This document shows, in pieces, positions 1 to 37,300 of a stretch of DNA of 37,300 nt. Position 1 is the stretch's first letter. Each line of letters begins with the position of its first letter. This DNA comes from Patescibacteria group bacterium (GTDB taxonomy: Bacteria > Patescibacteriota > Minisyncoccia > Phycocordibacterales > WO2-35-19). The notes under the pieces are model-generated. The model was given only the letters and a program-made list of their open reading frames with translations. It made no database searches and had not been told where the DNA came from. Where the stretch lies: positions 8,683 to 45,982 of the forward strand of contig JBBUBJ010000006.1 of assembly GCA_038058285.1 (NCBI GenBank). The letters are read 5' to 3'. The position numbers and the translations under genes are program-made.

Positions 1-56
1 ATATTTATATTATACACCTTTACTTTGCATTTTGTGCAACAAAATTGGGGAAAAAA

Positions 57-101
57 CCTCACCCGCACTTTGTGTCGGCCTCTCCTTGATTAAGGAGAGG
101 C
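57..101 (-). repeat. Family D hairpin element (tail CCTCACCC... plus 10-bp stem)
   Basis: Perfect stem GCCTCTCCTT (78-87) / AAGGAGAGGC (92-101) with a GATT loop. It is preceded by CCTCACCCGCAC, which resembles the CTCACCCCCAACCC tail of other family D copies. Confidence 0.5.
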
Positions 102-165
102 AAAAATAAAATTTGACTTTTTTATATTCAATATGGTAATGTGTTTTTGGAAAAGGAGTAAGGCG

Positions 166-375
166 ATGAAAGCGATAAGATTCTTTTTGGCTTTGATGGC
201 AGGTTTTGGGCTACTTCTTGCGTTATTGCGGCTCTGTTATTACATACCCGAGCATCGGGGAACGCCAGAAAGCTTCGTGGCCATTCTTGTTGTTTTTATG
301 GCAACAGTGATTGCCATGATTGGTTGTTTCGTGCTTGCTTTGTGGTGGCACAGGGTTGATTGGCCACCGCATTGA
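166..375 (+). CDS. Small predicted membrane protein (two hydrophobic helices), orphan
   Basis: ORF track 133..375. I prefer the ATG at 166 because AAGGAG (153-158) lies 7 nt upstream. There are two long hydrophobic stretches and a terminator follows directly. Looks G+C-richer than its neighbours by eye. Confidence 0.45.
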   Translation: MKAIRFFLALMAGFGLLLALLRLCYYIPEHRGTPESFVAILVVFMATVIAMIGCFVLALWWHRVDWPPH

Positions 376-384
376 TCTTTGTAG

Positions 385-420
385 AAGGCCGCGCTCACAG
401 GAGCTCGGCCTTTCTCTTTT
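385..420 (+). terminator. Rho-independent terminator after 166..375
   Basis: Stem AAGGCCG (385-391) / CGGCCTT (406-412), followed by TCTCTTTT. Confidence 0.6.
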
Positions 421-424
421 ATAT

Positions 425-1162
425 TTATATTTCCTCATCCAAATCATTTGGTTCAAACCCGACATCCAATGTAGGGCTGAAATCTGGGTTAAAAGATAGC
501 CACTCAAAAACTTCTTTTTTAAATATTTTAGGATTATCAAAATATTCTGGGAAATCTTTTTTTGAAAGAATTTTATTTTGTTCTCTTCCTTTTCCGCAAT
601 AATCTTGATAACTACTCCATTCGTAATTTTCCAAAAACTTTTTTGCTTTTTCAACATCTTTTATTCCGTTTTCTTTCCACTTTGAATCAATAAGTTTAAC
701 TGGATTTAGATGAATATAAGAAAAAATATATTTTGAGTATGGATCGGTGTCTATATAAGAGCTCTTGAAATTTGTTTCAAAAAGTCCGCCAGTACGTTTA
801 TATTTTGTATTAAAATATTTTGAGTATGATATGCAGAGTTTTTTCATAAAAAGACTAACCTGATCTAACCCGACATTGGATGTAGGGCTGGGTGTTAGAG
901 TTGTTAAAATGTGAAAATGATTTGGCATAAGTGCCCAAGCACCGATTGAAACGATTGGCTTTCCTTTATCAAACTCCCAAGCATCTATTTTTCTTTTAAC
1001 AATATCATCTCTAAAATTTATTCGTTTTTTAGAATTGGAAAGATACAACATTTTTACAAAACGACTTCTATCTTGATCATCTAGGAAAATATTTTGTTTG
1101 CTATTTCCCCTGTTATAAAGATGATAGAACTCACCTTCCACAAAATTTTCTTTTCTTTGCAT
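425..1162 (-). CDS. IS200/IS605-family Y1 (HUH) transposase-like protein, RAYT-like (copy 1)
   Basis: Motifs: N-terminal GEFYHLYNRGN, HUH motif MPNHFHIL, C-terminal YIHLNP with Tyr. Paralogous to 36377..37027. Two copies of the family F palindrome sit in-frame inside the ORF. Confidence 0.8.
   Translation of the reverse strand: MQRKENFVEGEFYHLYNRGNSKQNIFLDDQDRSRFVKMLYLSNSKKRINFRDDIVKRKIDAWEFDKGKPIVSIGAWALMPNHFHILTTLTPSPTSNVGLDQVSLFMKKLCISYSKYFNTKYKRTGGLFETNFKSSYIDTDPYSKYIFSYIHLNPVKLIDSKWKENGIKDVEKAKKFLENYEWSSYQDYCGKGREQNKILSKKDFPEYFDNPKIFKKEVFEWLSFNPDFSPTLDVGFEPNDLDEEI
457..478. repeat. Family F palindrome, copy 1 (CCCGACAT-CCA-ATGTAGGG)
   Basis: Imperfect 8-bp arms around a 3-nt loop. It is the exact reverse complement of 1205-1222. 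Read in-frame as ...SPTLDVGFEP... at the transposase C-terminus. Confidence 0.75.
867..890. repeat. Family F palindrome, copy 2 (CCCGACAT-TGG-ATGTAGGG)
   Basis: Same arms as copy 1 but the loop is complemented (TGG versus CCA). Read in-frame as ...SPTSNVGLD..., 6 residues after the HUH motif. Confidence 0.75.
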
Positions 1163-1168
1163 AAATAC

Positions 1169-1177
1169 ATTCTATCA
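1169..1177 (-). promoter_or_regulatory. Extended -10 box TGATAGAAT, 6 nt before ATG 1162 (leaderless start suggested)
   Basis: The minus strand reads TGATAGAAT-GTATTT-ATG. No SD is possible. This is the same geometry as at 36362-36377. Confidence 0.45.
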
Positions 1178-1226
1178 AACATCGGATGTAGGGCAAAGAC
1201 CAATCCTACATTGGATGTCGGGTTTT
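1177..1226. repeat. Family F palindromes, copy 3 (partial copy plus full inverted copy)
   Basis: ACATCGGATGTAGGG (1179-1193), then an 11-nt spacer, then CCTACATTGGATGTCGGG (1205-1222). The two can pair with each other. Located just upstream of the transposase -10 box. Confidence 0.7.
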
Positions 1227-1235
1227 GTTCATTTT

Positions 1236-3026
1236 TTATTCCAAAACTGCTTTAATGCGACGGATGCCGAGGGAGGAGGCTTCTTCTTTTGTTATTTTGA
1301 AATGACCGAGTTCAGAAGTGTTTGAAGCGTGTGGGCCTCCACAAAACTCGGTGCTGAAGCTTCCTATTTTATAAACTTTGACAACATCTCCATATTTAGA
1401 CAAATCAAAAGACAAAGTACCAACCATTTTAATAGCTTCTTCTTTTGGCAGTTCCATCATCTCAACTGGAATATTTTGTTTAATTTTTTCATTTACTAAA
1501 TCTTCTACCGTCTTCAGTTGTTCGGGGGAAAGTTTTTGGCTCCAATTAAAATCAAATCTTAATCTTTCAGTGGTTATATTGCTTCCCTTCTGCATAATCC
1601 CTGCCTCGCTGGCAGGCAGGTCTCCTCCCAATATTTTCCTCAAAGCTGCTAAAAGCAAATGAGTGGCAGTGTGCAATTTTTTATTTTCTTCACCAGCATC
1701 CGAAAGCCCACCTTTGAACATTCCAGCCGAAGCCGTGCGTGAAAGTTCTTGGTGCTTTTTAAATTCCTCATCAAATTCTTCAATTAATCTTTTGCCGAGA
1801 GGCGTGTTTCGCACATCAAATGACGCTCTATTTTTTAAATAATTCTTATTTATTTCAGCGCTCAATTCCTCAAGACACATTTCAAAAGGAAAACCATAAG
1901 TTGTTGATATTACAAACAAATCTTTTCCACTGATTGAAACAATATCAAAAGAATTAATATCAACAGAATATTCTTTTTCATCAGACATAAGAATCATTTC
2001 ACCAAATTTTCCTGATATAAGTTTTTTAAATTCTTTTAATCCAACATCTAAAGTTTTTTCAAATTTTTCTTTTTCTTTTTTTAATTCATCTAAAATTTTT
2101 TCTTTATTTTTTTTCAATTCCGGATAAATATCTTTATAAATGTCAATAACTTTTTCTGCTATCTTAAAATCAGCCCCGTATCTTACCGCTCGGCGAATGA
2201 GGCGTCTCAAAACATAGCCACTGCCAGTATTGGATGGCGTGATTCCTTCGGATAAAATAAAAACAGCTGTTTTTATGTGATCAGCCACAATTCTTATTTT
2301 TTTGTTATCTTCTTTTATTAAATCTTTAAACACATCTGTTTCAAAAACACTTTTTTGTCCGTTCAAAATCATCAGTGTTCTTTCCAAACCCATGCCCGTA
2401 TCAACATTTTTTTGTTTTAACGGCTCGTATTTCCCATCAGCCGTTTTATTGTATTCCATAAAAACATTGTTCCAAATTTCAACACCATCAACAAAAATTT
2501 CCGTATCCGGACCGCAAGGGCCCGTTTCTCCTCCTTGTTCCCACCAATTATCTTCTCTGCCTAAAAATTTTATTTTATTTTTTGGAATACCCAAGGACTC
2601 CCAAATTTGCGCCGACTCGTTATCTTTTGAAATGTTATTTTTGCTATCACCCTCAAAACAAGTTATAGAAATTCTTTCAACCGGAATCCCAAGTTCCTTT
2701 ATCAGAAATTCGAAACTCCAACTAATAGATTCTTTTTTCCAGTAATCACCTAAAGACCAGTTGCCGAGCATTTCAAAAAAAGTTAAATGAGTATTATCCC
2801 CCACTTCGTCTATGTCTTTCGTTCTTATGCACTTCTGCACATTTACCAGTCTATTCCCCGAAGGATGTTTTTGGCCAAGTAAATAAGGGACAAGCGGATG
2901 CATGCCGGCCGTAGTAAAAAGCACTGAAGGGTCGTTTTCGGGAATAAGAGAAGCGCTGGGAATTATGGCATGCACTTTGCTCTTAAAAAAATCCAAATAT
3001 TTTTTTCTTAATTCCTGTGAGGTCAT
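1236..3026 (-). CDS. alaS: Alanine--tRNA ligase, short form without the C-Ala domain
   Basis: N-terminus LRKKYLDFFKSKVHAIIPSASLIP...FTTAGM. Editing-domain motifs HTATHLL and CGGPH. The protein ends right after the editing domain. I prefer the ATG at 3026 over the TTG at 3047 in the ORF track. Confidence 0.9.
   Translation of the reverse strand: MTSQELRKKYLDFFKSKVHAIIPSASLIPENDPSVLFTTAGMHPLVPYLLGQKHPSGNRLVNVQKCIRTKDIDEVGDNTHLTFFEMLGNWSLGDYWKKESISWSFEFLIKELGIPVERISITCFEGDSKNNISKDNESAQIWESLGIPKNKIKFLGREDNWWEQGGETGPCGPDTEIFVDGVEIWNNVFMEYNKTADGKYEPLKQKNVDTGMGLERTLMILNGQKSVFETDVFKDLIKEDNKKIRIVADHIKTAVFILSEGITPSNTGSGYVLRRLIRRAVRYGADFKIAEKVIDIYKDIYPELKKNKEKILDELKKEKEKFEKTLDVGLKEFKKLISGKFGEMILMSDEKEYSVDINSFDIVSISGKDLFVISTTYGFPFEMCLEELSAEINKNYLKNRASFDVRNTPLGKRLIEEFDEEFKKHQELSRTASAGMFKGGLSDAGEENKKLHTATHLLLAALRKILGGDLPASEAGIMQKGSNITTERLRFDFNWSQKLSPEQLKTVEDLVNEKIKQNIPVEMMELPKEEAIKMVGTLSFDLSKYGDVVKVYKIGSFSTEFCGGPHASNTSELGHFKITKEEASSLGIRRIKAVLE
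1599..1620. repeat. Short GC-rich hairpin embedded in alaS
   Basis: CCTGCC (1600-1605) / GGCAGG (1611-1616) around TCGCT. Encodes LPASEAG between the conserved LG and QKGS of the editing domain. The CCTCGCT string is shared with the family D copy in leuS. Confidence 0.35.
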
Positions 3027-3088
3027 ATTACATATAATAATACTCAAATTTTGACTTATTTCAAATAATCAATTATTCTTTACCCCAT

Positions 3089-4357
3089 ATGAACTACAAA
3101 AAAAAGGTCTTAAAAAATGGGTTGAGGATTATAGCTGTGCCTATTAAAAATGCACCGTCGGTGACAGTGATGTCTTTGATTGAGGCGGGATCAAAATACG
3201 AAAATAAGCAAAACAACGGCATCTCGCATTTTTTGGAGCACATGTGTTTTAAGGGCACAAAGAAGAGGCCTAAAGCCATTGATATTTCAAGAGAATTTGA
3301 TTCCATGGGCGCTCAGCATAATGCCTTTACTGGTCAGGAAGTAACTGGTTATTGGGCCAAAGCGCACAAAAAACATACAGATAAAATGCTAGATATTATT
3401 GCCGATATGTATTTGAACCCCACTTTTCCAGCTGGAGATTTGGAAACAGAAAAAGGGGTAATAGTAGAAGAAATAAATATGTATGAAGATTTGCCTCAGA
3501 GACTAGTGCAAGAAGTTTTTAATGAACTCTTGTATGGTAATCAACCAGCTGGTTGGAGTATCGCCGGCACTAAAGAAAATGTGCGGGGATTTAAACGGGA
3601 TGATTTTGTAAATTATAGAAAACAGCATTATGTTTCTTTTGCTACTACTATTGTTATTGCCGGAGATGTTGATCCTAAGAGTATTTTTAAAAAAGTAGAA
3701 AGATTTTTTGCTGGTATGCCGGTTAGCAAAAAAAATGGAAAGAAAAAAGTTATAGAAAAACAAAACGTGCCGGCAGTTAAGTTGCGATTTAAAGAAACAG
3801 ATCAAACACATCTGGTAATAGGTGTCAGAGCTTTTAATCTTTATGACAAAAAAGCACCAGCTTTAAGATTGCTTTCAACCGTGCTTGGCAATGGTATGAG
3901 CTCTCGTCTTTTCCAGAAGATGAGAGAAGAATTGGGCATCTGCTACTATGTCAGGTCTACCGTTGATGATTTGACTGACCATGGTATTCTGTCAATTTCA
4001 GCTGGAGTTGATTCAAATAGGGTTGAACAGGGTATAAATGGAATTTTGGATGAAATGAAAAAAATCAGAGATGAAAAAATTCCAGAATCCGAATTGCGCA
4101 AAGCCAAAGATTATGTTATAGGTTGTATGTATCTGGGTTTAGAATCCTCCGACTCTCTGGCAAATTTTTATGGTTCTCAAGAAATTTTTAAAGAAAAAAT
4201 AAAGACGCCTAAAGATATTGAAAAAGAAATTGAAAAAATCACCGCCTCCGATATCGGCAAAGTTGCCAAAGAAATAATCACCAACAAAAAACTCAATATG
4301 GCCATTGTCGGCAAATATAAAGACGAGGAGCGATTCAAAAAGATTCTAAAACTTTAA
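3089..4357 (+). CDS. M16 family zinc peptidase (insulinase/pitrilysin-like)
   Basis: HxxEH zinc motif (HFLEH) near the N-terminus. The roughly 420 aa two-lobe length is typical. Confidence 0.85.
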   Translation: MNYKKKVLKNGLRIIAVPIKNAPSVTVMSLIEAGSKYENKQNNGISHFLEHMCFKGTKKRPKAIDISREFDSMGAQHNAFTGQEVTGYWAKAHKKHTDKMLDIIADMYLNPTFPAGDLETEKGVIVEEINMYEDLPQRLVQEVFNELLYGNQPAGWSIAGTKENVRGFKRDDFVNYRKQHYVSFATTIVIAGDVDPKSIFKKVERFFAGMPVSKKNGKKKVIEKQNVPAVKLRFKETDQTHLVIGVRAFNLYDKKAPALRLLSTVLGNGMSSRLFQKMREELGICYYVRSTVDDLTDHGILSISAGVDSNRVEQGINGILDEMKKIRDEKIPESELRKAKDYVIGCMYLGLESSDSLANFYGSQEIFKEKIKTPKDIEKEIEKITASDIGKVAKEIITNKKLNMAIVGKYKDEERFKKILKL

Positions 4358-4928
4358 AATCTTTTTTGAGAATATCCAAAGTGTGGGAGTTGTAGACGGC
4401 GACGCAGGGGTGATAAAGAGGAACGACTTTAATGTCACCGTAGCTTGTGGTGGTGTCAAAAGTTCTGCCGTGATTTTTGCTTATGGGTTCAAGTTCAAAT
4501 TCTAAACCAAACTTGGGCATTATGTAATACATAGAATATCTACCAAGAGTAGCAATTATTTTTGGTTGTATAATTTCAATCTGTCTGTCCAAAAAAGGCC
4601 CATAAATTTCTATTTCTTCCGGTAATGGATCGCGATTTGCCGGTGGTCTGTCTTTAACTATATTAGTCACATAAACTTCTTCTCTTTTTATGCCAACAGA
4701 ATTCAAAAGTTCATTTAAAATATCTCCGGCTCGGCCACAGAAAGGCCTTCCTGTTCTTGCCTCGTTTCTACCCGGCGCCTCGCCTATAAACATTATTTTG
4801 GCACTATGACTTCCCTCGCCTATTACCGGCAAATTTTTATTTTGTATCCTAAATTCATAAAGTGGCGATTTTTTTAACATCACCACTTCATCTTTTATTT
4901 TCCTCATCAATTCTTTTCGTTCTTCCAT
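4335..4928 (-). CDS. Uracil-DNA glycosylase, family 4
   Basis: Motif A is GEAPGRNE with RPFCGRAG. Motif B is the HP in PLYHPC. Length is about 197 aa. Confidence 0.85.
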   Translation of the reverse strand: MEERKELMRKIKDEVVMLKKSPLYEFRIQNKNLPVIGEGSHSAKIMFIGEAPGRNEARTGRPFCGRAGDILNELLNSVGIKREEVYVTNIVKDRPPANRDPLPEEIEIYGPFLDRQIEIIQPKIIATLGRYSMYYIMPKFGLEFELEPISKNHGRTFDTTTSYGDIKVVPLYHPCVAVYNSHTLDILKKDFKVLESF

Positions 4929-4950
4929 TTTTAAATAATATCATACTCGA

Positions 4951-5004
4951 CCCCACCCCGTCCCGCTAAAGCGGGACCGCCCCTCACCTTGCGAAGGTGA
5001 GGGG
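4951..5004 (-). repeat. Family D composite: CCCCACCCC tail, GTCCCGC-TAAA-GCGGGAC hairpin, CCCCTCACCTT-GCG-AAGGTGAGGGG hairpin
   Basis: Two perfect hairpins at 4960-4977 and 4980-5004. The first shares the GCTAAAGC/GCTTTAGC core with family C. Confidence 0.6.
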
Positions 5005-5034
5005 AAAAACCAAAATTTCAAAATTAACCAAAAA

Positions 5035-5048
5035 TTCACGATCGTGAA
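5035..5048. promoter_or_regulatory. Perfect 14-nt palindrome TTCACGATCGTGAA (candidate operator) upstream of the 5111 unit
   Basis: Perfect dyad located 14 nt upstream of the TTGCTT -35 box. Confidence 0.3.
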
Positions 5049-5061
5049 AATCTGGTCAGTA

Positions 5062-5089
5062 TTGCTTTTATTTTGAATATGGTTATACT
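5062..5089 (+). promoter_or_regulatory. Sigma70-like promoter TTGCTT-N16-TATACT
   Basis: -35 at 5062-5067 and -10 at 5084-5089. GGAGGTG (5097-5103) and ATG 5111 follow. Confidence 0.45.
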
Positions 5090-5110
5090 GAAAAATGGAG
5101 GTGTTCCAGT

Positions 5111-5482
5111 ATGCTTACTCGAGCTGCTATGAATCGCAGTTTAGGATTACCGCGTGCCCCTGGATCTTGTTTCGGAGTTTCCGATCCAAGATATTTACGG
5201 CCCAACTTCAACAGAAGTCCGCTTCCGTTGCCACAAGCGACCAACAAAAACAAGGCCACGATTACCACCAGATTTTATATTCTGGAATGGTGGAAGAAAA
5301 ACTTCGAGCCAGAACACAGGTCTTTTAGGGCCAAAAACAATGGCCTGGCTGTCATCAAAGCGATGCGCATTCTCGGCATCAAAGGGAAATTGACTGGTCA
5401 CAAGCTCCGCAAAGCCGGAGCGAGCAGAGTTTCTCTCCTCAGCTTTAGCGATGGGGAGATTTTCCCGGGACCCAAGCAGTGA
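5111..5482 (+). CDS. Hypothetical basic protein (orphan); coding status uncertain
   Basis: GGAGGTG lies 7 nt before the ATG, a promoter lies upstream and a terminator downstream. However, the G+C-rich stretch is open in several frames on both strands and the N-terminal half is low-complexity (R/P/S/L-rich). Confidence 0.35.
   Translation: MLTRAAMNRSLGLPRAPGSCFGVSDPRYLRPNFNRSPLPLPQATNKNKATITTRFYILEWWKKNFEPEHRSFRAKNNGLAVIKAMRILGIKGKLTGHKLRKAGASRVSLLSFSDGEIFPGPKQ
5434..5459 (+). repeat. Family C hairpin (stem TCTCC/GGAGA around AGCTTTAGCGA)
   Basis: TCTCCTC-AGCTTTAGCGA-TGGGGAGA. Same loop as 7349-7374 and 12463-12490 but with a different stem. Confidence 0.5.
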
Positions 5483-5501
5483 TCATTTGGTTGGAATAAT
5501 G

Positions 5502-5536
5502 GCGGGCAGGATTCATTCTTGTCCGCTTTGTTTTTT
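5502..5536 (+). terminator. Rho-independent terminator after 5111..5482
   Basis: Stem GCGGGCAGG / CTTGTCCGC (two G-U pairs), followed by TTTGTTTTTT. Confidence 0.6.
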
Positions 5537-6314
5537 ATTTTTCTCCCTTCCCCTTCGCAAGGGGAAGGGTTGGGGGTGAGGTCGTTTTGTTATTTACCGA
5601 ATTTATATACGCGCAATACTCGCAATTAGGGCTTGCTTTTGGAATTTCGTCGTTGTCCAAACATTTTTTCATATCTATCAAAGTTTTTTCTATCCAGTCG
5701 TCTTTGCCTGTGTAAGGAATAATTTTTATATCAAATTCAAGTTTGCCGTCAAAAGCTTCGCGGTCGCGCTTGCCATTTGCATAAACAAAATAACCGGTAT
5801 CAGAAACATTCAAATCATTATGTCGCAAAAGCCACTGATAAACTTCCATCTGTCTTTTGTAACCGTCTTGCCACTCGGCGTCCAAATTTACTTCTTCGTC
5901 TTTGCTTGTGGCTTTATAATCAACCACCATAAGCTGACCGTCTGGACTTTGCCAAATATCATCAACCGCTCCAAAAACTACAAAATTAGTTGGCTCATGA
6001 AATGTCTCAACACCAACAAAATTTTCTCGCCACTTTTCCATACGCGGATCTTGAAAAGGCACGGCGTCTATCCCGTAAGATTCCATAAGCGGGTGCGGGG
6101 TTTTTTGTTTTCGATGAATATCAAATTCTTTTTTGAGAAGCGTATCAACCGCGCTATTTAAGTTAAAAGGAAATCCCTGTGGTCGTGAGACACCAATTCG
6201 CCTGTCCAAATAAAAACATCGCGGACACTCCACAAACAGGTCAATTTTACTTCGGCTCACTTTGAAAAATTCCTTTGCCTTTGGGTCGTATAATTTTTTT
6301 CTATAAAATGCCAT
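5535..6314 (-). CDS. PD-(D/E)XK nuclease, Cas4/RecB-like with terminal Cys pairs
   Basis: N-terminal CPRC, core VVDYK (D-x-K), C-terminal CEYC. The last 15 codons and the stop lie inside a family D repeat. Confidence 0.7.
   Translation of the reverse strand: MAFYRKKLYDPKAKEFFKVSRSKIDLFVECPRCFYLDRRIGVSRPQGFPFNLNSAVDTLLKKEFDIHRKQKTPHPLMESYGIDAVPFQDPRMEKWRENFVGVETFHEPTNFVVFGAVDDIWQSPDGQLMVVDYKATSKDEEVNLDAEWQDGYKRQMEVYQWLLRHNDLNVSDTGYFVYANGKRDREAFDGKLEFDIKIIPYTGKDDWIEKTLIDMKKCLDNDEIPKASPNCEYCAYINSVNNKTTSPPTLPLAKGKGEK
5545..5581 (+). repeat. Family D hairpin + tail (CCCTTCCCCTT-CGC-AAGGGGAAGGG + TTGGGGGTGAGG)
   Basis: Perfect 11-bp stem at 5545-5555 / 5559-5569. The tail matches 12783-12792 and 29854-29865. 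Confidence 0.75.
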
Positions 6315-6327
6315 TAGAATAATTAGG

Positions 6328-7155
6328 TTAATTAGAAATTAGTTTTATCTCTGCAATCATTTTATCAATCTTATCTTTACTTAAACCTGCCTGAACTAAT
6401 ATATCAGGATTATCAAGTGCTTGTTTGCAGAGGACAATACCAGCCTGCATCAAAAGTTTTTCATCGCTTGGGGTGCTTGAGTTGAGACAAGTGATAGGAT
6501 GCAAATGAGCCTCTTCAATCAAATCTTGCAAATTACCATGTTCCGGATAATTCCAGCCGACCAATTTCATATTTTGGCATTTAGCATATTTAATAGCTGA
6601 TTCAGAAAATTTAGTGTTTGTAATGAGCCATCCTTCGTCAAGCTTGTGCTGGTGGTTGCCAAAATCAAATGCAGTGTTAGCCAAATCATCCCATCTGGCT
6701 TTTATATAAAGAGCAATTTTAAGGTCTGATTTGATGCCGAGCTCGTTATGAAATTTAGCTTCAACAAAAATTAATTTTTGTTCGTTCCATGCGACAATGT
6801 CTATTTCATGTTCGGCGCATTCACCTTTGGCAATAAAATCAGTTGTGGTCTCAAAACCTTTGGCTCTAAAAATTTCAGCCACAAATTGTTCAAAAGGAAA
6901 ACCTGTTGGTCCCATTTCCATTACCGCTCGGCGAAGCGAATATCTAGCTGTCGCCGGGCTTTCCTCTTTTTTCAAAAGTTCAAAAGCATGATTATAAATA
7001 TCTTTAGTACTAGCATTATCTTTAAGTTCTCTTTCTATTTGATCTACTATGTTATCAACCGCTTCTGTGCTAGCTCCTGCCCGTGTTAAAGAATCCCGCA
7101 ACTTCTGCGCATTAAATTCTTCTCTTTCTCCCGTTGCTTTAATTATGTATTTCAT
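6328..7155 (-). CDS. ATP-cone domain fused to an Mrr-like restriction endonuclease domain
   Basis: N-terminus KATGEREEFNAQKLRDSL...IERELKD (ATP-cone pattern). Then FEQFVAEIFRAKGFE...HEIDIVAW...FVEAKFH (D...E-x-K REase core). Its ATG at 7155 overlaps the mnmA TGA stop (ATGA). Confidence 0.65.
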   Translation of the reverse strand: MKYIIKATGEREEFNAQKLRDSLTRAGASTEAVDNIVDQIERELKDNASTKDIYNHAFELLKKEESPATARYSLRRAVMEMGPTGFPFEQFVAEIFRAKGFETTTDFIAKGECAEHEIDIVAWNEQKLIFVEAKFHNELGIKSDLKIALYIKARWDDLANTAFDFGNHQHKLDEGWLITNTKFSESAIKYAKCQNMKLVGWNYPEHGNLQDLIEEAHLHPITCLNSSTPSDEKLLMQAGIVLCKQALDNPDILVQAGLSKDKIDKMIAEIKLISN

Positions 7156-8276
7156 TTTTCTATTATACCACCACCAAGACAAATTTCATTGTCATACAAA
7201 ACCAAAGATTGTCCCGCCGAAACTCCCATTTGTGGTTTGTCAAACTCAACCAACAAGGATGACCCTTGTTGGTTAGGTTTTTGTGGTGTAATTTTGCATG
7301 GAATTTTTTCTTGGCGGTATCTTGTACGACAAAATAATTTTTCTTTAGTCCCGCGAAGCTTTAGCGAAGTGGGATTTATCCAATTTATTTCTGAAATTTC
7401 AAGTGTCAAGGGTCCCCCTTGGCTTTTTGAGTATGGTGTAATTTTGGGAGCGACAGTTATAGTGTTTTTTGAAATGTCTTTAGAAACAACATACAAAGGC
7501 ATTTCATTTTCTGATTTTTTGGTGACAGTGAATCCATGACGTTCGCCTATTGTAAAAAATAAAGCTCCGTTGTGGTGACCTATTTTTTTTCCTTCTAAAT
7601 CCAAAACATCTCCTCTTTTTGTTGGCATATATTGAGCTAAAAATTCTTTCATATCTATTTTACCCAAAAAACAAAGTCCTTGGCTGTCTTTTCTTGTCGC
7701 CTGTGGCAAGCCAAATTTTTCCGCCAACTTTCGTACTTTTGGTTTTTGCAAATGACCTATGGGAAATAAAATATGTTCGAGTTGTTTCTGTGTTAATGTC
7801 CACAAAAAATATGATTGGTCTTTGTTTTTGTCGGCTCCTTCCATTAACCCCACCCTGCCCTCCCCTTGATCAGAGGAGGCAACCGTACGAGCATAATGGC
7901 CAGTAGCAACATATTGAGCGCCATTTTTAAGAGCAAATTTGAGAAAGTGGCCGAATTTTATTTCTTTATTGCACATTACATCAGGATTAGGTGTTCTCCC
8001 TTTTTTATATTCGGCAATCATATAGTCAACCACTTCTTTTTTATATTCTTTTTCCAAGTCAAGAGTAATAAAAGGAATATCCAAAACTGCCGCCACTCTC
8101 ATAGCGCTTCTTCTATCTTCTTTCCAAGTGCAAGGATAACTCGGCGGAGTCCACGCTTTTATAAAAACTCCTGTCACATCATAACTTTCCTTCTTCAGCA
8201 ATGCCGCCGACACAGCGCTATCTACGCCTCCAGAAAGCCCCACATAAACTTTCTTTTTTACTGATTGACTTTTCAT
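7152..8276 (-). CDS. mnmA: tRNA 2-thiouridine(34) synthase MnmA
   Basis: PP-loop SGGVDS, KDQSYFL, TRYRQ and the C-terminal GQS.VLY pattern. Contains family A, B, C and D repeats in-frame. Confidence 0.9.
   Translation of the reverse strand: MKSQSVKKKVYVGLSGGVDSAVSAALLKKESYDVTGVFIKAWTPPSYPCTWKEDRRSAMRVAAVLDIPFITLDLEKEYKKEVVDYMIAEYKKGRTPNPDVMCNKEIKFGHFLKFALKNGAQYVATGHYARTVASSDQGEGRVGLMEGADKNKDQSYFLWTLTQKQLEHILFPIGHLQKPKVRKLAEKFGLPQATRKDSQGLCFLGKIDMKEFLAQYMPTKRGDVLDLEGKKIGHHNGALFFTIGERHGFTVTKKSENEMPLYVVSKDISKNTITVAPKITPYSKSQGGPLTLEISEINWINPTSLKLRGTKEKLFCRTRYRQEKIPCKITPQKPNQQGSSLLVEFDKPQMGVSAGQSLVLYDNEICLGGGIIEK
7248..7295 (+). repeat. Family A hairpin + tail, solo copy inside mnmA
   Basis: AACCAACAAGG-ATGAC-CCTTGTTGGTT + AGGTTTTTGTGGTGTAATTTT. 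Near-identical to 37031-37078. It is 48 nt long and is read on the minus strand as KITPQKPNQQGSSLLV. Confidence 0.85.
7349..7374 (+). repeat. Family C hairpin inside mnmA
   Basis: TCCCGC-GA-AGCTTTAGCGA-A-GTGGGA. Read on the minus strand as PTSLKLRG. Confidence 0.7.
7401..7445 (+). repeat. Family B hairpin + tail inside mnmA
   Basis: AAGTGTCAAGGGTCCCCCTTGGCTTTTTGAGTATGGTGTAATTTT. It is 45 nt long and is read as KITPYSKSQGGPLTL. Near-identical to 12561-12605. Confidence 0.85.
7848..7880 (-). repeat. Family D (short, degenerate) inside mnmA
   Basis: CCCCACCCTGCCCTCCCCTTGATCAGAGGAGGC compared with 14729-14773 (CCCCACCCC...GCCCTCCCCTTGTTCAGGGGAGGG). Read as SDQGEGRVG. Confidence 0.55.
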
Positions 8277-8313
8277 AATGGCTTATGTTATTATATTTTT
8301 GGAGGTGTAGCAA

Positions 8314-8673
8314 ATGCGAATTGTAGTTGTTTTACAGACGGATTTTCAAAAAGATGACGTTGGCGAAAAGATGGGGGCTCTTTTGAGTCTTCTTAACACC
8401 CTCGAGGTTGAATCAAAAAAACTTGCCATTCAAATGCCGTCGGGGGATGACTCGGTACTAAAGATAGATGTTCTGGATTCCCGTGAAGTTGATGGCGGGT
8501 CTGTGGAAAGTTTCAAATCACTTGTCCGTTTTGGCGGCGCGGTTCATGAAAGATGTGTTGAGTTCACTGCTCCAGACGGCTATAGGGATCCCTATTTCTC
8601 CGTTGATGGGAGAAAAGTAACATCTGGAGAGGTCTTTAGCGAGGTCTTCGGGACAGTGTTAGAAAAATTCTGA
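8314..8673 (+). CDS. Hypothetical acidic protein (orphan)
   Basis: GGAGGTG (8301-8307) lies 6 nt before the ATG and a strong terminator follows. Looks G+C-richer than its neighbours by eye. I recognise no motif. Confidence 0.5.
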   Translation: MRIVVVLQTDFQKDDVGEKMGALLSLLNTLEVESKKLAIQMPSGDDSVLKIDVLDSREVDGGSVESFKSLVRFGGAVHERCVEFTAPDGYRDPYFSVDGRKVTSGEVFSEVFGTVLEKF

Positions 8674-8686
8674 GCCGGCTGAACCA

Positions 8687-8723
8687 GCCCCCTCCGTGTG
8701 TATACCGGAGGGGCGCTTTTTTT
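8687..8723 (+). terminator. Rho-independent terminator after 8314..8673
   Basis: Stem CCCCTCCG (8689-8696) / CGGAGGGG (8706-8713), followed by CGCTTTTTTT. Confidence 0.65.
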
Positions 8724-9750
8724 ACCTCAAATACAATTCCCTATTTATTTTGTGCTCCTCAAAATTTTTAGCATAATACATATTTCCTTTTTTGTCAGAG
8801 AGAAAATATAAGTAATCTGTTTTTGTTGGTGTTATGGCAGCACGAATGGAATCAATGCCAGGATTGGTTATGGCTGTCGGTGGCAAGCCCTTATTTGTGT
8901 AAGTATTGTATTCATGATCTTCTTTTAAATCTTCTTTAGTTAAAGTGTAAGAATTTTTGCCATTGTAATATTGGAATGGCGCATCCACTTGCAAAGGCAT
9001 TTCCAGACGAAGCCGCTTCCACAAGATACCTGAAACAATTCTTTTTGATTCAAGAGTGCCGTTAGCTTCGTCTTCTATTATTGAGGCCATTATAATAACT
9101 TCGTTCAAAGGTTTTTTAAATTTTAAAATATCAGGCTGATATTTTTCTATTTGTCTGGCGAAATTTTCTCGCATCATTAATATAACATCGCTGGCTCTGG
9201 TATTGGGCATAAAAAAATAAGTGTCGGGAAATAAATAACCCTCATAATTATTATCCAAAATCTCATCCTCAAAATCATCCGCCTTAAAAGCTGGCAGTTC
9301 TTTTGTCAAAATCTCAGCCATTTCAAAAGAAGAAGTGCCCTCGGGAACGGTTATTTTTTTGGCTATCAAACCAAATTCGCCTTTGTGAATCATGCTAGCT
9401 ACTTTGAAAACACTGACAGCCGAAGGAAAATAATAATCACCAGCAATTACTCTCTTTTCACCGCCTAAAATAAAAATAAATGTTTTAAGCCAAAAACTGG
9501 AACGCACCACATTTTTTTGTTCAAAAGAATTGGCTATTTGAGAAAGAGACTCGCCTCTCTCAATGGTAACGAGAGCTTGTTCCGGAAAAGGTCTTGGTGA
9601 TCTCCAAAAAATAAAATAAGAAATAGAAAATAAAATTAGAAATAAAAAAACAGCCGATATTGTCCTAAGAAAATGATTATCTAAAAATATTAAAAACCTA
9701 GTAAATCGTTCTCGCCATATTTTTTTATCCAAATTTAATCTGAAATTCAT
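8722..9750 (-). CDS. mltG: Endolytic murein transglycosylase MltG (YceG-like)
   Basis: N-terminal TM helix, GDYYF, ASIIEDEA (catalytic Glu context) and YNTY..GLPP..I.NPG. Confidence 0.8.
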   Translation of the reverse strand: MNFRLNLDKKIWRERFTRFLIFLDNHFLRTISAVFLFLILFSISYFIFWRSPRPFPEQALVTIERGESLSQIANSFEQKNVVRSSFWLKTFIFILGGEKRVIAGDYYFPSAVSVFKVASMIHKGEFGLIAKKITVPEGTSSFEMAEILTKELPAFKADDFEDEILDNNYEGYLFPDTYFFMPNTRASDVILMMRENFARQIEKYQPDILKFKKPLNEVIIMASIIEDEANGTLESKRIVSGILWKRLRLEMPLQVDAPFQYYNGKNSYTLTKEDLKEDHEYNTYTNKGLPPTAITNPGIDSIRAAITPTKTDYLYFLSDKKGNMYYAKNFEEHKINRELYLR

Positions 9751-9752
9751 TT

Positions 9753-11021
9753 TTATATAGGCAGATTAAAGGGAGCTTCGGATTTTTTGGACGGAATTCT
9801 TTCAAATGTTGGAGTGGTTGAAACCAAACCCGGGAAATGATAAATGGTTGCCAACTCCTCGGCGTTCAAAACAAAAGGTTTGGTAACATGATATTTTTTA
9901 CCTTTCCATGGCGAATAAAAATATCGGCGGAGTTTGTATTCTTCCAACAATTTTGGTTTTATTTTTTCTTCCCTGTTCCACCATTTGTCCCATGGATAAT
10001 CAAAATCATCAAACCATCCTTTTGGTCTAAAACCATTTAAATTAAGTGAGCCATATTGCTTCAATGTTCCTATTGTTCCCCCAATGTTTGCTGGGTTAAA
10101 TTTGTCTTTATCGGCAATATAAACTGCTCTTATGCCACAATCAAAAGGAAATTTAGAAACACTACGTTCCAAAGCGGCAATTCTATCAGCTTCTCCTTTG
10201 CTTGGTATTCTTGGGAATCCACCCTCATCTTTAGCAACTTTTAATTCTTCTAAAATTTTATTTTTTGCTATCTTGGCATCTTCTTTCCAAGTGTCAACTT
10301 TTTCATACCAAGCAAATTTTTCCCATTTTTTCTTCCATTCAAGGGGTTTTCTTATTTTGTCTTTATGAGCGCGAATTAAAATTTGAATCCAAACATTGTG
10401 TCCGGCCGTCATAGAACCCAAAAATTCTATCATAGCTGTCATAGGGTCAATTTTAAATTCTTCTTTGGGGTCTCTATCAAGACCATAATCAACATAAGTT
10501 TTTATTGGAAAAGGGTCTGGTTCGGTAAGAGCAAATTCGACCCCCCAGACATTGTTTTTTTCAGGATTGTAATAAAAAGACTTGGTATAATCCTCTGCCT
10601 CGTAAATTTCTATGCCGGGATACTGAGAATATATTTGAGCCTCGATAGCGTTTCTATGTTTTGGTTTAGTCCATATAAAAAATCTGACTTGACCTCCAAG
10701 AGAAACAACTTCCAATGAAAACCAAGATCTTGTTTTGCCTTCCCATGTCTTGTTTATCCAAGTGGTTTCTCCTCCGGTCTGATGAAAAGCGCCCAAAACA
10801 ATTTCCATAGCCAAAGGCGACTTGTTTATTTCCCTAGGCAATTTTATTTCAAGTAAAACAGAACCCTCTTTTTGCCAAAATTTTAATCGTTTATATTTAA
10901 GCCAAGCATTAAATAAAAGCGTCAAAAAAATCACTGGCAACCAAACAGCCGAAGTTGCATAAACATATTTAAACGCCATCATCAAACTACCCCAAATTTC
11001 AGGTGATATAAAACTGAACAT
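9753..11021 (-). CDS. Conserved hypothetical membrane-anchored protein
   Basis: Long ORF with an N-terminal TM helix pair. The C-terminal ELATIYHFPG motif is reminiscent of CPR and Gram-positive secretion-associated proteins. There is no P-loop. Confidence 0.6.
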   Translation of the reverse strand: MFSFISPEIWGSLMMAFKYVYATSAVWLPVIFLTLLFNAWLKYKRLKFWQKEGSVLLEIKLPREINKSPLAMEIVLGAFHQTGGETTWINKTWEGKTRSWFSLEVVSLGGQVRFFIWTKPKHRNAIEAQIYSQYPGIEIYEAEDYTKSFYYNPEKNNVWGVEFALTEPDPFPIKTYVDYGLDRDPKEEFKIDPMTAMIEFLGSMTAGHNVWIQILIRAHKDKIRKPLEWKKKWEKFAWYEKVDTWKEDAKIAKNKILEELKVAKDEGGFPRIPSKGEADRIAALERSVSKFPFDCGIRAVYIADKDKFNPANIGGTIGTLKQYGSLNLNGFRPKGWFDDFDYPWDKWWNREEKIKPKLLEEYKLRRYFYSPWKGKKYHVTKPFVLNAEELATIYHFPGLVSTTPTFERIPSKKSEAPFNLPI

Positions 11022-11056
11022 ATAGTAATTATACTATATGATTTGAAAATTAAAAA

Positions 11057-12124
11057 TTAAGCAACCGTGTATAAACCCTGTTTATTTTTTTTGAAGTATT
11101 TTGGATTTTGGAGGTTGACCATAACGGTGTTGGCTTTGACATAGCGCTCTTTCATAACTTTTTCCAAAATTTGTTCTTTTGAAAGATGTCCATTTTTTTC
11201 CAAAATTTCACGAATGACATCTCTGACCACACCTGTTGAATAACCCCATTCTTTGAGAGCGTAAAGTCCGCGGCCAACCAAAACGAAGCGAGGGTCTTTT
11301 ATGAGCTCGTTGTGGGTAGTGGCGACATGAGCTTTCTTTTTAAACACTTCGCTTATCAATTTGGCCACTTCTCTAAAATGAATGGGTGAACCGTGTCGGC
11401 GCAAAATCAAATAGGCATAATCGCGCACCCCCTTGGTTTTAATATTTGAAGATTTGGACTTGCCCCACTCACCCAGAGGATTTTTGGCTATGTTTTTTGA
11501 AATTGAAAGCCATCTGGTCAGAATCTCATCTTGTTTATATTCATTAGAAACTTCTTTGAGGTGTTCCAAGAAAGAGGAAACAATTTCTGATTCGGGAATT
11601 ATTTCATCGTCGCCAAGCTGAGCATAAAGTTTTTGTAGAGCCTCGTGAATTTTATCAGACAAATTTTTATCCACATGCCAGCGGTGTTTAAATTCAACAT
11701 CTTCTTTTATTTTATTAAAATCATCGCCGACTACCAGAAGAAAATGGATATATTTTTTAGTAACGGTATCTTTACCCAAGCTATTTAACAAATCGTCTTC
11801 AGAAATAACGCCCCCCATTTTATTTATAGTATTTTTAAGTTCATCAAAAACCACACTTTCTTTTTCATAAGTATTCGCTTTTCGGACATGATTAATGGCA
11901 TAATTTTCTATCTGTCTGACTCTCTCTCTTGTAATTCCGTATTTTTTACCTATCGATTCAAGAGTCATTTCGTCTCCGCTTTGATTAAGCCCAAACCTGC
12001 CCACGATAACATCTTGGGCCCTGGCTGGCAGAGAACTCAAAAGTCTTTTAACCACCTGTTTTGGATTGAACGAAAGCATGAACAATTTTGGGGTTTCTTT
12101 TTTCATCCCGTTAGAAGTTTTCAT
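11057..12124 (-). CDS. Sigma-70 region-4-like HTH plus HARE-HTH domain protein
   Basis: MTLESIGKKYGITRERVRQIE (region 4 pattern). C-terminal AYLILRRHGSPIHFREVAKLI...DPRFVLVGRGLYALKEW (HARE-HTH pattern). Confidence 0.65.
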   Translation of the reverse strand: MKTSNGMKKETPKLFMLSFNPKQVVKRLLSSLPARAQDVIVGRFGLNQSGDEMTLESIGKKYGITRERVRQIENYAINHVRKANTYEKESVVFDELKNTINKMGGVISEDDLLNSLGKDTVTKKYIHFLLVVGDDFNKIKEDVEFKHRWHVDKNLSDKIHEALQKLYAQLGDDEIIPESEIVSSFLEHLKEVSNEYKQDEILTRWLSISKNIAKNPLGEWGKSKSSNIKTKGVRDYAYLILRRHGSPIHFREVAKLISEVFKKKAHVATTHNELIKDPRFVLVGRGLYALKEWGYSTGVVRDVIREILEKNGHLSKEQILEKVMKERYVKANTVMVNLQNPKYFKKNKQGLYTVA

Positions 12125-12212
12125 ATTTTTAATAATTAATTATACTACAATATTATAACACATTTAATAATGTTCACAATATCATACTCAAAAACTTTGT
12201 CAACCTTTAATA

Positions 12213-14642
12213 TTATACCACAAAATTAACTATTTTATTGAGTACAAAAATAGTCTTTTTTATTTCCTTATCATCAAGCCATTTTTGGACATCTGGCATG
12301 ATTAGCGCTTTTTCTTGGGCTTCTTTTTCGGATATGCCCGTTTCCGCTTCAAACTGAGCCCTCACTTTTCCATTTATTTGAACGACAATAATCACATTTT
12401 CCTCTTTAATTTTTGACTCGTCATATTTTGGCCATTCTTCCAAATGAATTGAAGATTCATTTGCCCCGCATAGCTTTAGCGAAGTGGGGCTGTTCCAAAT
12501 CTCATCCGTCATATGTGGTGCAAAAGGCGCCAGCAATTTCAAAAAAGTTTCAAACATGTCTAGTGTCAAGGGTTCCCCTTGGCTTTTTTGGTGTGGTGTA
12601 ATTTTTTCAAGTTCGTTTAATAAAATCATCATAGCTGAAATAGCAGTATTGAATTTATAATTTTCAATATCTTCTGTTACTTTTTTTATGGTTTTGTGCA
12701 AAAGATTCTCGAGTTTTTTATTACCGACTCCTAACTCCCCCGCCTCGCTCCGCTCGGCACCCCCTCTTAAATTAAGAGGGGGTTTGGGGGTGTTATTCAC
12801 TTTTGCCGCTATCTTCCACACCCTCTCCAAAAATCGGCGAATTCCTACCACTCCTCCCAAATCCCACGGATACTGCCCCGTTTCGTTATATGGTCCTATA
12901 AAAGCCAAATACATTTTGACTGTATCTGATCCGACTTTTTCTACCATTTCATCAGGGTCAACTACATTACCTTTGCTCTTGCTCATCTTTTGTCCGTCTG
13001 GTCCCAAAATAAGAGCTCGATTCATTCTTTTAATAAAAGGCTCTGATTCATTTACCAGTCCCAAATCAAAAAGAGCTTTGTGAAAAAATCTTGAATACAA
13101 AAGATGCATGGTGTTATGTTCAGCTCCGCCGGAATAGCGATTAACCGGCATCCATTTTTTTAGCCTGAGCTTATCGAATGGTTCGTTTTTGTTTTTAGAA
13201 TCGCAGTATCTTAAAAAATACCACGAAGAATCTATAAAAGTATCCATAGTGTCATATTCAGGTTTCCAGCCTTCGCCAAATATTTTCTCTACTCTTTCCC
13301 TCAATTCTTTTGAAGTAGCGATTGGAGATTCGCCTTTGGGTGCAAAATCTTTAACATCTTCAGGCAGAAGCCACGGCAAATTTTCTTTCGGCACAGGATG
13401 CGGCTTTCCTTCCGGATCATAAACTATGGGTATGGGACACCCCCAATATCTCTGGCGCGAAAGCAGCCAGTCCCTCAATTTATATTTTGTTACTTTTTGA
13501 CCAAATTTTTGTAAATCCCAGTCAAGTGTGATTTCTTTTACCGGTAAATTATATTTTTTAGCGAAGTCCATATCTCTTTCGTCATGTGACGGAACCGCCA
13601 TAATTGCTCCCGTGCCATAATTACCCAAAACATAATCAGCCACGAAAACCGGTATCTCCTCCCCATTTGCCGGATTAATCACCTTCACTCCTTTTATTTC
13701 AACCCCCGTTTTTTCTTTCTTTTCATTAGTCCTCTCTATTTCTGTTTTTTGTTTTGTCTGATTTATGTATTTTTGAATTTCTTCTTTGTTTCGGATTTCG
13801 GATTTAGAATTTAGAATTTCTTGCGTGAGCCAAGGATGTTCCGGTGCGACAACAACATAAGTTGCTCCCATTAAAGTATCTGCTCTTGTTGTAAAAACTT
13901 TTATTTTCTCTTTTATTTCGGATTTCGAATTTCGGATTTCGAATTTTAAAACTGTTCCTTCCGACTTCCCAATCCAGTTTTTTTGCGCCGTCTTTATTTC
14001 TTCTGGCCATTTCAAATTATCTAAATCGGAAAGTAGGTCCTCAGCATAATCTGTAATTTTGAAAAACCACTGCTCTAAATCTTTTTGAATAACTTCGGCA
14101 TCGCATCTCTCACACTTCCCCGCCACCACCTGCTCGTTGGCCAGCACCGTATTGCACGACGGGCACCAGTTGACGCTAGCCTTTTTCTTATAAGCCAAAC
14201 CTTTTTCGTAAAGTTTCAAAAACAACCACTGCGTCCATTTATAATATTCCGGGTCGGAAGTGATGACTTTGCGCGACCAGTCAAAGGAATTGCCCATACT
14301 CTGCAGTTGCTTTTCCATGTAGGCAATATTTTCGTAAGTCCACTTGCGCGGGTCCACGCCGTGTTTGATGGCGGCGTTTTCTGCCGGCAATCCGAATGCA
14401 TCAAAACCAATCGGAAACATGACATTGTAACCTTGCATTCTTTTGGTCCGCGCGAAAATATCCGGCACGGCAAAAGCATACCAATGACCTATGTGCAAAT
14501 TGCCCGATGGGTATGGGAACTCTACTAGCGTGTAAAAATTTTCTTTTCCCTTTACTTCATCCTCCGTTTTGTAAAGATTATCTTCCTGCCATTTCTTCTG
14601 CCACTTCTTTTCTATTTCTTTATGATCGTATTTTTCTTGCAT
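12213..14642 (-). CDS. leuS: Leucine--tRNA ligase
   Basis: PYPSGNLHIGH (HIGH motif), KMSKSKGN (KMSKS motif), FTTRADT and the editing domain. Contains family B, C, D and two family E repeats in-frame. Confidence 0.95.
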   Translation of the reverse strand: MQEKYDHKEIEKKWQKKWQEDNLYKTEDEVKGKENFYTLVEFPYPSGNLHIGHWYAFAVPDIFARTKRMQGYNVMFPIGFDAFGLPAENAAIKHGVDPRKWTYENIAYMEKQLQSMGNSFDWSRKVITSDPEYYKWTQWLFLKLYEKGLAYKKKASVNWCPSCNTVLANEQVVAGKCERCDAEVIQKDLEQWFFKITDYAEDLLSDLDNLKWPEEIKTAQKNWIGKSEGTVLKFEIRNSKSEIKEKIKVFTTRADTLMGATYVVVAPEHPWLTQEILNSKSEIRNKEEIQKYINQTKQKTEIERTNEKKEKTGVEIKGVKVINPANGEEIPVFVADYVLGNYGTGAIMAVPSHDERDMDFAKKYNLPVKEITLDWDLQKFGQKVTKYKLRDWLLSRQRYWGCPIPIVYDPEGKPHPVPKENLPWLLPEDVKDFAPKGESPIATSKELRERVEKIFGEGWKPEYDTMDTFIDSSWYFLRYCDSKNKNEPFDKLRLKKWMPVNRYSGGAEHNTMHLLYSRFFHKALFDLGLVNESEPFIKRMNRALILGPDGQKMSKSKGNVVDPDEMVEKVGSDTVKMYLAFIGPYNETGQYPWDLGGVVGIRRFLERVWKIAAKVNNTPKPPLNLRGGAERSEAGELGVGNKKLENLLHKTIKKVTEDIENYKFNTAISAMMILLNELEKITPHQKSQGEPLTLDMFETFLKLLAPFAPHMTDEIWNSPTSLKLCGANESSIHLEEWPKYDESKIKEENVIIVVQINGKVRAQFEAETGISEKEAQEKALIMPDVQKWLDDKEIKKTIFVLNKIVNFVV
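12463..12490 (+). repeat. Family C hairpin inside leuS
   Basis: GCCCCGC-AT-AGCTTTAGCGA-A-GTGGGGC. Read as SPTSLKLCG. Confidence 0.7.
12561..12605 (+). repeat. Family B hairpin + tail inside leuS
   Basis: TAGTGTCAAGGGTTCCCCTTGGCTTTTTTGGTGTGGTGTAATTTT. It is 45 nt long and is read as KITPHQKSQGEPLTL. Confidence 0.85.
12733..12792 (+). repeat. Family D hairpin + tail inside leuS
   Basis: CCCCCTCTTAA-A-TTAAGAGGGGG (12760-12782) plus the TTTGGGGGTG tail, preceded by CCCCCGCCTCGCTCCGCTCGGC. Read as TPKPPLNLRGGAERSEAGE. Confidence 0.7.
13789..13820. repeat. Family E tandem units inside leuS
   Basis: TTTCGGATTTCGGATTTAGAATTTAGAATTTC. Read as EILNSKSEIRN. Confidence 0.7.
13915..13947. repeat. Family E tandem units inside leuS
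   Basis: ATTTCGGATTTCGAATTTCGGATTTCGAATTTT. Read as EIRNSKSEIK. Confidence 0.7.
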
Positions 14643-14677
14643 ATTTTAAATATAACCCATTATACGCTTTTTTTCCA

Positions 14678-14718
14678 GAGGATGACCCTTGAAGAATTTG
14701 CCCCAAAGGGTCATCCTC
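14678..14718. repeat. Family G long hairpin (arms GAGGATGACCCTT / AAGGGTCATCCTC, loop ending TGCCCCA)
   Basis: Perfect 13-bp arms. The arm sequence is related to the family A core GGATGACCCTT. The loop end TGCCCCA-AAGGG is shared with 23151-23205. Confidence 0.7.
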
Positions 14719-14728
14719 AAATTTTTAA

Positions 14729-14773
14729 CCCCACCCCTCGCTTCGCGTAGCCCTCCCCTTGTTCAGGGGAGGG
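14729..14773 (-). repeat. Family D tail + hairpin
   Basis: CCCCACCCC tail, then CTCGCTTCGCGTAG, then stem CCCTCCCCT (14751-14759) / AGGGGAGGG (14765-14773). Confidence 0.7.
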
Positions 14774-14811
14774 AAAAAATCTTGCGGCTCAATCCGGACG
14801 AATTTAGCCGC
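14774..14811 (-). terminator. Probable terminator of the hicB-hicA-14887 operon
   Basis: On the minus strand: GCGGCT...AGCCGC stem (14784-14811) followed by AAGATTTTTT. A second 9-bp hairpin (14812-14841) lies directly upstream. Confidence 0.45.
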
Positions 14812-14846
14812 AACGGCTCAGATGGCAGGAAATGAGCCGTTGAAAA

Positions 14847-14888
14847 ACAAGGATGACCCTTGTACTTGAACAAAGTGTGATGTAATTT
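14847..14888 (+). repeat. Family A, degenerate copy
   Basis: ACAAGGATGACCCTTGT + ACTTGAACAAAGTGTGATGTAATTT. The tail overlaps the TAA stop of 14887..15561. Confidence 0.6.
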
Positions 14889-15561
14889 AAACACTCTCTA
14901 TTATTTTTGTTCTTTCCCAATCAGTGGGAACAATGGCGACAATTCTTTTATTTTCAATATCAATCTGAAAAACCATATCCTTTAATTTCCATCCACGAAT
15001 AACTCCTACCTGTTCAAACTGAGTTTTTAATTCGTTCATTTTATGTTCCGCCTCGTTCATAAGAGTTGCAACATCTTCGTCTGAGTACCCTTTTTCTTTA
15101 AGATTTAAGGTATCTCGTTCAGACCAGCGGATACCGGGTATTCGTTCCATAACAATAATATGTGTTCCTCCTTGTTCTGCTTTGGCAACCGGTTTTGCGG
15201 CGGGTAATCCCATTTGAGCAAGCCGTTCAAGAATTTTATACTCATAAAAATGATCTCCTGATTTACCAACATCTCCTTTGGTAAAATTTACTCGTCTAGC
15301 AACAGTTAAAATTTCTTGATTTTCTGGATTTTTCCAAACAGGTAAATCTTTGACAGCAGTTGGGTCTTCTCGAACTTTTCCCGTTTCATCAACTTTCTTT
15401 TCTCCTGTTTTTATGTTCTTTCCTTCTCTCTCAAAATATCCCGTTGGGTCATCAAGAAATTCTTGAGGCACAAAATTAACAAATTCAGTCTCAACTTCTA
15501 CTTTGGGAATGGGAGTGATTTCTTGAATATTATTTTGTGGATTTGGGGAACTTTCCATCAT
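14887..15561 (-). CDS. Hypothetical protein with weak protein-kinase-like (RIO/Kdo-type) pattern
   Basis: The ORF overlaps the hicA stop by 4 nt. EYKILERLAQMGLPAAKP...HIIVMERIPG resembles the kinase alphaC/hinge, but the catalytic-loop position reads GVIRGWKLKD rather than HGDL..N. Confidence 0.5.
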   Translation of the reverse strand: MMESSPNPQNNIQEITPIPKVEVETEFVNFVPQEFLDDPTGYFEREGKNIKTGEKKVDETGKVREDPTAVKDLPVWKNPENQEILTVARRVNFTKGDVGKSGDHFYEYKILERLAQMGLPAAKPVAKAEQGGTHIIVMERIPGIRWSERDTLNLKEKGYSDEDVATLMNEAEHKMNELKTQFEQVGVIRGWKLKDMVFQIDIENKRIVAIVPTDWERTKIIESV

Positions 15562-15797
15562 TTAATTATTTTTCTTAAGAATTCTTCTCTATCTATTTCT
15601 GCCAAGTCCAGTACCCCTTGAAGAGTACCTATCGCCAATTCCTTATGATTAGGAACTATTGTAGTGATTTTTCTGCCAGCGACAATTTTCTGACATTTAA
15701 TGTGACTACCCCTTTGTTTAATTACAGAAAAGCCAAAATATTTAATTAAAATTTTTACTACTTCCTTACTCCCAAGTATTTTTCTTTTTTTAGGCAT
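15558..15797 (-). CDS. hicA: HicA-family toxin (YcfA-like mRNA interferase)
   Basis: GFSVIKQRGSHIKC...TIVPNHKELAIGTLQGVL matches the HicA GSH / VP.H / GTL pattern. 79 aa. Confidence 0.8.
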   Translation of the reverse strand: MPKKRKILGSKEVVKILIKYFGFSVIKQRGSHIKCQKIVAGRKITTIVPNHKELAIGTLQGVLDLAEIDREEFLRKIIK

Positions 15798-16008
15798 AAC
15801 TTACTTCAAAAGATGTAATAATTGAAGCTTCCGGAGAAATATTTTTAGTTGCCTCTTCGTTGTCTTCAAGATAAAGTTCAACCGCTTCTTTCAAATTTTC
15901 TGTTGCTTCTTCTATAGTTTTTCCTTGACTGACAACACCAAGCTCAAGGCATTTTGCAACATACCATTTCCCCTCCTTATTTATTGCTGTAGTAAATGTT
16001 TTAGTCAT
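15790..16008 (-). CDS. hicB: HicB-family antitoxin (UPF0150 fold, no DNA-binding extension)
   Basis: EGKWYVAKCLELGVVSQGKTIEEATENLKEAVELYLE is the typical HicB N-domain pattern. Overlaps hicA by 8 nt. Confidence 0.75.
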   Translation of the reverse strand: MTKTFTTAINKEGKWYVAKCLELGVVSQGKTIEEATENLKEAVELYLEDNEEATKNISPEASIITSFEVSYA

Positions 16009-16047
16009 ATGAGTATTTTATAACTACTACTAAAATAAATCAAGATT

Positions 16048-16986
16048 TTATCCCCTCACCTGTGTCGGGTAAGCGACGGGGTCAATGACTCTTTCAAAAC
16101 ACTGCCGGCCGGCTTTGTGATTCCAGTTTTCGTTTTGAATAATGCCCCCTTTTACCGGATAGTTGACTGGCGCTACTGCCATATTGTTTTGATTTGTCAT
16201 ATTTTCAGAACTAAAATCAGAACAAAGTTCAAAAGTCATTTCTCCGGTTTTTTTATATTCGTAATCTGTTTTTGATTGCGGGTCTGTTGGTAAAATGTAT
16301 TGCTGAGTTTTTTCCAGTTCTTTAAGATTGGTCGGTATGGTGCCGTTCATTTGCCAATAGCTGATTACTTGCCACTGGATATTTTGTAAGTCAGTTATTT
16401 TTTGATTGTCATATCGAATAAGTCGTTGGGTTTGGGGCGATCCAAGAATAGAAAACCCTAAAATAATAGAAATTAAAATAACAATACCCACACCAATCAA
16501 CCACATTTTCCTTACTTTTGAAGAAATTTTTTCTCGGGTGTCCTGCAAATAAAATCCAAAAACACAACCAGCCGTAACAAGAACAGCGAGCGCCTTTAAA
16601 AGAAAAGCGGAAGTTAAATCTTGACCGTCCAAAAATTTATAAAGAACCATAACCAAATCTCCCACCAAGACAATGCCAGTTACAAACAAAGTAATATAAA
16701 CAAGCCATTTTCTAATCCAAGGTTCTTTTTTGTCCAAAGTTTCAGTGTAAGTTTTGTAAGCAAGATAAGACAGAATGGCAAAAATAGGAAAGACAATAAT
16801 AAGTGTCGCAACAGGCAAACTTATTTCAGATCCCCCACCCCAAGCGTAAATATTGCTGGCCACTTCAGGAAAGGCTTTGTTTATAATTCTAAAAAGCAAA
16901 TTCAAAAAACTTATCACTATTGCATACAGAGTGGCAATCACTCCCAGATGCAAAAAGAAATCTTTAGCCGACGCTTTATTTTCCAT
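16048..16986 (-). CDS. Multi-pass membrane protein with a C-terminal soluble domain
   Basis: About five hydrophobic helices in the first 190 aa, then a polar C-terminal domain with two Cys. Confidence 0.7.
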   Translation of the reverse strand: MENKASAKDFFLHLGVIATLYAIVISFLNLLFRIINKAFPEVASNIYAWGGGSEISLPVATLIIVFPIFAILSYLAYKTYTETLDKKEPWIRKWLVYITLFVTGIVLVGDLVMVLYKFLDGQDLTSAFLLKALAVLVTAGCVFGFYLQDTREKISSKVRKMWLIGVGIVILISIILGFSILGSPQTQRLIRYDNQKITDLQNIQWQVISYWQMNGTIPTNLKELEKTQQYILPTDPQSKTDYEYKKTGEMTFELCSDFSSENMTNQNNMAVAPVNYPVKGGIIQNENWNHKAGRQCFERVIDPVAYPTQVRG

Positions 16987-17018
16987 ATTTTTAGATTAAT
17001 TTTAATAAAGATATTATA

Positions 17019-17834
17019 TCAAATTTTAAACTCAATCACATCCCCATCTTTAACAATATAGTCTTTTCCTTCTGTGCGGAGAAGGCCTTTTTCACGAGCA
17101 GAAGCATAAGAGCCGGCTTCTAAAAGTTTGTCCCATTCAATAACTTCGGCGCGTATAAATTTGTCTTTAAAATCATTATGAATAGCTCGGCCCGCTTCGG
17201 GGGCGGTTGAATTTCTTTTAATTGTCCAGCCTCTCGTCTCATCTTCTCCTGTTGTAAAAAAGGTTATGAGGTCAAGCATCTCGTAAGCTTTTTTTATGAG
17301 TTCATTCAAACCTTTGCCAAAAATGGGGTCCACTTCAACATATGGTCCGGGAATTTTTTGCAAAACATCTAGATGATTTTCGCTGGCTTCGGAAGTGTTT
17401 ATGACATACAAAATAGGTTTTTTTAATTCCGCCAATTCCAATTCCAAATTTATTATTTCAATATCAAAAAGAGGATCAATTTTGCCGGCGACATGAATAA
17501 TTTCTTTGTCCTCAAAAACACGGACAACTTCGGCAATGGCATCCACCTCGCGAATGTGAGACAAAAATTTGTTGCCCAATCCTTCGCCTTTTGAGGCACC
17601 TTGCACAAGCCCGGCAATGTCTACAAACTCTACAACCGCCGGGATTTTCTTTTGCGATTTTGAAAATTCATTCAATTTTTCCAATCGTTCATCTGGCACA
17701 GCAATAATCCCCACTGATGGGTCAATGGTGCAAAAAGGATAATTCTCCGCCGGCACACTTTTTTTGGTAAGCGCATTAAAAAGCGTACTTTTGCCGACAT
17801 TGGGAAGTCCTACAATTCCTATTGATAGGTTCAT
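17019..17834 (-). CDS. ychF: Ribosome-binding ATPase YchF, short form
   Basis: GLPNVGKSTLFNALT, DIAGLV.GAS.GEGLGN.FL, and C-terminal TGS-like GKDYIVKDGDVIEF. About 90 aa shorter than the E. coli protein because the helical insert is missing. Confidence 0.85.
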   Translation of the reverse strand: MNLSIGIVGLPNVGKSTLFNALTKKSVPAENYPFCTIDPSVGIIAVPDERLEKLNEFSKSQKKIPAVVEFVDIAGLVQGASKGEGLGNKFLSHIREVDAIAEVVRVFEDKEIIHVAGKIDPLFDIEIINLELELAELKKPILYVINTSEASENHLDVLQKIPGPYVEVDPIFGKGLNELIKKAYEMLDLITFFTTGEDETRGWTIKRNSTAPEAGRAIHNDFKDKFIRAEVIEWDKLLEAGSYASAREKGLLRTEGKDYIVKDGDVIEFKI

Positions 17835-18025
17835 GTTTCTATCTTACTAAATTTTTTGTGCACATACCAATACAATGAGTTGGGAAAAAATTGGCGGAGT
17901 GGGTGGGGATGTCAACCAAACTATGAGTGGCGGTGTAAAAATAACGGATAAGACCATCTCCTGCCCAATTATGAAATCCCAAAAGAGTGGCCAAAACCAT
18001 GAGAAAAAATATCCATATGTTTATT

Positions 18026-18802
18026 TTAATCTTTCAAATATGTTAATGCTCCCCAAAGTCCACCAAAGTCGCCAAGCTCTGCTTTTTTTATGACAGGGAT
18101 TTGGGGAAATATTTTTAGAATATCTTCCAAATATTTTTTTGTTTTATCAAGCGGTATTGCCGGATCGCCTGTAATCATTGAACCGCCGAGAACGACACAG
18201 TTTGGCGACCATTCCATTATTATATTATTAAGACCGATGGCCAAAAGCCAGGCATGATTGTCCCAAACACCTTGGTCTTTTATTTCTTTAGGATGTTTGC
18301 CAAATTTTTCCTGCAATGCTTTACCCGAAATCATGTCTTCAAGAGTTTTTCCGCTATTTACATCCATAATTTGCTTGCCCGGTTCAAAACCGACAGCATG
18401 CTCGTCTATTTTTCCGTTGACAATTTTAGCCCCGCCGACACCTGTAGAAACAGTTATATAAGCCACGATTTCAAATCCGCGACCGGCACCAAATTGAGCC
18501 TCGCCCACTCCTGCCATACTTGCATCATTTTCTATAATAATTTCTGTTTCTTTAAAATTTTCAACCAAATCACTTTTTAATTTTTTATAATCCCCATCCC
18601 AAACACTTCTGCTCATTCCCCCAACTATTTTTTTAATTTCTCTCTCTTTTGCTAAATTTTTAGCTGTTTCTACAAATAATCTAAAACCTTCTTCATAATT
18701 TTGATTTGTCTCAAAAATTTTAGGCTCTTCAAATTTTTCTTCACTTTCCGCAAAAGCCATTCTTGTTTTAGTTGCACCAATGTCGAATAAAATTGAATTC
18801 AT
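18026..18802 (-). CDS. ROK-family sugar kinase (glucokinase-like)
   Basis: N-terminal DIGATKTR, ENDASMAGVGE, and GVGGAKIVNG. Confidence 0.7.
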   Translation of the reverse strand: MNSILFDIGATKTRMAFAESEEKFEEPKIFETNQNYEEGFRLFVETAKNLAKEREIKKIVGGMSRSVWDGDYKKLKSDLVENFKETEIIIENDASMAGVGEAQFGAGRGFEIVAYITVSTGVGGAKIVNGKIDEHAVGFEPGKQIMDVNSGKTLEDMISGKALQEKFGKHPKEIKDQGVWDNHAWLLAIGLNNIIMEWSPNCVVLGGSMITGDPAIPLDKTKKYLEDILKIFPQIPVIKKAELGDFGGLWGALTYLKD

Positions 18803-18807
18803 ATTTT

Positions 18808-19797
18808 TTAATTTATTTCGGATTTCGTGCTTCGGATTTCGGATTTATATTCCTCAACTGCTGGCTGATCATAAGGATCCACCCCAAGCAGTTTTGCCAG
18901 TTCTATTGTTGTTGCCATCATAAAAGCCATAAAACTTCCTAGTTCTTTTTCATTTATTTCTGCCATTTCATATTTTATAAAAGGTAGGCCGGCTTTTTGA
19001 TAAGCGTCGGTAACATTTTCAAAAGCAGTTTGATTTATATTATTTTGATTTTCTTTAAGAGATAGAATAAAAATAGTAAATCGGTTTTTAGGTCCGCCCA
19101 AATAAAGTTCCAGCATAGAATGCAAATCTACCGGACCAATGGAAACAGTCGGAGTAATTAAAGAAATACTTTCGGCTATAAGCTGGCGGCACCACTTGCC
19201 CAAATCCTCCAACTCCGAATTAAAAATAAAAAAATCTAAAATATTAAAATCATTTTTGTAATTATCAAAAATATTTCGAGCCAAATGTTTTGTTTCTTCT
19301 TCTTTTATTTCTTTACTCCCAATAATAAAATTTTCTACATCCAAACCGGCGATGGATAAAACAGTAGTGTGAGCAACAGTAAAAGCGCTAAATCGTCCGC
19401 CAGTATTTCCTTCCCATTCTATTTTTTCAGCCTCTTTTTCTTCAGCTATTTTCCAAAGTGTAGAATTGGGAGTTGATATTATAAGTATTCTTTCATTTAT
19501 AGTGTCAAAGGGCATCTTTGACATTATTTCAAAAATTTTATTAAAAGTTTCCAAAGTTTCTGCTGTTTCGCCAGATTTACTCACAACAATCAAAACAAAA
19601 TCTTCCAACTTTTTTATTTCGTTTTCTACTATATTTTCTATTTCCTCATATTCTCGCTCATCTGGCGATTCTAAAAAATATATTTTCTTGTCTGTTTTTT
19701 TGTGCAGAGTTATAGCATCCCAAACCGCTTTGCTTGCCAAATCGGAACCGCCTATGCCTATTACAAAAATGTATTTTGATTTTTTAAATTTTTCCAT
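18808..19797 (-). CDS. pgi: Glucose-6-phosphate isomerase-like SIS protein (short type)
   Basis: IFVIGIGGSDLASKAV and SKSGETAET motifs. I prefer the ATG at 19797 because the ORF-track extension runs through a terminator. The C-terminal KSEIRSTKSEIN comes from a family E repeat. Confidence 0.65.
   Translation of the reverse strand: MEKFKKSKYIFVIGIGGSDLASKAVWDAITLHKKTDKKIYFLESPDEREYEEIENIVENEIKKLEDFVLIVVSKSGETAETLETFNKIFEIMSKMPFDTINERILIISTPNSTLWKIAEEKEAEKIEWEGNTGGRFSAFTVAHTTVLSIAGLDVENFIIGSKEIKEEETKHLARNIFDNYKNDFNILDFFIFNSELEDLGKWCRQLIAESISLITPTVSIGPVDLHSMLELYLGGPKNRFTIFILSLKENQNNINQTAFENVTDAYQKAGLPFIKYEMAEINEKELGSFMAFMMATTIELAKLLGVDPYDQPAVEEYKSEIRSTKSEIN
18815..18846. repeat. Family E tandem units at the pgi 3' end
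   Basis: ATTTCGGATTTCGTGCTTCGGATTTCGGATTT. It supplies the last codons before the pgi stop (18808-18810). Confidence 0.7.
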
Positions 19798-19803
19798 ATA
19801 GGT

Positions 19804-19809
19804 ATTATA
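19804..19809 (-). promoter_or_regulatory. TATAAT -10 box, 6 nt before the pgi ATG (leaderless start suggested)
   Basis: The minus strand reads GCTATAAT-ACCTAT-ATG. Confidence 0.45.
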
Positions 19810-19819
19810 GCAAAAATAA

Positions 19820-19857
19820 TAAAAAACGCCCTGCTGGAGTTGTCTGGCGACAACTCC
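19820..19857 (-). terminator. Stem-loop plus T-run ending the 20141-19826 transcription unit
   Basis: Stem GGAGTTGTC (19836-19844) / GACAACTCC (19849-19857). On the minus strand it is followed by AGCAGGGCGTTTTTT. The 9-nt gap before the T-run is atypical. Confidence 0.4.
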
Positions 19858-20141
19858 ACGCAAGGACGCTCGCTTTCCTCAAAACCGATTGGCCGATGAG
19901 GAGCGAAAAGGCGGAACTAATGAATCTGGTGTTTCTTTTCTCGGGGAGTCATCGGGAGTCGACATCCCCGACACATCTTGTGTCTCTTAACATTATCCAT
20001 GCTGTTTGGTTGAAGGCAAGAACAGATTACCATCGTTTCCGAACGGTCTTGGATAACGGATAACCTTTTCCCTTGTTGAAGAACAACAACCTGAGGTTGC
20101 ACAATGTGTCTCTTTTCTCGGAGGAATTTGTACTTGAACTG
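19826..20141 (-). ncRNA. Candidate structured RNA or small Cys-containing ORF unit (unclassified)
   Basis: It has its own TTGCTT-N17-TATAAA promoter (20148-20176) and a 3' stem-loop/T-run. The stretch is G+C-rich with many local helices, for example GACACA-AGA-TGTGTC and CGGGGA...TCCCCG. A 16-nt direct repeat occurs at 20106-20121 and 19929-19944. I found no match to known RNA consensus sequences. Confidence 0.3.
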
Positions 20142-20147
20142 ATATAT

Positions 20148-20176
20148 TTTATACACCCAATTAAAAAATAAAGCAA
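20148..20176 (-). promoter_or_regulatory. Sigma70-like promoter TTGCTT-N17-TATAAA
   Basis: On the plus strand: AAGCAA at 20171-20176 and TTTATA at 20148-20153. Confidence 0.45.
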
Positions 20177-20185
20177 TGCTATAAA

Positions 20186-20222
20186 AATTAAAAGGCCGTC
20201 GCGGTATACTCACGCGACGGCC
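20186..20222 (-). terminator. Rho-independent terminator after 20277..20462
   Basis: Perfect 10-bp stem GGCCGTCGCG (20194-20203) / CGCGACGGCC (20213-20222), followed by a T-run on the minus strand. Confidence 0.7.
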
Positions 20223-20276
20223 CCACCTATTTCCCCGAACGACTCGGGCTCACCCCTGACAACTCCCACCTGGAAA

Positions 20277-20462
20277 TTATTGAACCACCTTCTTTCTCGG
20301 GACGGCGCAAAATCGTCTCCAGAATTCCTCGTTGATACGAGCAATTTCTTGCTCGCGGTTCAACACCTCATCATTCCCGTTTTTTCTCCGAGGAATCTTC
20401 GGTGTCGCATGAACCAGCTTGGGGCGGTCTCCTCTCGGAGACACCCTCATGGACTGAATCAT
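20277..20462 (-). CDS. Small basic hypothetical protein (61 aa, orphan)
   Basis: ATG 20462 is preceded by AAAGGA. A TTGCTT-N17-TAATAT promoter lies at 20503-20531 and a strong terminator follows. Looks G+C-rich by eye. The ORF-track N-terminal extension overlaps the upstream gene. Confidence 0.4.
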   Translation of the reverse strand: MIQSMRVSPRGDRPKLVHATPKIPRRKNGNDEVLNREQEIARINEEFWRRFCAVPRKKVVQ

Positions 20463-20502
20463 CAGAAATCCTTTCAAGTGAGATGACTGCTTTCTAAAAA
20501 AT

Positions 20503-20531
20503 ATATTACCTTTACTAAACAAAAAAAGCAA
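20503..20531 (-). promoter_or_regulatory. Sigma70-like promoter TTGCTT-N17-TAATAT
   Basis: On the plus strand: AAGCAA at 20526-20531 and ATATTA at 20503-20508. Confidence 0.45.
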
Positions 20532-20547
20532 ACAAGCAAACTGGGGA

Positions 20548-21201
20548 TTACTTTTTATGCCACTCAACAATACTTGCCCCTTTTATTTCTGTTTTGCCAG
20601 CTTTTCTTATAAATTTTTTATTTTTATCTGGTACGAAATTTATGTGTGGCGATTCATCAAGGACTTCTACCATTTCATCCAAATCTTCTTCTTGTTCTAC
20701 CCAACTTTCGCCTAAAACTCTTCGAGTTCGGCCGATCTTTCTTTCAGAAAGATTTAGGCCAAATTTTTTAAAAATATTAAAAGGCTTGGAAAAAGATTTT
20801 AAAGTTTTCTGCCCGTTATCCAAAAAATATTCATGATAATAACTCATTGCTAGTTCCCTATAATTTTTATAAATGGGATCGCGCCATCTCAAAACAGAGT
20901 GGTTTGTTTTTGAAATAGCTCCCCAAAATTTATTTATTCTAAAAATACACAAAGTATGATCGCTGTCTTTTTTTAAGTTTTTAACTTTTAAATCCATTAA
21001 ATAATTTTCAATCCCCAAATTTTGCAAACACCAACAGGCAAAAACTGCTCCCTCAAAACAATGCATTTTCCTCATCTCAAGAGCTTTTCTCGGCGACCAA
21101 TATGTCTCCCCTTTTTGTTCAAAATTAAAAGGCACTTTGTCCAAAAAATTTTGGATTTTGGCGGGGGTGTTGAGGGTTTTGATTATTTGTAATTTTCTCA
21201 T
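20548..21201 (-). CDS. Hypothetical protein with transglutaminase/papain-like Cys...His pattern
   Basis: HCFEGAVFACWCLQNLGI, then about 20 aa, then DHTLCIFRINKFWGAIS. This matches the Cys-x2-[FG]A...GI...H...W spacing of transglutaminase-like cysteine peptidases. Confidence 0.55.
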   Translation of the reverse strand: MRKLQIIKTLNTPAKIQNFLDKVPFNFEQKGETYWSPRKALEMRKMHCFEGAVFACWCLQNLGIENYLMDLKVKNLKKDSDHTLCIFRINKFWGAISKTNHSVLRWRDPIYKNYRELAMSYYHEYFLDNGQKTLKSFSKPFNIFKKFGLNLSERKIGRTRRVLGESWVEQEEDLDEMVEVLDESPHINFVPDKNKKFIRKAGKTEIKGASIVEWHKK

Positions 21202-21207
21202 TTTTTT

Positions 21208-21215
21208 ATTATACT
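21208..21215. promoter_or_regulatory. Overlapping back-to-back -10 boxes in a 21-nt divergent intergenic region
   Basis: Plus strand: TATACT (21210-21215), 7 nt before ATG 21223. Minus strand: TATAAT (21208-21213), 6 nt before ATG 21201. There is no room for a leader or an SD on either side. Confidence 0.5.
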
Positions 21216-21222
21216 ATGTAAT

Positions 21223-21954
21223 ATGAAAAAAATAATCACAATAACGGGAATTATAGCCTTAATTTTGGTCTTGTTTTTTGTTTTTAGAAATACTTCTTTG
21301 GCGCCAGTGGTCAATAATAATTCAGGGACAAATACTGAAAAAATTAAAATTGACCCGAATATTCCCGGACAAACTTTACCTCTCTCAAACGATCCTAAGG
21401 ATGTGGCTTGGGCGCTTTTTCAAAAATATTTGGCTTTTAATAAAGCTCGCGATTTTGAAGGAGTTAAAAGTGTTGTTTATAAAATAGCTTCTGTTTGCAC
21501 CGACCCCAAAACCAGAATTGACTGTGAGGCCAGAATGAATTCGGCTTATCAATATGGCAGTACTTTAAAAAAAGAAGATTTTGTAAATATTTGGAGTGAT
21601 GAAAATCAAATTATTTTATCGACTGATTTTTGGCTTGAATCGATAGAAAAATTAGACCAATATGGCCGATTCAGAAGCATTATATTTTTTGTAAAAGGGG
21701 CGGATAACGAATGGAAACTTTTAAGTTTTAGTCCAACTATGGGCAATGCGACCAACAAAGGGGCAGCCAACCAAGAAGAAGTTGATACAAGACTGATTAT
21801 TTATACGGAAGACAAAGATAAAGACGGTATAGCAGATTATATAGAAGAATGTATCCCAGCTGATATTAAAGATACTTGTGTTCCCACAAATCCCAAAATC
21901 CGCGACACCGATGGCGATGGCCTTTGGGATGGCGTGGAAGCATTGATGAAATGA
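21223..21954 (+). CDS. Membrane-anchored/secreted protein with C-terminal Asp-rich calcium-binding-type repeats
   Basis: N-terminal hydrophobic helix. C-terminal DKDKDGIADY and DTDGDGLWDG (thrombospondin type-3-like D-x-D-x-D-G motifs). Confidence 0.7.
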   Translation: MKKIITITGIIALILVLFFVFRNTSLAPVVNNNSGTNTEKIKIDPNIPGQTLPLSNDPKDVAWALFQKYLAFNKARDFEGVKSVVYKIASVCTDPKTRIDCEARMNSAYQYGSTLKKEDFVNIWSDENQIILSTDFWLESIEKLDQYGRFRSIIFFVKGADNEWKLLSFSPTMGNATNKGAANQEEVDTRLIIYTEDKDKDGIADYIEECIPADIKDTCVPTNPKIRDTDGDGLWDGVEALMK

Positions 21955-21957
21955 TCT

Positions 21958-23787
21958 TTACTTTTTTCCAGCTTTAACTCTCTCCAATTCGGTCAGAAGT
22001 TTTTTGCGGAGGCGGACAGATTTGGGAGTGATTTCCAAATATTCATCTTCCGCCATAATTTCCAGACCGCTTTCAATAGTGATAGGCGTCGGTGGAGCCA
22101 AATAAATTTTATCGTCCGAACCGGAGGCGCGCATATTTGTAAGTTGTTTGCCCTTGGTTGGATTGACCGTCAACTCGTCGCCCTTGGATGTGTTGCCTAT
22201 AACCATACCCTCGTAAACTTCTGTTGTTGGACCAATATATAAAGTGCCTCGAGTTTGCAAATTATCAAGAGCGAAAGCTAATGCTTTGCCGTTGGCCATT
22301 GAAGTCATTGAGCCAGTCGCTTTTTTTTGTATTTCACCGGCGTAGGAACGAAAACCAACAACTCTGGTACCCAAAATTCCCTCGCCTTTTGTATCAACAA
22401 CAAACTGATTTCTATAACCCAAAAGTCCTCGAGTCGGCCCTTCAAAAATTAAACGCACATGATTGTTGTGGTGTTTTGTGTTTGTCATAATCGCTCCTCT
22501 TTTTCCTAACTTTTCAATAACCACTCCTTGCATTTCTTCCGGCACATCTATAGTTACTTCTTCAAAAGGTTCGCTTTTTATTCCATAAATTTCTTTTATA
22601 ATAACCTGTGGTTGAGAAACTTGCATTTCAAACCCCTCTCTTCTCATGTTTTCAAGTAGGATGGCAATGTGCAGTTCTCCTCGCCCGTAAACTTTCATCT
22701 CATCTTGACCAAAATCAACTTTAAGTCCTACATTCACTTCCAACTCTTTTTCAAGTCGCTCTCTAATTTGACGACTGTTGACATATTTTCCTTCCCGTCC
22801 CCCAAAAGGCGAATTATTAACCAAGAAATTTACAGCTATGGTTGGTTCGTCTACATTTATTGCCGGCAAACTTTCTGTTTCCGGATTGTCTGTTATTGTG
22901 TCGCCTATATAAATGTTAGGTAGGCCGGCAATCATGGCAATGTCCCCAGTTTCCACTTCTTTTGATTCTTTTCTAGCTACGCCTTCAAATGTAAAAATTT
23001 TTGTAATTTTACCTTCCTCTATTTTGCCATCCGTTTTTTTAACAAAAACTTTTTGACCGTTTTTTATTGTGCCCTCATAAATTCTGACTATGGCCATTCT
23101 GCCCAAAAAATTATCATAAGCCAAATTAAAAGGTTGTGCTCGCAGTGGTTCCTGCCAAGGGGAACCCTTAAACTGCTCCTGCCCCAAAGGGTTCCCCTTG
23201 GCAGGATTAGCAGGAATAACTTTTTCCAAAATAGTATCAAGCAAAGGTTTTATACTTTCCTTTTTATCATTCAAATTTTTTATTACAATTCCTTCTCTGG
23301 CGACAGCATGAAGAGTTGTAAAATTTAATTGTTCTTCGGTGGCATCAAGGTCAAAGAACAACTCAAAAATTTCGGCAAGGGTAGTTTTAATCCTGTTAAT
23401 GTCGGCACCGGGACGATCAATTTTATTTAAAACAACGATTGGTTTGTGACCTATTTCCAAAGATTTTTTCAAAACAAAACGAGTCTGAGGCATAGGCCCT
23501 TCTTGAGCATCAACAACCAAAATAACCGAATCAATGGATCTTAAAATTCTTTCAACTTCACTTCCAAAGTCGGCATGTCCCGGTGTATCTACTATATTTA
23601 TTTTGGTGTCTTTATATATGACAGAAGCGTTTTTGGAATAAATAGTAATGCCACGTTCTTTTTCAAGTGCGTTTGTATCCATTGAAAATCCTTCCTCGCT
23701 AAAACCTGTTTGCTTCAAAATAGCATCCGTCAACGCTGTTTTGCCGTGGTCCACATGGGCTATGATTGCTATGTTTCGTATTTCCAT
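21958..23787 (-). CDS. typA: Translational GTPase TypA/BipA
   Basis: IRNIAIIAHVDHGKT, DTPGHADF, NKID, and the C-terminal BipA-specific domain. I prefer the ATG at 23787. Contains a 55-nt hairpin in-frame. Confidence 0.9.
   Translation of the reverse strand: MEIRNIAIIAHVDHGKTALTDAILKQTGFSEEGFSMDTNALEKERGITIYSKNASVIYKDTKINIVDTPGHADFGSEVERILRSIDSVILVVDAQEGPMPQTRFVLKKSLEIGHKPIVVLNKIDRPGADINRIKTTLAEIFELFFDLDATEEQLNFTTLHAVAREGIVIKNLNDKKESIKPLLDTILEKVIPANPAKGNPLGQEQFKGSPWQEPLRAQPFNLAYDNFLGRMAIVRIYEGTIKNGQKVFVKKTDGKIEEGKITKIFTFEGVARKESKEVETGDIAMIAGLPNIYIGDTITDNPETESLPAINVDEPTIAVNFLVNNSPFGGREGKYVNSRQIRERLEKELEVNVGLKVDFGQDEMKVYGRGELHIAILLENMRREGFEMQVSQPQVIIKEIYGIKSEPFEEVTIDVPEEMQGVVIEKLGKRGAIMTNTKHHNNHVRLIFEGPTRGLLGYRNQFVVDTKGEGILGTRVVGFRSYAGEIQKKATGSMTSMANGKALAFALDNLQTRGTLYIGPTTEVYEGMVIGNTSKGDELTVNPTKGKQLTNMRASGSDDKIYLAPPTPITIESGLEIMAEDEYLEITPKSVRLRKKLLTELERVKAGKK
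23151..23205. repeat. Family G long hairpin inside typA
   Basis: Perfect 19-nt arms CCTGCCAAGGGGAACCCTT / AAGGGTTCCCCTTGGCAGG around AAACTGCTCCTGCCCCA. The arm core equals the family B stem. Read as PAKGNPLGQEQFKGSPWQ. Confidence 0.85.
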
Positions 23788-23993
23788 AATTAAAAATCCC
23801 CTGAGGGAAGTTGTCCTCATTATACATTATTTCTTTTAAAAAACAAATTCCCAATTAAACTCTGACCTTTTTGGGTTTTCTTTTTTCTTTTTTATGTCCA
23901 TCGCCTTTGGCCATAAGTTTATTATATCATTTAATATATTTTAAAAAATGTTAACAATATTTTTATAAGCAAGTTTTGATATATTTTTAATTC

Positions 23994-24002
23994 TGCTATG
24001 AT
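23994..24002 (+). promoter_or_regulatory. Extended -10 box TGCTATGAT upstream of 24038
   Basis: TGCTATGAT is followed by a leader of about 30 nt with AAGGAGG 5 nt before the ATG. Confidence 0.4.
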
Positions 24003-24037
24003 GAAAAAGGAACGATCTTTGGCATAAGGAGGCCATT

Positions 24038-25438
24038 ATGGAGTTTCCAAAAATAATTCAAGGTGGTATGGGAGTCATTATTTCCGGTCCACCTCTTGCA
24101 AAAGAGGTTTCAAGGCTGGGACAACTGGGAACCGTTTCCGGAGTAGCGTTTGAAAGAATTTTTGCACGCATACTTCAGAGAGGTGATCCGGGTGGGCAAA
24201 TTAGGCATGCTCTTTCTCACTTTCCTTTTCAGGAATATGTAAAAAGAGTAATGGATGCATTTTTTGTGGAAGGGGGAAAATTCGAAAGCACAGCTTTTAA
24301 AGCGGTGCCGATTTTCAACATCAACCCCTCCCCTCTTCTGATTTCGCTGACTATTTGTGCTAATTTTGCTCTGGTGTGGTTGGCTAAAGAAGGGCACACC
24401 AATCCCGTGAGCATTAACTACTTAGAAAAAGTAGCTATGCCCCACATCTACGCCATCACCGGTGCTATGTTGGCCAGTGTTGACTTTATCACCATGGGCG
24501 CTGGCATACCACTTCAAATTCCTGAAGTGATTAACGCTGTTGCCGAAGGCAGAACGGTGACCTACCGTGTGCCGGTTATCGGGGAAAATATAACAAGCCA
24601 CGAGATGAGTTTTAATCCCGAGCAATTTTTTGGAGGCAAACTGCCCTCAATGAAAAGACCGGGGTTTATTCCCATCATAGCTTCAAATCTTTTGGCTAAA
24701 ATTCTTGTTGAAAGATTACCAGAAGGAAGCATCTATGGTTTTGTAATTGAAGAGCCAACTGCTGGCGGACACAATGCTCCCCCCAGAAGAGGTGGTTTTT
24801 ATGGTCCAAAGGACGAAGTGGACTACCCCAAAATTGCAAGCATTGGTTTGCCTTTTTGGATTGGAGGATCTAAAGCTTCCCCGGAAATGCTCGAATGGGC
24901 ATTTTCAGTTGGTGCCAAGGGTATCCAAGTCGGCTCCATTTTTGCTCTTTGTGAAGAGTCCGGAATGGATCCTAAAATCCGGGCAGAAATTCGTAAGTTA
25001 GGATTTCAAGGAAAACTCAAAATCAGAACCGATATGAGATTTTCTCCGGCTGGTTTTCCGTTTAAGGTGGTTGAATTGCTCGGCACACTTTCTGAACCCG
25101 AAGTTATTAAGTCTCGGGTTCGCAGATGCGACCAGGGTGCGTTAGCTACTCTTTATGAAAAACCAGATGGGCTCATCGGCTATCGTTGTCCAGCTGAGTC
25201 GACGGAATGCTTTATTTCCAAAGGTGGAGATGTGGCAGACACTTTCAGTAGAGGTTGTCTCTGTAATGGTCTGATTTCTGCCGCTGGGTTTGGCAATAAA
25301 GAAGAACCACTAGTGGTTACACTTGGAGACGACACTTCTTTTCTGCCATTCTTGATGTATAGTCCAAATGGTTCATACAGCGCCGAAGATGCTGTGGACT
25401 ATTTACTAAGCCAAATCACCCTCGCTAGTGGAGGGTGA
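24038..25438 (+). CDS. Nitronate monooxygenase / 2-nitropropane dioxygenase-family FMN enzyme (long form)
   Basis: N-terminal IIQGGMGV...S...LA..VS..G.LG..S pattern, then internal GAGIP and EEPTAGGH. SD is AAGGAGG. Looks G+C-richer than its neighbours by eye. Confidence 0.7.
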   Translation: MEFPKIIQGGMGVIISGPPLAKEVSRLGQLGTVSGVAFERIFARILQRGDPGGQIRHALSHFPFQEYVKRVMDAFFVEGGKFESTAFKAVPIFNINPSPLLISLTICANFALVWLAKEGHTNPVSINYLEKVAMPHIYAITGAMLASVDFITMGAGIPLQIPEVINAVAEGRTVTYRVPVIGENITSHEMSFNPEQFFGGKLPSMKRPGFIPIIASNLLAKILVERLPEGSIYGFVIEEPTAGGHNAPPRRGGFYGPKDEVDYPKIASIGLPFWIGGSKASPEMLEWAFSVGAKGIQVGSIFALCEESGMDPKIRAEIRKLGFQGKLKIRTDMRFSPAGFPFKVVELLGTLSEPEVIKSRVRRCDQGALATLYEKPDGLIGYRCPAESTECFISKGGDVADTFSRGCLCNGLISAAGFGNKEEPLVVTLGDDTSFLPFLMYSPNGSYSAEDAVDYLLSQITLASGG

Positions 25439-25466
25439 TTCTTTTTATATTTTATTTTGTCACAAA

Positions 25467-25721
25467 TTACGAAAGATGTTTGGAAACCAGTTTGGTCATT
25501 TCAAACATATTGACCACGGATTTGCCACCAAAAACTTTTTTCAAAGCTTCGTCAGCAACAATGTTTCTCTTGTTGGCAGGATCCTGGAGATTTTTGCCCT
25601 TAATATAAACCCAAAGTTTTTTGACTACTTCCGGTCGGGGCATAGGACCTTTGCCAACGACTGCCGCCAACTCATCGCTGACATTCATCGGCTTCATAAA
25701 AGCCGAATTTGATTTTGCCAT
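25467..25721 (-). CDS. SWIB/MDM2 domain protein
   Basis: VSDELAAVVGKGPMPRPEVVKKLWVYIKGKNLQDPANKRNI..DE.LKKVFG is the typical SWIB pattern. 84 aa. Confidence 0.8.
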   Translation of the reverse strand: MAKSNSAFMKPMNVSDELAAVVGKGPMPRPEVVKKLWVYIKGKNLQDPANKRNIVADEALKKVFGGKSVVNMFEMTKLVSKHLS

Positions 25722-25778
25722 ACTTTTTAATTAATTATAATGAACCTAATAATACAATATTATTATACCATTTTTAAA

Positions 25779-25988
25779 CTAGGCGCGGGCTACATTTGTG
25801 GCCGATGGGCCCTTACCACCCTCTTCGCCCGGCTTGACTTCAAACGAAACTTTGTCACCCTCCTCCAATTCTCCGAGAGTAACTCCAACAAGTTGGCTCT
25901 CATGGAAAAATAAATCTTTTTCTCCATCTTCTCGCGCGATGAATCCAAAAGTTTTTCCTTCCATGGGTTTTTTGATTGTTCCTGTCAT
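25779..25988 (-). CDS. Cold-shock domain protein (CspA family)
   Basis: GTIKK...KTFGFIA (RNP1-like), DLFFHES (RNP2-like), GDKVSFEV. 69 aa. Confidence 0.85.
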   Translation of the reverse strand: MTGTIKKPMEGKTFGFIAREDGEKDLFFHESQLVGVTLGELEEGDKVSFEVKPGEEGGKGPSATNVARA

Positions 25989-26150
25989 GAAATTATTTTT
26001 TGTTATTTATTATGTATAGTCAAAAACTCGACTTTATTTTTGTCTTTTTCTAATACTTTTTCATTATAGCTTATTTACTACCACAAAACAAGAAACAAGG
26101 GGTCTATCTGATTTTTGCTTTTTTTATAAAATTATGATATCATACAGGTA

Positions 26151-26387
26151 ATGAGTATGAAAAATTCACAAAAAATCAAACTGAACGAAATATCACTTTC
26201 TCTTCCCCAGTTTTTGGAGTCATTCAACCAAAATATGCCCCCTAATTTTCCACAGGTATCTGAGGAGCAGTTGCTCAAATTCAAAAAAGAGCATGAATCT
26301 TTATTCAAAAAAAGCAACACCTGGTCTCTTGATCAATATAGAAAAAAAGTTATGGATTGGCTTCCCAGAAACATCACTACCGCATGA
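26151..26387 (+). CDS. Hypothetical small protein
   Basis: 78-aa ORF with normal AT-rich composition. No SD and no recognised motif. Confidence 0.4.
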   Translation: MSMKNSQKIKLNEISLSLPQFLESFNQNMPPNFPQVSEEQLLKFKKEHESLFKKSNTWSLDQYRKKVMDWLPRNITTA

Positions 26388-26422
26388 GTATTTTATTTCT
26401 GCCGGCTCTTGTCCATAATTGC

Positions 26423-26458
26423 ACAACAAAAAGGCCGTCCGCAAACTCACAGACGACC
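26423..26458 (-). terminator. Rho-independent terminator after 26473..27111
   Basis: The minus-strand RNA has stem GGUCGUC / GACGGCC (26452-26458 / 26433-26439), followed by UUUUUGUUGUG. Confidence 0.6.
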
Positions 26459-26472
26459 CCATAACCATGACC

Positions 26473-27111
26473 CTACTGTTCCCTTTTACCCCACCTTTTT
26501 CTCCCAAGCATTGCCTGATGGGGTTTTTTGCCTTCCGCTCGGAGGGCAGCGTATCTCTTTTCTCTTTTTTTGCGGATAGGCTGAATATATTTAATGGCCT
26601 CTTCGGGCAATCCATAATCCCAGCTCCTGAACCTATTCTTTCCGCCGGTATGCAACTCTTTGCGATCACATTTCCAAAACCTTTGCTTGAGAGCTCGGCC
26701 TCGGACAATGTTCATAAAATTTTTGCATTCCGGACAAAGCGGGCGATGCCTCACCTTCCAGCAGGCAATTCTAGCCTGCATCAAAAGATTTTGGATAAAA
26801 TTCTTGGTTCTGTGCATGGGATGGGAAAAATACAAAACCTTATCCCTCTCGGCAATCAAAACCCAGCCGGCATCTTCTTCTCTGGCCATTTGTTGTTCTT
26901 CAAGCCAAGTGGTCCAAACCAGCACAGTGTACTGGTTGGCGTAAAAAAGATATCCAAGCTCTCTGCCAAAACGAGGCCGAGGGGCCTTAAGCCCCAATCT
27001 TCTAAATTGCAAAGAGAATTCCGAGCTTGAAATCTTGCGAAATCCCCTCTTCTTTAATTCCCCTTCGAATTCCAAGAAACTCTTGACATTAGGCAAACAC
27101 TTTTCTGGCAA
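26473..27111 (-). CDS. Hypothetical protein with putative zinc ribbon and basic C-terminal tail (orphan)
   Basis: TTG start at 27111 with GGAGG 5 nt upstream. A TTGCTA-N17-TATAAA promoter and a terminator bracket it. CPEC...KC.....H motif and a K/R-rich C-terminus. Looks G+C-rich by eye. Confidence 0.6.
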   Translation of the reverse strand: MPEKCLPNVKSFLEFEGELKKRGFRKISSSEFSLQFRRLGLKAPRPRFGRELGYLFYANQYTVLVWTTWLEEQQMAREEDAGWVLIAERDKVLYFSHPMHRTKNFIQNLLMQARIACWKVRHRPLCPECKNFMNIVRGRALKQRFWKCDRKELHTGGKNRFRSWDYGLPEEAIKYIQPIRKKREKRYAALRAEGKKPHQAMLGRKRWGKREQ

Positions 27112-27141
27112 GGAAACCTCCTTTTCTACATTCTGTCATCA

Positions 27142-27170
27142 TTTATACTCCCCAAAATTCCTTTTAGCAA
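27142..27170 (-). promoter_or_regulatory. Sigma70-like promoter TTGCTA-N17-TATAAA
   Basis: On the plus strand: TAGCAA at 27165-27170 and TTTATA at 27142-27147. Confidence 0.45.
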
Positions 27171-27278
27171 CTTACATCAAAATCCTTACTTCACTTGCCT
27201 GTTTCTTTAAAATTTCCCTCGTATACCTTACTTAAAAATTTGCCGTAAAAACTTTATCTTTTTATTTAATTTGATAAA

Positions 27279-27692
27279 TTATTTACGATTTATCATATCC
27301 GAATAATGCTCAAGCATAAAATCATGGTAAAACTTATTGCCCGATATGTATTTGTAAACATTAGCATTCTCATTTTTTTCCTCATCATTAAACTCCGCGC
27401 ACAAATCATCTATTTTCTGCTCATTTTCCGGAGACAACCGATATTCCTTGATGGAGCCATTTTTAAGTTTGAATATAAAAATTATTTCACTCTCCCCTAT
27501 TATTTCATTCCAAAATCCAGCCGTCAGCTTACTTTTCACAAGTTCAATATATTCTCCCAACCTCTCCTCCTCTATTCTAATCGATCTGTCCCCATCCTCA
27601 TCTTTCTTTTCAATAACCACTCCCAAAGCCACCAAATCTTCATTGGTAATATCCTTCCCTCCCATCAAATAACTCAAGCAAAACTTTTTCAT
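27279..27692 (-). CDS. Hypothetical acidic cytosolic protein
   Basis: 137 aa from ATG 27692. The start is uncertain; ATG 27665 is also possible. Glu/Asp-rich with no recognised motif. Confidence 0.5.
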   Translation of the reverse strand: MKKFCLSYLMGGKDITNEDLVALGVVIEKKDEDGDRSIRIEEERLGEYIELVKSKLTAGFWNEIIGESEIIFIFKLKNGSIKEYRLSPENEQKIDDLCAEFNDEEKNENANVYKYISGNKFYHDFMLEHYSDMINRK

Positions 27693-27809
27693 AAATTTTA
27701 AAAACCAATACCCAAACTTTACGCTTTTTGGGCAAAAAATCAAGTTTTCATATCATTCCCAATCATTCTCCATTTTTGGCGAATGATTTTTAATTTATTT
27801 ATGAAAACA

Positions 27810-27853
27810 GAATTAAAAAAGAAGAAGAAAAAGAAGGGGCGTTAGAACGCCCC
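27810..27853 (-). terminator. Rho-independent terminator overlapping the stop of 27842..28594
   Basis: GGGGCGTT-AG-AACGCCCC (27836-27853), followed on the minus strand by TTCTTTTTCTTCTTCTTTTTT. Confidence 0.65.
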
Positions 27854-28594
27854 TGTGTTGCTTAAAATCTCGCTTGAATCGCCGACAAGAACGAATTGTC
27901 CCGAAAAACAAACCGGTTCTCTTTTGGAAAGAAGCACGCGGCGCGCTTTCTGATCAACTTCGTATTGAGCATCAAGAATGCCGAAGTAATCAAGAAAGCG
28001 ATTTAACTTGGCGGATGTTCTAATGCAACCCTTGGAACCCACTTTACCGAGTCGCGACTCGCTGTCAGGATCGATTGCATGCAAGAGTAAGCGAATCAAA
28101 TACGGGTGGCCCTTGGTTGTATGAGTCTTTACCCAACCAAAATCCCACACTCGACTACCTTTGACGCCAAGTCCCCGCCAACCCCTTGAGTTTTTTGTGC
28201 CGAGAGCTCGGTAACTCATATTTCCCGGCAAGTTTTCTAAAAAACCAAGGGGGGTAACAAAGTGGCCTCTGCGGGCATAATTGCCAGTGGAGACTTTATC
28301 TGCTCCGATAATGGTCAAGCGATCGTCTAATGGATCAACGAAAATCAAAACAGCAAGCTGGACAGAAGGGTTTCTATCCACAAACAAAACATACTGCGGT
28401 GATTTAATTACCGGATCCAGATTTAGGGCGGCATTCACTCTTAAAAAAACAACCTTCTGATACTCATCTGTCAGAGGAATTTCTCCGACTCGTTGCAAAA
28501 ATTGTTTTTGCATATAACTCACTTCTTCACATTTGTTTTCTGCTAACAATATGCTAGACAAAATAACAAAAAGAACCGCAATAATCTTTACCAT
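27842..28594 (-). CDS. Secreted L,D-transpeptidase-family protein (YkuD domain)
   Basis: N-terminal signal-like helix. Catalytic motif LHAIDPDSESRLGKVGSKGCIRTS (His...Ser-x-Gly-Cys-Ile-Arg). SD is AAAGGAG. Confidence 0.7.
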   Translation of the reverse strand: MVKIIAVLFVILSSILLAENKCEEVSYMQKQFLQRVGEIPLTDEYQKVVFLRVNAALNLDPVIKSPQYVLFVDRNPSVQLAVLIFVDPLDDRLTIIGADKVSTGNYARRGHFVTPLGFLENLPGNMSYRALGTKNSRGWRGLGVKGSRVWDFGWVKTHTTKGHPYLIRLLLHAIDPDSESRLGKVGSKGCIRTSAKLNRFLDYFGILDAQYEVDQKARRVLLSKREPVCFSGQFVLVGDSSEILSNTGAF

Positions 28595-28662
28595 ACTTCT
28601 CCTTTCTTCTGCTCACTACCCTATCATTTTAATTCCTTTTTTTCAAACAAGTTTTATTCGGG

Positions 28663-28733
28663 CTGGGAGGGAAGGAATCGAACCTTCATATACAGCTTCA
28701 AAGGCTGCTGTCCGACCATTAGACGACCTCCCA
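28663..28733 (-). tRNA. tRNA-Gln (anticodon UUG)
   Basis: A 71-nt cloverleaf folded by hand. Acceptor TGGGAGG/CCTCCCA, D arm GTCT/GGAC, anticodon loop CTTTGAA, T arm GAAGG-TTCGATT-CCTTC, discriminator G. CCA is not encoded. Confidence 0.85.
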
Positions 28734-28734
28734 T

Positions 28735-29772
28735 TTATTCCTTATTTATACCACAACTTTCAATAATAGCGAGTTCGATGGGAAGTTCGGGAATGGAAGA
28801 ATAGGTTTGGCGGGAGTAGGATTCCAAAAATGCTAGCAAAGTTTTGGAGTTTATATTTTTGGCTGTTTTGGCTAGGGCTGAAAGTTTTTCAAATTCTTCC
28901 TCACCCGTTTCATCTGTAATTAATTTTTTCATATCAGGAGCGAATCGCAAAAGCAAAACAAATCGTAGAGAACGCAGAATCATTTTCAAAAAAACTTGCA
29001 TATCGGCATTTTCTTCACTGGCTTTTCTTACTGCCCCAATCCCCTTCTCCACATTTTGCTCGGCCACTCCTTCCAAAACTTCCAAAATAAAATCTGATTT
29101 GGGGGCGCCCAAAACTTTTTCAACCTCGGCAACCGACAACTTTTTATCTTTTGAAGAATTTATTATTTTTTGCAAAACAGAGAGAGCGTCGCGAAAGGAA
29201 CCATCGGCAAGTGTGGCTATAAGCGATGCCGACTTTTTTTCTATATCATATTTTTCTTCTTTTGTTACTTTGAGTATTGATTCAACAAGCATTTGGTGGG
29301 TCGGTTTTTTAAAGGCGAAGCACTCACATCTTGAAATAACCGTGTCCGGCAGTTTGTGCATTTCTGTTGTTGCCATTATAAAAATGACATGCTCGGGCGG
29401 TTCTTCCAAAGTTTTTAAAAAAGCATTCCAAGCCTCTTTGGTCAGCATATGAGCTTCGTCAACAATATAAATTTTGTATTTTGAGGAGTAAGGATAAGTA
29501 TGAACACTGTCTCTTATTTCTCTTATTTCATCAATGCCTCTATTTGAGGCAGCGTCCATTTCATAAATATCTTCCGGGCTGACACCGAGCAATTTGGCAA
29601 AAATGCGGGCCACGCTTGTCTTGCCCGTTCCCCTGCTTCCCGAAAAAAGATAGGCATGAGAAACCTTGCCCATCTTGGCCTCATTTTCCAAAACCGAAAC
29701 AATATGGTCCTGCCCTTTTATTTCTTTGAAGCTCTGGGGGCGATATTTTCTATACAATGCGATTTCTGGCAT
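28735..29772 (-). CDS. dnaX: DNA polymerase III subunit gamma/tau (short form)
   Basis: LYRKYRPQSF, P-loop GSRGTGKTS, DEAHML, SRC. I prefer the ATG at 29772; a GTG at 29790 is possible but lies inside a repeat. Confidence 0.85.
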   Translation of the reverse strand: MPEIALYRKYRPQSFKEIKGQDHIVSVLENEAKMGKVSHAYLFSGSRGTGKTSVARIFAKLLGVSPEDIYEMDAASNRGIDEIREIRDSVHTYPYSSKYKIYIVDEAHMLTKEAWNAFLKTLEEPPEHVIFIMATTEMHKLPDTVISRCECFAFKKPTHQMLVESILKVTKEEKYDIEKKSASLIATLADGSFRDALSVLQKIINSSKDKKLSVAEVEKVLGAPKSDFILEVLEGVAEQNVEKGIGAVRKASEENADMQVFLKMILRSLRFVLLLRFAPDMKKLITDETGEEEFEKLSALAKTAKNINSKTLLAFLESYSRQTYSSIPELPIELAIIESCGINKE

Positions 29773-29786
29773 GGAATCATAATAAC

Positions 29787-29865
29787 TCACCCTACCCTCT
29801 CTTACAACAAGAGAGGGTTTCTGAAACCCCCTTCCCTTGTTAAGGGAAGGGGGTTGGGGGATGAG
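29787..29865. repeat. Inverted pair of family D elements between dnaX and ddl
   Basis: Left element: CTCACCCTA + CCCTCTCTT-ACAAC-AAGAGAGGG (29795-29817). Right element: CCCCCTTCCCTT-GTT-AAGGGAAGGGGG (29827-29853) + TTGGGGGATGAG. The tails point outward. Confidence 0.75.
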
Positions 29866-29874
29866 TTATCTTGG

Positions 29875-29883
29875 TGCTATAAT
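29875..29883 (+). promoter_or_regulatory. Extended -10 box TGCTATAAT, 6 nt before the ddl ATG (leaderless start suggested)
   Basis: TGCTATAAT-AATCAC-ATG (ATG at 29890). Confidence 0.5.
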
Positions 29884-29889
29884 AATCAC

Positions 29890-30864
29890 ATGTCATTTGC
29901 CCATAAAATAAGAGTGGGAGTTTTGCGTGGCGGGCCGTCGCCAGAGTATGAAGTGTCGCTCAATACCGGTAAAACTATTTTGGCAAACTTGCCTGAAGAA
30001 TATGAGCCGTTGGATGTTTTTATTTCCAGAGACGGCGCTTGGCACACAGCGGGTCTTGAGAAAAGTCCGTATCAGATTCTTAAAACAATTGATGTGACTG
30101 TGAATGCCTTGCATGGCGCTTATGGCGAAGATGGCGCAGTGCAAAAACTGCTGGAAAATTTTGGCATTCCTTATACTGGTTCAGATTCTATGGCCTCGGC
30201 TCTGGGCATGAGCAAAGTAATGTCCAAAAATATTTTTAATCTTTATGGCCTCAAGACCCCGCAATATATAGTCGTAGATAAAGGTGAAAACCAAAATATT
30301 TTAATAAAAAAAATAAACGAATCACTGCCCTTCCCCATTATCATTAAACCCCTAAATTCCGGCTCTTCTTTGGGAGTTTCTTTTGTGGAAAAAGTTGGCG
30401 ATATAAAAAATGCTTTAAAAAAATCTTTTGAACATTCTCCTGAACTTATAGTGGAAGAATTTATAAATGGCAAAGAAGTTACCTGCGGAGTAATTGAAGG
30501 TTTCCGCGGACAAAATTTTTATACTCTTTTGCCAGTTGAAATCAATCCCCACCACGCATTTTTTGACTATAATTCAAAATATAAAAACTTGGAATCAAGA
30601 TACAAAATCCCGAGCAATTTTAGAGAGGATGAAAAAATGGAAATTCAAAAAGCGGCCGGTTTAATACATCAAGCCTTGGGCCTTAGACATTATTCTCGCT
30701 CTGATTTCATTCTTCATCCGAAACGCGGCCTGTTTGTTCTGGAAGTCAATACTCTGCCAGAACTTTCCCACCGCTCTTCATTTATCAAATCCTTGGAAGC
30801 CGTTGGCGGCAACATAAAAGAATTTCTCTCTCATCTTCTTTCTAAAACTTTAGAAAGAAAATAA
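29890..30864 (+). CDS. ddl: D-alanine--D-alanine ligase
   Basis: KIRVGVLRGGPSPEYEVSL, ALHGAYGEDGAVQ.LLE..GIPYTGS, and ATP-grasp core motifs. The ORF-track extension from 29656 runs through repeats and antisense to dnaX. Confidence 0.9.
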   Translation: MSFAHKIRVGVLRGGPSPEYEVSLNTGKTILANLPEEYEPLDVFISRDGAWHTAGLEKSPYQILKTIDVTVNALHGAYGEDGAVQKLLENFGIPYTGSDSMASALGMSKVMSKNIFNLYGLKTPQYIVVDKGENQNILIKKINESLPFPIIIKPLNSGSSLGVSFVEKVGDIKNALKKSFEHSPELIVEEFINGKEVTCGVIEGFRGQNFYTLLPVEINPHHAFFDYNSKYKNLESRYKIPSNFREDEKMEIQKAAGLIHQALGLRHYSRSDFILHPKRGLFVLEVNTLPELSHRSSFIKSLEAVGGNIKEFLSHLLSKTLERK

Positions 30865-30900
30865 TTTGTGCTTGCACTGCTGGAAGTTTTTTCTGTTCGG

Positions 30901-30971
30901 TGGACCTAGCCAGGATCGGACTGGCGACTTGGCATTGCAAATGCCACGTAATACCACTTTACTATAGGCCC
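30901..30971 (-). tRNA. tRNA-Ala (anticodon UGC)
   Basis: A 71-nt cloverleaf folded by hand. Acceptor GGGCCTA/TAGGTCC with a G3:U70 pair, anticodon loop TTTGCAA, T arm GCCAG-TCCGATC-CTGGC, discriminator A. CCA is not encoded. Confidence 0.8.
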
Positions 30972-31058
30972 GTTACGCAAAAAAGCGTCAGATGGATTGT
31001 AGCAAAATTATAATGATTTAACCATTAGTGTTTTCTAATCCTAGAATGATACTGAGGT

Positions 31059-31646
31059 CTATTGCGCTAACGCAGCCGCCACATTTACCAATCCATATCC
31101 ATATTGGTTGTCGCGACTAGCAGTTCCCAACTCTTGGGCAGTGGAGTTCATTATTGCTCTTACTTCGTCATTAATGCGTCTGTTGAGGTTAGTATCTCTA
31201 ACCCCCGTTGCTATAACAAGTGCCGCAACACCTGCGACATGAGGCGAGGCCATTGAAGTGCCGGAACCGTATTTGTAGCAACCGCCATCCGAGCGATTGC
31301 ATTTCGGTTGTGGAGTAGAGTAACTGGTATTATCGTTCCATGTTGAATATACAGACACCCCTGGTGCTACCAGTTCCACCTTGGGACCGGTGCTTGAGAA
31401 GCTTGCGCGTTTATTGGTAGAATCAATGGCGCCAACGGCAATCACTGAATCAAATTTTGCCGGATAAATAACATTGTCTCCCGTGCCTGCGCCGATGCGC
31501 TTCACACCCCATGAATTATCAAGTTCAGCATCAGTGGCATATACAGTATCATCAAGGTCAATAGAGGCAACATGCGGATTGCGAGACAATCCCTCAATAG
31601 CTTTAGCTGGTATCGTAGCGGCGATAGCGTCCACAATTTTTTTCAT
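31059..31646 (-). pseudogene. Subtilisin-like (S8) protease remnant lacking the Asp/His part of the catalytic core
   Basis: It keeps the end of an I9-type propeptide (AIEGLSRNPHVASIDLDDTVYA), WGVKRIGA, the VIAVGA..D....RASFSS.GP..E..APG block and GTSMASPHVAG. The D-T-G and H-G-T-H regions between them are absent. There is no signal peptide and no SD. Confidence 0.6.
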
Positions 31647-31664
31647 AGAATTAATCTTTATTAT

Positions 31665-32372
31665 TTAATAATTATCTGCCACAAATCTCTTACCTTTAAA
31701 AAGTAGCCACAACGCGCCCACTAAAATTACCAGTTCGGACCAAAAGTCCCATTGGAACCACCATTGGCTAAGCAGTTCTATTCTGGTAAATCTGGAATAA
31801 TATCCCCCGGTCGGGTCTATGTTAAAGAATAAAAACGAGAAATGTCCAAGCATTAAAAACGCCGTAAATATTACTCCGCCGATTAGTATAAGCTTATAGC
31901 TTCTTGATATTTGCGGGGCTGACTTTGTCAGAAACAAGATGCCAAACAACAAAGCTAAAACTGTTGTATCCGTACTGTGAACATTAAGAAAGTCCCATAA
32001 AAGTTGTGGCCAAACATGAATGTTGCCGGTTCCAAGAGGAAGTTCAAAACTCTTCATTCCAAAAACAGAATATCCGTCTTTGTATGGTAGCCAAATCTCC
32101 TGAACAACAATCATTGTTATTATAATCAGAAAAAGAAAAGCTCCCGCTAAAATCCATTTCCAATTCGTGTCTCTTTTCAAATTCAAGCTTGGCCTGAATA
32201 TTTCGTATGCCAAGCCGGCAAGAATAACAAGAAAGCCAATCCACGGAGGACCGTAACTTATTGACGGAACATCTCCCAAATTTATTTTCGTCCATGTAGG
32301 CATCCAAAGTAATAGCAATAAAACTATCACAAAGAAAATAAACGCAAAAATACGATTTGAAGCATTGCTCAT
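31665..32372 (-). CDS. Multi-pass membrane protein (6-7 helices)
   Basis: 235-aa ORF dominated by hydrophobic helices and rich in Trp/Phe. Confidence 0.7.
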   Translation of the reverse strand: MSNASNRIFAFIFFVIVLLLLLWMPTWTKINLGDVPSISYGPPWIGFLVILAGLAYEIFRPSLNLKRDTNWKWILAGAFLFLIIITMIVVQEIWLPYKDGYSVFGMKSFELPLGTGNIHVWPQLLWDFLNVHSTDTTVLALLFGILFLTKSAPQISRSYKLILIGGVIFTAFLMLGHFSFLFFNIDPTGGYYSRFTRIELLSQWWFQWDFWSELVILVGALWLLFKGKRFVADNY

Positions 32373-32504
32373 ATTTTTTAATTATATCAAAATTTGATAT
32401 ACTATGTCCACCAAATTTGATTTATAGACGAAGGTTGATTTTCTTTTTATTTTGCAGTACTGTAATCTTAGATTCAAAAAATCCTTAATCAATGGAGGTG
32501 CGCA

Positions 32505-32861
32505 ATGAGATGTATTAAAGGGCTACGCGACATTAATACCCACGGCACGCTTGCCAGAGAAGGGCGATTGGTGGGTGTCGCAAGAGATTTGCATCGAATC
32601 GAAAGAAGAAGCGGATTTTCGGGAAATGAGTCCTGGAATGGGAGTGTTGATAACATGGTGTTTAAGAAAAGCGCAAAGACGCAAAGACTCCCCCATGATT
32701 TATTCCAAGAACTCGTCTTAAAGAAGAAGATTCAAAACGCGCTAGTTCAACAAATTCAAGAGTCCATTGCCGAAATGGAAATGTTTGCGGGCGAAGGAGT
32801 AGCCGGGGCTCTTGCCGAGCTTCAACGTCTCGGAACGAAACTCTCACGATTAGTAAAGTGA
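32505..32861 (+). CDS. Hypothetical protein with helical/coiled-coil C-terminus (orphan)
   Basis: GGAGGTG (32494-32500) lies before the ATG and a perfect 14-bp terminator stem follows. Looks G+C-rich by eye. Confidence 0.5.
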   Translation: MRCIKGLRDINTHGTLAREGRLVGVARDLHRIERRSGFSGNESWNGSVDNMVFKKSAKTQRLPHDLFQELVLKKKIQNALVQQIQESIAEMEMFAGEGVAGALAELQRLGTKLSRLVK

Positions 32862-32883
32862 GGGTATGCGAGGGTGCGATATC

Positions 32884-32920
32884 ATCCGCATGGACAAGTT
32901 TGTCCATGCGGATTTATTTG
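32884..32920 (+). terminator. Rho-independent terminator after 32505..32861
   Basis: ATCCGCATGGACAA (32884-32897) / TTGTCCATGCGGAT (32900-32913), followed by TTATTTG. Confidence 0.7.
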
Positions 32921-32986
32921 ATATTTTAATGCGTGTATAGTAGTCTATTCAGCGGAGTATTTGACATCACAATGGAGGATAGATGA

Positions 32987-33589
32987 GTGCGGATACTGTA
33001 TTATGTACCGATCATCCATACGTCTGAAGAGTATGGTGTTTTGAGTTCGGCAATAAGACAGGCATTCATATGCCGTCTTGGCGAGAAAGTATTTGAGAAG
33101 TTTCAAGAGGAAATTTGTGCATACTGGCGGCTTGTTGAAGCGCGGATCAAAAAAACAGTGCACGATTTTGATGGGCTCATAATCTATCAGGATAGTTTCC
33201 CGGTTGGTTCGCGAGAGAAGGTTTTGGAGTTTTTTGGCCACCTGTTTCGAGATCATCCTCAAAAAAGCCCCAATTTCAATCTGGTGAAAAAATTGTTGGA
33301 CAAAGGAGCGATTCTCGAAGGCACAGAGGATATGAATCTCGTCTTGGAGCAAATGAAGGTCTATCAACTTGTCTCCGAGGCCTCCTCGCCGTTAGAACAA
33401 AATAGAATTCTAGCAGAAAACGCAACACATGCAAGGGAAGTTATGCGAAAACGCGACGTGTTTATTGCCCAGAGAATATGTGTCACTCTTCCTGGGGATG
33501 GACGAGGAATTCTGTTCATCGGAAGAGATCATGATGTCACAGGTGAGCTCGCGAAACTTCCAGAAAAAATTCGCATCATTTCCCTTTAA
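32987..33589 (+). CDS. Hypothetical protein, possibly Tiki/TraB/PrgY/GumN-superfamily-like (orphan)
   Basis: GTG start with GGAGGA 7 nt upstream, and a terminator follows. The ordered motifs YVPIIHT ... EGTED ... RKRDVFIAQRI ... LFIGRDHDV resemble the GT.H / E / R.R...M / GAGH signature of that superfamily. This is from memory only. Confidence 0.5.
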   Translation: MRILYYVPIIHTSEEYGVLSSAIRQAFICRLGEKVFEKFQEEICAYWRLVEARIKKTVHDFDGLIIYQDSFPVGSREKVLEFFGHLFRDHPQKSPNFNLVKKLLDKGAILEGTEDMNLVLEQMKVYQLVSEASSPLEQNRILAENATHAREVMRKRDVFIAQRICVTLPGDGRGILFIGRDHDVTGELAKLPEKIRIISL

Positions 33590-33596
33590 GATAAAA

Positions 33597-33628
33597 GCCC
33601 TGCAACAAGAAAGCAGGGCCTCTTTTTT
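33597..33628 (+). terminator. Rho-independent terminator after 32987..33589
   Basis: GCCCTGC (33597-33603) / GCAGGGC (33613-33619), followed by CTCTTTTTT. Confidence 0.65.
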
Positions 33629-33659
33629 ATTTCAATATTTTCTATTCTTTATCTCATAG

Positions 33660-33688
33660 TTGACAAATACTTAATCGCGTATTAATTT
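33660..33688 (+). promoter_or_regulatory. Sigma70-like promoter TTGACA-N17-TAATTT
   Basis: Consensus -35 at 33660-33665 and -10 at 33683-33688. GGAGA and TTG 33708 lie downstream. Confidence 0.45.
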
Positions 33689-33707
33689 AATATCGGAGAT
33701 TAAAACA

Positions 33708-34145
33708 TTGGCACAAGATGACAGACCATATGACCCACTAGAAATCTCTTATCGGGAGAACGAAAGCTGGCGCGACCGCATACAGCGTATCACCAACAAC
33801 TTGTTTTTAGATTTCATGGTGAATAAAGATGGCGATACGTACTTTATCGCGCTTATCAAAATGGCTTGGGGAATCGACGCGGTGAACGAACCTTATAGCA
33901 AACATTGCCCGAATTCTACCACCGCCAGTACTAAGAGAATGGGTCAGAGTGAACGCGAGTTCTTTAATGAAGTCAAGCAAATCGCAGAAGAAGTCGGAGG
34001 TTCTCTTGGAGAAGTACAAAATGCGGTTCGTGAATGGCGGACAAAACGCACCGAAGAAGCTGCTAAGATATGTTGCGAGTTACTTGTTCAGATTTACGCT
34101 TGTCTTCGGGAGAAAGGCTATTCAATAGCCGACCTTCGAAGATAA
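33708..34145 (+). CDS. Hypothetical helical protein (orphan)
   Basis: TTG start with GGAGA 8 nt upstream. Its own promoter and terminator bracket it. Looks G+C-rich by eye. Confidence 0.5.
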   Translation: MAQDDRPYDPLEISYRENESWRDRIQRITNNLFLDFMVNKDGDTYFIALIKMAWGIDAVNEPYSKHCPNSTTASTKRMGQSEREFFNEVKQIAEEVGGSLGEVQNAVREWRTKRTEEAAKICCELLVQIYACLREKGYSIADLRR

Positions 34146-34153
34146 GAGCAGTC

Positions 34154-34190
34154 CAGCCCACCTGAAACATGGTGGGCTGAATTATTTTAC
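34154..34190 (+). terminator. Rho-independent terminator after 33708..34145
   Basis: CAGCCCACC (34154-34162) / GGTGGGCTG (34171-34179), followed by AATTATTTT. Confidence 0.6.
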
Positions 34191-34230
34191 AAAAAACAAA
34201 TCCCGTTCCGATGGTCGTTGGAACGGGATT
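34190..34230 (-). terminator. Rho-independent terminator of the 34229..34348 micro-ORF
   Basis: AATCCCGTTCC...GGAACGGGATT stem (34199-34230), followed on the minus strand by TGTTTTTT. The hairpin resembles the one at 37098-37124. Confidence 0.6.
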
Positions 34231-34348
34231 AATTGCAGTAAAAACAATAAAACATTCTTTTTCCACCTATTTCCACTTCCTGGACTTCATCCTTTAGAGT
34301 TCTGATTATCCTGCGAGAATCTGGTCTCATGCGAAAAAGCTGGGGCAT
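34229..34348 (-). CDS. Candidate 39-aa small protein (below the ORF-track size cutoff)
   Basis: ATG 34348 is preceded by GAGGAGG at 8 nt. Translation: MPQLFRMRPDSRRIIRTLKDEVQEVEIGGKRMFYCFYCN. The stop lies inside a terminator hairpin. Divergent from hisS. Confidence 0.45.
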   Translation of the reverse strand: MPQLFRMRPDSRRIIRTLKDEVQEVEIGGKRMFYCFYCN

Positions 34349-34422
34349 AATATCTTCCTCCTCTTTATATAAAATAGCTCTTATTGTAAAAATAAGCAAG
34401 TTTGTTTATAATATAAAACAAG

Positions 34423-35721
34423 ATGTTTGGCATTGGCGACAAAAAAATATCCACCGAAAGCTACAAGGGAGTGCGGGATTTTTATCCAGCCGACCAGGCG
34501 GTACAAGACTATATATTTGGAGTGATGAGCAAAGTAGCGCGCTCTTGGGGTTATGATGAATATAGCGCTTCTGTTTTGGAACCGCTGGAGCTTTATAAAT
34601 CAAAGACCAGCGAGGAAATTGTTAACGAGCAAATTTATTCTTTTGAAGATCGTGGCGGTCGCGAAGTGGCTTTGAGACCGGAGATGACGCCGACGGTAGC
34701 CAGAATGATTGCCGCTAAAATTCAAGAACTCCCTTCCCCTATCCGATGGTATTCAATTCCAAATGTTTTTAGATATGAGAAACCTCAGCGGGGCAGATTG
34801 CGTGAACACTGGCAGTTGAATGTTGATATGTTTGGGGTGGCTAATCCGTTTGCCGATGCCGAAGTTATTTCACTGGCTTCAGACATAATGAAAAAATTTG
34901 GAGCTGATAATAAAGATTTTCAAATTAGAATAAATAGCCGAAGTCTTTTGGATGATGTTTTAGAAAAAATAAATATAGACAAAGACCAAAAACAATTTGT
35001 TTATAGGCTGATAGATAAAAAAGAAAAAATGTCTGATGATAAATTCAGAGATTCTCTGACAGCTTTAATACAAAAAGAAAAAGCCGAAGATCTTATAAGA
35101 ACACTTTATTTGGGCGAGGGTTTGCTTGTTGAAATGAATGAAAGCCTGGCGGCCAAATATCTAAACCAAGTTGTTGAAATATTAAGAAACCGGGGTGTTA
35201 ATAATTTGATTTTTGAACCATCCCTGACTCGTGGTTTTGATTATTATACAGGTGTGGTTTTTGAAGTCTTTGACACCAACAAAGAAAATCCACGCTCTCT
35301 TTTTGGCGGGGGTCGTTATGACGATTTGGTAGGCTCGTTTATCGGCCAATCAATTCCGGCTTTTGGTTTTGGTATGGGAGATGTGACCATTAAAGATTTT
35401 TTGGAGGTTCACAATTTGTTGCCCAAAATAGATTCCACAACCGATATTTATATTTGTGTAGCACCCGAAACAGATTTGGAAGAAATTTACAAAATAGCTG
35501 AAACTTTAAAAAGCAAAAATGTAAATGTGGCGGTTGATATTTCAGGCAAAAAATTATCCGATCAACTAAAATCTTTAGATAAAAGAAAAATTCCTTTTGT
35601 TATGACTATTGGTTCGCAAGAAATAAAAAGTCAAAAATTTGTAATAAGGAATACAAACACGAGAAAAGAAGAAAGCGGCAATTTAGATGAAATAATCTCT
35701 TTTATTCGCAGCAATTCGTAA
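34423..35721 (+). CDS. hisS: Histidine--tRNA ligase
   Basis: GVRDFYP, LRPEMT, FRYEKPQRGRLREHWQ (class II motif 2), GGGRYD (motif 3), and the C-terminal anticodon-binding domain. Confidence 0.9.
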   Translation: MFGIGDKKISTESYKGVRDFYPADQAVQDYIFGVMSKVARSWGYDEYSASVLEPLELYKSKTSEEIVNEQIYSFEDRGGREVALRPEMTPTVARMIAAKIQELPSPIRWYSIPNVFRYEKPQRGRLREHWQLNVDMFGVANPFADAEVISLASDIMKKFGADNKDFQIRINSRSLLDDVLEKINIDKDQKQFVYRLIDKKEKMSDDKFRDSLTALIQKEKAEDLIRTLYLGEGLLVEMNESLAAKYLNQVVEILRNRGVNNLIFEPSLTRGFDYYTGVVFEVFDTNKENPRSLFGGGRYDDLVGSFIGQSIPAFGFGMGDVTIKDFLEVHNLLPKIDSTTDIYICVAPETDLEEIYKIAETLKSKNVNVAVDISGKKLSDQLKSLDKRKIPFVMTIGSQEIKSQKFVIRNTNTRKEESGNLDEIISFIRSNS

Positions 35722-35738
35722 TAAATTCGTTACTTCGT

Positions 35739-36317
35739 ATGAAGAAAGTAGTTTTTGATATAGAAACAAGCAATATTTTTTCAGAAGTTGGAACCAATAA
35801 CCCGGCTGATTTGAGTATTTCAGTTGTTGGCGTTTATGAATATGAAAAAGATTTATATAGCTCGTTTTTAGTTGAAGAATTTAACAAACTTTGGTCTATT
35901 ATTGAAAATGCTGATGCTCTCATCACATTTAACGGCGAACATTTTGATATTCCTCTACTTAATAAATATTATTCAGGCGATCTTTTCAAAATTAAAAGTG
36001 TGGACCTTTTAAAAGAAATGCAAAAATCAGCTGGTCGAAGAATGAAATTAGACCAAATAGCCGAGGGCACTCTCGGTATAAATAAAAGTGGCGACGGTAT
36101 GGATGCGGTCAGGTGGTGGCGGGAGGGCGAAATAGAAAAAGTTAAAAAATATTGTTTGGATGATGTTCGCATTACAAAAGATTTATATGAATATGCTCTC
36201 AAAAACAACAAACTTTTTTTTAAAGAAGGACCAAACTTAAACGAAATAAAACTAGACACTTCTTCCTGGGAAACTTCCCCCACTTCCTCTGCTCTTAATT
36301 ACACTTTGCCTTTTTAA
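35739..36317 (+). CDS. DEDDy-type 3'-5' exonuclease (RNase H-like fold, PolB-exo-like)
   Basis: Exo I is VFDIET, Exo II is FNGEHFDIPLL, Exo III is YCLDDVRITKDLY. Confidence 0.75.
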   Translation: MKKVVFDIETSNIFSEVGTNNPADLSISVVGVYEYEKDLYSSFLVEEFNKLWSIIENADALITFNGEHFDIPLLNKYYSGDLFKIKSVDLLKEMQKSAGRRMKLDQIAEGTLGINKSGDGMDAVRWWREGEIEKVKKYCLDDVRITKDLYEYALKNNKLFFKEGPNLNEIKLDTSSWETSPTSSALNYTLPF

Positions 36318-36321
36318 AATT

Positions 36322-36372
36322 AATCAAACCAACAAAGATGACCTTTGTGGTTTGATTAGTGTGGTATAATTT
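36322..36372 (+). repeat. Family A hairpin + tail, left flank of transposase-like gene
   Basis: AATCAAACCAACAAAG-ATGAC-CTTTGTGGTTTGATT + AGTGTGGTATAATTTT. The stem carries a compensatory A-T pair where other copies have G-C. Confidence 0.8.
36362..36370 (+). promoter_or_regulatory. Extended -10 box TGGTATAAT formed by the repeat tail, 6 nt before ATG 36377
   Basis: TGGTATAAT-TTTGAT-ATG. No SD is possible. Confidence 0.5.
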
Positions 36373-36376
36373 TGAT

Positions 36377-37027
36377 ATGAAAAATAGGGATTATAAAAAT
36401 TTTGCTAAGGGAGAAATTTATCATGTTTATAATAGAGGGGTGAATAAAGCAGATATTTTTAAGACTCAGAAAGATTATGAGGTTTTTCTATCCCGTTTAA
36501 AAGAAAATTTATTTCCTGAATTTGTAGATAAAAAGAAATTATCTTGGTTGGAAAAACGCAGAAAATTACTTCCCCCAAACTCTTTTGATTTAATATGTTA
36601 TTGTCTTATGCCGAATCATTTTCATTTACTTATTCAACAAAAAACAGATTTACCCATAACCAAATTAATATCTAAAATATGTACAAGTTATGCAATATGT
36701 TTTAACAAAAAACATGGGAGAGTTGGGGCGGTTTTTCAGGACCAATTTAAGGCTGTATTAGTTGAAAACAATGAACAACTTTTATGGACATCTTATTATA
36801 TTCATAAAAACCCAACAGAAGCAGATATTGTAATAAATCTCAAAGATTATAAATGGGGCAGCTATTCGGAATATTTTGATAAGGAAAATAGTTTTAAATT
36901 ATGTAAAAAAGATATTATTACTAAACAGTTTAATTCCGAAAAGCAATATTTAAAGTATTTTGATGATAAAGAAAATGATGAAATGACTTCTTTGAGAGAT
37001 TTTTATTTTGATTTTAGCGAGGATTAA
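36377..37027 (+). CDS. IS200/IS605-family Y1 (HUH) transposase-like protein, RAYT-like (copy 2)
   Basis: GEIYHVYNRGVNK, HUH motif MPNHFHLL, YIHKNP with Tyr. I prefer the ATG at 36377 because the GTG at 36359 in the ORF track lies inside the repeat. Confidence 0.8.
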   Translation: MKNRDYKNFAKGEIYHVYNRGVNKADIFKTQKDYEVFLSRLKENLFPEFVDKKKLSWLEKRRKLLPPNSFDLICYCLMPNHFHLLIQQKTDLPITKLISKICTSYAICFNKKHGRVGAVFQDQFKAVLVENNEQLLWTSYYIHKNPTEADIVINLKDYKWGSYSEYFDKENSFKLCKKDIITKQFNSEKQYLKYFDDKENDEMTSLRDFYFDFSED

Positions 37028-37030
37028 CAA

Positions 37031-37078
37031 AACCAACAAGGATGACCCTTGTTGGTTGGCTAAGTGTGGTGTAATTTT
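37031..37078 (+). repeat. Family A hairpin + tail, right flank of transposase-like gene
   Basis: AACCAACAAGG-ATGAC-CCTTGTTGGTT + GGCTAAGTGTGGTGTAATTTT, starting 4 nt after the stop codon. Confidence 0.85.
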
Positions 37079-37087
37079 AATTTAAAC

Positions 37088-37124
37088 TAAAAAAGCAATC
37101 CCCGTTCCAAAACAGAACGGGGAT
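37088..37124 (-). terminator. Rho-independent terminator of the partial minus-strand gene
   Basis: ATCCCCGTTC (37098-37107) / GAACGGGGAT (37115-37124), followed on the minus strand by TGCTTTTTT. Confidence 0.55.
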
Positions 37125-37146
37125 AAAAAACTTCAGATCCTCAGAC

Positions 37147-37300
37147 TTATTTTTTGGGCTTGGGTTTAGGAGTGTCTACTTGCCAACAGTACTCTGAAGC
37201 AACTACTGCCGCTCCCCAAAGCAAATCTTTAACTTGGGGATCAATACTACAACTACTATTAAAAAGGTTTGAACCAAAAACTTTTTGCTCATACACATCT
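37147..37300 (-). CDS. 3' end of an unidentified gene (partial; continues beyond the window)
   Basis: The minus-strand frame is open from the window edge to the TAA at 37147-37149 (...CWQVDTPKPKPKK stop). A terminator lies downstream. Confidence 0.4.
   Translation of the reverse strand, partial: DVYEQKVFGSNLFNSSCSIDPQVKDLLWGAAVVASEYCWQVDTPKPKPKK

What the first reader, a model, noticed from the sequence alone, without database searches (positions are those of the whole stretch)
425..1226. A second RAYT/IS200-like gene has a different palindrome family and carries copies inside its own reading frame
Family F (CCCGACAT-NNN-ATGTAGGG) occurs upstream of the gene (1177-1226), 6 residues after the HUH motif (867-890, read as SPTSNVGLD), and in the last codons (457-478).

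Copies 1 and 2 have identical arms but complementary loops (CCA versus TGG). Copy 3 is the exact reverse complement of copy 1. A loop flip with retained arm asymmetry is what hairpin-templated copying or repair would leave behind. The paralog at 36377 has no such segment after its HUH motif.

I saw no family F copies elsewhere in this window. Each transposase-like gene therefore appears to be paired with its own hairpin family.
Basis: partly seen in the sequence, partly recalled or inferred. Interest (0 to 1): 0.65.

Follow-up and report, generated by a model that had tools for sequence, protein, structure and literature searches.

The report
RAYT-like gene carrying its own hairpins
A conserved single-strand-DNA transposase-like gene of a tiny groundwater bacterium has the DNA hairpin it presumably acts on in front of the gene, in frame inside it and in its last codons; relatives show this layout is old and the copies change together, but the same kind of in-gene hairpin was already published for a related enzyme subclass.

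Summary
The 245-aa gene at 425..1162 (-) has a RAYT-like Y1/HUH fold. The 19-nt hairpin CCCGACAT-NNN-ATGTAGGG occurs upstream, just after the HUH motif (read as SPTSNVG) and ten codons before the stop, and nowhere else in the window.

It is not a recent accident. All homologs with an insert after HUH form one clade of Patescibacteria genes (46 rows, 36 still palindromic). Outgroup genes have only the two flanking hairpins.

Within a locus the three copies match. Between loci they differ by compensatory changes: stem positions 2-9 are 95% Watson-Crick against 18-37% in shifted controls.

The closest relatives are syntenic orthologs next to alaS, yet individual sites have switched hairpin family in place.

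AlphaFold puts both hairpin-coded peptides in disordered segments of an otherwise confident fold. The best PDB match is the E. coli RAYT-REP complex.

So this is the enzyme's cognate REP-like hairpin, kept alive at three sites including one in its own reading frame.

[quoted passage not shown] 2018). New here are the lineage, hairpins without a GTAG foot, and the evidence for one origin and concerted turnover.

The parts
425..1162 (-). RAYT-like Y1/HUH transposase gene, 245 aa. HUH is H82-F-H84 (911-919). The catalytic-type motif is Y149-IHL-NP (Y at 716-718).
   Evidence: ORF. NCBIfam REP_Tyr_transpos 5e-10, below the cut-off. Pfam Y1_Tnp 5e-4, below the cut-off. H82, H84 and Y149 are invariant in 52 homologs. 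AF2 pLDDT 84.5 and best Foldseek match 4ER8_A at 3.5e-7. The profile aligns HUH and Y---NP to 4ER8.
1202..1224 (-). Upstream family F copy (UP1). On the gene strand it reads AACCCGACAT-CCA-ATGTAGGATT, inverted relative to the two in-gene copies. It lies 41 nt before the start codon.
1175..1193 (-). Degenerate upstream copy (UP2). On the gene strand it reads CCCTACAT-CCG-ATGTTTGA, in the same orientation as the in-gene copies. With UP1 it forms an inverted doublet separated by 8 nt.
   Evidence: The same doublet is seen in orthologs L082 and L085.
1169..1196 (-). Promoter-like site TTGCCC-16 nt-TAGAAT with TG before the second hexamer. It spans UP2 and its -10 ends 6 nt before the ATG.
   Evidence: 9 of 12 matches. 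A like site spans the upstream hairpin in 8 of 32 upstream copies of relatives, against 2 of 36 internal and 0 of 34 3'-end copies.
867..889 (-). Internal family F copy. On the gene strand it reads AGCCCTACAT-CCA-ATGTCGGGTT and is translated S92-PTSNVG-L99, in the loop between the HUH strand and the next helix.
   Evidence: pLDDT is below 50 at residues 95-97 and the block mean is 57 for residues 91-100. The segment is absent from the paralog and from the outgroup.
456..478 (-). 3'-end family F copy. On the gene strand it reads AGCCCTACAT-TGG-ATGTCGGGTT and is translated S229-PTLDVG-F236. Ten more codons follow (EPNDLDEEI tail).
   Evidence: pLDDT is below 50 for residues 229-245.
36359..37027 (+). 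Paralogous RAYT-like gene (30% identity) without the insert. It is flanked by its own hairpin AACCAACAAGGATGACCCTTGTTGGTT. It serves only as a comparison.

Best explanation
Family F is the cognate REP-like hairpin of this RAYT-like Y1/HUH enzyme. The gene is a single-locus, vertically inherited member of a Patescibacteria (Paceibacteria/Minisyncoccia) lineage of REP-associated tyrosine transposases.

Like its relatives, the gene is bracketed by two copies of its hairpin. One is built into the promoter region. The other lies at or over the stop codon.

In the ancestor of one clade, a third copy was inserted in frame into the disordered loop between the HUH beta-strand and the following helix. 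This is the same place where REP insertions are published for tnpA-REP subclass 2.4.

Since then the three copies have not decayed independently. They stay alike within a locus and change together between species. They flip orientation, and single sites are replaced in place by related hairpin families.

Inferred, not shown: this homogenisation comes from continuing activity on the hairpins. Candidates are cis-acting excision and re-insertion by the enzyme, or short-patch copying and template switching between hairpin copies.

The in-gene copy is tolerated because it encodes a floppy surface loop. In most loci the palindrome's centre is a third codon position, so a flip changes only a wobble base.
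For: **Sequence and chance.** Three copies plus one degenerate copy lie at the gene, and 0.01 are expected by chance.

**Fold and catalytic residues.**

**Outgroup layout.** Homologs at 33-57% identity have matching GC-rich hairpins upstream and downstream only, and an invariant 11-residue loop after HUH.

**Single origin.** All insert-bearing genes form one clade with support 100/87. It has 46 rows, 36 of them still palindromic, and is sister to a 33-row clade with no insert. The basal member L003 carries CCCTAGGC-AAG-ACCTAGGG at all three sites. That is the hairpin type which flanks the outgroup genes.

**Concerted change.**
- The internal hairpin matches its own upstream flank within 2 mismatches in 26 of 34 loci, and its own 3' end in 25 of 34. 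The figure is 4-5% against other loci.
- Stem positions 2-9 are 95% Watson-Crick over 34 distinct internal hairpins, with up to four pair types per position. Shifted controls give 18-37%.

**Orthology.** The gene sits between alaS and the same downstream genes in 8 loci. It is 78-87% identical there, while alaS is 51-54%.

**Replacement in place.** L082 has F upstream and inside but K at the 3' end. L084 has K/K/Q and L088 has Q/Q/K. The surrounding codons stay homologous.

**Flips.** In 10 loci the central bases differ between copies, and the differing bases are always complementary.

**Decay without maintenance.** Decayed internal copies drift towards A+T while the flanks stay intact.

**DNA level rather than RNA level.** There is no excess of G-T over A-C mismatches on the sense strand.

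**Published precedent.** PMC6006769 describes in-frame REPs between HuH and Y in subclass 2.4.
Against: - No enzymatic activity, binding or mobility was tested.
- The hairpin family is low-copy where it could be counted. There are none elsewhere in about 44 kb of this genome (the window plus the L081 extension). In relatives there are 13 extra copies in 443 kb. A dispersed REP population is therefore not demonstrated for this genome.
- The protein scores below the curated cut-offs of both the RAYT and the Y1_Tnp models.
- The hairpins lack the GT[AG]G foot typical of REPs.
- The internal palindrome has been lost in 10 of 46 lineages while the gene stays intact. It is therefore not indispensable.
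- Ordinary RecA-type gene conversion, or selection on three operator-like sites, could produce the same concerted pattern without the enzyme.
Confidence: 0.78

Rival explanations
1. The three palindromes are functional cis-regulatory sites. The protein, or another dimeric factor, binds the promoter copy and the two in-gene copies and represses its own gene, possibly by looping. This would resemble operators that lie inside lacZ or galE.
For: - The upstream copy overlaps a promoter-like site in the window.
- A like site spans 8 of 32 upstream copies of relatives, against 2 of 36 internal and 0 of 34 3'-end copies.
- Many copies are perfect palindromes with a single central base, as expected for double-stranded sites.
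- Palindromy is kept at the DNA level.
- The internal copy is retained in 36 of 46 lineages over deep divergence.
Against: - The fold is that of enzymes that bind single-stranded hairpins.
- The same hairpins also occur in frame in unrelated genes.
- The internal copy was lost in 10 lineages without loss of the gene.
- The strict promoter match is found in only a quarter of the loci.
- Nothing was measured.
Confidence: 0.12
2. The hairpins act in the mRNA, for example as a stabiliser, a pause site or a translation brake at the stop codon, and are conserved for that reason.
For: The internal and 3' copies are transcribed. From my own knowledge of published work, not checked here: REPs close to stop codons are reported to lower translation in E. 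coli.
Against: - G-T pairs show no sense-strand excess. For internal copies there is 1 G-T against 6 A-C.
- Copies occur in both orientations.
- The upstream copy lies in the -35/spacer region and would largely not be transcribed.
- Identical copies match across coding and non-coding positions.
Confidence: 0.05
3. This is a recent, chance in-frame insertion of a mobile palindrome into this one gene. That is the first reader's implied reading.
For: In-frame hairpin insertions are common in this genome according to earlier scan notes. Relatives also show recurrent events, such as an extra in-frame copy at residue 165 in L124/L125.
Against: The insert is shared by a 46-row clade with one origin. 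It is present in syntenic orthologs down to about 55-60% identity.
Confidence: 0.02
4. The SP-x-S-x-x-G peptide is a conserved protein motif, and the palindromy of its DNA is incidental.
For: Similar peptides (SPTSDVG, SPKSDFG) recur in the closest homologs at both places.
Against: - Across the clade the peptide changes completely (PRRRLG, HMSDMW, KTEALLPSG, PEPGSG) while the DNA stays palindromic.
- The same DNA occurs in non-coding flanks.
- The segment is predicted to be disordered.
- The outgroup lacks it.
Confidence: 0.02
5. The unit is a mobile IS200/IS605-type insertion sequence whose left and right ends are the flanking hairpins.
For: It has the Y1/HUH fold and hairpins at both ends.
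Against: - The gene has the same genomic position in 8 related genomes.
- The upstream copy is inverted relative to the 3' copy wherever orientation can be read.
- The Y---NP motif belongs to class 2 TnpA-REP, not the Y---Q of IS200.
- No duplicate copies were seen.
Confidence: 0.01

Closest known systems
REPtrons of TnpA-REP subclass 2.4 (Bertels RAYT group 4; Cyanobacteria, Bacteroidetes), Quentin et al. 2018, PMC6006769
   Same: The tnpA-REP gene is flanked by its REPs and also carries REP insertions inside the gene. [quoted passage not shown] They are modelled as a peripheral, variable region. The Y---NP motif is shared (compared).
   Different: - The lineage here is Patescibacteria, which the paper's text does not mention.
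- The hairpins are short (8-12 bp stems), often perfect palindromes, without a GT[AG]G foot.
- Copy number is low where it could be counted.
- Membership in subclass 2.4 itself was not tested.
- The single origin, the syntenic orthology and the site-by-site switching shown here are not, as far as I read, in that paper.
E. coli TnpA-REP (RAYT, YafM) with REP/BIME sequences, PDB 4ER8
   Same: It is the best structural match (Foldseek 3.5e-7, TM 0.62 on the target) and the only PDB sequence match. It has the HUH and Y---NP motifs. It is a single-copy gene flanked by cognate hairpins.
   Different: The E. coli protein has 165 aa, a short loop after HUH and no in-gene REP. Its REPs carry a GTAG foot and number in the hundreds per genome. 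The protein here scores 39 bits against a cut-off of 80 for the NCBIfam RAYT model.
Intragenic REPs and Rickettsia palindromic elements (Di Nocera et al. 2013, PMC3733652)
   Same: Short palindromic repeats are inserted in frame in protein-coding genes and presumably sit in loops. Different REPs are reported at about the same site of recB in two Xanthomonas species.
   Different: Those cases concern unrelated host genes. Here the host gene is the presumed mobilising enzyme itself, and the copy co-varies with the gene's own flanks.
HUH initiators whose nick site lies inside their own gene (phiX174 gene A; pT181-type Rep). From my own knowledge, not checked here.
   Same: An HUH enzyme has its cognate hairpin or nick site embedded in its own coding sequence, which favours action in cis.
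   Different: Those are replication origins of phages and plasmids. No replication role is suggested here.

Membership tests
Y1/HUH transposase superfamily (TnpA-Y1) | HUH motif and a single catalytic Tyr on a Y1 fold | tested here: met
   H82-F-H84 and Y149 are invariant in 52 homologs. The AF2 model has pLDDT 84.5. The top 24 Foldseek hits are all Y1 transposases.
Y1/HUH transposase superfamily (TnpA-Y1) | Pfam Y1_Tnp (PF01797) at or above the gathering score | tested here: not met
   20.6 bits against a cut-off of 23. Several close homologs carry a precomputed PF01797 hit.
RAYT / TnpA-REP (class 2) | Class 2 Tyr motif Y---NP (PMC6006769) | tested here: met
   Y149-I-H-L-N153-P154. It aligns with YIYINP of 4ER8. 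The definition of the motif is read.
RAYT / TnpA-REP (class 2) | NCBIfam REP_Tyr_transpos equivalog score | tested here: not met
   39.4 bits against a cut-off of 80. It is the only family hit.
RAYT / TnpA-REP (class 2) | Gene flanked by cognate palindromes (REPtron layout) | tested here: met
   For the window. For relatives and the outgroup.
RAYT / TnpA-REP (class 2) | Single copy, vertically inherited, not moving as a unit | tested here: met
   The position between alaS and the same downstream genes is conserved in 8 loci.
RAYT / TnpA-REP (class 2) | Cognate REP dispersed in many copies over the genome | not testable with these tools
There are no extra copies in about 44 kb of this genome. 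In relatives there are 13 extra copies in 443 kb, some in frame in other genes.
RAYT / TnpA-REP (class 2) | GT[AG]G tetranucleotide foot at the 5' end of the REP | tested here: not met
   The flanks of about 100 copies show only extensions of the stem (TTG..CAA, TCC..GGA, AGC..GCT). No conserved GTAG or GTGG foot is seen. In family F a GTAG lies inside the arm, which is probably incidental.
TnpA-REP subclass 2.4 (Quentin 2018) | [quoted passage not shown] | tested here: met
   compared with the paper's text.
TnpA-REP subclass 2.4 (Quentin 2018) | Clustering with subclass 2.4 reference sequences, and the 8-aa insertion at the end of alphaB | not tested
   No reference sequences of the subclass were at hand.
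IS200/IS605 insertion sequences | Multicopy mobile unit, Y---Q motif, about 150 aa | tested here: not met
   The gene is a syntenic single locus, has Y---NP and has 245 aa.

The most novel reading that the evidence does not exclude
The in-gene hairpin is not a tolerated passenger but a working part of the system. By keeping a live copy of its substrate in its promoter and inside its own reading frame, the enzyme would act on, or sense, its own gene whenever that DNA is single-stranded. This could limit its own expression. It could also keep a protected master copy of the hairpin that cannot be lost without losing the enzyme, which would explain why enzyme and hairpins stay matched over long times.
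Probability: 0.25. Interest if true: 0.7.

Novelty: new variant of a known kind. Interest (0 to 1): 0.42.

Why it matters
REP/RAYT systems are among the few mobile-DNA systems that persist by vertical descent, and how enzyme and repeat stay matched is an open point.

This Patescibacteria clade offers a compact natural experiment. There are three copies per locus, dozens of syntenic orthologs, and hairpin sequences that have changed by compensatory steps and by replacement in place.

It extends the published in-gene REP feature of subclass 2.4 to ultra-small groundwater bacteria. It also supplies evidence on the feature's origin (one event) and its maintenance (concerted).

The finding explains two disordered segments in the protein. 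For annotation, it warns that such GC-rich in-frame segments are repeat DNA, not domains.

Tried and rejected
- **Counting copies with contigs of public runs.** I laid contigs on a 52-nt stretch around the internal copy. Only the locus itself was laid, and even the gene's own 3' copy was not. The method is therefore blind to 19-23-nt matches.
- **Searching run contigs for excision or flip variants in the gene.** None were seen, but contigs drop rare variants.
- **Viral contigs.** One match in the whole collection, which is uninformative.
- **Strict sigma-70 scan over all upstream copies.** Only 8 of 32 pass, so the promoter overlap is a subset feature and not a rule.
- **RNA-level reading.** The mismatch spectrum gives it no support.
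- **Literature.** No paper in the library links REP or RAYT with Patescibacteria. A phrase search for REPs inside RAYT genes found nothing relevant. The relevant passage on subclass 2.4 was found only by reading PMC6006769.
- **Readings considered and rejected.** A recent chance insertion, a protein motif and an IS200-type mobile unit (see the rival explanations).

Full report
**1. What is in the window**

The reading frame 425..1162 on the minus strand encodes 245 residues.
- It hits only REP_Tyr_transpos in NCBIfam (5e-10, 39 bits, cut-off 80).
- It hits only Y1_Tnp in Pfam (5e-4, 20.6 bits, cut-off 23).
- H82, H84 and Y149 (YIHLNP) are invariant in an alignment of 52 homologs.
- An AlphaFold2 model built on that alignment has mean pLDDT 84.5.
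- Its best PDB match is chain A of 4ER8, the E. coli REP-associated tyrosine transposase bound to a REP hairpin (E 3.5e-7). IS200/IS605 transposases follow.
- A profile of the alignment finds only 4ER8 in the PDB by sequence. It aligns the HUH strand and the Y---NP helix.

The pattern CCCGACATNNNATGTAGGG occurs exactly at 458-476 and 869-887. It occurs with one mismatch on the other strand at 1204-1222. About 0.01 matches are expected by chance. A degenerate copy at 1175-1193 faces the upstream one.

On the gene strand the copies read as follows.
- UP1: AACCCGACAT-CCA-ATGTAGGATT
- UP2: CCCTACAT-CCG-ATGTTTGA
- Internal: AGCCCTACAT-CCA-ATGTCGGGTT, read as S92-PTSNVG
- 3' end: AGCCCTACAT-TGG-ATGTCGGGTT, read as S229-PTLDVG

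The one correction is that the upstream copy is the reverse complement of the 3' copy at 18 of 19 positions, not all 19.

The model is confident everywhere except residues 91-100 and 229-245. Those are exactly the two hairpin-coded segments.

**2. The insert is old and has one origin**

A search of 5.8 billion proteins gave 3410 relatives. In the alignment most close relatives carry P-x-S-x-x-G-like peptides at the same two places.

I fetched DNA for 80 homologs from genomes (33-57% identity) and 80 from metagenomes (48-100%). L081 is the window's own population.
- The distant homologs have an invariant 11-residue loop after HUH (for example ITETKDGGISKF) and no hairpin there. They do have matching GC-rich hairpins just upstream and downstream of the gene, often inverted relative to each other. 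That is the ordinary RAYT layout.
- Homologs above about 55% identity have a longer loop (13-25 residues) that contains a GC-rich palindrome with an 8-12 bp stem.

A maximum-likelihood tree was built with the loop masked. It places every such gene in one clade (support 100/87, 46 rows). Of these, 36 are still palindromic and 10 have an insert of similar length that no longer pairs. The sister clade has 33 rows and no insert. Two unrelated genes have 2-3 extra residues without a hairpin.

The basal member L003 carries CCCTAGGC-AAG-ACCTAGGG at all three sites. That is the hairpin type flanking the outgroup genes. The simplest reading is one in-frame insertion of the gene's own flanking hairpin.

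**3. The three copies evolve in concert**

In each of the 36 loci the same hairpin is found in three places.
- Upstream, up to 68 nt before the called start; in a few loci it overlaps the start.
- In the reading frame at residues about 90-116, or up to 139 where the called start lies too far upstream.
- In the last codons, or within 36 nt (mostly within 24 nt) after the stop.

The sequences differ widely between loci. Examples are CCCGAAGTC-G-GACTTCGGG, GCCAACGTC-C-GACGTTGGC, CCCTAGGCG-T-CGCCTAGGG, CCACATGTC-A-GACATGTGG and ACGGAAGTC-G-GACTTCCGT.

- Over 34 distinct internal hairpins, stem positions 2-9 are 95% Watson-Crick. With the partner shifted by 1-3 positions the figure is 18-37%. Up to four pair types occur per position.
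- The internal copy matches its own upstream flank within 2 of 18 positions in 26 of 34 loci. It matches its own 3' end in 25 of 34. Against other loci the figure is 4-5%.
- The encoded peptide changes completely (PKSDFG, PRRRLG, HMSDMW, KTEALLPSG, PEPGSG). Selection or maintenance therefore acts on the DNA, not on the peptide.
- Mismatches show no excess of G-T on the sense strand. This speaks against an RNA-only role.

**4. These are orthologs, not mobile units**

In L081-L086, L088 and L149 the gene lies between alaS and the same downstream genes. It is 78-87% identical among them, better conserved than alaS (51-54%).

Among these orthologs, single sites have switched between three related hairpin families.
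- F: CCCTACAT...
- K: CCCGAAGTC-N-GACTTCGGG
- Q: CCAAACGTC-N-GACGTTGGG

The window has F at all sites. L082 has F upstream and inside but K at the 3' end. L084 has K, K, Q. L088 has Q, Q, K. The codons on either side stay homologous. Hairpins are thus replaced in place, with length and frame kept.

In 10 loci the central base differs between copies, and the difference is always the complement. Copies therefore flip.

In 29 of 36 loci the centre of the internal palindrome is a third codon position. A flip of a perfect palindrome then changes only a wobble base.

In the window the internal and 3' copies share arms, including the T/C mismatch, but have complementary loops. I infer an exchange limited to the perfectly symmetric inner stem (ACAT/ATGT) and the loop, for example by template switching between inverted copies. 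This is not shown.

Where the internal copy has lost pairing (L086, L002, the PNKENLAEN group of seven), remnants are recognisable and have drifted towards A+T, while the flanking copies are intact. Without maintenance the GC-rich palindrome therefore decays. The internal copy is also dispensable.

L124/L125 carry a further in-frame copy at residue 165, so acquisitions recur.

**5. Dispersal**

Outside the gene I found 13 further copies in 443 kb of relatives' DNA. Some lie in frame, as doublets, in long reading frames of other genes.

In the window plus the L081 extension (about 44 kb) there is none. An F-like pattern occurs in the 160 fetched loci only at this gene in L081, L082 and L085.

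Contigs of public runs are not sensitive to such short matches.

**6. Possible regulation**

In the window a promoter-like site (TTGCCC, 16 nt, TAGAAT, with TG) spans the degenerate upstream copy. It ends 6 nt before the ATG.

In relatives a like site spans the upstream hairpin in 8 of 32 cases. In 7 of these the -10 ends 6 nt before the start. The figures are 2 of 36 for internal copies and 0 of 34 for 3'-end copies.

This fits autoregulation through the hairpin, but it is only a consensus match in a subset.

**7. Comparison with what is known**

RAYT genes flanked by their REPs, one REP family per RAYT, and co-evolution of the two are established (PMC5581495; PMC6006769). Intragenic in-frame REPs are also known (PMC3733652).

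Most to the point, Quentin et al. 2018 state the following for TnpA-REP subclass 2.4.
- REP sequences are found inserted within the tnpA-REP genes themselves.
- The insertions do not disrupt the frame.
- The region is variable in length and sequence and is peripheral in a model.

The headline of this finding is therefore already published for another part of the family.

What differs or is added here:
- A Patescibacteria lineage, which the paper's text does not mention.
- Short, often perfect palindromes without the GT[AG]G foot.
- Low copy number where it could be counted.
- Explicit evidence for a single origin, orthology, concerted change and replacement in place.

Whether this clade belongs to subclass 2.4 was not tested.

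Earlier notes of this scan describe the same layout in other Patescibacteria genomes. They agree with my reading but are not independent evidence. One of them pointed me to subclass 2.4, which I then verified in the paper.

**8. Verdict**

The feature is real and biologically coherent. It is a new variant, or new lineage, of a known arrangement. How the copies are homogenised, and whether the in-gene copy has a function, remain inferred.

Noticed in passing
window 56-424: A strain-level cassette swap lies directly after the gene's stop codon. In locus L081 (99.5% identical to window 425-10003) and in contigs of runs X3 and X9, a different 338-nt segment replaces these 369 nt. It encodes a 76-aa soluble-looking protein in place of the window's 80-aa membrane-like peptide (133..375). 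Each version ends in its own terminator-like hairpin. ATATTTATAT occurs at 1-10 and 421-430.
   Followed up: partly
L082, L084, L088 (3' ends of the orthologous genes): The hairpin in the last codons belongs to a different family (K or Q) than the upstream and internal copies of the same locus, while the surrounding codons are homologous. This is replacement in place of a 19-nt palindrome.
   Followed up: partly
L124 and L125, residue about 165 of the gene: An additional in-frame copy of the locus's hairpin (AAAACGGAAGCAAGGCTTCCGTTTT, read NKNGSKASV) replaces part of the conserved WKENGIK segment. The downstream flank there carries a different hairpin.
   Followed up: no
L133 1840-1881; L149 3246-3285; L103 11100-13754: Further copies of the respective locus's hairpin lie outside the RAYT-like gene, mostly as doublets 23-32 nt apart. 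Several are in frame in long reading frames (602 aa and 371 aa).
   Followed up: partly
window 1600-1620: A GC-rich palindrome, CCTGCC-TCGCTG-GCAGG(CAGG), lies inside alaS (1236..3047, minus strand) and is read within ...DLPASEAGIMQ.... alaS is only 51-54% identical among otherwise close syntenic relatives.
   Followed up: no
window 7248-7274, 36323-36349 (imperfect), 37031-37057: The hairpin of the second RAYT-like paralog (AACCAACAAGGATGACCCTTGTTGGTT) flanks that gene on both sides. It also occurs inside the reading frame 7152..8276 (minus strand).
   Followed up: no
window 78-101, 4980-5004, 5545-5569, 12759-12783, 14751-14773, 29794-29855: Many other GC-rich perfect hairpins (stems 9-14 bp) are scattered through this A+T-rich window. 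Several lie inside long reading frames.
   Followed up: no

Follow-up and report, generated by a model that had tools for sequence, protein, structure and literature searches.

The mnmA gene of an ultra-small groundwater bacterium of the CPR/Patescibacteria carries four dispersed repeats that are read in frame as surface loops of a tRNA-modification enzyme. These repeats are probably REP-like selfish elements, linked to a transposase in families A and B, that survive only in tolerant loops. The gene (7152..8276, minus strand; positions are those of the window, the whole 37,300-nt stretch of DNA that was analysed) encodes tRNA 2-thiouridine synthase as an intact 374-aa ORF. A first-pass annotation had described it as a mosaic of four repeat families, A, C, B, and D. 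The minus strand indeed encodes exactly the four peptides that had been named, each family has further copies in the window, and A, C, and B are packed within 200 nt as claimed, spanning 198 nt (7248-7445). We propose that small selfish repeat elements, belonging to three kinds or more, have settled in mnmA.

Repeat peptides in MnmA and LeuRS

Families A and B lie on the plus strand, antisense to mnmA. The family A module (7243..7295) is read as KITPQKPNQQGSSLLV, residues 328-343, and is made up of an 11-bp hairpin, AACCAACAAGG-ATGAC-CCTTGTTGGTT, a spacer, and the tail TGTGGTGTAATTTT. Its DNA folds with -11.3 kcal/mol (z -3.3) and is terminator-like on the plus strand. The family B module (7388..7445, core 7403-7445) is read as KITPYSKSQGGPLTL, residues 278-292. 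It consists of the hairpin GTCAAGGG-TCC-CCCTTGGC, a T-run, and the tail TATGGTGTAATTTT, and is terminator-like on the antisense strand. Family C (7341..7383, plus strand; core 7350-7373, CCCGCGAAGCTTTAGCGAAGTGGG) is read as NPTSLKLRGT, in which PTSLKLRG corresponds to residues 302-309. The short family D copy (7841..7880, plus strand) combines the box AACCCCACCC with a decayed hairpin, CCCTCCCCTTGATCAGAGGAGG, and is read as SSDQGEGRVGL, with SDQGEGRVG at residues 135-143.

All three Pfam MnmA domains were found in the protein, which matched MnmA in the PDB with an E-value of 1e-93. The PP-loop SGGVDS (S15-S20), D99, C102, and C202 are invariant in 119 MnmA orthologs, and the protein has the PP-loop, the catalytic Asp/Cys pair, and the three-domain fold of the family. 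MnmA with its four elements probably stays functional. An AlphaFold (AF2) model from a 119-sequence run reached a pLDDT of 87.5 and a TM score of 0.84 to the crystal structures 2hma and 2det; an earlier 27-sequence run was too poor (pLDDT 66) and was discarded. In this model the four repeat peptides are the four least confident segments inside the fold: two hairpin loops, one inter-domain linker, and one inter-strand connection. The family A peptide is modeled as the loop 332-340 joining strands 325-331 and 341-345, and the family D peptide as the turn of a hairpin formed by strands 128-133 and 142-146. The family B peptide, which has the lowest pLDDT of the model, forms the linker (278-290) that connects the PRC barrel to the C-terminal barrel. 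The repeat peptides are predicted to be low-confidence surface segments in an otherwise confident fold, which the protein tolerates.

The first-pass annotation had suggested that the repeats take the place of native strand-turn-strand segments and add no loops, pointing to C-terminal beta-barrel segments of almost the same length as in E. coli MnmA. Compared with the element-free ortholog P0032 (350 aa), residues were added at the D (+8), C (+6), and A (+5) sites, and the element sites account for 19 of the 24 extra residues of our protein. Extra residues were also present at all four sites in comparison with S. pneumoniae MnmA. The similar total length of the E. coli and S. pneumoniae proteins is therefore coincidental, and the suggestion is not supported in the form given. 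The part of the claim that stands is that the B site is length-neutral (0 residues against P0032) and that net gains are always smaller than the elements. The expected substitution for native strands was likewise borne out in part, as the modeled peptides occupy the turn of native hairpins or linkers together with some of the strand sequence on either side. Since the B site is length-neutral and the gains fall short of the element, plain insertion does not account for the lengths unless a further step is assumed: loops would be trimmed after insertion, leaving a net growth of 0-8 residues instead of the full element length.

The near-equal length to E. coli and S. pneumoniae MnmA would also suit a reading in which nothing is mobile, the peptides being native, conserved MnmA sequence with chance similarity to other loci or the repeats being assembly chimeras. 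This reading is hardly credible and we regard it as refuted. The peptides are missing or different in most of the 119 orthologs, and the similarity of their DNA to other loci is far above chance: the window holds seven matches to the shared A/B tail (0.56 expected), two to the C core (0.00 expected), and three to the D hairpin (0.00 expected). The chimeras, which the first-pass annotation had itself raised, are ruled out by 99%-identical variants from several independent assemblies of different samples, all of which keep the four elements. The comparison with element-free siblings that had been proposed met with none, as all 99%-identical strains carry the elements and the next relatives are at most 76% identical.

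Families C and D are dispersed elements in their own right, and neither has a known transposase. C, at about 30 nt, folds weakly in mnmA; its other copies in the window are at 12456-12498 (LeuRS) and, as a partial copy, at 5441-5465. It forms a clean +10-codon insertion at mnmA site 2 of the orthologs P0018 and P0030 and in LeuRS of L054, and it occurs in both orientations among orthologs. D in general is a CCCCACCC box plus a GC-rich hairpin. A fixed-spacing pattern matched nothing because the length of the spacer varies, and D was located by separate box and hairpin patterns, giving copies at 7846-7879 and 14727-14772 plus related ones. The full copy (14727..14774, plus strand) is intergenic and has the box, a spacer, and a perfect 9-bp hairpin. 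A related intergenic copy (4949..5004, plus strand) has the box, an inner hairpin, and an 11-bp hairpin, and another (5545..5585, minus strand) supplies the C-terminal codons of a PD-(D/E)XK nuclease ORF. At the same mnmA site, ortholog P0106 carries nearly identical D DNA with a perfect stem. The window has 29 perfect hairpins with a stem of 8 bp or more, compared to 4.4 in shuffled sequence. One hairpin pair, at 29794-29855, was rejected as intragenic; the ORF there extends beyond the real ddl start on its upstream side, and the pair, lying in this extension, is therefore intergenic.

The leuS gene also carries elements in frame. Its family B module (12548..12605, plus strand) is read as KITPHQKSQGEPLTL and makes the protein 8 aa longer there than in four of the five orthologs compared. 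Its family C copy (12456..12498, plus strand) is read as SPTSLKLCGA and adds 7 aa, compared to the full 10 codons in L054. A GC-rich, family-D-like element (12723..12790, minus strand) with an 11-bp hairpin and a GGGGGTG box adds 8 to 15 aa. At the B site, two "empty" orthologs themselves hold perfect hairpins, and some sites may be old and repeatedly rewritten, not freshly hit. The A/B module was also found in frame in other CPR genomes, in genes for ArgRS, Dus (two genomes), UvrA, RNase HII (two genomes), MnmA, and LeuRS. In practical terms, the elements mark permissive loop positions in essential enzymes.

The A/B hairpin module and the RAYT-like gene

One REP-like module underlies families A and B, which differ as hairpin subtypes. 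It has a stem-loop, built around CAAGG/CCTTG, and, 8-13 nt further on, the tail GTGTGGTGTAATTT; the conserved part that A and B share 3' of the hairpin is TGTGGTGTAATTT. The stem has 11 bp in A and 8 bp in B, and both subtypes are short imperfect palindromes of the 20-40 bp, stem-loop-forming kind that defines REPs. Copies of A in the window are at 7243-7295, 14837-14889, 36321-36373, and 37026-37078, and copies of B at 7388-7445 and 12548-12605 (LeuRS). The A copy at 14837..14889 (plus strand) lies within a repeat cluster between the LeuRS start (14642) and the 3' end of the ORF 14887..15561, which it overlaps by its last 3 nt. Three A copies and the B copy of mnmA folded as DNA with z-scores between -2.8 and -5.6, and the leuS B copy more weakly (-1.3). 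Across 34 copies, stem positions were paired in 83.5% of cases compared to 71.8% after shuffling, with a covariation score of 0.319 versus 0.109 that none of 500 shuffles reached, and two stem positions showed 15 double changes each. Each A/B copy of the window is a single unit, all of them on the same strand and none in a doublet, and three of the six are intragenic. GTAG/CTAC or CGTC tags were absent from the flanks of 56 module copies. Inteins and introns were rejected as an identity for the elements, since their signature is absent and the elements are translated. A search of the window against Rfam at the gathering threshold returned two tRNAs only and no known RNA family at the repeats.

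Two of the A copies flank a gene for a RAYT-like Y1/HUH tyrosine transposase (36377..37027, plus strand; 216 aa), with the HUH motif H81-F-H83 and the catalytic Y141 in YIHKNP. The protein matched Pfam Y1_Tnp (E 9e-10), and its only NCBIfam match was REP_Tyr_transpos, at 49 bits and below the cutoff of 80. A direct phmmer search against the PDB found nothing, and the profile of the family matched only E. coli TnpA-REP (4er8), weakly (E 0.25). The HUH motif and the Tyr of YIHxNP are invariant. There are 3987 homologs; some are named RayT by JGI, and every named match among the 120 listed belongs to Zambryskibacteria, Paceibacterota, or Patescibacteria. One of the repeats is now linked to this large RAYT-like family of about 4000 homologs, for which the literature searched held no report of a tie to REP-type elements in this phylum.

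The left flanking copy (36321..36373, plus strand; -12.7 kcal/mol, z -5.6) is directly upstream of the gene, and its tail, TGTGGTATAAT, is a perfect extended -10 that ends 6 nt before the ATG. The right copy (37026..37078, plus strand) begins at the stop codon. The mnmA copy had been called near-identical to both. This is correct for the right copy, which is 87% identical overall with the 27-nt hairpin and the 14-nt tail unchanged, but not for the left copy, which is 62% identical without gaps and keeps its stem through a compensatory change from CAAGG/CCTTG to CAAAG/CTTTG. As in REP systems, the repeats flank a Y1/HUH transposase gene and their class is specific to the genome, but the two copies are in direct and not inverted orientation. 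The pairing of module and RAYT gene recurs in five other Patescibacteria MAG loci (L002, L011, L013, L024, and L043). Hairpin subtypes are uniform within a genome and the same as those of its RAYT-flanking copies, as in the 13 copies of H52-bin079. Eight matches of the genome pattern scan from Clostridia-class MAGs (Clostridia, Lachnospiraceae, Eubacteriales, and Acutalibacteraceae) and one from Winogradskyella were discounted as members of the family; several of the Clostridia matches resemble an ordinary hairpin followed by a TTGCGA...TATAAT promoter.

In the mechanism we propose, the A copies bracketing the RAYT gene would be master copies, and the tail at the gene would serve as a genuine extended -10 promoter from which the transposase is transcribed as a leaderless mRNA. 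If REP/RAYT and IS200/IS605 systems are a guide, the RAYT protein may recognise hairpin and tail as single-stranded DNA and move solo modules in trans. By hand count, TATAAT was present in all four copies immediately upstream of a RAYT gene compared to 6 of 45 others (Fisher p ~0.001). Dispersed copies carry TGTAAT, a disarmed -10. The idea that the tail serves as a working internal promoter was rejected because these copies have a G at the critical second position of the hexamer. To our knowledge, how REPs are mobilised is still unresolved, even in E. coli, and the module with its cognate enzyme is a compact and testable model for REP-like mobilisation.

In tiny genomes that are about 90% coding, many insertions would be expected to fall in genes, and survivors would be those that are in frame, free of stop codons, and read as a hydrophilic peptide in a surface turn or linker. 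A and B would have to be antisense as well, as a hairpin with a T-run in the sense direction would be expected to end transcription of the host gene early, like an intrinsic terminator. Nine of ten verified genic module copies are antisense, and in the listed site-3 and site-5 segments of the 119 MnmA orthologs only the antisense (KITP-type) reading was seen.

This orientation is also what would be expected if genic A/B modules had been domesticated, either as embedded terminators of antisense transcription in an AT-rich genome or as mRNA or ssDNA structures adjusting translation where protein domains meet. Only on the antisense strand do the hairpin and T-run look like a terminator, the position of the B copy coincides exactly with a domain boundary, and the stem covariation and disarmed -10 would fit a kept function. 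Synonymous sites are also conserved more in the modules than in the rest of the gene (9/9 versus 51%, 8/9 versus 35%, and 9/10 versus 56%). Still, we think a domesticated function quite improbable. Purifying selection against sense-strand terminators gives the same bias with no function needed, many orthologs do well with empty sites or unrelated elements, carriers are scattered phylogenetically, and C and D, which are poor folders in mnmA, are found in either orientation.

Hot spots and turnover among orthologs

The survival filter of the selfish-element model would yield recurrent hot spots. The 119 MnmA orthologs have five, holding many different elements in both orientations, and this genome fills four of them. 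At the same sites, orthologs differ in the presence, family, and orientation of the element, and empty alleles exist. Together with the tie of family A to the RAYT-like gene, this variation upholds the mobile origin that the first-pass annotation had proposed for the mosaic. Carriers do not cluster on a neighbor-joining tree of MnmA; for example, seven carriers require seven changes. The strong conservation of synonymous sites inside the modules counts for the selfish-element model too. The 119 proteins, of about 370 aa each, need 865 alignment columns. Much of the length variation of conserved CPR proteins can stem from short mobile repeats and not from lineage-specific functional insertions, and such elements can mislead alignment, phylogeny, and structure prediction.

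The earlier suggestion of recent mobility or gene conversion is supported by strain differences. Of the 35 differences that separate 99.8%-identical strains over 18 kb, 6 fall within 43 nt at the A copy, and the variant spacer in this patch resembles that of another A copy. The patch fits ongoing conversion or turnover. No presence/absence polymorphism was found over 18 kb between strains 99.2-99.8% identical, and no transposition event was caught. Apparent strain indels were not accepted as polymorphism; from the alignments alone, they read as scaffold joins, with exact 100-nt alignment breaks followed by 55-nt duplicated overlaps.

The same patch raises the possibility that recombination, not transposition, is at work. 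Ectopic conversion, template switching, or horizontal exchange of segments among related CPR would overwrite loops that already look like modules, with the RAYT gene as a bystander. Net gains shorter than the elements, the neutral B site, the related hairpins already present in "empty" leuS alleles, and the scatter of element states over the tree would all fit. We nevertheless regard this explanation as improbable, since homologous recombination is hardly efficient over modules as short as 26-53 nt, sites without prior similarity have received clean +10-codon insertions, and both the recurrent RAYT linkage and the co-variation of hairpin subtypes are left unexplained.

A variant that keeps the transposase is that the hairpin and tail of a colonised loop act as a landing pad. 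The HUH transposase would cut resident and incoming copies at the same positions and exchange them like cassettes, and antisense copies would possibly be co-opted terminators. The length-neutral B site, the varied subtypes per site, the hairpins in "empty" leuS alleles, and the A-copy patch would follow from such an exchange. We give it a small chance of being right. If true, loops and linkers of CPR proteins would be continually rewritten at fixed sites with their length unchanged, as transposase-driven loop replacement.

Relation to known repeat systems

The probable selfish elements described here extend a known phenomenon, selfish DNA inside genes, as in the Rickettsia palindromic elements (RPEs) and intragenic REPs, to a new element family and phylum. 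Ogata et al. reportedly found RPEs in frame within genes. The classical RPE-1 is much longer, at roughly 100-150 bp and tens of residues. Going by their description, RPEs differ from our elements, which measure 26-53 nt with a net 0-8 residues, in size, phylum, and sequence. The likenesses are that short palindromic repeats of several families per genome lie in frame in functional housekeeping genes, that the host genome is reduced and gene-dense, and that the peptides sit where the protein tolerates them; the elements in the window are palindromic repeats in frame in functional ORFs at tolerated surface positions. One survey describes RPEs in frame inside genes, and in it no dedicated transposase is reported for CGTC-type REPs, including RPE-4 and RPE-6 (PMC3733652). 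In contrast, A and B are physically linked to a RAYT-like gene.

REP/RAYT systems (REPtrons, REPINs; PMC2817692, PMC3116915, PMC3479197) also have a small hairpin repeat with genome-specific subtypes, a stem kept by compensatory change, and copies that flank a single Y1/HUH gene, and the best family-level and PDB matches of our protein, though weak, are RAYTs. Classical REP systems are extragenic and have more than 100 copies per genome. The module differs from them in several respects. Its hairpin foot has no GTAG/CGTC tag and there is instead a conserved 13-nt 3' tail resembling an extended -10; it occurs singly and not as inverted REPIN doublets; its two copies around the gene point the same way; many of its copies lie inside genes; and the protein falls short of the curated RAYT cutoff. 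Di Nocera et al. (2013; PMC3733652) found GTAG/CGTC REPs inside genes for known proteins, notably in replication and repair genes such as uvrA, and argued that they are neutral decorations. UvrA also carries the module, in L039, but the repeats belong to another super-family, in a phylum outside that survey, and a single gene of 1.1 kb here holds four elements, of three kinds, at hot spots with turnover in 119 orthologs.

The locus also resembles the ends of IS200/IS605 elements and their derivatives (PATEs), with same-strand subterminal hairpins on both sides of a Y1 gene and neither terminal inverted repeats nor target duplications. The left end of IS200 unites a hairpin with the transposase promoter, and the left end here has the same arrangement. 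Unlike in IS200/IS605, the left and right ends are the same module and dispersed copies are single hairpins, not left-right pairs. Based on the weak PDB profile match, the 216-aa protein groups with RAYTs and not with the TnpA of IS608 or ISDra2. Many of the RAYT homologs are on very short contigs, which suggests repeat-induced assembly breaks, and the elements probably fragment metagenome assemblies.

Repeat families within the mnmA coding sequence

The mnmA gene lies on the minus strand (7152..8276) and encodes a 374-aa protein with HUP, PRC-barrel and C-terminal barrel domains, which matches crystallised MnmA proteins at E ~1e-93. The first-pass annotation had read four short repeat families in frame within this gene. 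This observation was confirmed: the translations are exactly as claimed, and each family has further copies in the window. Family A is found at 7243-7295, 14837-14889, 36321-36373 and 37026-37078; family B at 7388-7445 and 12548-12605; family C at 7341-7383 and 12456-12498, with a partial copy at 5441-5465; and family D at 7846-7879 and 14727-14772, with looser relatives at 55-101, 4949-5004, 5545-5585, 12723-12790 and 29794-29855. Chance expectation does not account for any of these copies. Nine cluster members at 99% identity (record names Hain_H41/H43, and one NCBI Patescibacteria MAG) were compared, and each retains the four elements. They include several independent assemblies from different samples, which rules out an assembly artefact as the origin of the repeats. 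No indels of the A/B module, a hairpin with its tail, were found across three 18-kb sibling loci.

An AlphaFold model of this MnmA, built with a 119-sequence alignment, had a pLDDT of 87.5 and a pTM of 0.86, with a TM score of 0.84 against MnmA crystal structures. The elements sit at low-confidence turns, a linker and loops, and two of the four lie in strand hairpins. Besides the N-terminus (residues 1-10, pLDDT 71) and residues 191-210 (75 and 69), they are the lowest-confidence 10-residue blocks. D (131-140, pLDDT 68) is at the turn of hairpin 128-133/142-146, B (281-290, 60) in the linker into the C-terminal barrel, C (301-310, 61) in a short helix or loop between barrel strands, and A (331-340, 81) in the loop of hairpin 325-331/341-345. 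None of the 119 orthologs varies in the PP-loop or at D99, C102 or C202. From the model and the alignment, we infer that this MnmA would be functional and the peptides tolerated decorations.

Hot spots, residue gains and turnover

Variation among the 119 MnmA orthologs (59-76% identical; 865 alignment columns) is concentrated at five sites. Site 1, after ATGHYAR, spans 7-50 residues (15 in the window, D antisense), and orthologs are either empty there or hold D in both orientations, a third D reading or an unrelated 15-bp palindrome. Site 2, after RGDVL, has 7 residues in 106 of 119 orthologs and is longer in 10 (15-27, six at +10 codons). It is empty in the window, several orthologs carry family C there in the opposite orientation, and in two (P0018 and P0030) a clean +10-codon family C insertion was confirmed on DNA. 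Site 3, the inter-domain linker (median 13, up to 53; 14 with B in the window), holds an A/B module in at least 18 orthologs and longer elements in others; about 20 have an HFGRPSKML-type peptide that, judged at the peptide level, would back-translate to a palindrome. The last two sites are in the C-terminal barrel. Site 4 is typically 8-11 residues and 14 in seven (14 with C in the window). Site 5 is 8 or 12, longer in 17 orthologs (14-25; 17 with A in the window), and at least nine carry A/B modules, whose hairpins belong to several subtypes; where our protein has A, one distant MnmA carries a copy of the B type. The ortholog alignment also contains recurrent peptides at site 3 and the C-terminus (ARKKIANGKVWPSDSEETRGLFQEQFFSG, NAFQKVLGSPLQSST, HFGRPSKML and a C-terminal DSTSSL extension), whose sequences point to additional element families absent from the window.

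Codon alignments confirmed that the same DNA elements occupy the hot spots. Synonymous sites are conserved more inside the elements than in the rest of the gene (9/9 versus 51%, 8/9 versus 35% and 9/10 versus 56%). An unbootstrapped NJ tree of 276 conserved columns shows the carriers of each state scattered like random labels, which favours recurrent gain, loss or replacement over one ancestral event.

The repeats had been proposed to replace native segments rather than add loops, on the basis of a near-equal length to E. coli MnmA. That match in length is a coincidence, since the elements add residues at their sites. Compared with an element-free ortholog of 350 aa (P0032), our MnmA is longer by 8 residues at D, 6 at C and 5 at A and unchanged in length at B, which accounts for 19 of its 24 additional residues, and it is longer than S. 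pneumoniae MnmA at all four sites. The gains in leuS are +8 (B), +7 (C; the full +10 in locus L054) and +8 to +15 (D-like). One part of the proposal stood: the gain is always smaller than the element and site 3 is neutral, and therefore native residues were also lost, perhaps trimmed afterwards or perhaps removed by the insertion mechanism itself.

A replacement mechanism stays alive because of two further observations. At the leuS B site (12548-12605), the "empty" alleles of two leuS orthologs (L054 and L058) form hairpins of the TGTCAAAG...CTTTGACA type, with perfect stems of 8 and 11 bp. These hairpins, TGTCAAAGGTCGCCTTTGACA and GTGTCAAAGACGGTCTTTGACAC, encode SKxxFD and adjoin a tail-like stretch, ACACACCA; they may represent an earlier, compact module, or else a structure under selection in the coding sequence. 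In mnmA, six of the 35 differences over 18 kb between 99.8%-identical strains are packed into 43 nt at and just past the A copy (7269-7311; compared with L060, L062, L063 and L064, 99.2-99.8% identical). They alter MnmA residues 323, 326 and 334, and one stem pair is broken in the siblings.

The A/B module and a RAYT-like transposase

Families A and B share one module architecture, in which a hairpin with the core CAAGG...CCTTG is followed after 8-13 nt by the tail TGTGGTGTAATTT; the tail is on the plus strand in every window copy. A scan for this architecture across 185,579 species-representative genomes matched 52 stretches. About 43 came from Patescibacteria MAGs, including Paceibacterota, Nomura-, Yonath-, Vogel- and Zambryskibacteria and MAGs labelled Saccharibacteria. 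The nine other matches (eight Clostridia-class MAGs and one Winogradskyella) were discounted as unrelated; several of the Clostridia-class matches resemble ordinary hairpin-plus-promoter sites. Among 34 distinct copies, stem positions outside the fixed core covary (score 0.319 versus 0.109 in shuffles, reached by 0 of 500), the outer stem is paired at 83.5% of positions versus 71.8% in shuffles, and all four Watson-Crick pairs are represented at the first outer position. The hairpin structure is therefore under selection.

In-frame copies are general in Patescibacteria. LeuRS of the window hosts one, as do ArgRS, UvrA and MnmA of other CPR genomes, Dus of two genomes (same site) and RNase HII of two (different sites). 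Nine of 10 verified genic copies are antisense to the host gene, and only the antisense reading is listed for the site 3 and site 5 segments of MnmA orthologs. The hairpin and its T-run score as an intrinsic terminator on the antisense strand. Both this and the covariation would fit domesticated antisense terminators, which we regard as quite improbable beside the turnover in mnmA. Under the mobile-element reading, the bias would arise because sense copies carry a predicted terminator that would end the host mRNA and are lost, and because sense frames would give hydrophobic W/C/F-rich peptides, compared with the hydrophilic KITPHQKSQGEPLT of the common antisense frame.

Two A copies in direct orientation bracket a transposase gene (36377-37027, 216 aa; Pfam Y1_Tnp, E 9e-10). 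Its sole NCBIfam match is the REP-associated tyrosine transposase (RAYT) model, at 49 bits, below the cutoff of 80. The HUH motif (H81-F-H83) and the tyrosine of YIHxNP are invariant across the family, whose profile weakly reaches one solved structure, E. coli TnpA-REP. About 4000 members of the family can be detected, many on very short contigs, and all named matches among the 120 listed are from CPR groups. The upstream A copy ends with TGTGGTATAAT, a perfect extended -10 only 6 nt 5' of the ATG, and the transposase mRNA is therefore probably leaderless. In five further MAG loci, a homolog of the transposase lies beside copies of the module. By our own count of the scan stretches, TATAAT is present in 4/4 copies immediately upstream of a RAYT and TGTAAT in 39/45 other copies (Fisher p ~0.001). 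Hairpin subtype is uniform per genome and the same as that flanking the genome's RAYT, which is a REP-RAYT signature. The variant spacer of the sibling A copy resembles another A copy, as would be consistent with conversion-driven spread without a transposase; beside this signature, such spread seems unlikely.

In-frame palindromic repeats (RPEs) are classical in Rickettsia and are cited in PMC3733652, the work in which Di Nocera et al. catalogued intragenic GTAG/CGTC REPs, uvrA copies among them. REP-RAYT systems are already well described (PMC2817692, PMC3116915, PMC3479197). In contrast to these, the module lacks the GTAG/CGTC tag, has a promoter-like 3' tail, occurs as single units, flanks its RAYT in direct orientation and is frequently genic. 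Our literature search found no paper tying RAYT or REP elements to Patescibacteria. The first-pass interpretation thus held for a mobile-element mosaic linked to a transposase and was not supported for pure replacement of native segments. We think it likely that a selfish REP-like module and two other mini-elements have been filtered by selection into tolerant loops.

Other features of the window

Tandem runs of a 7-nt unit (ATTTCGG/ATTTCGA, ~4.6 copies) make up a fifth repeat family, present at 13789-13820 and 13915-13946, both in leuS, and at 18815-18846. The leuS copies give the peptides ...EIRNSKSEIKE... and ...LNSKSEIRNKEE..., both opposite gaps in T. thermophilus LeuRS. In L054, L055 and L059, with leuS upstream of mnmA, LeuRS is 964-989 aa and the editing domain is followed by an inserted NUDIX domain (Pfam); LeuRS of the window (809 aa), L057 and L058 are without it. 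The 244-nt spacer upstream of leuS (14643-14886) is almost all repeats and contains one copy of family A, a full one of family D and a hairpin with a long loop (GAGGATGACCCTT...AAGGGTCATCCTC).

The cumulative GC skew has its minimum at ~31000-32500, where genes lying mainly on the minus strand give way to genes mainly on the plus strand. A replication origin could lie here; dnaA was not seen in the window. Two adjacent minus-strand ORFs (31059-32372; 195 and 235 aa) may represent a subtilase that has been split or frameshifted: the C-terminal half of Peptidase_S8 is matched by the downstream ORF alone. At 5535-5585, the terminus of a PD-(D/E)XK nuclease ORF reads through a family-D-type hairpin (...SPPTLPLAKGKGEK), and thus the repeat provides its C-terminus and stop codon.

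Follow-up and report, generated by a model that had tools for sequence, protein, structure and literature searches.

Candidate REP-like hairpin repeats linked to a RAYT-like Y1 gene in Patescibacteria, with a tail resembling an extended -10 box

Described repeat systems and the Patescibacteria modules

In REP/RAYT systems, the gene of a Y1 (HUH) enzyme stands in a conserved neighbourhood and is flanked by a short hairpin repeat with further copies dispersed over the genome; hairpins are lineage-specific in sequence, and intergenic copies tend to lie at gene 3' ends (Nunvar 2010; Ton-Hoang 2012; PMC3116915; PMC5581495). The same features recur in the DNA analysed here, a stretch of 37,300 nucleotides from a groundwater bacterium of the Patescibacteria group (assembly GCA_038058285.1, contig JBBUBJ010000006.1, positions 8,683 to 45,982), which as a whole is referred to as the window. 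The likeness is incomplete. The module copies that flank the Y1 gene are direct and do not show the inverted layout of REPINs; a 5' GTAG-type tag is missing, and a conserved 3' tail in the shape of a promoter box is found instead. Modules are also few (at the depth of the organism in the contigs of the source sample, each family has about 3-5 loci), unlike the high extragenic copy number of REPs, and many are intragenic and translated, including three of the six window copies. Finally, the RAYT-like protein reaches 49.1 bits against the NCBIfam family REP_Tyr_transpos, the cut-off of which is 80.

Elements of the IS200/IS605 family (IS608, ISDra2) share with the modules a Y1 enzyme, same-strand hairpins on both sides and a short conserved site at a fixed distance from the hairpin (PMC6006769). 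In contrast to these elements, the RAYT-like gene keeps its neighbours and no multi-copy whole element is seen, the only dispersed part being an end-like unit of 45-50 nt. Correia elements and other MITEs are likewise small repeats with a sigma-70-type box that can serve neighbouring genes (PMC10969869), and the genes that a module could serve in this way are, in relatives, a relA/spoT-like and a uvrD-like gene. The modules nevertheless lack terminal inverted repeats and target duplications, are far shorter, and carry a weakened box in most dispersed copies.

A further parallel is offered by the Rickettsia palindromic elements of about 100-150 nt (Ogata 2000, as summarised in PMC10969869), which according to that summary are in-frame palindromes at surface sites of unrelated housekeeping genes, each with a conserved peptide. 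Modules are likewise found in frame in mnmA, leuS, dus, argS, uvrA and rnhB. They are set apart from the Rickettsia elements, as the summary describes these in size and phylum, by their length of 45-48 nt and their occurrence in Patescibacteria, by the few residues that they add to the native loop (+2 to +3 relative to solved homologues, +8 relative to the closest LeuS orthologue), and by an adjoining candidate enzyme gene and a promoter-like tail.

In the literature searched, we found no paper linking RAYT/REP elements or leaderless promoters to Patescibacteria. The account that we favour, with somewhat more confidence than doubt, is that the modules form a single Patescibacteria-wide, REP-like repeat class tied to a single-copy RAYT-like Y1 gene, that their tail is the host's extended -10 box, and that copies inside genes have passed a filter at the protein level.

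Hairpins, copies and the RAYT-like gene

All six module copies of the window lie on the plus strand, and none is covered by a family in an Rfam search. Two are found in mnmA (7152..8276, minus strand, Pfam-confirmed): a family A module of 48 nt at 7248..7295, with a stem of 11 bp and a loop of 5 nt (AACCAACAAGG ATGAC CCTTGTTGGTT), followed by the spacer AGGTTTTTG and then the tail TGGTGTAATTTT, and a family B module of 45 nt at 7401..7445, with a stem of 8 bp and a loop of 3 nt (GTCAAGGG TCC CCCTTGGC), from which a T-rich spacer leads to the tail ATGGTGTAATTTT. Another family B module of 45 nt, at 12561..12605, occupies a loop of the anticodon-binding domain in leuS (12213..14642, minus strand, Pfam-confirmed). 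A decayed family A module is intergenic (14837..14889; tail GTGATGTAATTTA); the last TTA of its tail is the stop codon (TAA) of a convergent gene at 14887-15561. A fixed register between tails and the stop codons of convergent genes was considered and rejected, the offsets being scattered. The two remaining copies bracket the RAYT-like gene: upstream, a family A variant at 36321..36373 with the core CAAAG..CTTTG and the tail TGTGGTATAAT, followed by 6 nt and then the ATG at 36377; and right behind the stop codon, a family A module at 37026..37078 with the tail TGTGGTGTAATTTT and a hairpin of the same sequence as that of the mnmA family A copy.

In the window, we counted 9 occurrences of the tail GTGGTGTAATTTT with up to two mismatches, where 2.15 would be expected, and no shuffle reached this count; all six good tail copies are preceded by a hairpin, and all six hairpins fold in a way that leaves the tail single-stranded (z -2.7 to -5.6). 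The similar distance between stem and tail described in the initial annotation was recovered as 9-10 nt from the stem foot, and the perfect box TGGTATAAT that it had placed at 36362-36370 is indeed present.

Families A and B had been described as having unrelated stems, a view that does not survive closer comparison: both contain CAAGG-N5-CCTTG with identical 5-nt spacing, and they differ only in the outer stem and the loop letters, the outer pairs changing in a compensating manner. Across 50 distinct copies, double-sided changes at the four variable stem pairs number 67, whereas shuffling gives 21.3±4.5 (none of 500 shuffles reached 67), and stem pairing amounts to 91%, as opposed to 30-56% with one partner slid. 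The core CAAAG..CTTTG at 36321-36373 is itself a compensated change. We therefore regard families A and B as sequence variants within a single class of hairpin repeat. The proposed modularity, with different hairpins sharing one tail, is supported in a broader sense than first intended: across genomes, one tail stands behind hairpins that are really distinct (CAAGG type, TTACAATGGCCGTCATTGTAA and GGAAGAGGGTTCCCCTCTTCC), and some hairpins lack a tail. Within the window, however, A and B are variants of one hairpin type. A tail-only scan of metagenome contigs with GTGTGGTGTAATTT is uninformative on this point, since 118 among the 120 matches listed were chance occurrences without a hairpin.

The spread of the class was assessed in public collections and the contigs of the source sample. 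The pattern CAAGG-N5-CCTTG-N8-22-TGGTGTAATTT yielded 41 loci, 40 of them in Patescibacteria, with about 4 chance matches estimated; as the pattern fixes the core and the G-type tail, these counts measure that form and not the commonness of others. Matches are 35-45 nt long, mostly 37-41, which places the gap between CCTTG and TGGTG mostly at 11-15 nt where 8-22 were allowed. One genome holds 14 copies spread over eight short contigs. Empty insertion sites were sought in related strains, and none was found.

The RAYT-like gene (36377..37027, plus strand) encodes a protein of 216 aa in which the HUH motif reads NHFHLL and the Tyr motif reads YYIHKNP; it matches Pfam Y1_Tnp above the cut-off (8.3e-10), and no solved structure was matched by sequence. 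The gene is flanked by modules on either side, both in the window and at the homologue loci L163-L167, and in every RAYT1-type locus both flanking copies are on the strand of the gene, direct and not inverted. The gene is present once per clade in the stretches examined and its neighbourhoods are conserved in relatives. In L163, L164 and the P0130 contig, it lies with hisS and an RNase H-like gene, or with rpoD, beside a UvrD-like gene; in L165 and L167, the neighbours are topoisomerase and relA/spoT. In each genome the bracketing hairpin is the same on both sides of the Y1 gene, and it differs between genomes along with the gene.

This last observation bears on the possibility that the modules are simply host punctuation, a terminator hairpin joined to a promoter, which arose in place or spread by recombination and has no tie to the Y1 gene. 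Both mnmA copies score as terminator-like, combining hairpin and T run (2 were detected where 0.2 would be expected), 16 of 24 intergenic hairpins face the 3' end of the upstream gene, and the tail has the form of a host promoter box. Against these points stand the hairpin that changes together with the gene it brackets, the missing T run in the RAYT-flanking copies of the window, the near-identical copies at unrelated sites, reading frames included, and the 14 copies on eight contigs in a single genome, so that we consider this explanation very unlikely. The favoured account instead depicts the unit as a lineage-specific hairpin kept paired by compensation, a short spacer and an 11-nt tail, which the RAYT-like enzyme would move.

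The tail as a candidate extended -10 box

The tail consensus comprises 11 nt, TGTGGT(A/G)TAAT. At the RAYT-like loci of six genomes, a genome-specific hairpin is followed by TRTGnTATAAT and then by the gene, with 6 nt between box and ATG in five of the six genomes and 13 nt in L166, and these tails vary only at the free positions of the motif. Ordinary genes of the window share this layout: TGnTATAAT-N6-ATG is found at ddl, pgi and an ATP-cone gene, and TGTGGTATAAT without a hairpin precedes the gene after leuS. A second RAYT-like gene of the window has TGATAGAAT-N6-ATG behind a hairpin family of its own. In L165 and L167 the downstream copy carries the same box ahead of the relA/spoT-like gene, whose called start is the ATG 6 nt past the box in L167 and lies six codons further upstream, inside the tail, in L165. 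Given the layout at the RAYT loci and its recurrence in ordinary genes, the interpretation that fits the tail best is an extended -10 box of the host, within a leaderless promoter, a reading that sequence comparison supports well for the RAYT-proximal tail; ahead of the ATG of the RAYT-like gene, it would most likely drive a leaderless transcript. A -35 box in the 3' arm of the hairpin (TTGACA, TTGGCT) was considered and rejected as too close, at 12-13 nt from the hexamer by hand count, and a two-hexamer promoter scan called none of the tails.

The resemblance to an extended -10 box suggested in the initial annotation therefore stands for the RAYT-adjacent tails, but not for the intragenic ones, which read TGTAAT and fall outside the motif. 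Contrasting the two tail types, TGTGGTATAAT (TATAAT) and TGTGGTGTAAT (TGTAAT), we find A in RAYT-proximal copies and G in dispersed copies of the window, L032 and L166; within the window, only the upstream RAYT copy has the A-type box, the downstream copy being already TGTAAT. In sigma-70 promoters, A-11 is the most critical place of the box. With G mostly in place of this key A, the dispersed copies, in which hairpin and tail appear to travel together, are probably weak or silent promoters, or even dead boxes. TATAAT tails would fire and TGTAAT tails would not.

As had been proposed, the intragenic tails could be live promoters that fire antisense transcripts into mnmA and leuS; they might in this way regulate the two genes. 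Their TGn extension is intact and five of the six hexamer places match; moreover, extended -10 boxes do not need a -35, and the conservation of intragenic tails at the DNA level, described below, would suit a function. Firing inside these two genes is nevertheless less likely because their tails read TGTAAT, with G at the most critical A, while TATAAT is found where adjoining genes need a promoter. Intergenic TGTAAT copies face gene 3' ends more often than starts (16 against 10), and the 6-nt spacing to gene starts is absent from the dispersed TGTAAT tails, their distances being unfixed; in L004, genes preceded by a copy of this kind possess a separate TGATAAAAT-N6-ATG. The only RNA run found, a metatranscriptome, covers 7578-8115 with unstranded contigs (depth 2) and has no reads over 7248-7445, nor anything over the module copies. 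Antisense promoters in mnmA and leuS are in our estimation improbable.

The conservation of the intragenic tails extends to codon choice. Among copies picked by peptide only, five of six encode the tail as ATT-ACA-CCA, against 2-5.5% expected per copy, and tail codons inside genes are conserved at synonymous places in several genera. The tail may therefore have a role at the DNA level, for which a cleavage site is one candidate. Passive hitch-hiking of a dead promoter leaves both this synonymous-place conservation and the recurrent A-to-G change unexplained.

A reading already offered in the initial annotation, which need not conflict with the promoter, makes the tail a site of cleavage or guidance for the Y1 enzyme; its conservation would then reflect the enzyme's need for it in moving the unit. 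IS200/IS605 enzymes cut a short site about 10-19 nt from a subterminal hairpin (PMC6006769). In the modules, the distance between hairpin and tail is tight (gaps mostly of 11-15 nt); the tail is also single-stranded in every fold, its synonymous places are conserved inside genes, and one G-type tail stands behind three unrelated hairpin types. The RAYT-proximal tails, however, differ at precisely those places that a promoter box leaves free and at no others, and hairpin-free ordinary host promoters carry the identical 11-mer. Tails are moreover missing from 17 of 74 core hairpins and from the copy 3' of the RAYT-like gene in L163. The known REP/RAYT guide lies 5' of the hairpin foot, where the columns of 50 copies show no conservation, the conserved part being 3' of the stem. 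On balance, we judge a tail conserved as cleavage or guide site to be rather unlikely.

Copies inside genes and implications

The three intragenic window copies (48, 45 and 45 nt) proved to be as first described: they lie antisense in mnmA and leuS, all end in TGGTGTAATTTT, and all are read as peptides beginning with KITP, namely KITPQKPNQQGSSLLV (7248-7295), KITPYSKSQGGPLTL (7401-7445) and KITPHQKSQGEPLTL (12561-12605) on the minus strand. The shared frame that these copies had suggested was not confirmed as more than chance. Eight independent intragenic sites in the window and other genomes, all in Pfam-confirmed host genes, use four frames: the KITP frame at four sites (both mnmA sites, leuS and dus), a frame reading NYT at two (argS and uvrA), one reading KLHH at one (rnhB) and the sense strand at one (rnhB). 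The KITP frame lacks stops in 47 of 52 copies, more than any other frame, and accounts for 27% of all open frames, which gives three out of three KITP a probability of about 0.02-0.07. Under a null of stop-free frames, seven of eight antisense sites have p=0.15 and four of eight KITP sites p=0.14. Length divisible by three is uninformative, because a repeat that an intact gene tolerates is bound to have it.

Antisense frames are hydrophilic, with a hydropathy of -0.5 to -0.95 and 3-6% C+W, and sense frames show the reverse (+0.26 to +0.54; 14-21% C+W). Frame use thus fits a filtering for stop-free, hydrophilic frames. Copies borne by genes would persist only in tolerant surface loops, as hydrophilic peptides in stop-free frames, a filter expected to favour the antisense strand and most often KITP without fixing the frame. 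The notion that only frame-compatible insertions survive is accordingly retained in a loose sense, for stop-free and loop-friendly frames, but not for any single frame. A replication-strand bias behind the antisense orientation was rejected, the sense-strand local GC skew being negative for 23 and positive for 28 of 51 copies.

The segments were placed by alignment to solved MnmA and LeuS structures, the AlphaFold model of MnmA (mean pLDDT 60.8) being too weak for this use. Simple addition to the host proteins was rejected on the net gains of +2 to +3 and +8 residues given above; the closest LeuS orthologue retains a shortened remnant of the element. The peptide reappears in about 25 of 120 orthologues at both of the MnmA sites, and several carry it at the LeuS site, a recurrence that might be expected if KITP…QG.PL.L were a protein motif under functional selection of its own in MnmA and LeuS. 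Yet the peptide is missing from most orthologues, the host proteins are unrelated, and the same DNA is found elsewhere in three other frames and between genes; the conserved synonymous places furthermore point to selection on DNA rather than on protein. Such a motif is hardly plausible.

Although the genomes of Patescibacteria are tiny and offer little spare DNA, hairpin repeats are retained in their essential genes. The combination of a promoter box and a lineage-specific hairpin offers a testable model of how a domesticated Y1 gene could be expressed, and the same model addresses the spread of the unit by the Y1 enzyme and the likeness of gene-borne copies at the protein level; it also corrects the fixed reading frame suggested by three local copies, which was an over-reading. 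We speculate, as an unlikely but consequential extension, that the tail could be dual, serving the polymerase as -10 box and the Y1 enzyme as recognition or cut site, and be held constant for this even within reading frames. If so, one word would couple enzyme expression, movement of the unit and the seeding of promoters or terminators near host genes, the switch between A and G would separate an 'expressed master copy' from a 'silent mobile copy', and at old insertion sites one hairpin would be replaced by another in situ. A tail that is also an enzyme site would make the module a compact mobile unit built round a promoter word.

Hairpin families and their copies

The three intragenic copies of the hairpin-and-tail module lie, exactly as initially annotated, at 7248-7295 (family A) and 7401-7445 (family B) in mnmA (7152-8276, minus strand) and at 12561-12605 (family B) in leuS (12213-14642, minus strand), antisense to both Pfam-confirmed genes; their peptides are KITPQKPNQQGSSLLV, KITPYSKSQGGPLTL and KITPHQKSQGEPLTL. 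Family A has three further, intergenic copies: two flank the Y1_Tnp gene (36377-37027, 216 aa), one per side, and the third, at 14837-14889, is decayed. The 11-nt tail, TGTGGT(A/G)TAAT, occurs nine times in the window with up to two mismatches, against 2.15 expected; a hairpin precedes it in every good copy, and in all six window copies the predicted fold forms the hairpin and leaves the tail unpaired. The closest MnmA, LeuS and Y1 proteins are found in Zambryskibacteria, Paceibacterota and other Patescibacteria, and the runs containing the window sequence are groundwater metagenomes, which gives groundwater as the habitat.

The stems of A and B had been described as unrelated, which does not hold: both hairpins contain CAAGG-N5-CCTTG. 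Their similar stem-to-tail distance is confirmed, the tail starting 9-10 nt past the stem foot in both. A scan for this core followed, after a gap of 8-22 nt, by TGGTGTAATTT covered one genome per prokaryote species; its pattern fixes the core and a G-type tail and so places other forms outside its reach. The scan returned 48 matches at 41 loci, 40 of them in Patescibacteria (labelled Yonath-, Kaiser-, Vogel- and Zambryskibacteria, Paceibacterota and others); the single deltaproteobacterial match is compatible with the approximately four estimated by chance. Stem pairs beyond the fixed core, together with the pair immediately inside it, vary among 50 distinct copies yet remain paired: double-sided changes number 67 versus 21.3±4.5 in shuffles (none of 500 reached 67), and pairing is 91% versus 30-56% with one partner slid, the five core pairs being set by the search pattern and uninformative on covariation. 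The shared core and the compensated variable pairs argue that A and B are two points on the continuum of one hairpin class.

Long tailless hairpins, each arm of which contains the family A hairpin's top part, GG(A/G)TGACCCTT, occur at 14668-14715, near 14025 and 14703 in L162 and near 18518 in L166 (L numbers denote loci from other genomes); they resemble the core doubled in inverted orientation, much as in a REPIN. L162 is an ENA contig of 288,888 nt from a relative almost identical to the window's genome, and it continues past the right end of the window; the fragmentation of its genes probably stems from long-read indel errors. Genome H52-bin079 (L004, 1-1220; L018, 1-1200) holds 14 near-identical copies over eight short contigs, and several of these copies precede small toxin-antitoxin-like pairs, by eye HicAB-like and DUF4258/DUF2283-like. 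A third repeat, AGCTTTAGCGAAGTGGG, lies at 7357-7373, 12472-12488 and 5441-5457; in mnmA and leuS it sits near the family B copies and is translated PTSLKL, a peptide that some MnmA and LeuS orthologues also have there. Within an RNase H-like gene, 36045-36100 (minus strand) holds a weak candidate, a 5-bp hairpin (CCGAG…CTCGG), 5 nt and then TGGTCTAATTT, which may be a chance match. At about 31000-32000 the cumulative GC skew minimum coincides with a switch of gene direction, and this region is therefore a possible replication origin.

The tail as a probable promoter box

In DNA taken around Y1 protein homologues at 57-97% identity, every Y1 locus shares one layout: a genome-specific hairpin (CAAAG/CAAGG types, TTACAATGGCCGTCATTGTAA or GGAAGAGGGTTCCCCTCTTCC), a 4-11 nt spacer, TRTGnTATAAT and the Y1 ATG, which follows the box by 6 nt in five of six genomes and by 13 nt in L166. 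Between genomes the Y1-proximal tails vary only at the two free places of the extended -10 word, R (-16) and n (-13), TG and TATAAT being constant. The copy after the Y1 gene in L165 and L167 has the same box ahead of the next gene, relA/spoT-like. In L167 this gene is called from the ATG that follows the box by 6 nt, and in L165 from a start within the tail, six codons before that point; in L164 a third copy precedes a uvrD-like gene. At the window's second RAYT-like gene (425-1162, minus strand; 425-1260 with its upstream hairpin), a hairpin from a separate family of its own precedes TGATAGAAT, 6 nt and ATG.

The same arrangement, TGnTATAAT followed by 6 nt and ATG, precedes the ordinary genes ddl, pgi and an ATP-cone gene. 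Counting the Y1-proximal box at 36362, the window has boxes in this layout (once with 8 nt) at 29875, 19812 (minus), 7170 (minus) and 32389 (minus), which would imply widespread leaderless transcripts. The box of the ATP-cone/Mrr gene sits inside the mnmA 3' end. The 11-mer TGTGGTATAAT also occurs without a hairpin ahead of the gene following leuS, in the window and in a relative. Given the Y1-locus layout and the same box at ordinary host genes, the tail is best read as a host promoter box in leaderless layout. Unrelated hairpins would then share a tail because host polymerase, not the enzyme, sets its sequence. The modularity initially proposed thus stands across genomes, where the same box follows different hairpins, and falls within the window, where A and B are one class. 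Hairpins also occur with no tail (the L163 downstream copy; 17 of 74 core hairpins).

The reading of the tail as an extended -10 box applies to the Y1-proximal tails and host genes with the TATAAT layout; the intragenic tails read TGTAAT. In the window only the copy upstream of the Y1 gene has TATAAT, the copy after it and all dispersed copies having TGTAAT. L032 and L166 show this division too; L166 was obtained via protein rather than the G-type pattern, and its hairpin is quite different. In sigma-70 promoters no base matters more than the A at -11; since it is replaced by G, the dispersed tails are probably weak promoters, and antisense transcription from within mnmA and leuS is not favoured. 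Consistently, the dispersed tails lack the 6-nt spacing to gene starts, 16 face a gene end versus 10 a gene start, and in L004 the genes behind dispersed copies have their own box. The one RNA run found is unstranded, with contigs at 7578-8115 (depth 2), away from the copies. In 11 intergenic copies (L001, L002, L003, L005, L013, L023, L024, L032, L034, L040 and the window, where the last TTA of the tail, 14887-14889, is itself the stop) a convergent gene's stop codon is no more than 13 nt away from where the tail ends, and in five no more than 3 nt; the register is not fixed.

A live rival, which may hold alongside the promoter reading, is that the tail is the cleavage or guide site of the Y1 enzyme. 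Of four copies in three other genomes that were selected solely on their peptide, three carry the tail codons ATT-ACA-CCA, as do two window copies, where codon usage predicts 2-5.5% per copy; this recurrence points to conservation of the tail as DNA inside genes. The A-to-G form also recurs, and passive hitch-hiking of a dead promoter accounts for neither this recurrence nor the codon conservation.

Insertion sites and reading frames

The intragenic segments add only 2-3 residues relative to solved MnmA and LeuS structures and fall in loops of variable length among orthologues. In about 25 of 120 MnmA orthologues these two codon positions are occupied by a K/Q-I-T-P… segment, with a hairpin-encoded part particular to each; site 2 holds a family A hairpin in the window and family B in another genome, and at least four more genomes have the element at the LeuS site. 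In orthologues without the element the junction reads K-I or H-I. The sites may be old, with hairpin turnover in place, or else insertion may prefer an AAAATT-like target. The closest LeuS orthologue (P0243; L168, 1608-4085; 75% identity) has a shortened, decayed copy of the element reading CACACCCCAGAAGTGTCAAGGGGCATCTTTGACAC, a remnant that documents in-place decay through in-frame deletion. Many Patescibacteria LeuS (P0244-P0354) are 940-1000 aa long with a NUDIX domain, some also with hydrolase domains.

A single shared reading frame had been noted for the three intragenic copies. Copies have on average 3.4 of six frames free of stops, KITP being most often open (47 of 52). Counted only in Pfam-confirmed genes, eight independent sites use four frames: antisense KITP (both mnmA sites, leuS, dus), antisense NYT (argS, uvrA), antisense KLHH (rnhB) and the sense-strand frame …CGVIF (another rnhB). 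In one MnmA orthologue the reading is KLHHTKKSQGEPLTL: two single-base changes in A runs, each offsetting the other, put the tail in one frame while the hairpin keeps the usual one. Neither the antisense count (seven of eight, p=0.15) nor the KITP count (four of eight, p=0.14) departs, in this small sample, from a null in which any stop-free frame is used. Local GC skew did not predict orientation (23 vs 28). Peptides from antisense frames are hydrophilic with little Cys and Trp; those from sense frames are hydrophobic and rich in both. Together with the counts within the null, this argues that the shared frame is a result which filtering often produces and no fixed rule.

Relation to known systems

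No paper in the literature searched links RAYT/REP elements or leaderless promoters with Patescibacteria. Judged from sequence, the system appears to work like REP/RAYT, yet several defining features are absent: here the flanking copies are direct, there is no 5' tag, copy number is low and the Y1 protein scores below the family threshold. Like Rickettsia palindromic elements, the modules reside in frame within genes, and like Correia-type repeats they carry a predicted promoter.

Follow-up and report, generated by a model that had tools for sequence, protein, structure and literature searches.

Shine-Dalgarno-type boxes lead a G+C-richer class of accessory genes in a Patescibacteria lineage whose sampled 16S tails lack the canonical CCUCC

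Introduction

A subgroup of Parcubacteria without the anti-Shine-Dalgarno (anti-SD) motif and without ribosomal protein uL1 has been described (Tsurumaki et al. 2022, RNA 28:1041, PMC9297842), and the genus analysed here belongs to it, as none of the relatives' 16S tails that could be read has CCUCC at the canonical place and a search for uL1 in five genus genomes gave no hit. The host side of the present finding, loss of the anti-SD and of uL1, is already published. The difference lies in the genes: in the accessible part of PMC9297842 leaderless promoters are not mentioned, and no gene class that keeps SD boxes is described.

An "SD-scarce, no CCUCC" class that includes Campbellbacteria, Wolfebacteria, SR1 and Peribacter shows 2-7% SD use (PMC10783764). 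The genus studied here fits this class as well, and the roughly 4% SD use of the genome analysed is similar. In the accessible part of that paper the residual SD use counts as background, whereas here it forms a positionally sharp class of accessory genes, and the same part makes no mention of a horizontal origin. Bacteroidota, as outlined in the introduction of PMC10783764, initiate translation independently of SD, yet a strong SD persists at one gene, rpsU, where it serves regulation. The likeness is that a few genes retain an SD in a genome otherwise ignoring it; the differences, as far as that introduction goes, are that the anti-SD of Bacteroidota is present but sequestered and that the SD is confined to one gene for a conserved ribosomal protein. 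In the literature covered, which took in PMC9297842 and PMC10783764 without their supplements, we found no description of SD-led genes in anti-SD-less CPR genomes and, beyond incidental mentions, no treatment of leaderless starts as a trait of Parcubacteria or Patescibacteria.

The SD box is a textbook signal defined by its RNA partner; in the order sampled here the partner is gone, and the box persists at the right spacing. Two gene-start models, leaderless and SD, are reportedly combined in the GeneMarkS-2 "group C" (e.g. Actinobacteria and Deinococcus), which resembles the present genomes in that many genes have a promoter box close to the start at a constant spacing and others have an SD. 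To our knowledge, group C organisms have a normal anti-SD, and their split does not run along core versus accessory genes. Phage morons and small genomic islets are acquired promoter-gene-terminator units whose composition, according to the amelioration model, drifts toward that of the host. The SD-led genes described below are likewise stand-alone units of atypical composition that lie between conserved genes, are absent from siblings and in some cases stand beside tRNA genes; unlike morons and islets, they have no adjoining integrase, the PHROGs phage families matched 0 of 23 proteins, and the composition of one 466-aa family shows no drift toward the host, a lower GC being seen in one HIT-family pair.

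Materials and Methods

The window, that is, the whole stretch of 37,300 nt that was analysed and to which all positions refer, is C6:8683-45982 of G000 and has a G+C content of about 0.37. The assembly of G000 comprises 438,576 bases in 39 contigs and is rated 75% complete. Two sibling species, G012 (508,602 bases) and G003 (622,413 bases), were used for genome-wide comparison, and all ORFs of the three genomes were compared by tblastn. ORFs came from a simple in-house caller, which sets the start by the longest ORF, scores codons by log-odds and then places remaining ORFs in the gaps; errors of the longest-ORF start blur both signals considered here, the SD box and the -10 box. An ORF was called SD-led when GGAGG, AGGAG or GAGGT ended 3-12 nt before its start.

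Results and Discussion

SD-led ORFs of the window

Pfam identified a housekeeping set in the window (alaS, M16 peptidase, UDG, mnmA, mltG/YceG, leuS, ychF, ROK kinase, pgi, typA, dnaX, ddl and hisS) together with HicAB and two IS200-like genes. A sequence-only reading had set ten other ORFs, with 8314..8673 as exemplar, apart from the housekeeping genes by their purine-rich boxes, and all ten indeed have such a box, 4-8 nt upstream of the start codon; only the GGAGA of 33708 is weak. The exemplar, a 119-aa ORF at 8314..8673 on the plus strand (GC 0.45), has GGAGGTG at 8301..8307, 6 nt before its ATG. It is preceded by a promoter-like site (8265..8294, plus strand) composed of TTGACT, an 18-nt spacer and TATTAT with TG in front, which matches the consensus at 10 of 12 positions. 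Since 6 nt separate the end of the -10 box from the SD-like box, the leader would begin at about the box, the transcript start being predicted at about 8300-8302, its 5' edge. An intrinsic-terminator-like hairpin with an 8-bp G+C-rich stem and 7 T (8689..8723, plus strand, -23.9 kcal/mol) follows and borders directly on the stop codon of mltG, which is convergent.

Six more of the listed ORFs lie on the plus strand. AAGGAG at 153-158 stands 7 nt before the ATG of a 69-aa ORF at 166-375 (unit 153..375, GC 0.467), which is followed by a hairpin and T-run; GGAGGTG at 5097-5103, with 7-nt spacing, leads a 123-aa ORF at 5111-5482 that has a terminator at 5501-5527 (unit 5097..5527, GC 0.495); and AAGGAGG at 24026-24032, with 5-nt spacing, leads a 466-aa ORF without a clear terminator (24026..25438, GC 0.453). 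GGAGGTG at 32494-32500 is spaced by 4 nt from a 118-aa ORF with a strong hairpin and T-run behind it (32494..32861, GC 0.462), GGAGGA at 32974-32979 by 7 nt from the GTG start of a 200-aa ORF followed by a terminator (32974..33589, GC 0.439), and the weak GGAGA at 33695-33699 by 8 nt from the TTG start of a 145-aa ORF followed by a hairpin (33695..34145, GC 0.452). The other three, 26473..27111, 27842..28594 and 34229..34348, are on the minus strand, which had not been stated before. Here AAGGAGG at 27117-27123 leads, with 5-nt spacing, a 212-aa ORF that starts with TTG and has a hairpin and T-run behind it (26473..27123, GC 0.457); AAAGGAG at 28599-28605 leads, with 4-nt spacing, a 250-aa ORF (27842..28605, GC 0.438); and GAGGAGG at 34357-34363 leads, with 8-nt spacing, a 39-aa ORF at 34229-34348 (34229..34363).

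The ten ORFs are also richer in G+C, as had been proposed, with a mean GC of 0.450 and GC3 of 0.441 (n=10) compared with 0.368 and 0.317 for the 31 other ORFs of the window (Mann-Whitney, p = 8e-5 and p = 4e-5, respectively). A hairpin with a T-run, proposed for the whole group, was found directly after the stop codon in seven of the nine longer ORFs (-14 to -27 kcal/mol) but is absent after 24038 and 27842. The absence of a purine box from alaS, leuS, mnmA, ychF, hisS and the M16 peptidase was confirmed. The start positions of pgi and ddl are uncertain. The small ORFs are not paralogs of each other; this was ruled out, six SD-led proteins sharing just 17-21% identity.

Leaderless-type starts of conserved genes

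A different signal marks other starts in these genomes. The gap between the end of a -10-like hexamer and the start is exactly 6 nt in 64 first-pass ORFs of G000, 50 of G012 and 52 of G003, compared with roughly 5-28 ORFs at other distances, and a strict -10 box lies at 5-8 nt in 115 of 431 first-pass ORFs and in 65 of 221 ORFs that have their own upstream region. Since transcription from a -10 box 6 nt away would initiate on the A of the ATG, this arrangement suggests that conserved genes with such a box make leaderless mRNAs. The -10 box is the single dominant start signal and was seen at no fewer than a quarter of the conserved genes.

Genome-wide comparison

Scored with a canonical anti-SD probe, a duplex energy of -7 kcal/mol or below was reached by 29 of 450 G000 ORFs (6.4%) and by 4.9% of intragenic control sites, and the 16 strongest SD ORFs of G000 have a mean GC of 0.419 compared with about 0.35. 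SD strength, G+C content and lack of conservation correlate genome-wide in three species, as the sequence-only reading had led one to expect, the three tests not being independent because G000, G012 and G003 are kin. SD-led ORFs number 21 of 543 in G000, 20 of 672 in G012 and 26 of 654 in G003. Conserved in siblings were 4/21 of them (19%) versus 374/522 other ORFs (72%) in G000 (Fisher p = 1.5e-6), 6/20 (30%) versus 469/652 (72%) in G012 (p = 1.6e-4) and 11/26 (42%) versus 424/628 (67%) in G003 (p = 0.010). Their GC is 0.430, 0.439 and 0.445, respectively, and that of the remaining ORFs 0.34-0.40; their codon score, like their composition, is atypical.

With the three genomes pooled, the 3' end of the box concentrates at -9..-4 in the 581 non-conserved ORFs (68 matches, compared with about 3-4 box matches per 3-nt bin elsewhere), and no box peak was found in the 1288 conserved ORFs. 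Control motifs of the same composition gave a flat positional profile. Terminator-like sites follow 7/21 SD-led ORFs in G000, 9/20 in G012 and 15/26 in G003, versus 30/417, 39/548 and 71/552 of the other ORFs. The SD-led ORFs therefore form, as had been claimed, a separate class that is G+C-richer, terminator-bearing and rarely common to sibling species.

Random purine runs in G+C-richer DNA, or ORFs that are not genes, might mimic such a class; the host codon-usage score is indeed poor for some of the listed ORFs (-3.2 for 5111..5482 and 5.4 for 26473..27111), and low-GC core genes do contain chance boxes, which are not conserved. We nevertheless consider an artefact of this kind scarcely credible in view of the sharp positional peak with flat same-composition controls, the terminators directly after stop codons, the homologs of conserved length, and the reading frame of the exemplar, which stays open at 73% identity with mostly conservative changes.

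The 16S tail and the ribosome

The 16S gene was not found in the G000 assembly, and it is present in 6 of 16 genus sibling assemblies. After helix 45 all six read GGAATATTTCAAGGTG, and an Infernal alignment puts GGAATATTTCAAGG at the place of the consensus GGAUCACCUCCUU; we infer that G000 has the same tail as its siblings. CCTCC was found at the canonical place in none of the 22 readable 16S tails of the order (6 from the genus, 4 from other genera of the family and 12 from other families, three further loci being without anchor). The tail GGAATATTTCAAGGTG is identical in 10/10 genomes of the family, which suggests that it is mature and selected. A conserved internal CCUCC or CUCCU was likewise found in none of 13 16S genes of the order.

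The search for uL1 (PF00687) in the five genus genomes, two of which are rated 100% complete, gave no hit, and the control gave 14/14. A short S1-like protein is present in all five, and bS21 was found in none of them, in a weak test whose control detected just 6/14. In a lineage without uL1 and without a CCUCC tail, classical SD:anti-SD pairing is not available. As for the two hallmarks of a classical SD system, the box was found at the right spacing and, judged by proxy from the siblings, the CCUCC tail was not found.

Ordinary SD pairing could still operate if an unassembled second 16S with a canonical tail, or another RNA with CCUCC, served as partner. The missing 16S in G000 and its presence in only 6/16 sibling assemblies leave room for this, as do the CCTCC that G013 carries 15 nt beyond the canonical place and the scope of the CCUCC scan, which covered 16S. 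We hold it to be very improbable, as CCTCC is missing at the canonical place in 22/22 readable tails of the order, GGAATATTTCAAGGTG is identical throughout the sampled family, the 13 16S genes have no conserved internal CCUCC, and the conserved genes show no SD at all.

Variable slots and rare families

Among the DNA matches listed, synteny with 16 genus siblings reveals a conserved backbone interrupted by variable slots. The spacer between UDG and PD-(D/E)XK, where 5111 is located, measures 11-30 nt in five siblings and is larger in three. The distance from ddl to hisS is 121 nt in sibling G011 versus 3.5 kb in G000, where the inserted region begins at tRNA-Ala; within this variable island from tRNA-Ala to hisS (30972..34422) lie four SD-led ORFs together with a 235-aa ORF and a fragment of an S8 peptidase. 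Altogether, tRNA genes adjoin two variable regions of the window. Looking for mobility genes, we found no integrase beside the SD-led ORFs, and Pfam shows just the IS200-like genes at the window ends.

The term "orphan", applied before to all ten ORFs, holds for 8314 but fails for 24038, 27842, 32987 and 5111, which have relatives. Of five ORFs whose sequences were searched beyond their 90%-identity cluster, four belong to rare, patchy families, and three of these families bear Patescibacteria names. Among 1.84 billion representatives, the 123-aa ORF at 5111-5482 has 12 relatives, which are 41-68% identical to it. The 250-aa ORF at 27842..28594 is part of an L,D-transpeptidase-like family that is divergent, counts 204 homologs and was found by profile search in 3 of 400 class genomes; a single-protein search gave 0/200 order genomes and 0/400 phylum genomes, by an insensitive route that does not amount to absence. 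For the 200-aa ORF at 32987..33589, 87 homologs were found, the few with a source name being Patescibacteria, and the profile search again found the family in 3/400 class genomes. The 466-aa ORF at 24038..25438, which has a marginal NMO-like Pfam match, occurs in two of the 16 genus siblings among the DNA matches listed and its relatives in 10 loci are 56-69% identical to it; eight of these loci are titled as Patescibacteria lineages (Paceibacterota among them) or "bacterium", one as Saccharibacteria and one as Ignavibacteria. Apparently, the SD-led genes belong to a sparse and mobile pool of Patescibacteria genes.

These features bear on the origin of the boxes. The sequence-only reading had proposed recent acquisition from SD-using donors, and in its fullest form this would make the boxes a relic grammar: the donors would probably be anti-SD-bearing Patescibacteria, the box would be idle in the present host and survive through young copies or frequent re-seeding, and any apparent conservation would reflect selection in the donor pool. 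In its favour, most SD-led ORFs are species-specific and atypical in composition and codon score, the island adjoins tRNA-Ala, and slots are empty in most siblings. We nevertheless judge it less likely than not, and as a general account it fails on the retention of the box in orthologs.

Retention of the box in orthologs

Within the genus, the 466-aa gene is preceded by AAGGAGG in G004 and by AAAGGAG in G015, where it shares its typA-SWIB context with G000. Of the 10 other loci, seven have a GAAAGGAG-type box 5-7 nt before the start, one has GAAAGGAA, and two are clearly without a box. Four 466-aa loci have flanking genes in common, the protein identity being 71-83%, and CCTCC was not found in the 16S of those four genomes, nor in that of three further carriers of the gene. 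As the box is kept in syntenic orthologs of anti-SD-less genomes, it looks maintained.

Other genes behave similarly. The G014 ortholog of the 212-aa ORF 26473..27111 keeps both GAGGAGGTG and the TTG start, and the 250-aa gene has a box in 3/3 class homologs. In our own tally, genus orthologs keep the box in 6 of 8 G+C-richer SD genes (28-81% identity) versus 0 of 9 low-GC genes with chance boxes, and in one ortholog the form of the box changes between AAAGGAG and GGAGGTG with the same start retained. Box retention concerns few families, and in close orthologs, at 72-77% DNA identity, a 6-7 nt motif could be retained by chance in about one case in five; in the 200-aa family the box is found in just one or two of three distant loci.

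This persistence in syntenic and genus orthologs, together with the shift of the motif form at an unmoved start, speaks against boxes that merely linger after import. So does the composition of the 466-aa gene, whose GC is above that of its flanks in 9/10 loci, so that no amelioration is seen, and the anti-SD is missing across the whole sampled order, which makes its loss much older than these orthologs. Some observations point the other way. In a HIT-family pair, the G003 gene (GC 0.41) is led by a box and its G000 ortholog (GC 0.32) by a leaderless-type TATAAT, a swap that matches what amelioration of an import predicts. A partial anti-SD, CTCCTT, occurs in one of the class genomes that contain the 250-aa family, and donors with an anti-SD thus exist. 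Finally, an Ignavibacteria-labelled genome with a canonical 16S tail contains a 68%-identical 466-aa gene with AAAGGAGG.

The sequence-only reading had offered a second option, a class of genes that is translated differently, and this fits better than recent import. The form in which we favour it, and which we regard as evenly balanced between right and wrong, is that the SD-led units may be cassettes exchanged within Patescibacteria, their box being maintained in an anti-SD-less host by a putative reader other than the 16S tail. Two gene-expression layouts would then coexist in the genome. In the first, conserved genes have no SD, and many of them would be leaderless, with transcription from the A of the ATG. 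In the second, about 4% of the ORFs would be self-contained cassettes: a promoter and a short leader, in which a GGAGG-type box is canonically spaced from the start, precede a G+C-richer ORF, and an intrinsic terminator often follows. Such cassettes carry accessory genes of rare, patchily distributed families and fill variable slots between syntenic core genes and beside tRNA genes; they would enter through gene exchange within the flexible gene pool of Patescibacteria. The box would be maintained, not a decaying leftover, and the leadered mRNAs would use box-dependent initiation. Both selection on the box and any mode of reading it are what we infer from these patterns, and no candidate reader was found.

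A more specific version, which we advance tentatively and rate somewhat below an even chance, is that the GGAGG-type box may still be a working initiation signal in anti-SD-less Patescibacteria, read by a protein or another RNA. If true, there would be two mechanistically separate initiation routes, with core genes leaderless and flexible genes box-led. A box that is read would imply an undescribed recruitment of ribosomes to leadered mRNAs and a separation of resident from flexible gene expression; a box that is not read would serve to date and to trace gene flow from anti-SD-bearing to anti-SD-less Patescibacteria. For annotation, gene callers need two start models here, the SD-led ORFs being those most easily missed or mis-started.

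The exemplar ORF 8314..8673

The exemplar is a true orphan. Only three matching proteins (100, 96 and 73% identity) were found among 5.8 billion, two of them being relatives, and there was no match in Pfam, PHROGs or the protein atlas; its AlphaFold model has a mean pLDDT of 45. Searches of the 16 genus genomes and of another 24 relatives did not find it, a single weak match being probably spurious. The mnmA|mltG spacer in which it lies is 21-113 nt long in 11 siblings and 527-585 nt in three, and this emptiness of the slot in 11 of 14 assessable siblings, with the exemplar missing from all 16, was counted for recent import. It is above all for true orphans such as this one that an idle box left over from a donor is a viable reading. 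Two metagenome scans for the DNA of its 73%-identical relative gave nothing or the identical copy alone.

The three siblings with the long spacer (G004, G016 and G007) have other small ORFs there that point the same way, some of them with boxes of their own. Homology of the ORFs that occupy the slot is not established, with BLASTP E-values of 0.04-0.9 and just a weak common C-terminal pattern in their alignment. The contigs of two metatranscriptome runs are thin, at a depth of about 2, and include core genes, part of the 466-aa gene and the exemplar's 3' end; as DNA can occur in such libraries, these contigs are not taken as evidence of expression. Among population variants, 8673 A>C turns the stop codon TGA of the exemplar into TGC, extending the ORF by three codons.

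Shine-Dalgarno-like boxes and leaders in sibling genomes

At least one core gene, ftsA, carries a conserved SD-like box, as is evident from the box context common to the genome of the window (G000) and the sibling species G012. In G000 this conserved gene lies at C22:15597-16769 (L128:5598-6770) and in G012 on contig C6, and in both genomes the context …AAAATGGAGGCTT followed by the ATG is identical; at the corresponding place the ftsA of G003, the other sibling species compared, has GGAAAGG.

Conservation of a leader was also observed in a pair of positional orthologs, L073:15176-15592 of G012 and C27:6711-7088 of G000. The two proteins share only 31% identity, while their 20-nt leaders are nearly identical (GGAAATAGAAAGGA and TTCG, with either G or A between them); the coding part is less conserved than the leader. 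Two additional SD-led genes were recorded in G003: an extra alaS-like paralog of 372 aa (L113:184-1302), which is G+C-rich (0.485), and a gene for a DUF397 protein (L121:11975-12190), a family that is mainly actinobacterial.

16S rRNA 3′ ends and gene length

The sequence replacing the anti-SD at the 16S 3′ end (L026-L055 and other 16S loci) could fold into a mini-hairpin, with a stem of 4-5 bp closed by a loop of 3 nt; this fold is predicted to be only weakly stable, at 0 to -5 kcal/mol. Its arms vary by family (TTTCA/TGAAA, TTCC/GGAA and TCCA/TGGA), and this dissimilarity between families hints at covariation in the predicted arms. The 16S genes of G013 (L029) and G021 (L042) span ~2.4-2.5 kb from the 5′ to the 3′ anchor, compared with ~1.5 kb in the others, and probably contain insertions.

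Other features of the window

The stop codon TGA of the exemplar, the 119-aa orphan ORF at 8314-8673, reads TGC at position 8673 in other sequencing runs, in which position 8677 is A. The TGC variant lengthens the ORF by three codons, in agreement with its 122-aa relatives.

Between dnaX and ddl lies a double-hairpin element of ~95 nt (29775-29872; -61.7 kcal/mol over 125 nt), which is probably a REP-like hairpin repeat. Copies with 88-96% identity are found at multiple positions among many siblings of the genus and at one further position in G000 itself (C29:6541-6636).

Pfam searches identified a subtilase (S8) ORF at 31059-31646, inside the variable island between tRNA-Ala and hisS; the profile match is confined to the C-terminal part (positions 159-288 of 288), and the ORF is probably a gene fragment. 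Pfam matches also revealed a HicA/HicB pair at 15558-16008 and two IS200/Y1-transposase-like genes, one at each end of the window (425-1162 and 36359-37027).

Follow-up and report, generated by a model that had tools for sequence, protein, structure and literature searches.

The Rickettsia palindromic elements (RPEs) have been described as repeats of about 150 bp (Ogata et al. 2000, in the review PMC10969869). The precedent for in-frame repeats is, however, broader than RPEs, because intragenic REPs have also been documented outside Rickettsia; REPs encoding 20-30 amino acids have been reported inside genes of Opitutus terrae and R. conorii and in DNA-repair genes (PMC3733652). The classical REP superfamilies are defined by a GTAG or CGTC head (PMC3733652). 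MITEs typically span 100-400 bp, and the Coxiella elements QMITE1/2 give rise to in-frame fusions (PMC5896051).

The window analysed here (the whole stretch of DNA, 37,300 nucleotides) comes from a groundwater bacterium of the Patescibacteria and contains leuS and, 24 kb away, a RAYT-like gene. A preliminary description had proposed that leuS carries five in-frame segments belonging to four dispersed repeat families. Translation of the ORF at 12213-14642 (minus strand, 809 aa) confirmed all five segments, and the positions given for them were correct to within 1-2 nt. Twenty contigs of independent Hainich groundwater assemblies carry an identical LeuRS, which excludes an assembly artefact as the source of the segments. 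The following features were assigned to leuS.

12213-14642, minus strand: leuS, coding sequence of the 809-aa LeuRS and host of five modules, with the NLHIGHWY (HIGH-type) and KMSKS motifs intact.
12456-12498, minus strand: family C module, a small hairpin, CCCCGC..AGCTTTAGCGAAG..GTGGGG, supported by the repeat in mnmA and by folding, read as NSPTSLKLCGANE (SPTSLKLCG, LeuRS residues 718-726, at about 12465-12491).
12548-12605, plus strand, antisense to leuS: family B module, with hairpin GTCAAGGGTTCCCCTTGGC, T-run and box GTGTGGTGTAATTTT, read as KITPHQKSQGEPLTL (LeuRS residues 680-694, exactly 12561-12605).
12732-12795, no strand assigned: full-length family D element, with TAACTCCCCC, second arm, CCCCCTCTTAAATTAAGAGGGGG and then GGGGGTGTTA, read as NNTPKPPLNLRGGAERSEAGEL (TPKPPLNLRGGAERSEAGE, LeuRS residues 618-636, 12735-12791).
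13789-13820, minus strand: family E copy E2, 4.6 units of a 7-nt repeat (GAAATYC / TAAATTC), read as EILNSKSEIRN; the translated block contains LNSKSEIRN.
13915-13947, minus strand: family E copy E1, 4.6 units of a 7-nt repeat at the first beta-hairpin of the editing domain, read as FEIRNSKSEI; the translated block contains EIRNSKSEI.

Related modules were located elsewhere in the window.

5441-5465, plus strand: degenerate copy resembling family C (3 mismatches in 17), close to the 3' end of a hypothetical ORF of 123 aa.
7243-7295, plus strand: D1 module in mnmA, with hairpin CCAACAAGGATGACCCTTGTTGG and box, identified by repeat and fold, read as KITPQKPNQQGSSLLVEF.
7341-7383, minus strand: family C module in mnmA, a repeat match, read as NPTSLKLRG.
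7388-7445, plus strand: family B module in mnmA, a repeat match, read as KITPYSKSQGGPLTL.
14678-14718, no strand assigned: two D1 hairpin cores forming an inverted doublet, GAGGATGACCCTT ... AAGGGTCATCCTC, upstream of leuS (sequence and fold).
14837-14889, plus strand: intergenic D1 module between a 224-aa gene and leuS (repeat and fold).
18815-18846, minus strand: family E array at the 3' end of pgi, the third array in the window, forming the PGI C-terminus, KSEIRSTKSEIN followed by the stop.
23151-23205, no strand assigned: inverted doublet of family B hairpin cores in typA (REPIN-like), read as PAKGNPLGQEQFKGSPWQEP, net +14 aa.
36321-36373, plus strand: D1 module directly 5' of the RAYT-like gene, its box GTGTGGTATAATTTT being a TATAAT-containing extended -10 that lies 8 nt upstream of the ATG.
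36377-37027, plus strand: RAYT-like HUH Y1 transposase gene (PF01797), 216 aa, with HUH motif PNHFHLL and Tyr motif YIHKNP.
37026-37078, plus strand: D1 module directly 3' of the RAYT-like gene, its box with TGTAAT.

The leuS copy of family B (12548-12605) aligned with the mnmA copy (7388-7445) at 84% identity over 58 nt (E = 3e-12), the two family C copies (12456-12498 and 7341-7383) at 79% over 43 nt (E = 4e-5), and the 16-nt core of family B was present as two inverted copies in typA. The 15-nt box GTGTGGTGTAATTTT was matched nine times in the window with at most three mismatches, against 1.9 matches expected, and none of 100 shuffles reached nine; the corresponding figures were three against 0.08 for a family C 17-mer and nine against 0.3 for family E. 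Within the 37-kb window, the modules recur outside leuS as B and C in mnmA, the B core in typA and E in pgi, and there is no second copy of D. Each family recurs elsewhere in the genome and in other genomes, at non-homologous sites, and all intragenic copies inspected (five in leuS, three in mnmA, those in typA, pgi, Dus, ArgRS and MurB, and those in the family D hosts) were in frame and free of stop codons. Recurrence was well above chance, in line with the earlier view of the modules as dispersed nucleotide modules read in frame, analogous to RPEs. The five leuS segments are members of dispersed repeat families and not LeuRS-specific sequence; the assignment to four such families stood for B, C, D and E1 and only in part for E2, which overlaps conserved LeuRS residues. 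The four families are different kinds of thing.

Family B and its sibling D1 both consist of a hairpin, a T-run and the GTGTGGTGTAATTTT box. Their stems measure 6-15 bp; the D1 copies at 7243, 36311 and 37022 fold, as DNA, at z = -3.3 to -5.0, and the typA doublet at -44.7 kcal/mol (z = -5.0). The 37-kb window holds six B/D1 modules and two doublets, about half of them intragenic, and 87 distinct copies were found in metagenome loci. Solo copies show a sharp 3' boundary after TAATTTT, and a GTAG or CGTC head was absent from all B/D1 sequences inspected. The box hexamer was TATAAT in 9/9 modules lying 5' of a RAYT-like gene, and among solo copies it was TGTAAT 58 times and TATAAT 12 times. Intragenic copies were oriented antisense to the host gene in 19 cases versus sense in 8, four inspected sense cases being chance matches or spurious ORFs, and the intergenic ratio was about 1:1. 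The leuS copy of B is terminator-like on the plus (antisense) strand only. Further in-frame copies were present in Dus (two organisms, same site), ArgRS and MurB, hosts confirmed with Pfam, and another was found in MnmA of locus L171 by reading the sequence.

The protein encoded by the RAYT-like gene matched PF01797 (E = 9e-10), and its best NCBIfam match was the REP-associated tyrosine transposase NF047646, at 49 bits, below the cut-off of 80. Residues H81, H83 and Y141 were invariant in 40 homologues. The structural model (pLDDT 83) had its best PDB fold match in 4ER8, a RAYT bound to a REP hairpin (E = 1.9e-6, target-normalised TM-score 0.67). In the window, the gene is bracketed by two D1 copies in direct orientation. 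Among 95 metagenome stretches with the module, 16 contained a RAYT-like ORF, and the module adjoined the ORF in 15 of these 16. In three loci (L135, L193 and L196) the gene lies between a pair of modules spaced about 700 nt, the family B type of hairpin lies 5' of RAYT-like genes in three others (L212, L216 and L217), and the orientation of the gene relative to its flanking modules varies between loci. We infer that the RAYT-like Y1 enzyme is a candidate mobiliser of B/D1. IS200/IS605 elements occur as several near-identical full-length copies per genome, inserted 3' of a fixed tetra- or pentanucleotide; the location of many homologues on contigs of 1-3 kb is only suggestive in this respect.

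Family D has the architecture TAACTCCCCC, hairpin, GGGGGCGTTA, with a length of 49-78 nt, and the full-length leuS copy folds at -37.7 kcal/mol (z = -4.3). At least 118 stretches in the genome collection carried its 23-nt core, and near-identical cores were present in at least five phylum-level groups. Housekeeping proteins often contain it as the read-through peptide PPL(N/K)LRGG; it was in frame in a UvrD-like helicase, DnaG, LepA, AlaRS and RecG (Pfam-confirmed hosts) and in LeuRS, MnmA and IF2 (by eye). Under strict patterns, the terminal inverted repeats TAAC[T/G]CCCCC ... GGGGG[A/C]GTTA were found in 62-67 of 123 copies, and a terminal-stem mismatch was conserved in 43 of 67. TA occurs at both ends as part of the consensus and the flanking dinucleotides are not conserved, so that, with no clean filled/empty pair, no target-site duplication was established for this family. 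In contrast to B/D1, a RAYT-like ORF was present in 1 of 118 family D loci among the matches listed, where D did not lie on both sides of it; a screen of RAYT-like ORFs in these loci gave no other enzyme linkage and no parent insertion sequence. Likewise, no enzyme was linked to families C and E. Family D represents an element family of its own, distributed across phyla.

Family C was also in frame in a Dus gene, and the leuS copy was shared with locus L125 at 90% nucleotide identity, with 11 of 13 third positions identical versus 54% gene-wide. The pgi array of family E showed 89% identity over 37 nt with an arm of a long palindrome at a Deltaproteobacteria locus, and family E is a 7-nt periodic arm fragment related to long-palindrome arms in other phyla. 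Its E2 copy overlaps the nearly invariant I283 and the invariant N285 among 37 aligned LeuRS and adds only about four residues; E2 is partly native, ancestral LeuRS sequence and only partly an insert.

Comparison with a syntenic relative, L126 (TypA 89% identical), revealed LeuRS, TypA, PGI and MnmA proteins all lacking the modules, and BLASTN with the modules gave no matches in 22 kb of that locus. Relative to L126, the net length change of LeuRS was +4 aa at E1, +4 at E2, +19 at D, +5 at B and +7 at C, and resident residues had been replaced, and not simply pushed apart, at E1 in leuS and at B and C in mnmA. These observations bear out the caveat in the preliminary description that replacement might apply in place of simple insertion. 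Since the changes are small and the element lengths are not multiples of three (49-78 nt for D), simple insertion is inadequate, and the loops must have been remodelled or replaced. More distantly, the LeuRS of L007 (labelled Saccharibacteria, 57% identical) carries D and B at the same positions. Nucleotide identity with leuS there was 91% for D (18/19 third positions, 95%) and 80% for B (12/15 third positions, 80%), against 61% gene-wide, with 44% of third positions identical gene-wide and 50-52% in the conserved blocks beside the modules. The conserved unit at both sites is therefore a DNA element and not an ancestral peptide. The same peptides encoded by diverged DNA in unrelated orthologues would have spoken against mobile modules, as would a lack of further copies in the genome; the D and B DNA of L007 is not diverged, and further copies were found.

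The sites themselves appear permissive. Among 120 LeuRS relatives, D occupied the D site in P0010 and P0019 and the E1 site in P0013, P0035 and P0038, E-type tracts lay at E1, at E2 or at the D site (P0003 and P0052), and family C and B-type peptides were found in 5 and 3 proteins, respectively. The permissive site occupied by D, and likewise that occupied by E, differs from one LeuRS protein to another. In the AlphaFold model of LeuRS, pLDDT fell below 50 only at residues 619-639 (D), 685-688 (B) and 721-727 (C), and the module sites mapped to linkers and loops of T. thermophilus LeuRS, at domain boundaries that include the start of the editing domain, the linker to the anticodon-binding domain and C-terminal loops. 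The segments are predicted to be translated as floppy surface loops of LeuRS.

We consider it likely that the five segments are copies or fragments of REP-, REPIN- or MITE-type repeats residing in permissive linkers and loops of LeuRS and translated with it. The best reading is REP/RPE-like selfish DNA tolerated in surface loops. Short repeats would have landed in, or overwritten, such linkers and loops and would now be part of the protein. The Y1 enzyme may move the B/D1 hairpins in single-stranded form, just as RAYT does with REPs and TnpA with IS200/IS608 ends. Surviving insertions would be those that are in frame, stop-free and in surface loops, and whose hairpin and T-run do not form an intrinsic terminator in the mRNA. 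For LeuRS, the elements would be neutral passengers.

An unlikely alternative is that the repeats were copied without transposition, by gene conversion, microhomology template switching or uptake recombination, with intergenic hairpins as donors and the RAYT-like gene merely sitting beside its own promoter/terminator cassette. The replacement-like events with small net changes and no target-site duplication agree with it, as does the B hairpin's resemblance to the resident sequence of L125 at the orthologous site, GTGTCAAGGGGCATCTTTGACAC, and the double role of the box, which is also the extended -10 promoter of this lineage, TGTGGTATAAT. Six strain contigs of 99-99.98% identity did not differ in the presence or absence of any module, so there is no sign of ongoing mobility. 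Copying would also suit the finding that distant LeuRS share D and B variants at matching sites; the same D sub-variant lies at the same linker in L007 and L047, whose LeuRS are only 47-57% identical, and this needs an extra explanation, whether a hot spot, lateral exchange or conversion. Against copying stand the adjacency of module and RAYT-like gene in nearly all loci that contain both, often on both sides, as in REPtrons and IS200-type elements, the sharp ends of the solo copies, and the defined termini of D, whose conserved mismatch points to recognition of a folded strand.

It is improbable that the hairpins are kept for a function, be it as antisense promoters or terminators, in mRNA stability or RNase processing, or as ribosome pauses that aid LeuRS folding. 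Such a role would fit the strong structures of D and the typA doublet, the location of the sites at domain boundaries, the different hairpin-type inserts that different relatives carry at the same sites, and the conserved synonymous positions of modules that are fixed in the population. However, the modules are missing from L126 and most orthologues, and they are found, in either orientation, both inside unrelated genes and between genes. The boxes of the intragenic copies read TGTAAT, without the A that occupies position 2 of a -10 hexamer, and were not scored as promoters, and the E tracts are without structure (z = +0.1 to +0.5).

Less credible still is an origin as ancestral, lineage-specific LeuRS loop sequence whose resemblance to other DNA would have arisen by chance or from biased composition. 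Every site is a variable loop where the net change in length is small, and E2 does align with a K-S-x-I-x-N motif in 37/37 LeuRS; the corresponding codons in L125, (AAATCTC)x3, have a 7-nt period as well, built on another unit. In the case of B, C, D and E1, such an origin is already contradicted by the repeat statistics, the empty sites in L126, the same families at different sites in different LeuRS, the same modules in unrelated proteins, and synonymous-site conservation far above that of the flanks. Removal of the segments before the mature protein, as intron-like RNA, by 'byp'-type ribosome bypassing or as an intein, can practically be dismissed: in Magnusiomyces mitochondria, ribosomes bypass GC-rich hairpin inserts of coding sequences ('byp' elements), and the present hairpins are stable, but all inspected copies are in frame and stop-free, which neither bypassing nor splicing requires, group I/II introns and inteins are much longer than the segments, and no Rfam family matched the module segments.

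A broader reading can be put forward tentatively. Patescibacteria and the bacteria living with them might share ORF-tolerated hairpin elements that repeatedly colonise the same permissive loops of proteins essential for translation and replication (LeuRS, AlaRS, ArgRS, MnmA, LepA, IF2, DnaG and RecG); at least D would cross phyla, its mismatch marking the strand, and RAYT-like Y1 enzymes would drive at least one family. Such elements would constitute an undescribed, horizontally spreading, coding-tolerant class of mobile DNA and a main source of the lineage-specific insertions that give housekeeping proteins of the CPR (Candidate Phyla Radiation, or Patescibacteria) their unusual look. Our literature search found no paper describing translated in-frame repeats in Patescibacteria, in agreement with the preliminary description, although this does not prove that none exists.

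Few known genomes are as reduced as those of Patescibacteria. The present locus indicates that streamlined genomes are not free of selfish DNA, as short repeats lie inside essential genes and one family has an identifiable candidate enzyme. It provides a definite and testable origin for many of the lineage-specific insertions that have been puzzling in housekeeping proteins of Patescibacteria. Alignments, phylogenies and structure predictions should be made with such inserts masked. Provided that it spreads horizontally, family D could trace DNA exchange in groundwater communities. The B/D1 modules, with hairpin, T-run and a promoter-like box that is TATAAT mainly beside the transposase gene, provide a compact case for the co-evolution of a REP-like repeat and its transposase.

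Compared with known systems, family D resembles MITEs in its terminal inverted repeats, the TA at both ends, its stable internal hairpin and the in-frame extension or interruption of ORFs, often near C-termini; it differs in its length of only 49-78 nt, its presence in several phyla, its conserved terminal-stem mismatch and the lack of a parent insertion sequence in our screen. The RAYT-like locus shares with IS200/IS605 elements (2F4F, 2A6O, 2XM3) a unit of ~760 nt in which a Y1 gene lies between same-strand subterminal hairpins without terminal inverted repeats, and the solo hairpins could be end-derived miniatures. However, IS200/IS605 TnpA proteins have roughly 130-150 aa, and the fold and family matches of the 216-aa protein favour RAYT over IS200 TnpA. 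As in the REP/RAYT system, B/D1 are short imperfect palindromes of 20-40 nt, single or as inverted doublets (the typA insert), and repeat copies flank a RAYT-like HUH Y1 gene whose product has the HUH motif, the catalytic Tyr and the RAYT fold, with a bit score below the curated RAYT cut-off. Unlike classical REPs, they lack the GTAG/CGTC head and carry an additional 15-nt box, an extended -10 when 5' of the transposase gene; the flanking copies are direct and not inverted, and about half of the window copies are intragenic. Like RPEs, the modules lie in frame in unrelated protein genes at fold-tolerated sites and also occur as non-coding copies. They are set apart from the RPE description (PMC10969869) by their length of 32-64 nt and by a host from another phylum, and here one family has a Y1 transposase candidate and another, D, spans phyla.

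The leuS open reading frame encodes a leucyl-tRNA synthetase (LeuRS) of 809 amino acids, in which the class I signature motifs are intact. The exact protein recurs in independently assembled Hainich groundwater metagenomes (20 contigs); NCBI attributes it to a Patescibacteria MAG, and its closest named relatives are Zambryskibacteria and Paceibacterota. The preliminary description had read five peptides of this protein as the products of dispersed DNA repeats of four families (B, C, D and E). All five peptides were present, and the coordinates quoted for them were accurate to 1-2 nt. The inserts are presumably translated, in which case the predicted tryptic peptides within or across the modules are ITPHQK, SQGEPLTLDMFETFLK, VNNTPKPPLNLR and SEAGELGVGNK. 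The modules and their recurrences in the window are as follows.

12213-14642 (-), leuS, host of the five modules
12456-12498, C in leuS; matches 7341-7383 in mnmA (E = 4e-5); a 17-mer of C has three matches against 0.08 expected
12548-12605, B in leuS; 84% identical over 58 nt to 7388-7445 in mnmA (E = 3e-12); its 16-nt hairpin core occurs as two inverted copies in typA
12732-12795, D in leuS, full length
13789-13820 (E2, leuS), 13915-13947 (E1, leuS) and 18815-18846 (final pgi codons), E arrays of 7-nt units; nine matches against 0.3 expected
7243-7295 (in mnmA), 14837-14889, 36321-36373 and 37026-37078, D1, the sibling family of B
box GTGTGGTGTAATTTT, common to B and D1; nine matches observed against 1.9 expected
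36377-37027 (+), RAYT-like gene

The repeats are real for every family, B, C, D and E; D has no second copy in the window, and its recurrence was established in other genomes. On folding, D formed a compound hairpin (-37.7 kcal/mol, z = -4.3), and the typA insert, which consists of B cores arranged as an inverted doublet (a "REPIN" in the REP literature), formed a stem of approximately 20 bp (-44.7 kcal/mol). The hairpins of B, C and D1 were shorter than these two, and the E tracts showed no structure. Searching Rfam at the gathering threshold returned two tRNAs and nothing else, and at E values up to 10 only chance-level matches were obtained in 12200-14900. GC-rich hairpins of the CCCCTC...GAGGGG type also cluster in intergenic DNA (4940-5022, 5527-5580 and 14678-14790) of this genome of approximately 38% GC, and the 250 nt upstream of leuS fold with -93 kcal/mol (z = -5.7).

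Comparison with relatives was used to distinguish inserted modules from ancestral protein sequence. A syntenic relative (L126), which shares the gene order of the window and has 89% identity in TypA, carries none of the modules. Relative to it, the window LeuRS is longer by 4 residues at E1, 4 at E2, 19 at D, 5 at B and 7 at C; TypA has gained 14 residues, PGI 7 at its C-terminus, and MnmA 2, 2 and 5. Replacement-like events were seen at E1 and, in mnmA, at both B and C, in agreement with the earlier caveat that replacement rather than simple insertion was possible. Between the DUF5671 gene and leuS the window carries genes for a HicA toxin, a DUF7387 protein and a 223-aa protein (14887-16040); in L126 the DUF5671 gene and leuS are adjacent (9994-10001). 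Among 120 LeuRS relatives, D was found at the D site in two (P0010 and P0019) and at the E1 site in three (P0013, P0035 and P0038), while E-type tracts occupied E1, E2 or the D site (P0003 and P0052). C was present in 5 of the 120 relatives, and B-type peptides in 3.

Were the segments ancestral protein sequence, unrelated orthologues would encode the same peptides with diverged DNA, but the opposite was found. Two loci labelled Saccharibacteria (L007 and L047) encode LeuRS proteins 47-57% identical to that of the window, both with D at the same linker; L007 additionally has B at the same loop as the window. Nucleotide identity between the window and L007 was 91% for D, where 18 of 19 third codon positions agreed, and 80% for B, where 12 of 15 agreed. 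In contrast, third positions agreed at 44% across the whole of leuS, and at 50-52% in flanking blocks that are highly conserved as protein. Similarly, C shared 11 of 13 third positions with the closest relative (L125), against 54% gene-wide. Since third-position identity in D, B and C far exceeds that of the gene, the conserved entity is the DNA module and not the peptide. A recombinant origin of the 3' part of L007 leuS was also considered; ordinary conservation of domains could account for its regional identities. E2 behaved differently from a clean insert. It overlaps two residues, I283 and N285, that all 37 aligned LeuRS sequences conserve, and its codons in L125 read (AAATCTC)x3, so that E2 is better described as a native motif of 7-nt periodicity to which approximately four residues were added.

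The location of the modules in the protein was evaluated with an AlphaFold2 model built from the 37-sequence alignment (mean pLDDT 79.6). Exactly three segments had pLDDT values below 50, and these correspond to D (619-639), B (685-688) and C (721-727); E1 and E2 were modelled at approximately 76-84. On comparison with T. thermophilus LeuRS, the two E copies fall in the editing domain (E1 as its first hairpin, E2 as a loop), D forms the linker leading into the anticodon-binding domain, and B and C both correspond to loops of the C-terminal part. The inserts may be neutral. The alignment with the T. thermophilus enzyme skips its residues ~362-409 and ~580-636 (window LeuRS residues ~371-380 and 547-552); the window LeuRS thus lacks part of the editing-domain region and the leucine-specific domain. 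The E1 site looks like a general insertion hot spot: four LeuRS relatives (P0018, P0024, P0028 and P0048) and L047 (residues ~240-420 of its LeuRS) carry a whole endonuclease-like domain (DUF559/PF04480 and PF18741) there. C-terminal NUDIX or alpha/beta-hydrolase fusions are common among the LeuRS relatives. Recurrence, empty sites, loop location and conservation at the DNA level are all shown; the original observation is confirmed, and its interpretation as in-frame dispersed repeats is supported.

B and D1 are associated with a transposase gene. The ORF at 36377-37027 encodes an IS200-like Y1 protein (PF01797) with the HUH motif PNHFHLL and the tyrosine motif YIHKNP, both invariant in 40 homologues. 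Its best NCBIfam match was 'REP-associated tyrosine transposase', with 49 bits and thus below the cut-off of 80, and a PDB sequence search gave no match. The best fold match of the modelled protein (pLDDT 83) was 4ER8 (E = 1.9e-6), the E. coli RAYT bound to a REP hairpin, with the IS200, IS608 and ISDra2 transposases ranking behind it. Y1 homologues are abundant in Patescibacteria (3987 at E values up to 1e-5), some of them labelled RayT by JGI. The window gene lies between two directly oriented D1 modules with a spacing of 705 nt. When metagenomes were searched for hairpin plus box, 87 distinct copies were recovered on 95 stretches, many of which originate from the same groundwater site. A RAYT-like ORF was present in 16 of these loci, and the module abutted the ORF in 15 of the 16, compared with one such ORF among the 118 family D loci listed. 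In three loci (L135, L193 and L196) the gene was enclosed by two modules approximately 700 nt apart, as in the window, and in three others (L212, L216 and L217) the B-type hairpin itself formed its 5' flank.

The box directly 5' of the gene was TGTGGTATAAT, an extended -10 element, in all nine cases, while solo copies read TGTAAT (58) or TATAAT (12). The real promoters of the lineage use TGTGGTATAAT, e.g., at 12209-12223 (-), upstream of a sigma-factor gene. The RAYT-like gene of the window appears leaderless (36359-36379): in its box, 8 nt separate the end of the extended -10 TATAAT from the ATG, and a Shine-Dalgarno sequence does not fit in this space. The B box was rejected as an antisense promoter, as intragenic boxes read TGTAAT and were not scored as promoters. 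The cumulative GC skew of the window has its minimum at ~31-32 kb and genes switch from the minus strand (to ~32.4 kb) to the plus strand; a replication origin may lie at 31000-32900. HisRS, not DnaA, is the product of the ORF at 34423-35721.

In-frame copies were not confined to leuS. B/D1 modules are read through in Dus (at an identical site in two organisms), ArgRS, MurB and MnmA, with each of the three antisense frames in use (KITPH, KNYTT and KLHHT). C occurs in the opposite orientation, in frame, in the Dus gene of L203 (878-905), where it is read as SRGALTKWG; the orthologous Dus of L144 lacks it. The L203 gene also carries a B module. Three further genes for Patescibacteria housekeeping proteins, in L079 (LepA), L122 (RecG) and L171 (MnmA), contain three or four distinct hairpin-encoded inserts each, e.g., NPPHPSFTKEGD, SPPDGRAGASGG and PQPLPKGKGL, and the phenomenon extends beyond the four families of leuS. 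For the hairpin and T-run of the leuS B module, an intrinsic terminator was scored on the antisense strand of leuS only. Across loci, 19 intragenic copies were antisense and 8 sense, and the four sense cases inspected were chance matches (e.g., native SecY sequence) or spurious ORFs. A replication-strand bias could produce such an asymmetry, but intergenic solo copies were approximately 1:1 in orientation, so selection inside genes is the better explanation. We infer that the bias reflects selection against termination of the host mRNA and not the insertion mechanism.

Families D and E extend across phyla. The 23-nt D core CCCCCTCTTAAWTTAAGAGGGGG was found in at least 118 stretches of a species-representative genome collection, where we estimate a chance expectation of well below one match. 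The matches listed came from Nitrospirota, Thermodesulfobacteriota and 'Deltaproteobacteria', KSB1, MAGs labelled Gammaproteobacteria and many Patescibacteria lineages (Amesbacteria, Doudnabacteria, Saccharibacteria, Zambryskibacteria and others). The element measures 49-78 nt and consists of TAAC[T/G]CCCCC, a spacer or second arm, the core hairpin and GGGGG[A/C]GTTA; an identical terminal mismatch (TAACT...CGTTA or, reversed, TAACG...AGTTA) was present in 43 of 67 copies. Among the matches listed, 49 of 123 copies lay in ORFs of 150 aa or more, where they were read as ..PPL(N/K)LRGG.., in hosts assigned by Pfam (UvrD-like helicase, DnaG, LepA, AlaRS and RecG) or by eye (LeuRS, MnmA and IF2). 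The coding copies are in frame even though the elements are of lengths not divisible by three. A 40-aa tandem query of the D peptide against 5.8 billion proteins gave a single, irrelevant match. RAYT-like association was not found for D among the 118 loci listed, and target-site duplication was not established; the one nearby RAYT-like ORF (L055) had no second D copy and was judged incidental. A reading of D's TAAC...GTTA ends as an integron attC site was rejected: the flanks do not match RYYYAAC / GTTRRRY, and the copies are dispersed and intragenic, unlike those of cassette arrays. The D core was present in six predicted viral contigs of IMG/VR (L222-L227, one with two copies) and the C core in none; these occurrences are not decisive for how the elements spread. 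For family E, the pgi copy matched one arm of an imperfect palindrome of approximately 150 nt from Thermodesulfobacteriota and 'Deltaproteobacteria' loci (arm sequence AAATCCGAAGCACGAAATYCGAAAYAA; 89% over 37 nt, E = 1e-7), and E1 and E2 matched the same arms with 75-91% identity over 23-51 nt. The window E copies are thus single-arm fragments, or slippage-born tracts, of a second cross-phylum family.

No presence/absence differences of modules were detected among six strain contigs (99.0-99.98% identity); the modules are fixed, and there is no sign of current activity. Three strain SNPs (7269, 7275 and 7277; L002-L004 and L006) fall inside the mnmA D1 copy, and the other modules in coding genes are invariant among strains. 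Apparent insertions of 100-155 nt in L002-L006 were N runs from scaffolding; those of ~100 nt (~10996-11095 in L002-L004 and ~1874-1973 in L006) had 55-nt duplicated flanking ends and were likewise scaffolding artefacts.

Selfish hairpin DNA is the most likely mechanism. B/D1 would be mobilised by the RAYT-like single-strand transposase, and selection would then retain copies in surface loops, in an open frame and in the non-terminating orientation. The preliminary description knew of no equivalent in Patescibacteria; our literature search likewise found nothing on MITE, REPIN or RAYT in this group, nor PPLNLRGG-type peptides. In-frame palindromic repeats are classic in Rickettsia, as RPEs (PMC10969869). 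Intragenic GTAG/CGTC REPs encode 20-30 aa in Opitutus terrae, R. conorii and DNA-repair genes, and RAYT genes are on record with either REPs or unrelated terminal repeats as flanks (PMC3733652). Coxiella QMITEs form ORF fusions (PMC5896051). The modules described here resemble RPEs, intragenic REPs and QMITEs in their way of working. Unlike GTAG/CGTC REPs, the B/D1 module combines a hairpin, a T-run and a promoter-like box and has no GTAG/CGTC head. Size and host phylum further set the present elements apart from the known systems, as do the directly oriented copies on either side of the window transposase gene and the cross-phylum families D and E.

Follow-up and report, generated by a model that had tools for sequence, protein, structure and literature searches.

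Results

An in-frame hairpin in typA

The window, by which we mean the whole stretch of 37,300 nt that was analysed, comes from a Patescibacteria/Zambryskibacteria-like organism with an AT-rich genome (37% GC). Its minus strand carries the typA/bipA coding sequence at 21958..23787, which encodes 609 residues from the start MEIRNIA inside an open reading frame at 21958..23820 and whose product matches BipA chains in the PDB with E = 1.6e-167. Pfam assigned GTP_EFTU to residues 2-188 and EF-G_D2 to residues 220-300 of this protein. Within the gene, an inverted-repeat search of the window found a GC-rich, perfect hairpin of 57 nt (23150..23206, minus strand), whose 20-nt arms (23150-23169 and 23187-23206) are 100% complementary and lie 17 nt apart. 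The first-pass annotation had reported a 55-nt hairpin with 19-nt arms at 23151-23205; the hairpin is indeed real and perfect, and only its extent had been drawn slightly too short. That annotation had also placed it in frame in typA and between the G domain and domain II, and the BipA match of the minus-strand reading frame and the Pfam assignments agree with both statements: the element is read as (N)PAKGNPLGQEQFKGSPWQ, corresponding to about residues 194-211, between GTP_EFTU and EF-G_D2. In coding orientation, the 5' arm TCCTGCCAAGGGGAACCCTT (23187..23206, minus strand) contains the mini-palindrome AAGGG-GAA-CCCTT, the loop TGGGGCAGGAGCAGTTT (23170..23186, minus strand) carries the conserved loop motif of the family, TGGGRCNGGRGCAGTTT, and the 3' arm AAGGGTTCCCCTTGGCAGGA (23150..23169, minus strand) complements the 5' arm. 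Each 20-nt arm thus holds a mini-palindrome of the form AAGGG-GAA/TTC-CCCTT, and the two make up the inverted pair around a spacer that characterizes a REPIN. The core that the typA element has in common with copies in other genes is the 51 nt (17 codons) running from GCCAAGGGG to CCCCTTGGCAG.

The longest perfect inverted repeat in the window measured 20 nt, compared with a mean of 10.6 nt and a maximum of 14 nt in 100 dinucleotide-preserving shuffles of the window (loops of 3-30 allowed); because the shuffles never exceeded 14 nt, a chance origin of the hairpin is excluded. Folded as RNA, it reached -45.3 kcal/mol (z-score -4.9). Searching the whole window against Rfam at gathering thresholds returned only two tRNAs and no match to the hairpin, and the far sub-threshold eukaryotic miRNA-precursor matches that were all it received at E <= 1 were rejected as hairpin noise. 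Chimeric reads or amplification can yield perfect palindromes, and an assembly or sequencing artefact was therefore considered, to which we give a negligible probability. At least 24 contigs, drawn from several separate metagenome assemblies of groundwater that differ in sample and assembler, encode the identical TypA protein, and the DNA was identical too in every inspected locus among these contigs, a 99.1%-identical strain variant included; a palindrome that recurs unchanged in this way is not an assembly artefact. In addition, the same arms with two loop substitutions were found in a species whose TypA is 86% identical, and related elements were present in JGI, ENA, NCBI, and Logan assemblies. 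The element was absent from the viral contigs searched.

The interdomain linker in TypA relatives

Alignment showed that the linker segment is 14 residues longer in the window TypA than in close relatives, and counting from the PDB alignment gave about 14 residues relative to E. coli BipA, where about 13 had been suggested initially. The proposal of a local insertion therefore stands as far as the segment is longer than in orthologs; the net gain is 14 residues (42 nt) and not the 18 residues of the element, because a few native codons were lost. This linker has a fixed length, with the consensus VPPAKNDKEAPL, in the large majority of the sequences compared (120 close TypA relatives and 80 loci from GTDB Paceibacteria). 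Its native form starts with GCCAAA, similar to the outer stem of the element (GCCAAGG). AlphaFold modeled residues 197-212 as coil with pLDDT < 50 and confident domains on either side, and the insert is thus predicted to be a disordered interdomain loop.

Most relatives, the nearest included, lack any hairpin and keep the native linker (the closest TypA among the GTDB representatives returned was 86-87% identical). In other relatives this typA site is occupied by a hairpin of different sequence that is no less perfect, or by a short singlet: L114 and L115 have singlet hairpins at this very position, and L012, L114, and L115 hold decayed or shortened versions. In L005, typA is 79% identical to the window gene overall and 59% identical at third codon positions, and the element is identical at 55/57 positions, including 13/13 third positions in the arms. 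The first-pass annotation had held that relatives encoding the same residues without palindromic DNA would speak against its reading; in L005 the same residues are encoded by the same palindromic DNA, and relatives with other residues at the typA site have other perfect palindromes there. Inserts after consensus position 58-60 of typA were also checked, and no strong hairpin was found in them.

A neighbor-joining tree that placed the filled P0002 beside the empty P0034 appeared to offer evidence of a recent gain or loss. We rejected it, since the P0002 TypA is a mosaic that equals P0003 to about residue 267, save one loop residue, and P0034 from there on; P0002 is either a recombinant or an assembly chimera.

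Singlets and sister hairpins in the window

A window search for the arm core AAGGGTTCCCCTT located an exact repeat at 12568-12580 and a copy with one mismatch at 7408-7420, in keeping with the earlier claim that the arm core equals the stem of hairpin family B. The exact repeat belongs to a family-B singlet at 12548..12605 (plus strand), composed of the hairpin GTCAAGGGTTCCCCTTGGC (12564-12584) and a TGGTGTAATTTT tail and lying in frame in leuS, where it is read as KITPHQKSQGEPLTLD; 16-17 nt of the typA 5' arm correspond to this stand-alone short hairpin. The second family-B singlet, at 7388..7445 (plus strand), likewise has a hairpin (7404-7424, one core mismatch) and a tail and is in frame in mnmA (KITPYSKSQGGPLTLE). 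An intergenic long hairpin at 14678..14718 (plus strand) combines family-A arms, GAGGATGACCCTT, with a TGCCCCA/TGGGGCA loop motif, and a near-identical element occurs in another genome (L097). The loop motif had been said to be common to this hairpin and the typA element, and a window search for CCCTT-N(8-10)-TGCCCCAAAGGG indeed found only the typA element and 14686-14710, with 0 matches expected. The composite structure proposed from these observations holds, in that TGGGGCA-type loops occur with B-type arms in typA and with A-type arms at 14678-14718 and in L097, and it extends further, each arm being a short palindrome that is also found alone. The 37-kb window contains one B-armed doublet, one A-armed doublet, and two B singlets, and the density of the 13-nt core is low, with three copies in 37 kb, two of which are the arms of the typA element. 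Several unrelated cores were found in one genome, and close genomes differ in their cores.

A dispersed family in other genes and genomes

The element family is not private to this genome but spans several Patescibacteria and several genes. Our metagenome scan identified 20 loci with the arms of the typA element. Near-identical loops, in the same reading frame (AKGNPLGxxQxKGSPWQ), were present in typA, twice in lepA (L105), and in uvrA (L104 and L107), while gatB and tatD combine these arms, in frame, with other loops. Some ten copies lie between genes at terminator-like sites, several with an A-run and a T-run at their flanks, and an intergenic copy in L096 is identical to the typA copy at 50/51 positions. 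One of the lepA copies sits at the linker between G domain and domain II, homologous to the typA site, and the other at a non-linker site; the hairpins in UvrA and GatB are likewise at interdomain positions. L010 has its own variant in both typA and uvrA, the uvrA one being nested inside another variant. Every intragenic copy examined was open in the frame of its host gene, with no stops, and the long-loop forms measured 51 or 54 nt.

We found no clean empty-versus-filled junction in the typA and uvrA comparisons and no target-site duplication at the filled versus empty junctions of these genes, native codons having been lost instead; in uvrA the net gain is about 36 nt, again below the length of the element. 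A simple cut-and-paste or copy-and-paste insertion is accordingly not demonstrated. Nor was a consistent target sequence found, as 'GCCAA' precedes most typA copies and is absent before the lepA and uvrA copies.

The arms show conservation at the level of DNA, and they covary. Among 14 copies, 15/20 stem pairs had changed on both sides, and 95.7% of the cells were paired, nearly all of them as Watson-Crick pairs, compared with 76.5% in shuffles. The loop-encoded residues differ from copy to copy (QEQF, QGQF, PGQF, PGQL, and QEHL), so that conservation does not extend to the encoded peptide. The four possible translations of the element, joined into one query, matched nothing in a protein database whose word index requires longer shared words.

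RAYT-like genes in the window

The window also contains two genes for RAYT-like HUH/Y1 transposases. The first, at 36359..37027 (plus strand), has a family-A singlet hairpin with a TGTGGTATAATTTT tail directly upstream (36321..36373, plus strand) and another family-A singlet hairpin with tail directly downstream (37026..37078, plus strand). The second, divergent gene, at 425..1162 (minus strand), is flanked and invaded by a GTAG-containing repeat, CCCGACATCCAATGTAGGGC. The two reading frames matched NCBIfam REP_Tyr_transpos with E = 5e-10 and 5.6e-13 and conserve the HUH and YIxxNP motifs, at scores of 39-49 bits that lie below the curated NCBIfam cut-off of 80. PDB sequence searches with one RAYT-like open reading frame and with a five-sequence profile gave no matches. 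Hairpins of the CAAGG...CCTTG type lie on both sides of one RAYT-like gene of the window and of its L095 homolog. The hairpins and repeats around the RAYT-like genes represent sister families (family A and the GTAG type) rather than family B of typA, and the protein of 36359..37027 is a candidate mobilizing enzyme for the hairpin superfamily.

Discussion

Origin of the typA hairpin

We conclude that the typA hairpin probably belongs to a dispersed family of small palindromic DNA elements that are non-autonomous and resemble REPINs. It is an insertion relative to orthologs and occurs in multiple copies in and between genes across related genomes; its arms are conserved and covary as DNA, singlet and doublet forms both occur, and RAYT-like genes flanked by sister hairpins lie within the same window. 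The element would be an inverted doublet of the palindrome 'CAAGGG-NNN-CCCTTG' around a conserved TGGGGCAG..CAGTTT spacer, and its point of entry would have been the linker, variable and rich in A, that joins the G domain to domain II in typA. With its 51-nt core open in frame and in a surface linker, it would be translated as an extra Gly/Pro-rich disordered loop that is tolerated, and would appear as AKGNPLGQEQFKGSPWQ within TypA. The element may move as a hairpin of single-stranded DNA on which RAYT-like HUH tyrosine transposases act, and the perfection of the arms could reflect recent copying, conversion from other copies, or template-switch correction of the hairpin.

Two other explanations address the conservation and the distribution of the copies. 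The hairpin could be a selected functional structure in the mRNA (or DNA) at a domain boundary, where it might, for instance, delay ribosomes and let the G domain fold ahead of the emergence of domain II, or serve as a site of regulation or processing. Conservation of the arms far above the synonymous-site expectation, the strong covariation of stem pairs, the presence of the same kind of hairpin at the homologous linker of the paralog LepA and at the interdomain positions of UvrA and GatB, and the several typA lineages with a hairpin at this exact site would all fit such a role. We nevertheless consider it improbable: most close relatives, down to the nearest, do without the hairpin and have the native linker, the same element is found between genes and at the second, non-linker site of lepA, near-pure Watson-Crick pairing fits DNA palindromes rather than RNA helices, and the versions in L012, L114, and L115 are decayed or shortened at the site itself. 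Alternatively, the short palindrome might be a DNA-uptake or recombination signal, spread by molecular drive (biased uptake plus homologous recombination) rather than by transposition; copies of it would build up at coding sites that tolerate them and, paired in inverse orientation, in terminators. Copies that resemble replacements rather than clean insertions would agree with this, as would the intergenic inverted pairs flanked by A and T runs, since pairs of the Neisseria DUS are likewise inverted and flanked by A/T runs. The mosaic typA of P0002 points the same way, as it joins two co-occurring lineages and its element-bearing N-terminal part matches P0003, but it can equally be explained as an assembly chimera. 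The very low density of cores (three in 37 kb, two within the typA element), the coexistence of unrelated cores in one genome and their differences between close genomes, the net gains of 12-14 codons, and the sister hairpins around RAYT-like genes make an uptake signal distinctly improbable.

The remaining two concern how the sequence arose and whether it is translated. An origin on the spot, with replication switching templates at the typA linker (fold-back copying) and no mobile element involved, has a documented precedent, as template switching is described in PMC10710096 as creating perfect hairpins in one step; the perfect arms and the resemblance of GCCAAA in the native linker to the outer stem GCCAAGG agree with it. 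The same 51 nt, loop included, are nevertheless found in lepA, uvrA, and intergenic sites of other genomes, and the arm is present elsewhere in the window. The same loop at unrelated loci contradicts local fold-back as the sole explanation, and we regard it as very unlikely, though template switching may keep the arms perfect. The insert could also go untranslated, through programmed ribosome bypass (as in phage T4 gene 60 or mitochondrial 'byp') or through removal from the mRNA. At about 50 nt and -45 kcal/mol, it is a GC-rich hairpin in a coding region of an AT-rich genome, the same general picture that byp elements present. Open, frame-keeping copies are, however, the product of selection on translated inserts and bypass would need neither property; with these features in all intragenic copies examined, and no matched take-off and landing codons seen, we hold this reading to be extremely unlikely.

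Returning to a REPIN-like mobile element, we note that random transposition alone does not account for the different variants that recur at the same sites in typA and uvrA. The typA, lepA, and uvrA sites may recur because few sites tolerate +17 residues; alternatively, new copies might favor existing hairpins or A-rich sites, or filled alleles might have spread by homologous recombination. A bolder possibility, which we put forward tentatively and think unlikely, is that the copies are more than randomly scattered junk sifted by selection and that the family targets particular interdomain linkers in essential genes or persists there, with successive variants, each specific to a genome, replacing one another or nesting. 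Such linkers would include the one between G domain and domain II, homologous in the paralogous translational GTPases TypA and LepA, as well as a single fixed site in UvrA. If true, this would imply a structure- or sequence-directed mechanism of in-frame integration that is undescribed for REP/RAYT systems or, alternatively, that a very stable hairpin inside a gene has a function for its host where domains meet, such as co-translational pausing or mRNA control.

Implications

Patescibacteria are a huge lineage of uncultured bacteria with tiny genomes. In-frame 'selfish DNA' in essential genes has so far been discussed mostly for Rickettsia, and Patescibacteria now add a case, in the form of an in-frame hairpin element that is much smaller than and distinct from the Rickettsia palindromic element (RPE). 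This case ties the phenomenon of in-frame insertion to a REP/REPIN-like anatomy and RAYT-like genes, while REPs have hitherto been regarded as strictly extragenic. Hairpin elements are a concrete source of some of the lineage-specific loops and length differences in conserved proteins here, and such loops matter to annotation, alignment, phylogenomic marker genes, and structure prediction. The differing, perfectly paired variants at the typA, lepA, and uvrA sites provide a tractable system for studying how palindromes are targeted, maintained, and replaced in coding DNA.

Comparison with known systems

A literature search on in-frame palindromic elements in CPR/Patescibacteria found nothing relevant. 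Mitochondrial GC clusters, 'byp' elements, and T4 gene 60 feature GC-rich hairpins of tens of nucleotides. The typA family similarly consists of GC-rich hairpins scattered in the coding regions of an AT-rich genome; unlike byp and gene 60, which break the frame and are bypassed by the ribosome, its copies keep the frame and appear translated, and of the features that define bypass, all intragenic copies lack the frame break or stops, and matching take-off and landing codons were not seen.

ERIC/RU and BOX are MITE-like repeats of enterobacteria and others that can be intragenic (PMC2759123, PMC10969869). Like them, the typA family is made up of small, non-autonomous repeats that sometimes lie inside open reading frames as in-frame fusions. 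Those repeats exceed 100 bp, have terminal inverted repeats and often target-site duplications, and are rarely intragenic, whereas the typA element is one hairpin. A MITE is defined by terminal inverted repeats that match an IS family together with a target-site duplication; junctions of filled and empty sites in the typA family show no such duplication and have lost native codons.

RPEs are in-frame palindromic repeats in unrelated genes (Ogata et al. 2000, as summarized in PMC10969869). The typA-family element is likewise repeated, palindromic, and in frame in unrelated housekeeping genes (typA, lepA, uvrA, gatB, tatD, leuS, and mnmA), also occurs between genes, and is found in a small, AT-rich genome, where it adds a peptide segment that the protein fold accommodates. 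It departs from RPEs, which measure about 100-150 bp, are confined to the genus Rickettsia, and have a conserved peptide per family, in being a simple perfect hairpin of 51-57 nt with a conserved loop, genome-varying arms, and singlet and doublet forms, in Patescibacteria; no relationship in sequence to RPEs is expected.

Closest in kind, together with the RPEs, are REP/REPIN elements and their RAYT transposases, as outlined by Bertels & Rainey 2011 (PMC3116915) and in PMC3337134. REPs are extragenic by definition, and many typA-family copies are by contrast intragenic and in frame, in the seven genes named above. Classical REPINs are also much longer than the typA doublet, and they number tens to hundreds per genome; the 37 kb covered here contain one B-armed and one A-armed doublet along with the two B singlets. 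According to PMC3733652, palindromes of the REP superfamilies bear a conserved tetranucleotide, GTAG or CGTC, at one end; neither is present in or next to the typA element, and the separate repeat around the RAYT-like gene at 425..1162 does contain GTAG. A further difference from REP/RAYT systems is that the RAYT-like proteins here are divergent, score below threshold, and are flanked by sister families rather than by the typA family. What the typA family shares with REPs and REPINs is a short palindromic unit that occurs alone (exactly at 12564-12584, with one mismatch at 7404-7424, and in L114 and L115) and also in inverted pairs that fold into one long hairpin, genome-specific variants, and HUH/Y1 RAYT-like genes in the same genome with the same general type of hairpin on both sides.

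Results

The typA element is a perfect inverted repeat at window positions 23150-23206, in which 17 nt lie between two 20-nt arms, TCCTGCCAAGGGGAACCCTT and AAGGGTTCCCCTTGGCAGGA; the first-pass annotation had made each arm 1 bp too short (19 nt) and otherwise described the hairpin correctly. Shuffles of the window (n=100, dinucleotide-preserving) gave no perfect inverted repeat longer than 14 nt, with a mean of 10.6 nt for the longest in each shuffle, and the region of the element folds as RNA at -45.3 kcal/mol (z = -4.9). The host ORF (21958..23820, minus strand), which has the element on its coding strand, encodes TypA/BipA (E = 1.6e-167 against E. coli BipA structures) with Pfam domains GTP_EFTU (residues 2-188), EF-G_D2 (220-300), EFG_C, and BipA_C. 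The element is translated as (N)PAKGNPLGQEQFKGSPWQ, about residues 194-211 of the 609-aa protein, in the linker that joins the G domain to domain II. In an AlphaFold model that is poor overall (mean pLDDT 58), residues 197-212 are coil with pLDDT <50, and both flanking domains are confident. The host belongs to the Zambryskibacteria/Paceibacteria type of Patescibacteria, with a GC content of about 37%.

We considered that the hairpin could be an artefact. The identical 609-aa TypA is present on at least 24 contigs, and the identical hairpin was found in all four loci returned and in a fifth from a metagenome scan, each from a different Hainich groundwater assembly and one from a strain 99.1% identical to the window. 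Because it is the same in separate assemblies and in a strain variant, the hairpin is not of artefactual origin.

We compared the TypA linker across 120 close relatives and 80 loci of GTDB species representatives. From PLLD to QPFNLA, its length is constant at 29-31 residues in the large majority (consensus VPPAKNDKEAPL), and the same segment of the window TypA has 43 residues, a net +14. By this comparison, the typA element is an insertion relative to its orthologs. The filled allele reads GCT AAT [CCT GCC AAG ... TGG CAG] GAA CCA CTG and empty alleles GCC AAA AAC GAT AAA GAA GCN CCT CTC, giving a net gain of 42 nt; the filled allele has lost a few native, A-rich codons, and comparison with the empty alleles reveals no target-site duplication. 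At least five further sites in clade TypA are insertion hotspots; they follow positions 58-60, 174, 235, 260, and 343-347 of the consensus (alignment of TypA relatives P0001-P0120), with inserts such as EEAGLPAEAG and PTREVIGGPTESVG; no strong hairpin was seen among the inserts checked at positions 60 and 174.

Most of the TypA sequences nearest to hairpin-bearing ones are empty and keep the conserved native linker; several gains, or transfer of filled alleles via recombination, are therefore more likely than a single gain followed by many exact losses. The TypA tree is poorly resolved. One relative, P0002, matches P0003 to about residue 267 save one loop residue and is then identical to P0034; its source is a 3966-bp ENA contig, and the two lineages co-occur in Hainich well H43. 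P0002 either reflects homologous recombination between species of Patescibacteria or comes from a metagenome contig that is chimeric, and as a mosaic it was rejected as one half of a filled/empty sister pair.

The remaining inserts found at the typA site are long hairpins, perfect or near-perfect, whose inner stems differ between loci from other genomes (L numbers), the exception being L012, a decayed copy with no stable hairpin. The stem is GCCAAAGGGCGTCTTC in L008 and L009, a related and partly decayed one in L013, GGTTGTCAAAGACGGACTTT in L010, and GGCTGCCAAAGGCGACCTTC, with opposite loop orientation, in L011; short singlets occupy the site in L115 (TGTCAAGGT-TCA-ACCTTGACA) and L114 (GCCGAGGG-TGC-CCCTTGGC). 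In L011 (3339-3395, the P0005 typA), the loop is the family loop in reverse-complemented form (AAAATGCCCCAGTCCCA), with the arm frame kept; either this loop was flipped via recombination between the arms, or an element was inserted separately in opposite orientation. When 14 copies were aligned, 15 of 20 stem pairs had changes on both sides, and 95.7% of cells were paired, versus 76.5% in shuffles. The typA genes of the window and L005 encode proteins 86% identical in amino acids and share 79% of their nucleotides, a figure that falls to 59% for third codon positions; the element, the gene's most conserved 57-nt stretch, is identical at 55/57 positions. Both differences fall in the loop, and the arms agree at each of their 13 third positions. 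Loop-encoded residues vary freely among copies, so that the constraint, or the recency, lies with the palindrome and not the peptide.

A scan of metagenome contigs for the arm motif CCAAGGGGAACCCTT-N(8-30)-AAGGGTTCCCCTTGG returned 20 loci. Copies with the same type of 17-nt loop are in frame in three host genes (typA, lepA, and uvrA), in one common reading frame (AKGNPLGxxQxKGSPWQ). A single lepA gene holds two, the first in the homologous G-domain/domain II linker (IIEKIPDPNS[...]EPLQALVFDF), and two genomes have one in uvrA. Copies with the same arms and other loops are in frame in gatB and tatD, and about ten are intergenic, several between an A-run and a T-run and resembling bidirectional terminators. 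These matches make the typA element a member of a dispersed family. The uvrA site parallels the typA site, being empty in two relatives (EEKKKDYVP) and bearing an element with the typA (family-B) arms in two. In L010, uvrA has a genome-specific variant nested in yet another: at 21550-21640, outer arms of L009 type (GCTGGCAAAGGGCGTC...GACGCCCTTTGCCAGC) surround a complete L010-type hairpin, which looks like one element inserted in another or taking the place of its loop. L010 typA has the same variant; therefore, variants are uniform within this genome and different between genomes.

Each arm of the typA element is itself a mini-hairpin, AAGGG-GAA-CCCTT, and this 16-17-nt unit stands alone in the window at 12564-12584 (exact) and 7404-7424 (one mismatch), both times as part of a 58-nt repeat ending TGGTGTAATTTT. 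The former is in frame in leuS as KITPHQKSQGEPLTLD, the latter in mnmA as KITPYSKSQGGPLTLE. A second long hairpin, at 14678-14718, combines arms of a sister family, family A (AAGGATGACCCTT), with the TGGGGCA loop motif of the typA element, and another Hainich genome (L097) has a near-identical A-armed element alongside a B-armed one. The composite family proposed at first pass holds in this sense: A-armed and B-armed long hairpins have the TGGGGCA motif in common, and their arms are short palindromes that also stand alone. This matches the relation of REP singlet to REPIN doublet.

The LeuRS (leuS, 12213-14642, minus strand) exceeds a 76%-identical ortholog by 36 residues, and these fall into several discrete in-frame blocks: the B singlet, a 19-residue block with the palindrome ACCCCCTCTTAAATTAAGAGGGGGT (12759-12783), SPTSLKL (12456-12498), and KSEIK/KSEIRN from TTTCGGATTT-type repeats (13772-13946). 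A non-hairpin GC-rich repeat (7341-7383, 12456-12498, and 5441-5465) reads PTSLKL(R/C)G in mnmA and leuS, and look-alike peptides (PSTSSGQ, STSLRAG, and FDKLRA) occur in lepA (L105), gatB (L112), L109, a priA-like ORF, and, following position 58-60 of the consensus, TypA relatives; together they may form one more family of in-frame repeats, with differing frames. Further GC-rich hairpins with 3-nt loops (CCCCT..CCTT-NNN-AAGG..AGGGG) lie at 4980-5004, 5545-5569, and 29825-29855 (plus 29790-29820), some intergenic and one in the final codons of an ORF (5535..6314) for a PD-(D/E)XK nuclease.

Two RAYT-like proteins, both divergent, are encoded in the window, one on the minus strand (425..1162) and one on the plus strand (36359..37027). 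They match NCBIfam REP_Tyr_transpos at E = 5e-10 and 5.6e-13, each under the curated cut-off. Aligned with three homologs from other loci, they keep the HUH (NHFH) and YIxxNP motifs; sequence searches of the PDB gave no match. The gene at 36359..37027 has a family-A hairpin with a TGTGGT(A/G)TAATTTT tail on either side, and a homolog in L095, where tatD contains a B-armed element, has ATACAAGGACTCTCCTTGTAT on either side. Such hairpin-flanked transposase genes are the classical arrangement of RAYT systems. No RAYT gene with family-B flanks was seen in the window or the loci inspected. The gene at 425..1162 is flanked by a GTAG-containing repeat (CCCGACATCCAATGTAGGGC) that also invades its interior in frame: one copy directly follows the HUH motif, adding about 7 residues (TLTPSPTSNVGLDQ), another lies in the C-terminal codons, and a hairpin pair is just upstream of the start (repeats at 458-477, 868-888, and 1179-1222). 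The family-A hairpin, AACCAACAAGG-ATGAC-CCTTGTTGGTT followed by the tail, occurs at 36321-36373, 37026-37078, 7243-7295, and 14837-14889. The tail resembles an extended -10 promoter; at 36321-36373, the RAYT-like gene's ATG follows it by about 10 nt. Hairpin and tail together may serve as terminator and promoter in one module. At 7243-7295, the unit instead lies inside mnmA, in frame and in antisense orientation (KITPQKPNQQGSSLLVEF).

Discussion

The best-supported reading makes the typA element a small palindromic element that is non-autonomous and REPIN-like in build. It sits in frame within a permissive linker, would be translated as a disordered loop, and is probably mobilized in single-stranded hairpin form by RAYT-like enzymes. 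We weighed this against selection for an mRNA or DNA structure at domain boundaries; stem pairs in the 14 aligned copies are nearly all Watson-Crick with few G-U, a pattern closer to that of a DNA palindrome than to that of an RNA helix. We also considered a local fold-back origin of the hairpin, against which stands an intergenic copy in L096 identical to the typA core at 50/51 positions, and an uptake-signal-like motif that would have spread through drive. Ribosomal bypass of the hairpin was considered as well.

Three features call for an explanation. Long-loop B-armed genic copies all use a single one of the four open frames, the insertions resemble replacements, with native codons lost and no duplication, and the typA, lepA, and uvrA sites are reused by differing variants. 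These features could stem from strong filtering, in which only tolerated sites and peptides are retained, or from preferential insertion into existing hairpins (compare the nested L010 uvrA); other possible causes are conversion by further copies and correction of hairpins through template switching.

Classical REPINs are far longer than the typA element. In the searchable literature, elements of this kind were not found described for Patescibacteria, and the element lacks defining features of both Rickettsia palindromic elements (RPEs) and REP/REPINs. RPEs, as PMC10969869 describes them, are in-frame selfish DNA within housekeeping genes, and in these respects they are closest to the typA element in behavior, differing in size and host. 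Intragenic and untagged, and in this different from REP/REPINs, the typA element is closest in anatomy to REP/REPIN-RAYT systems as portrayed in PMC3116915 and PMC3337134.
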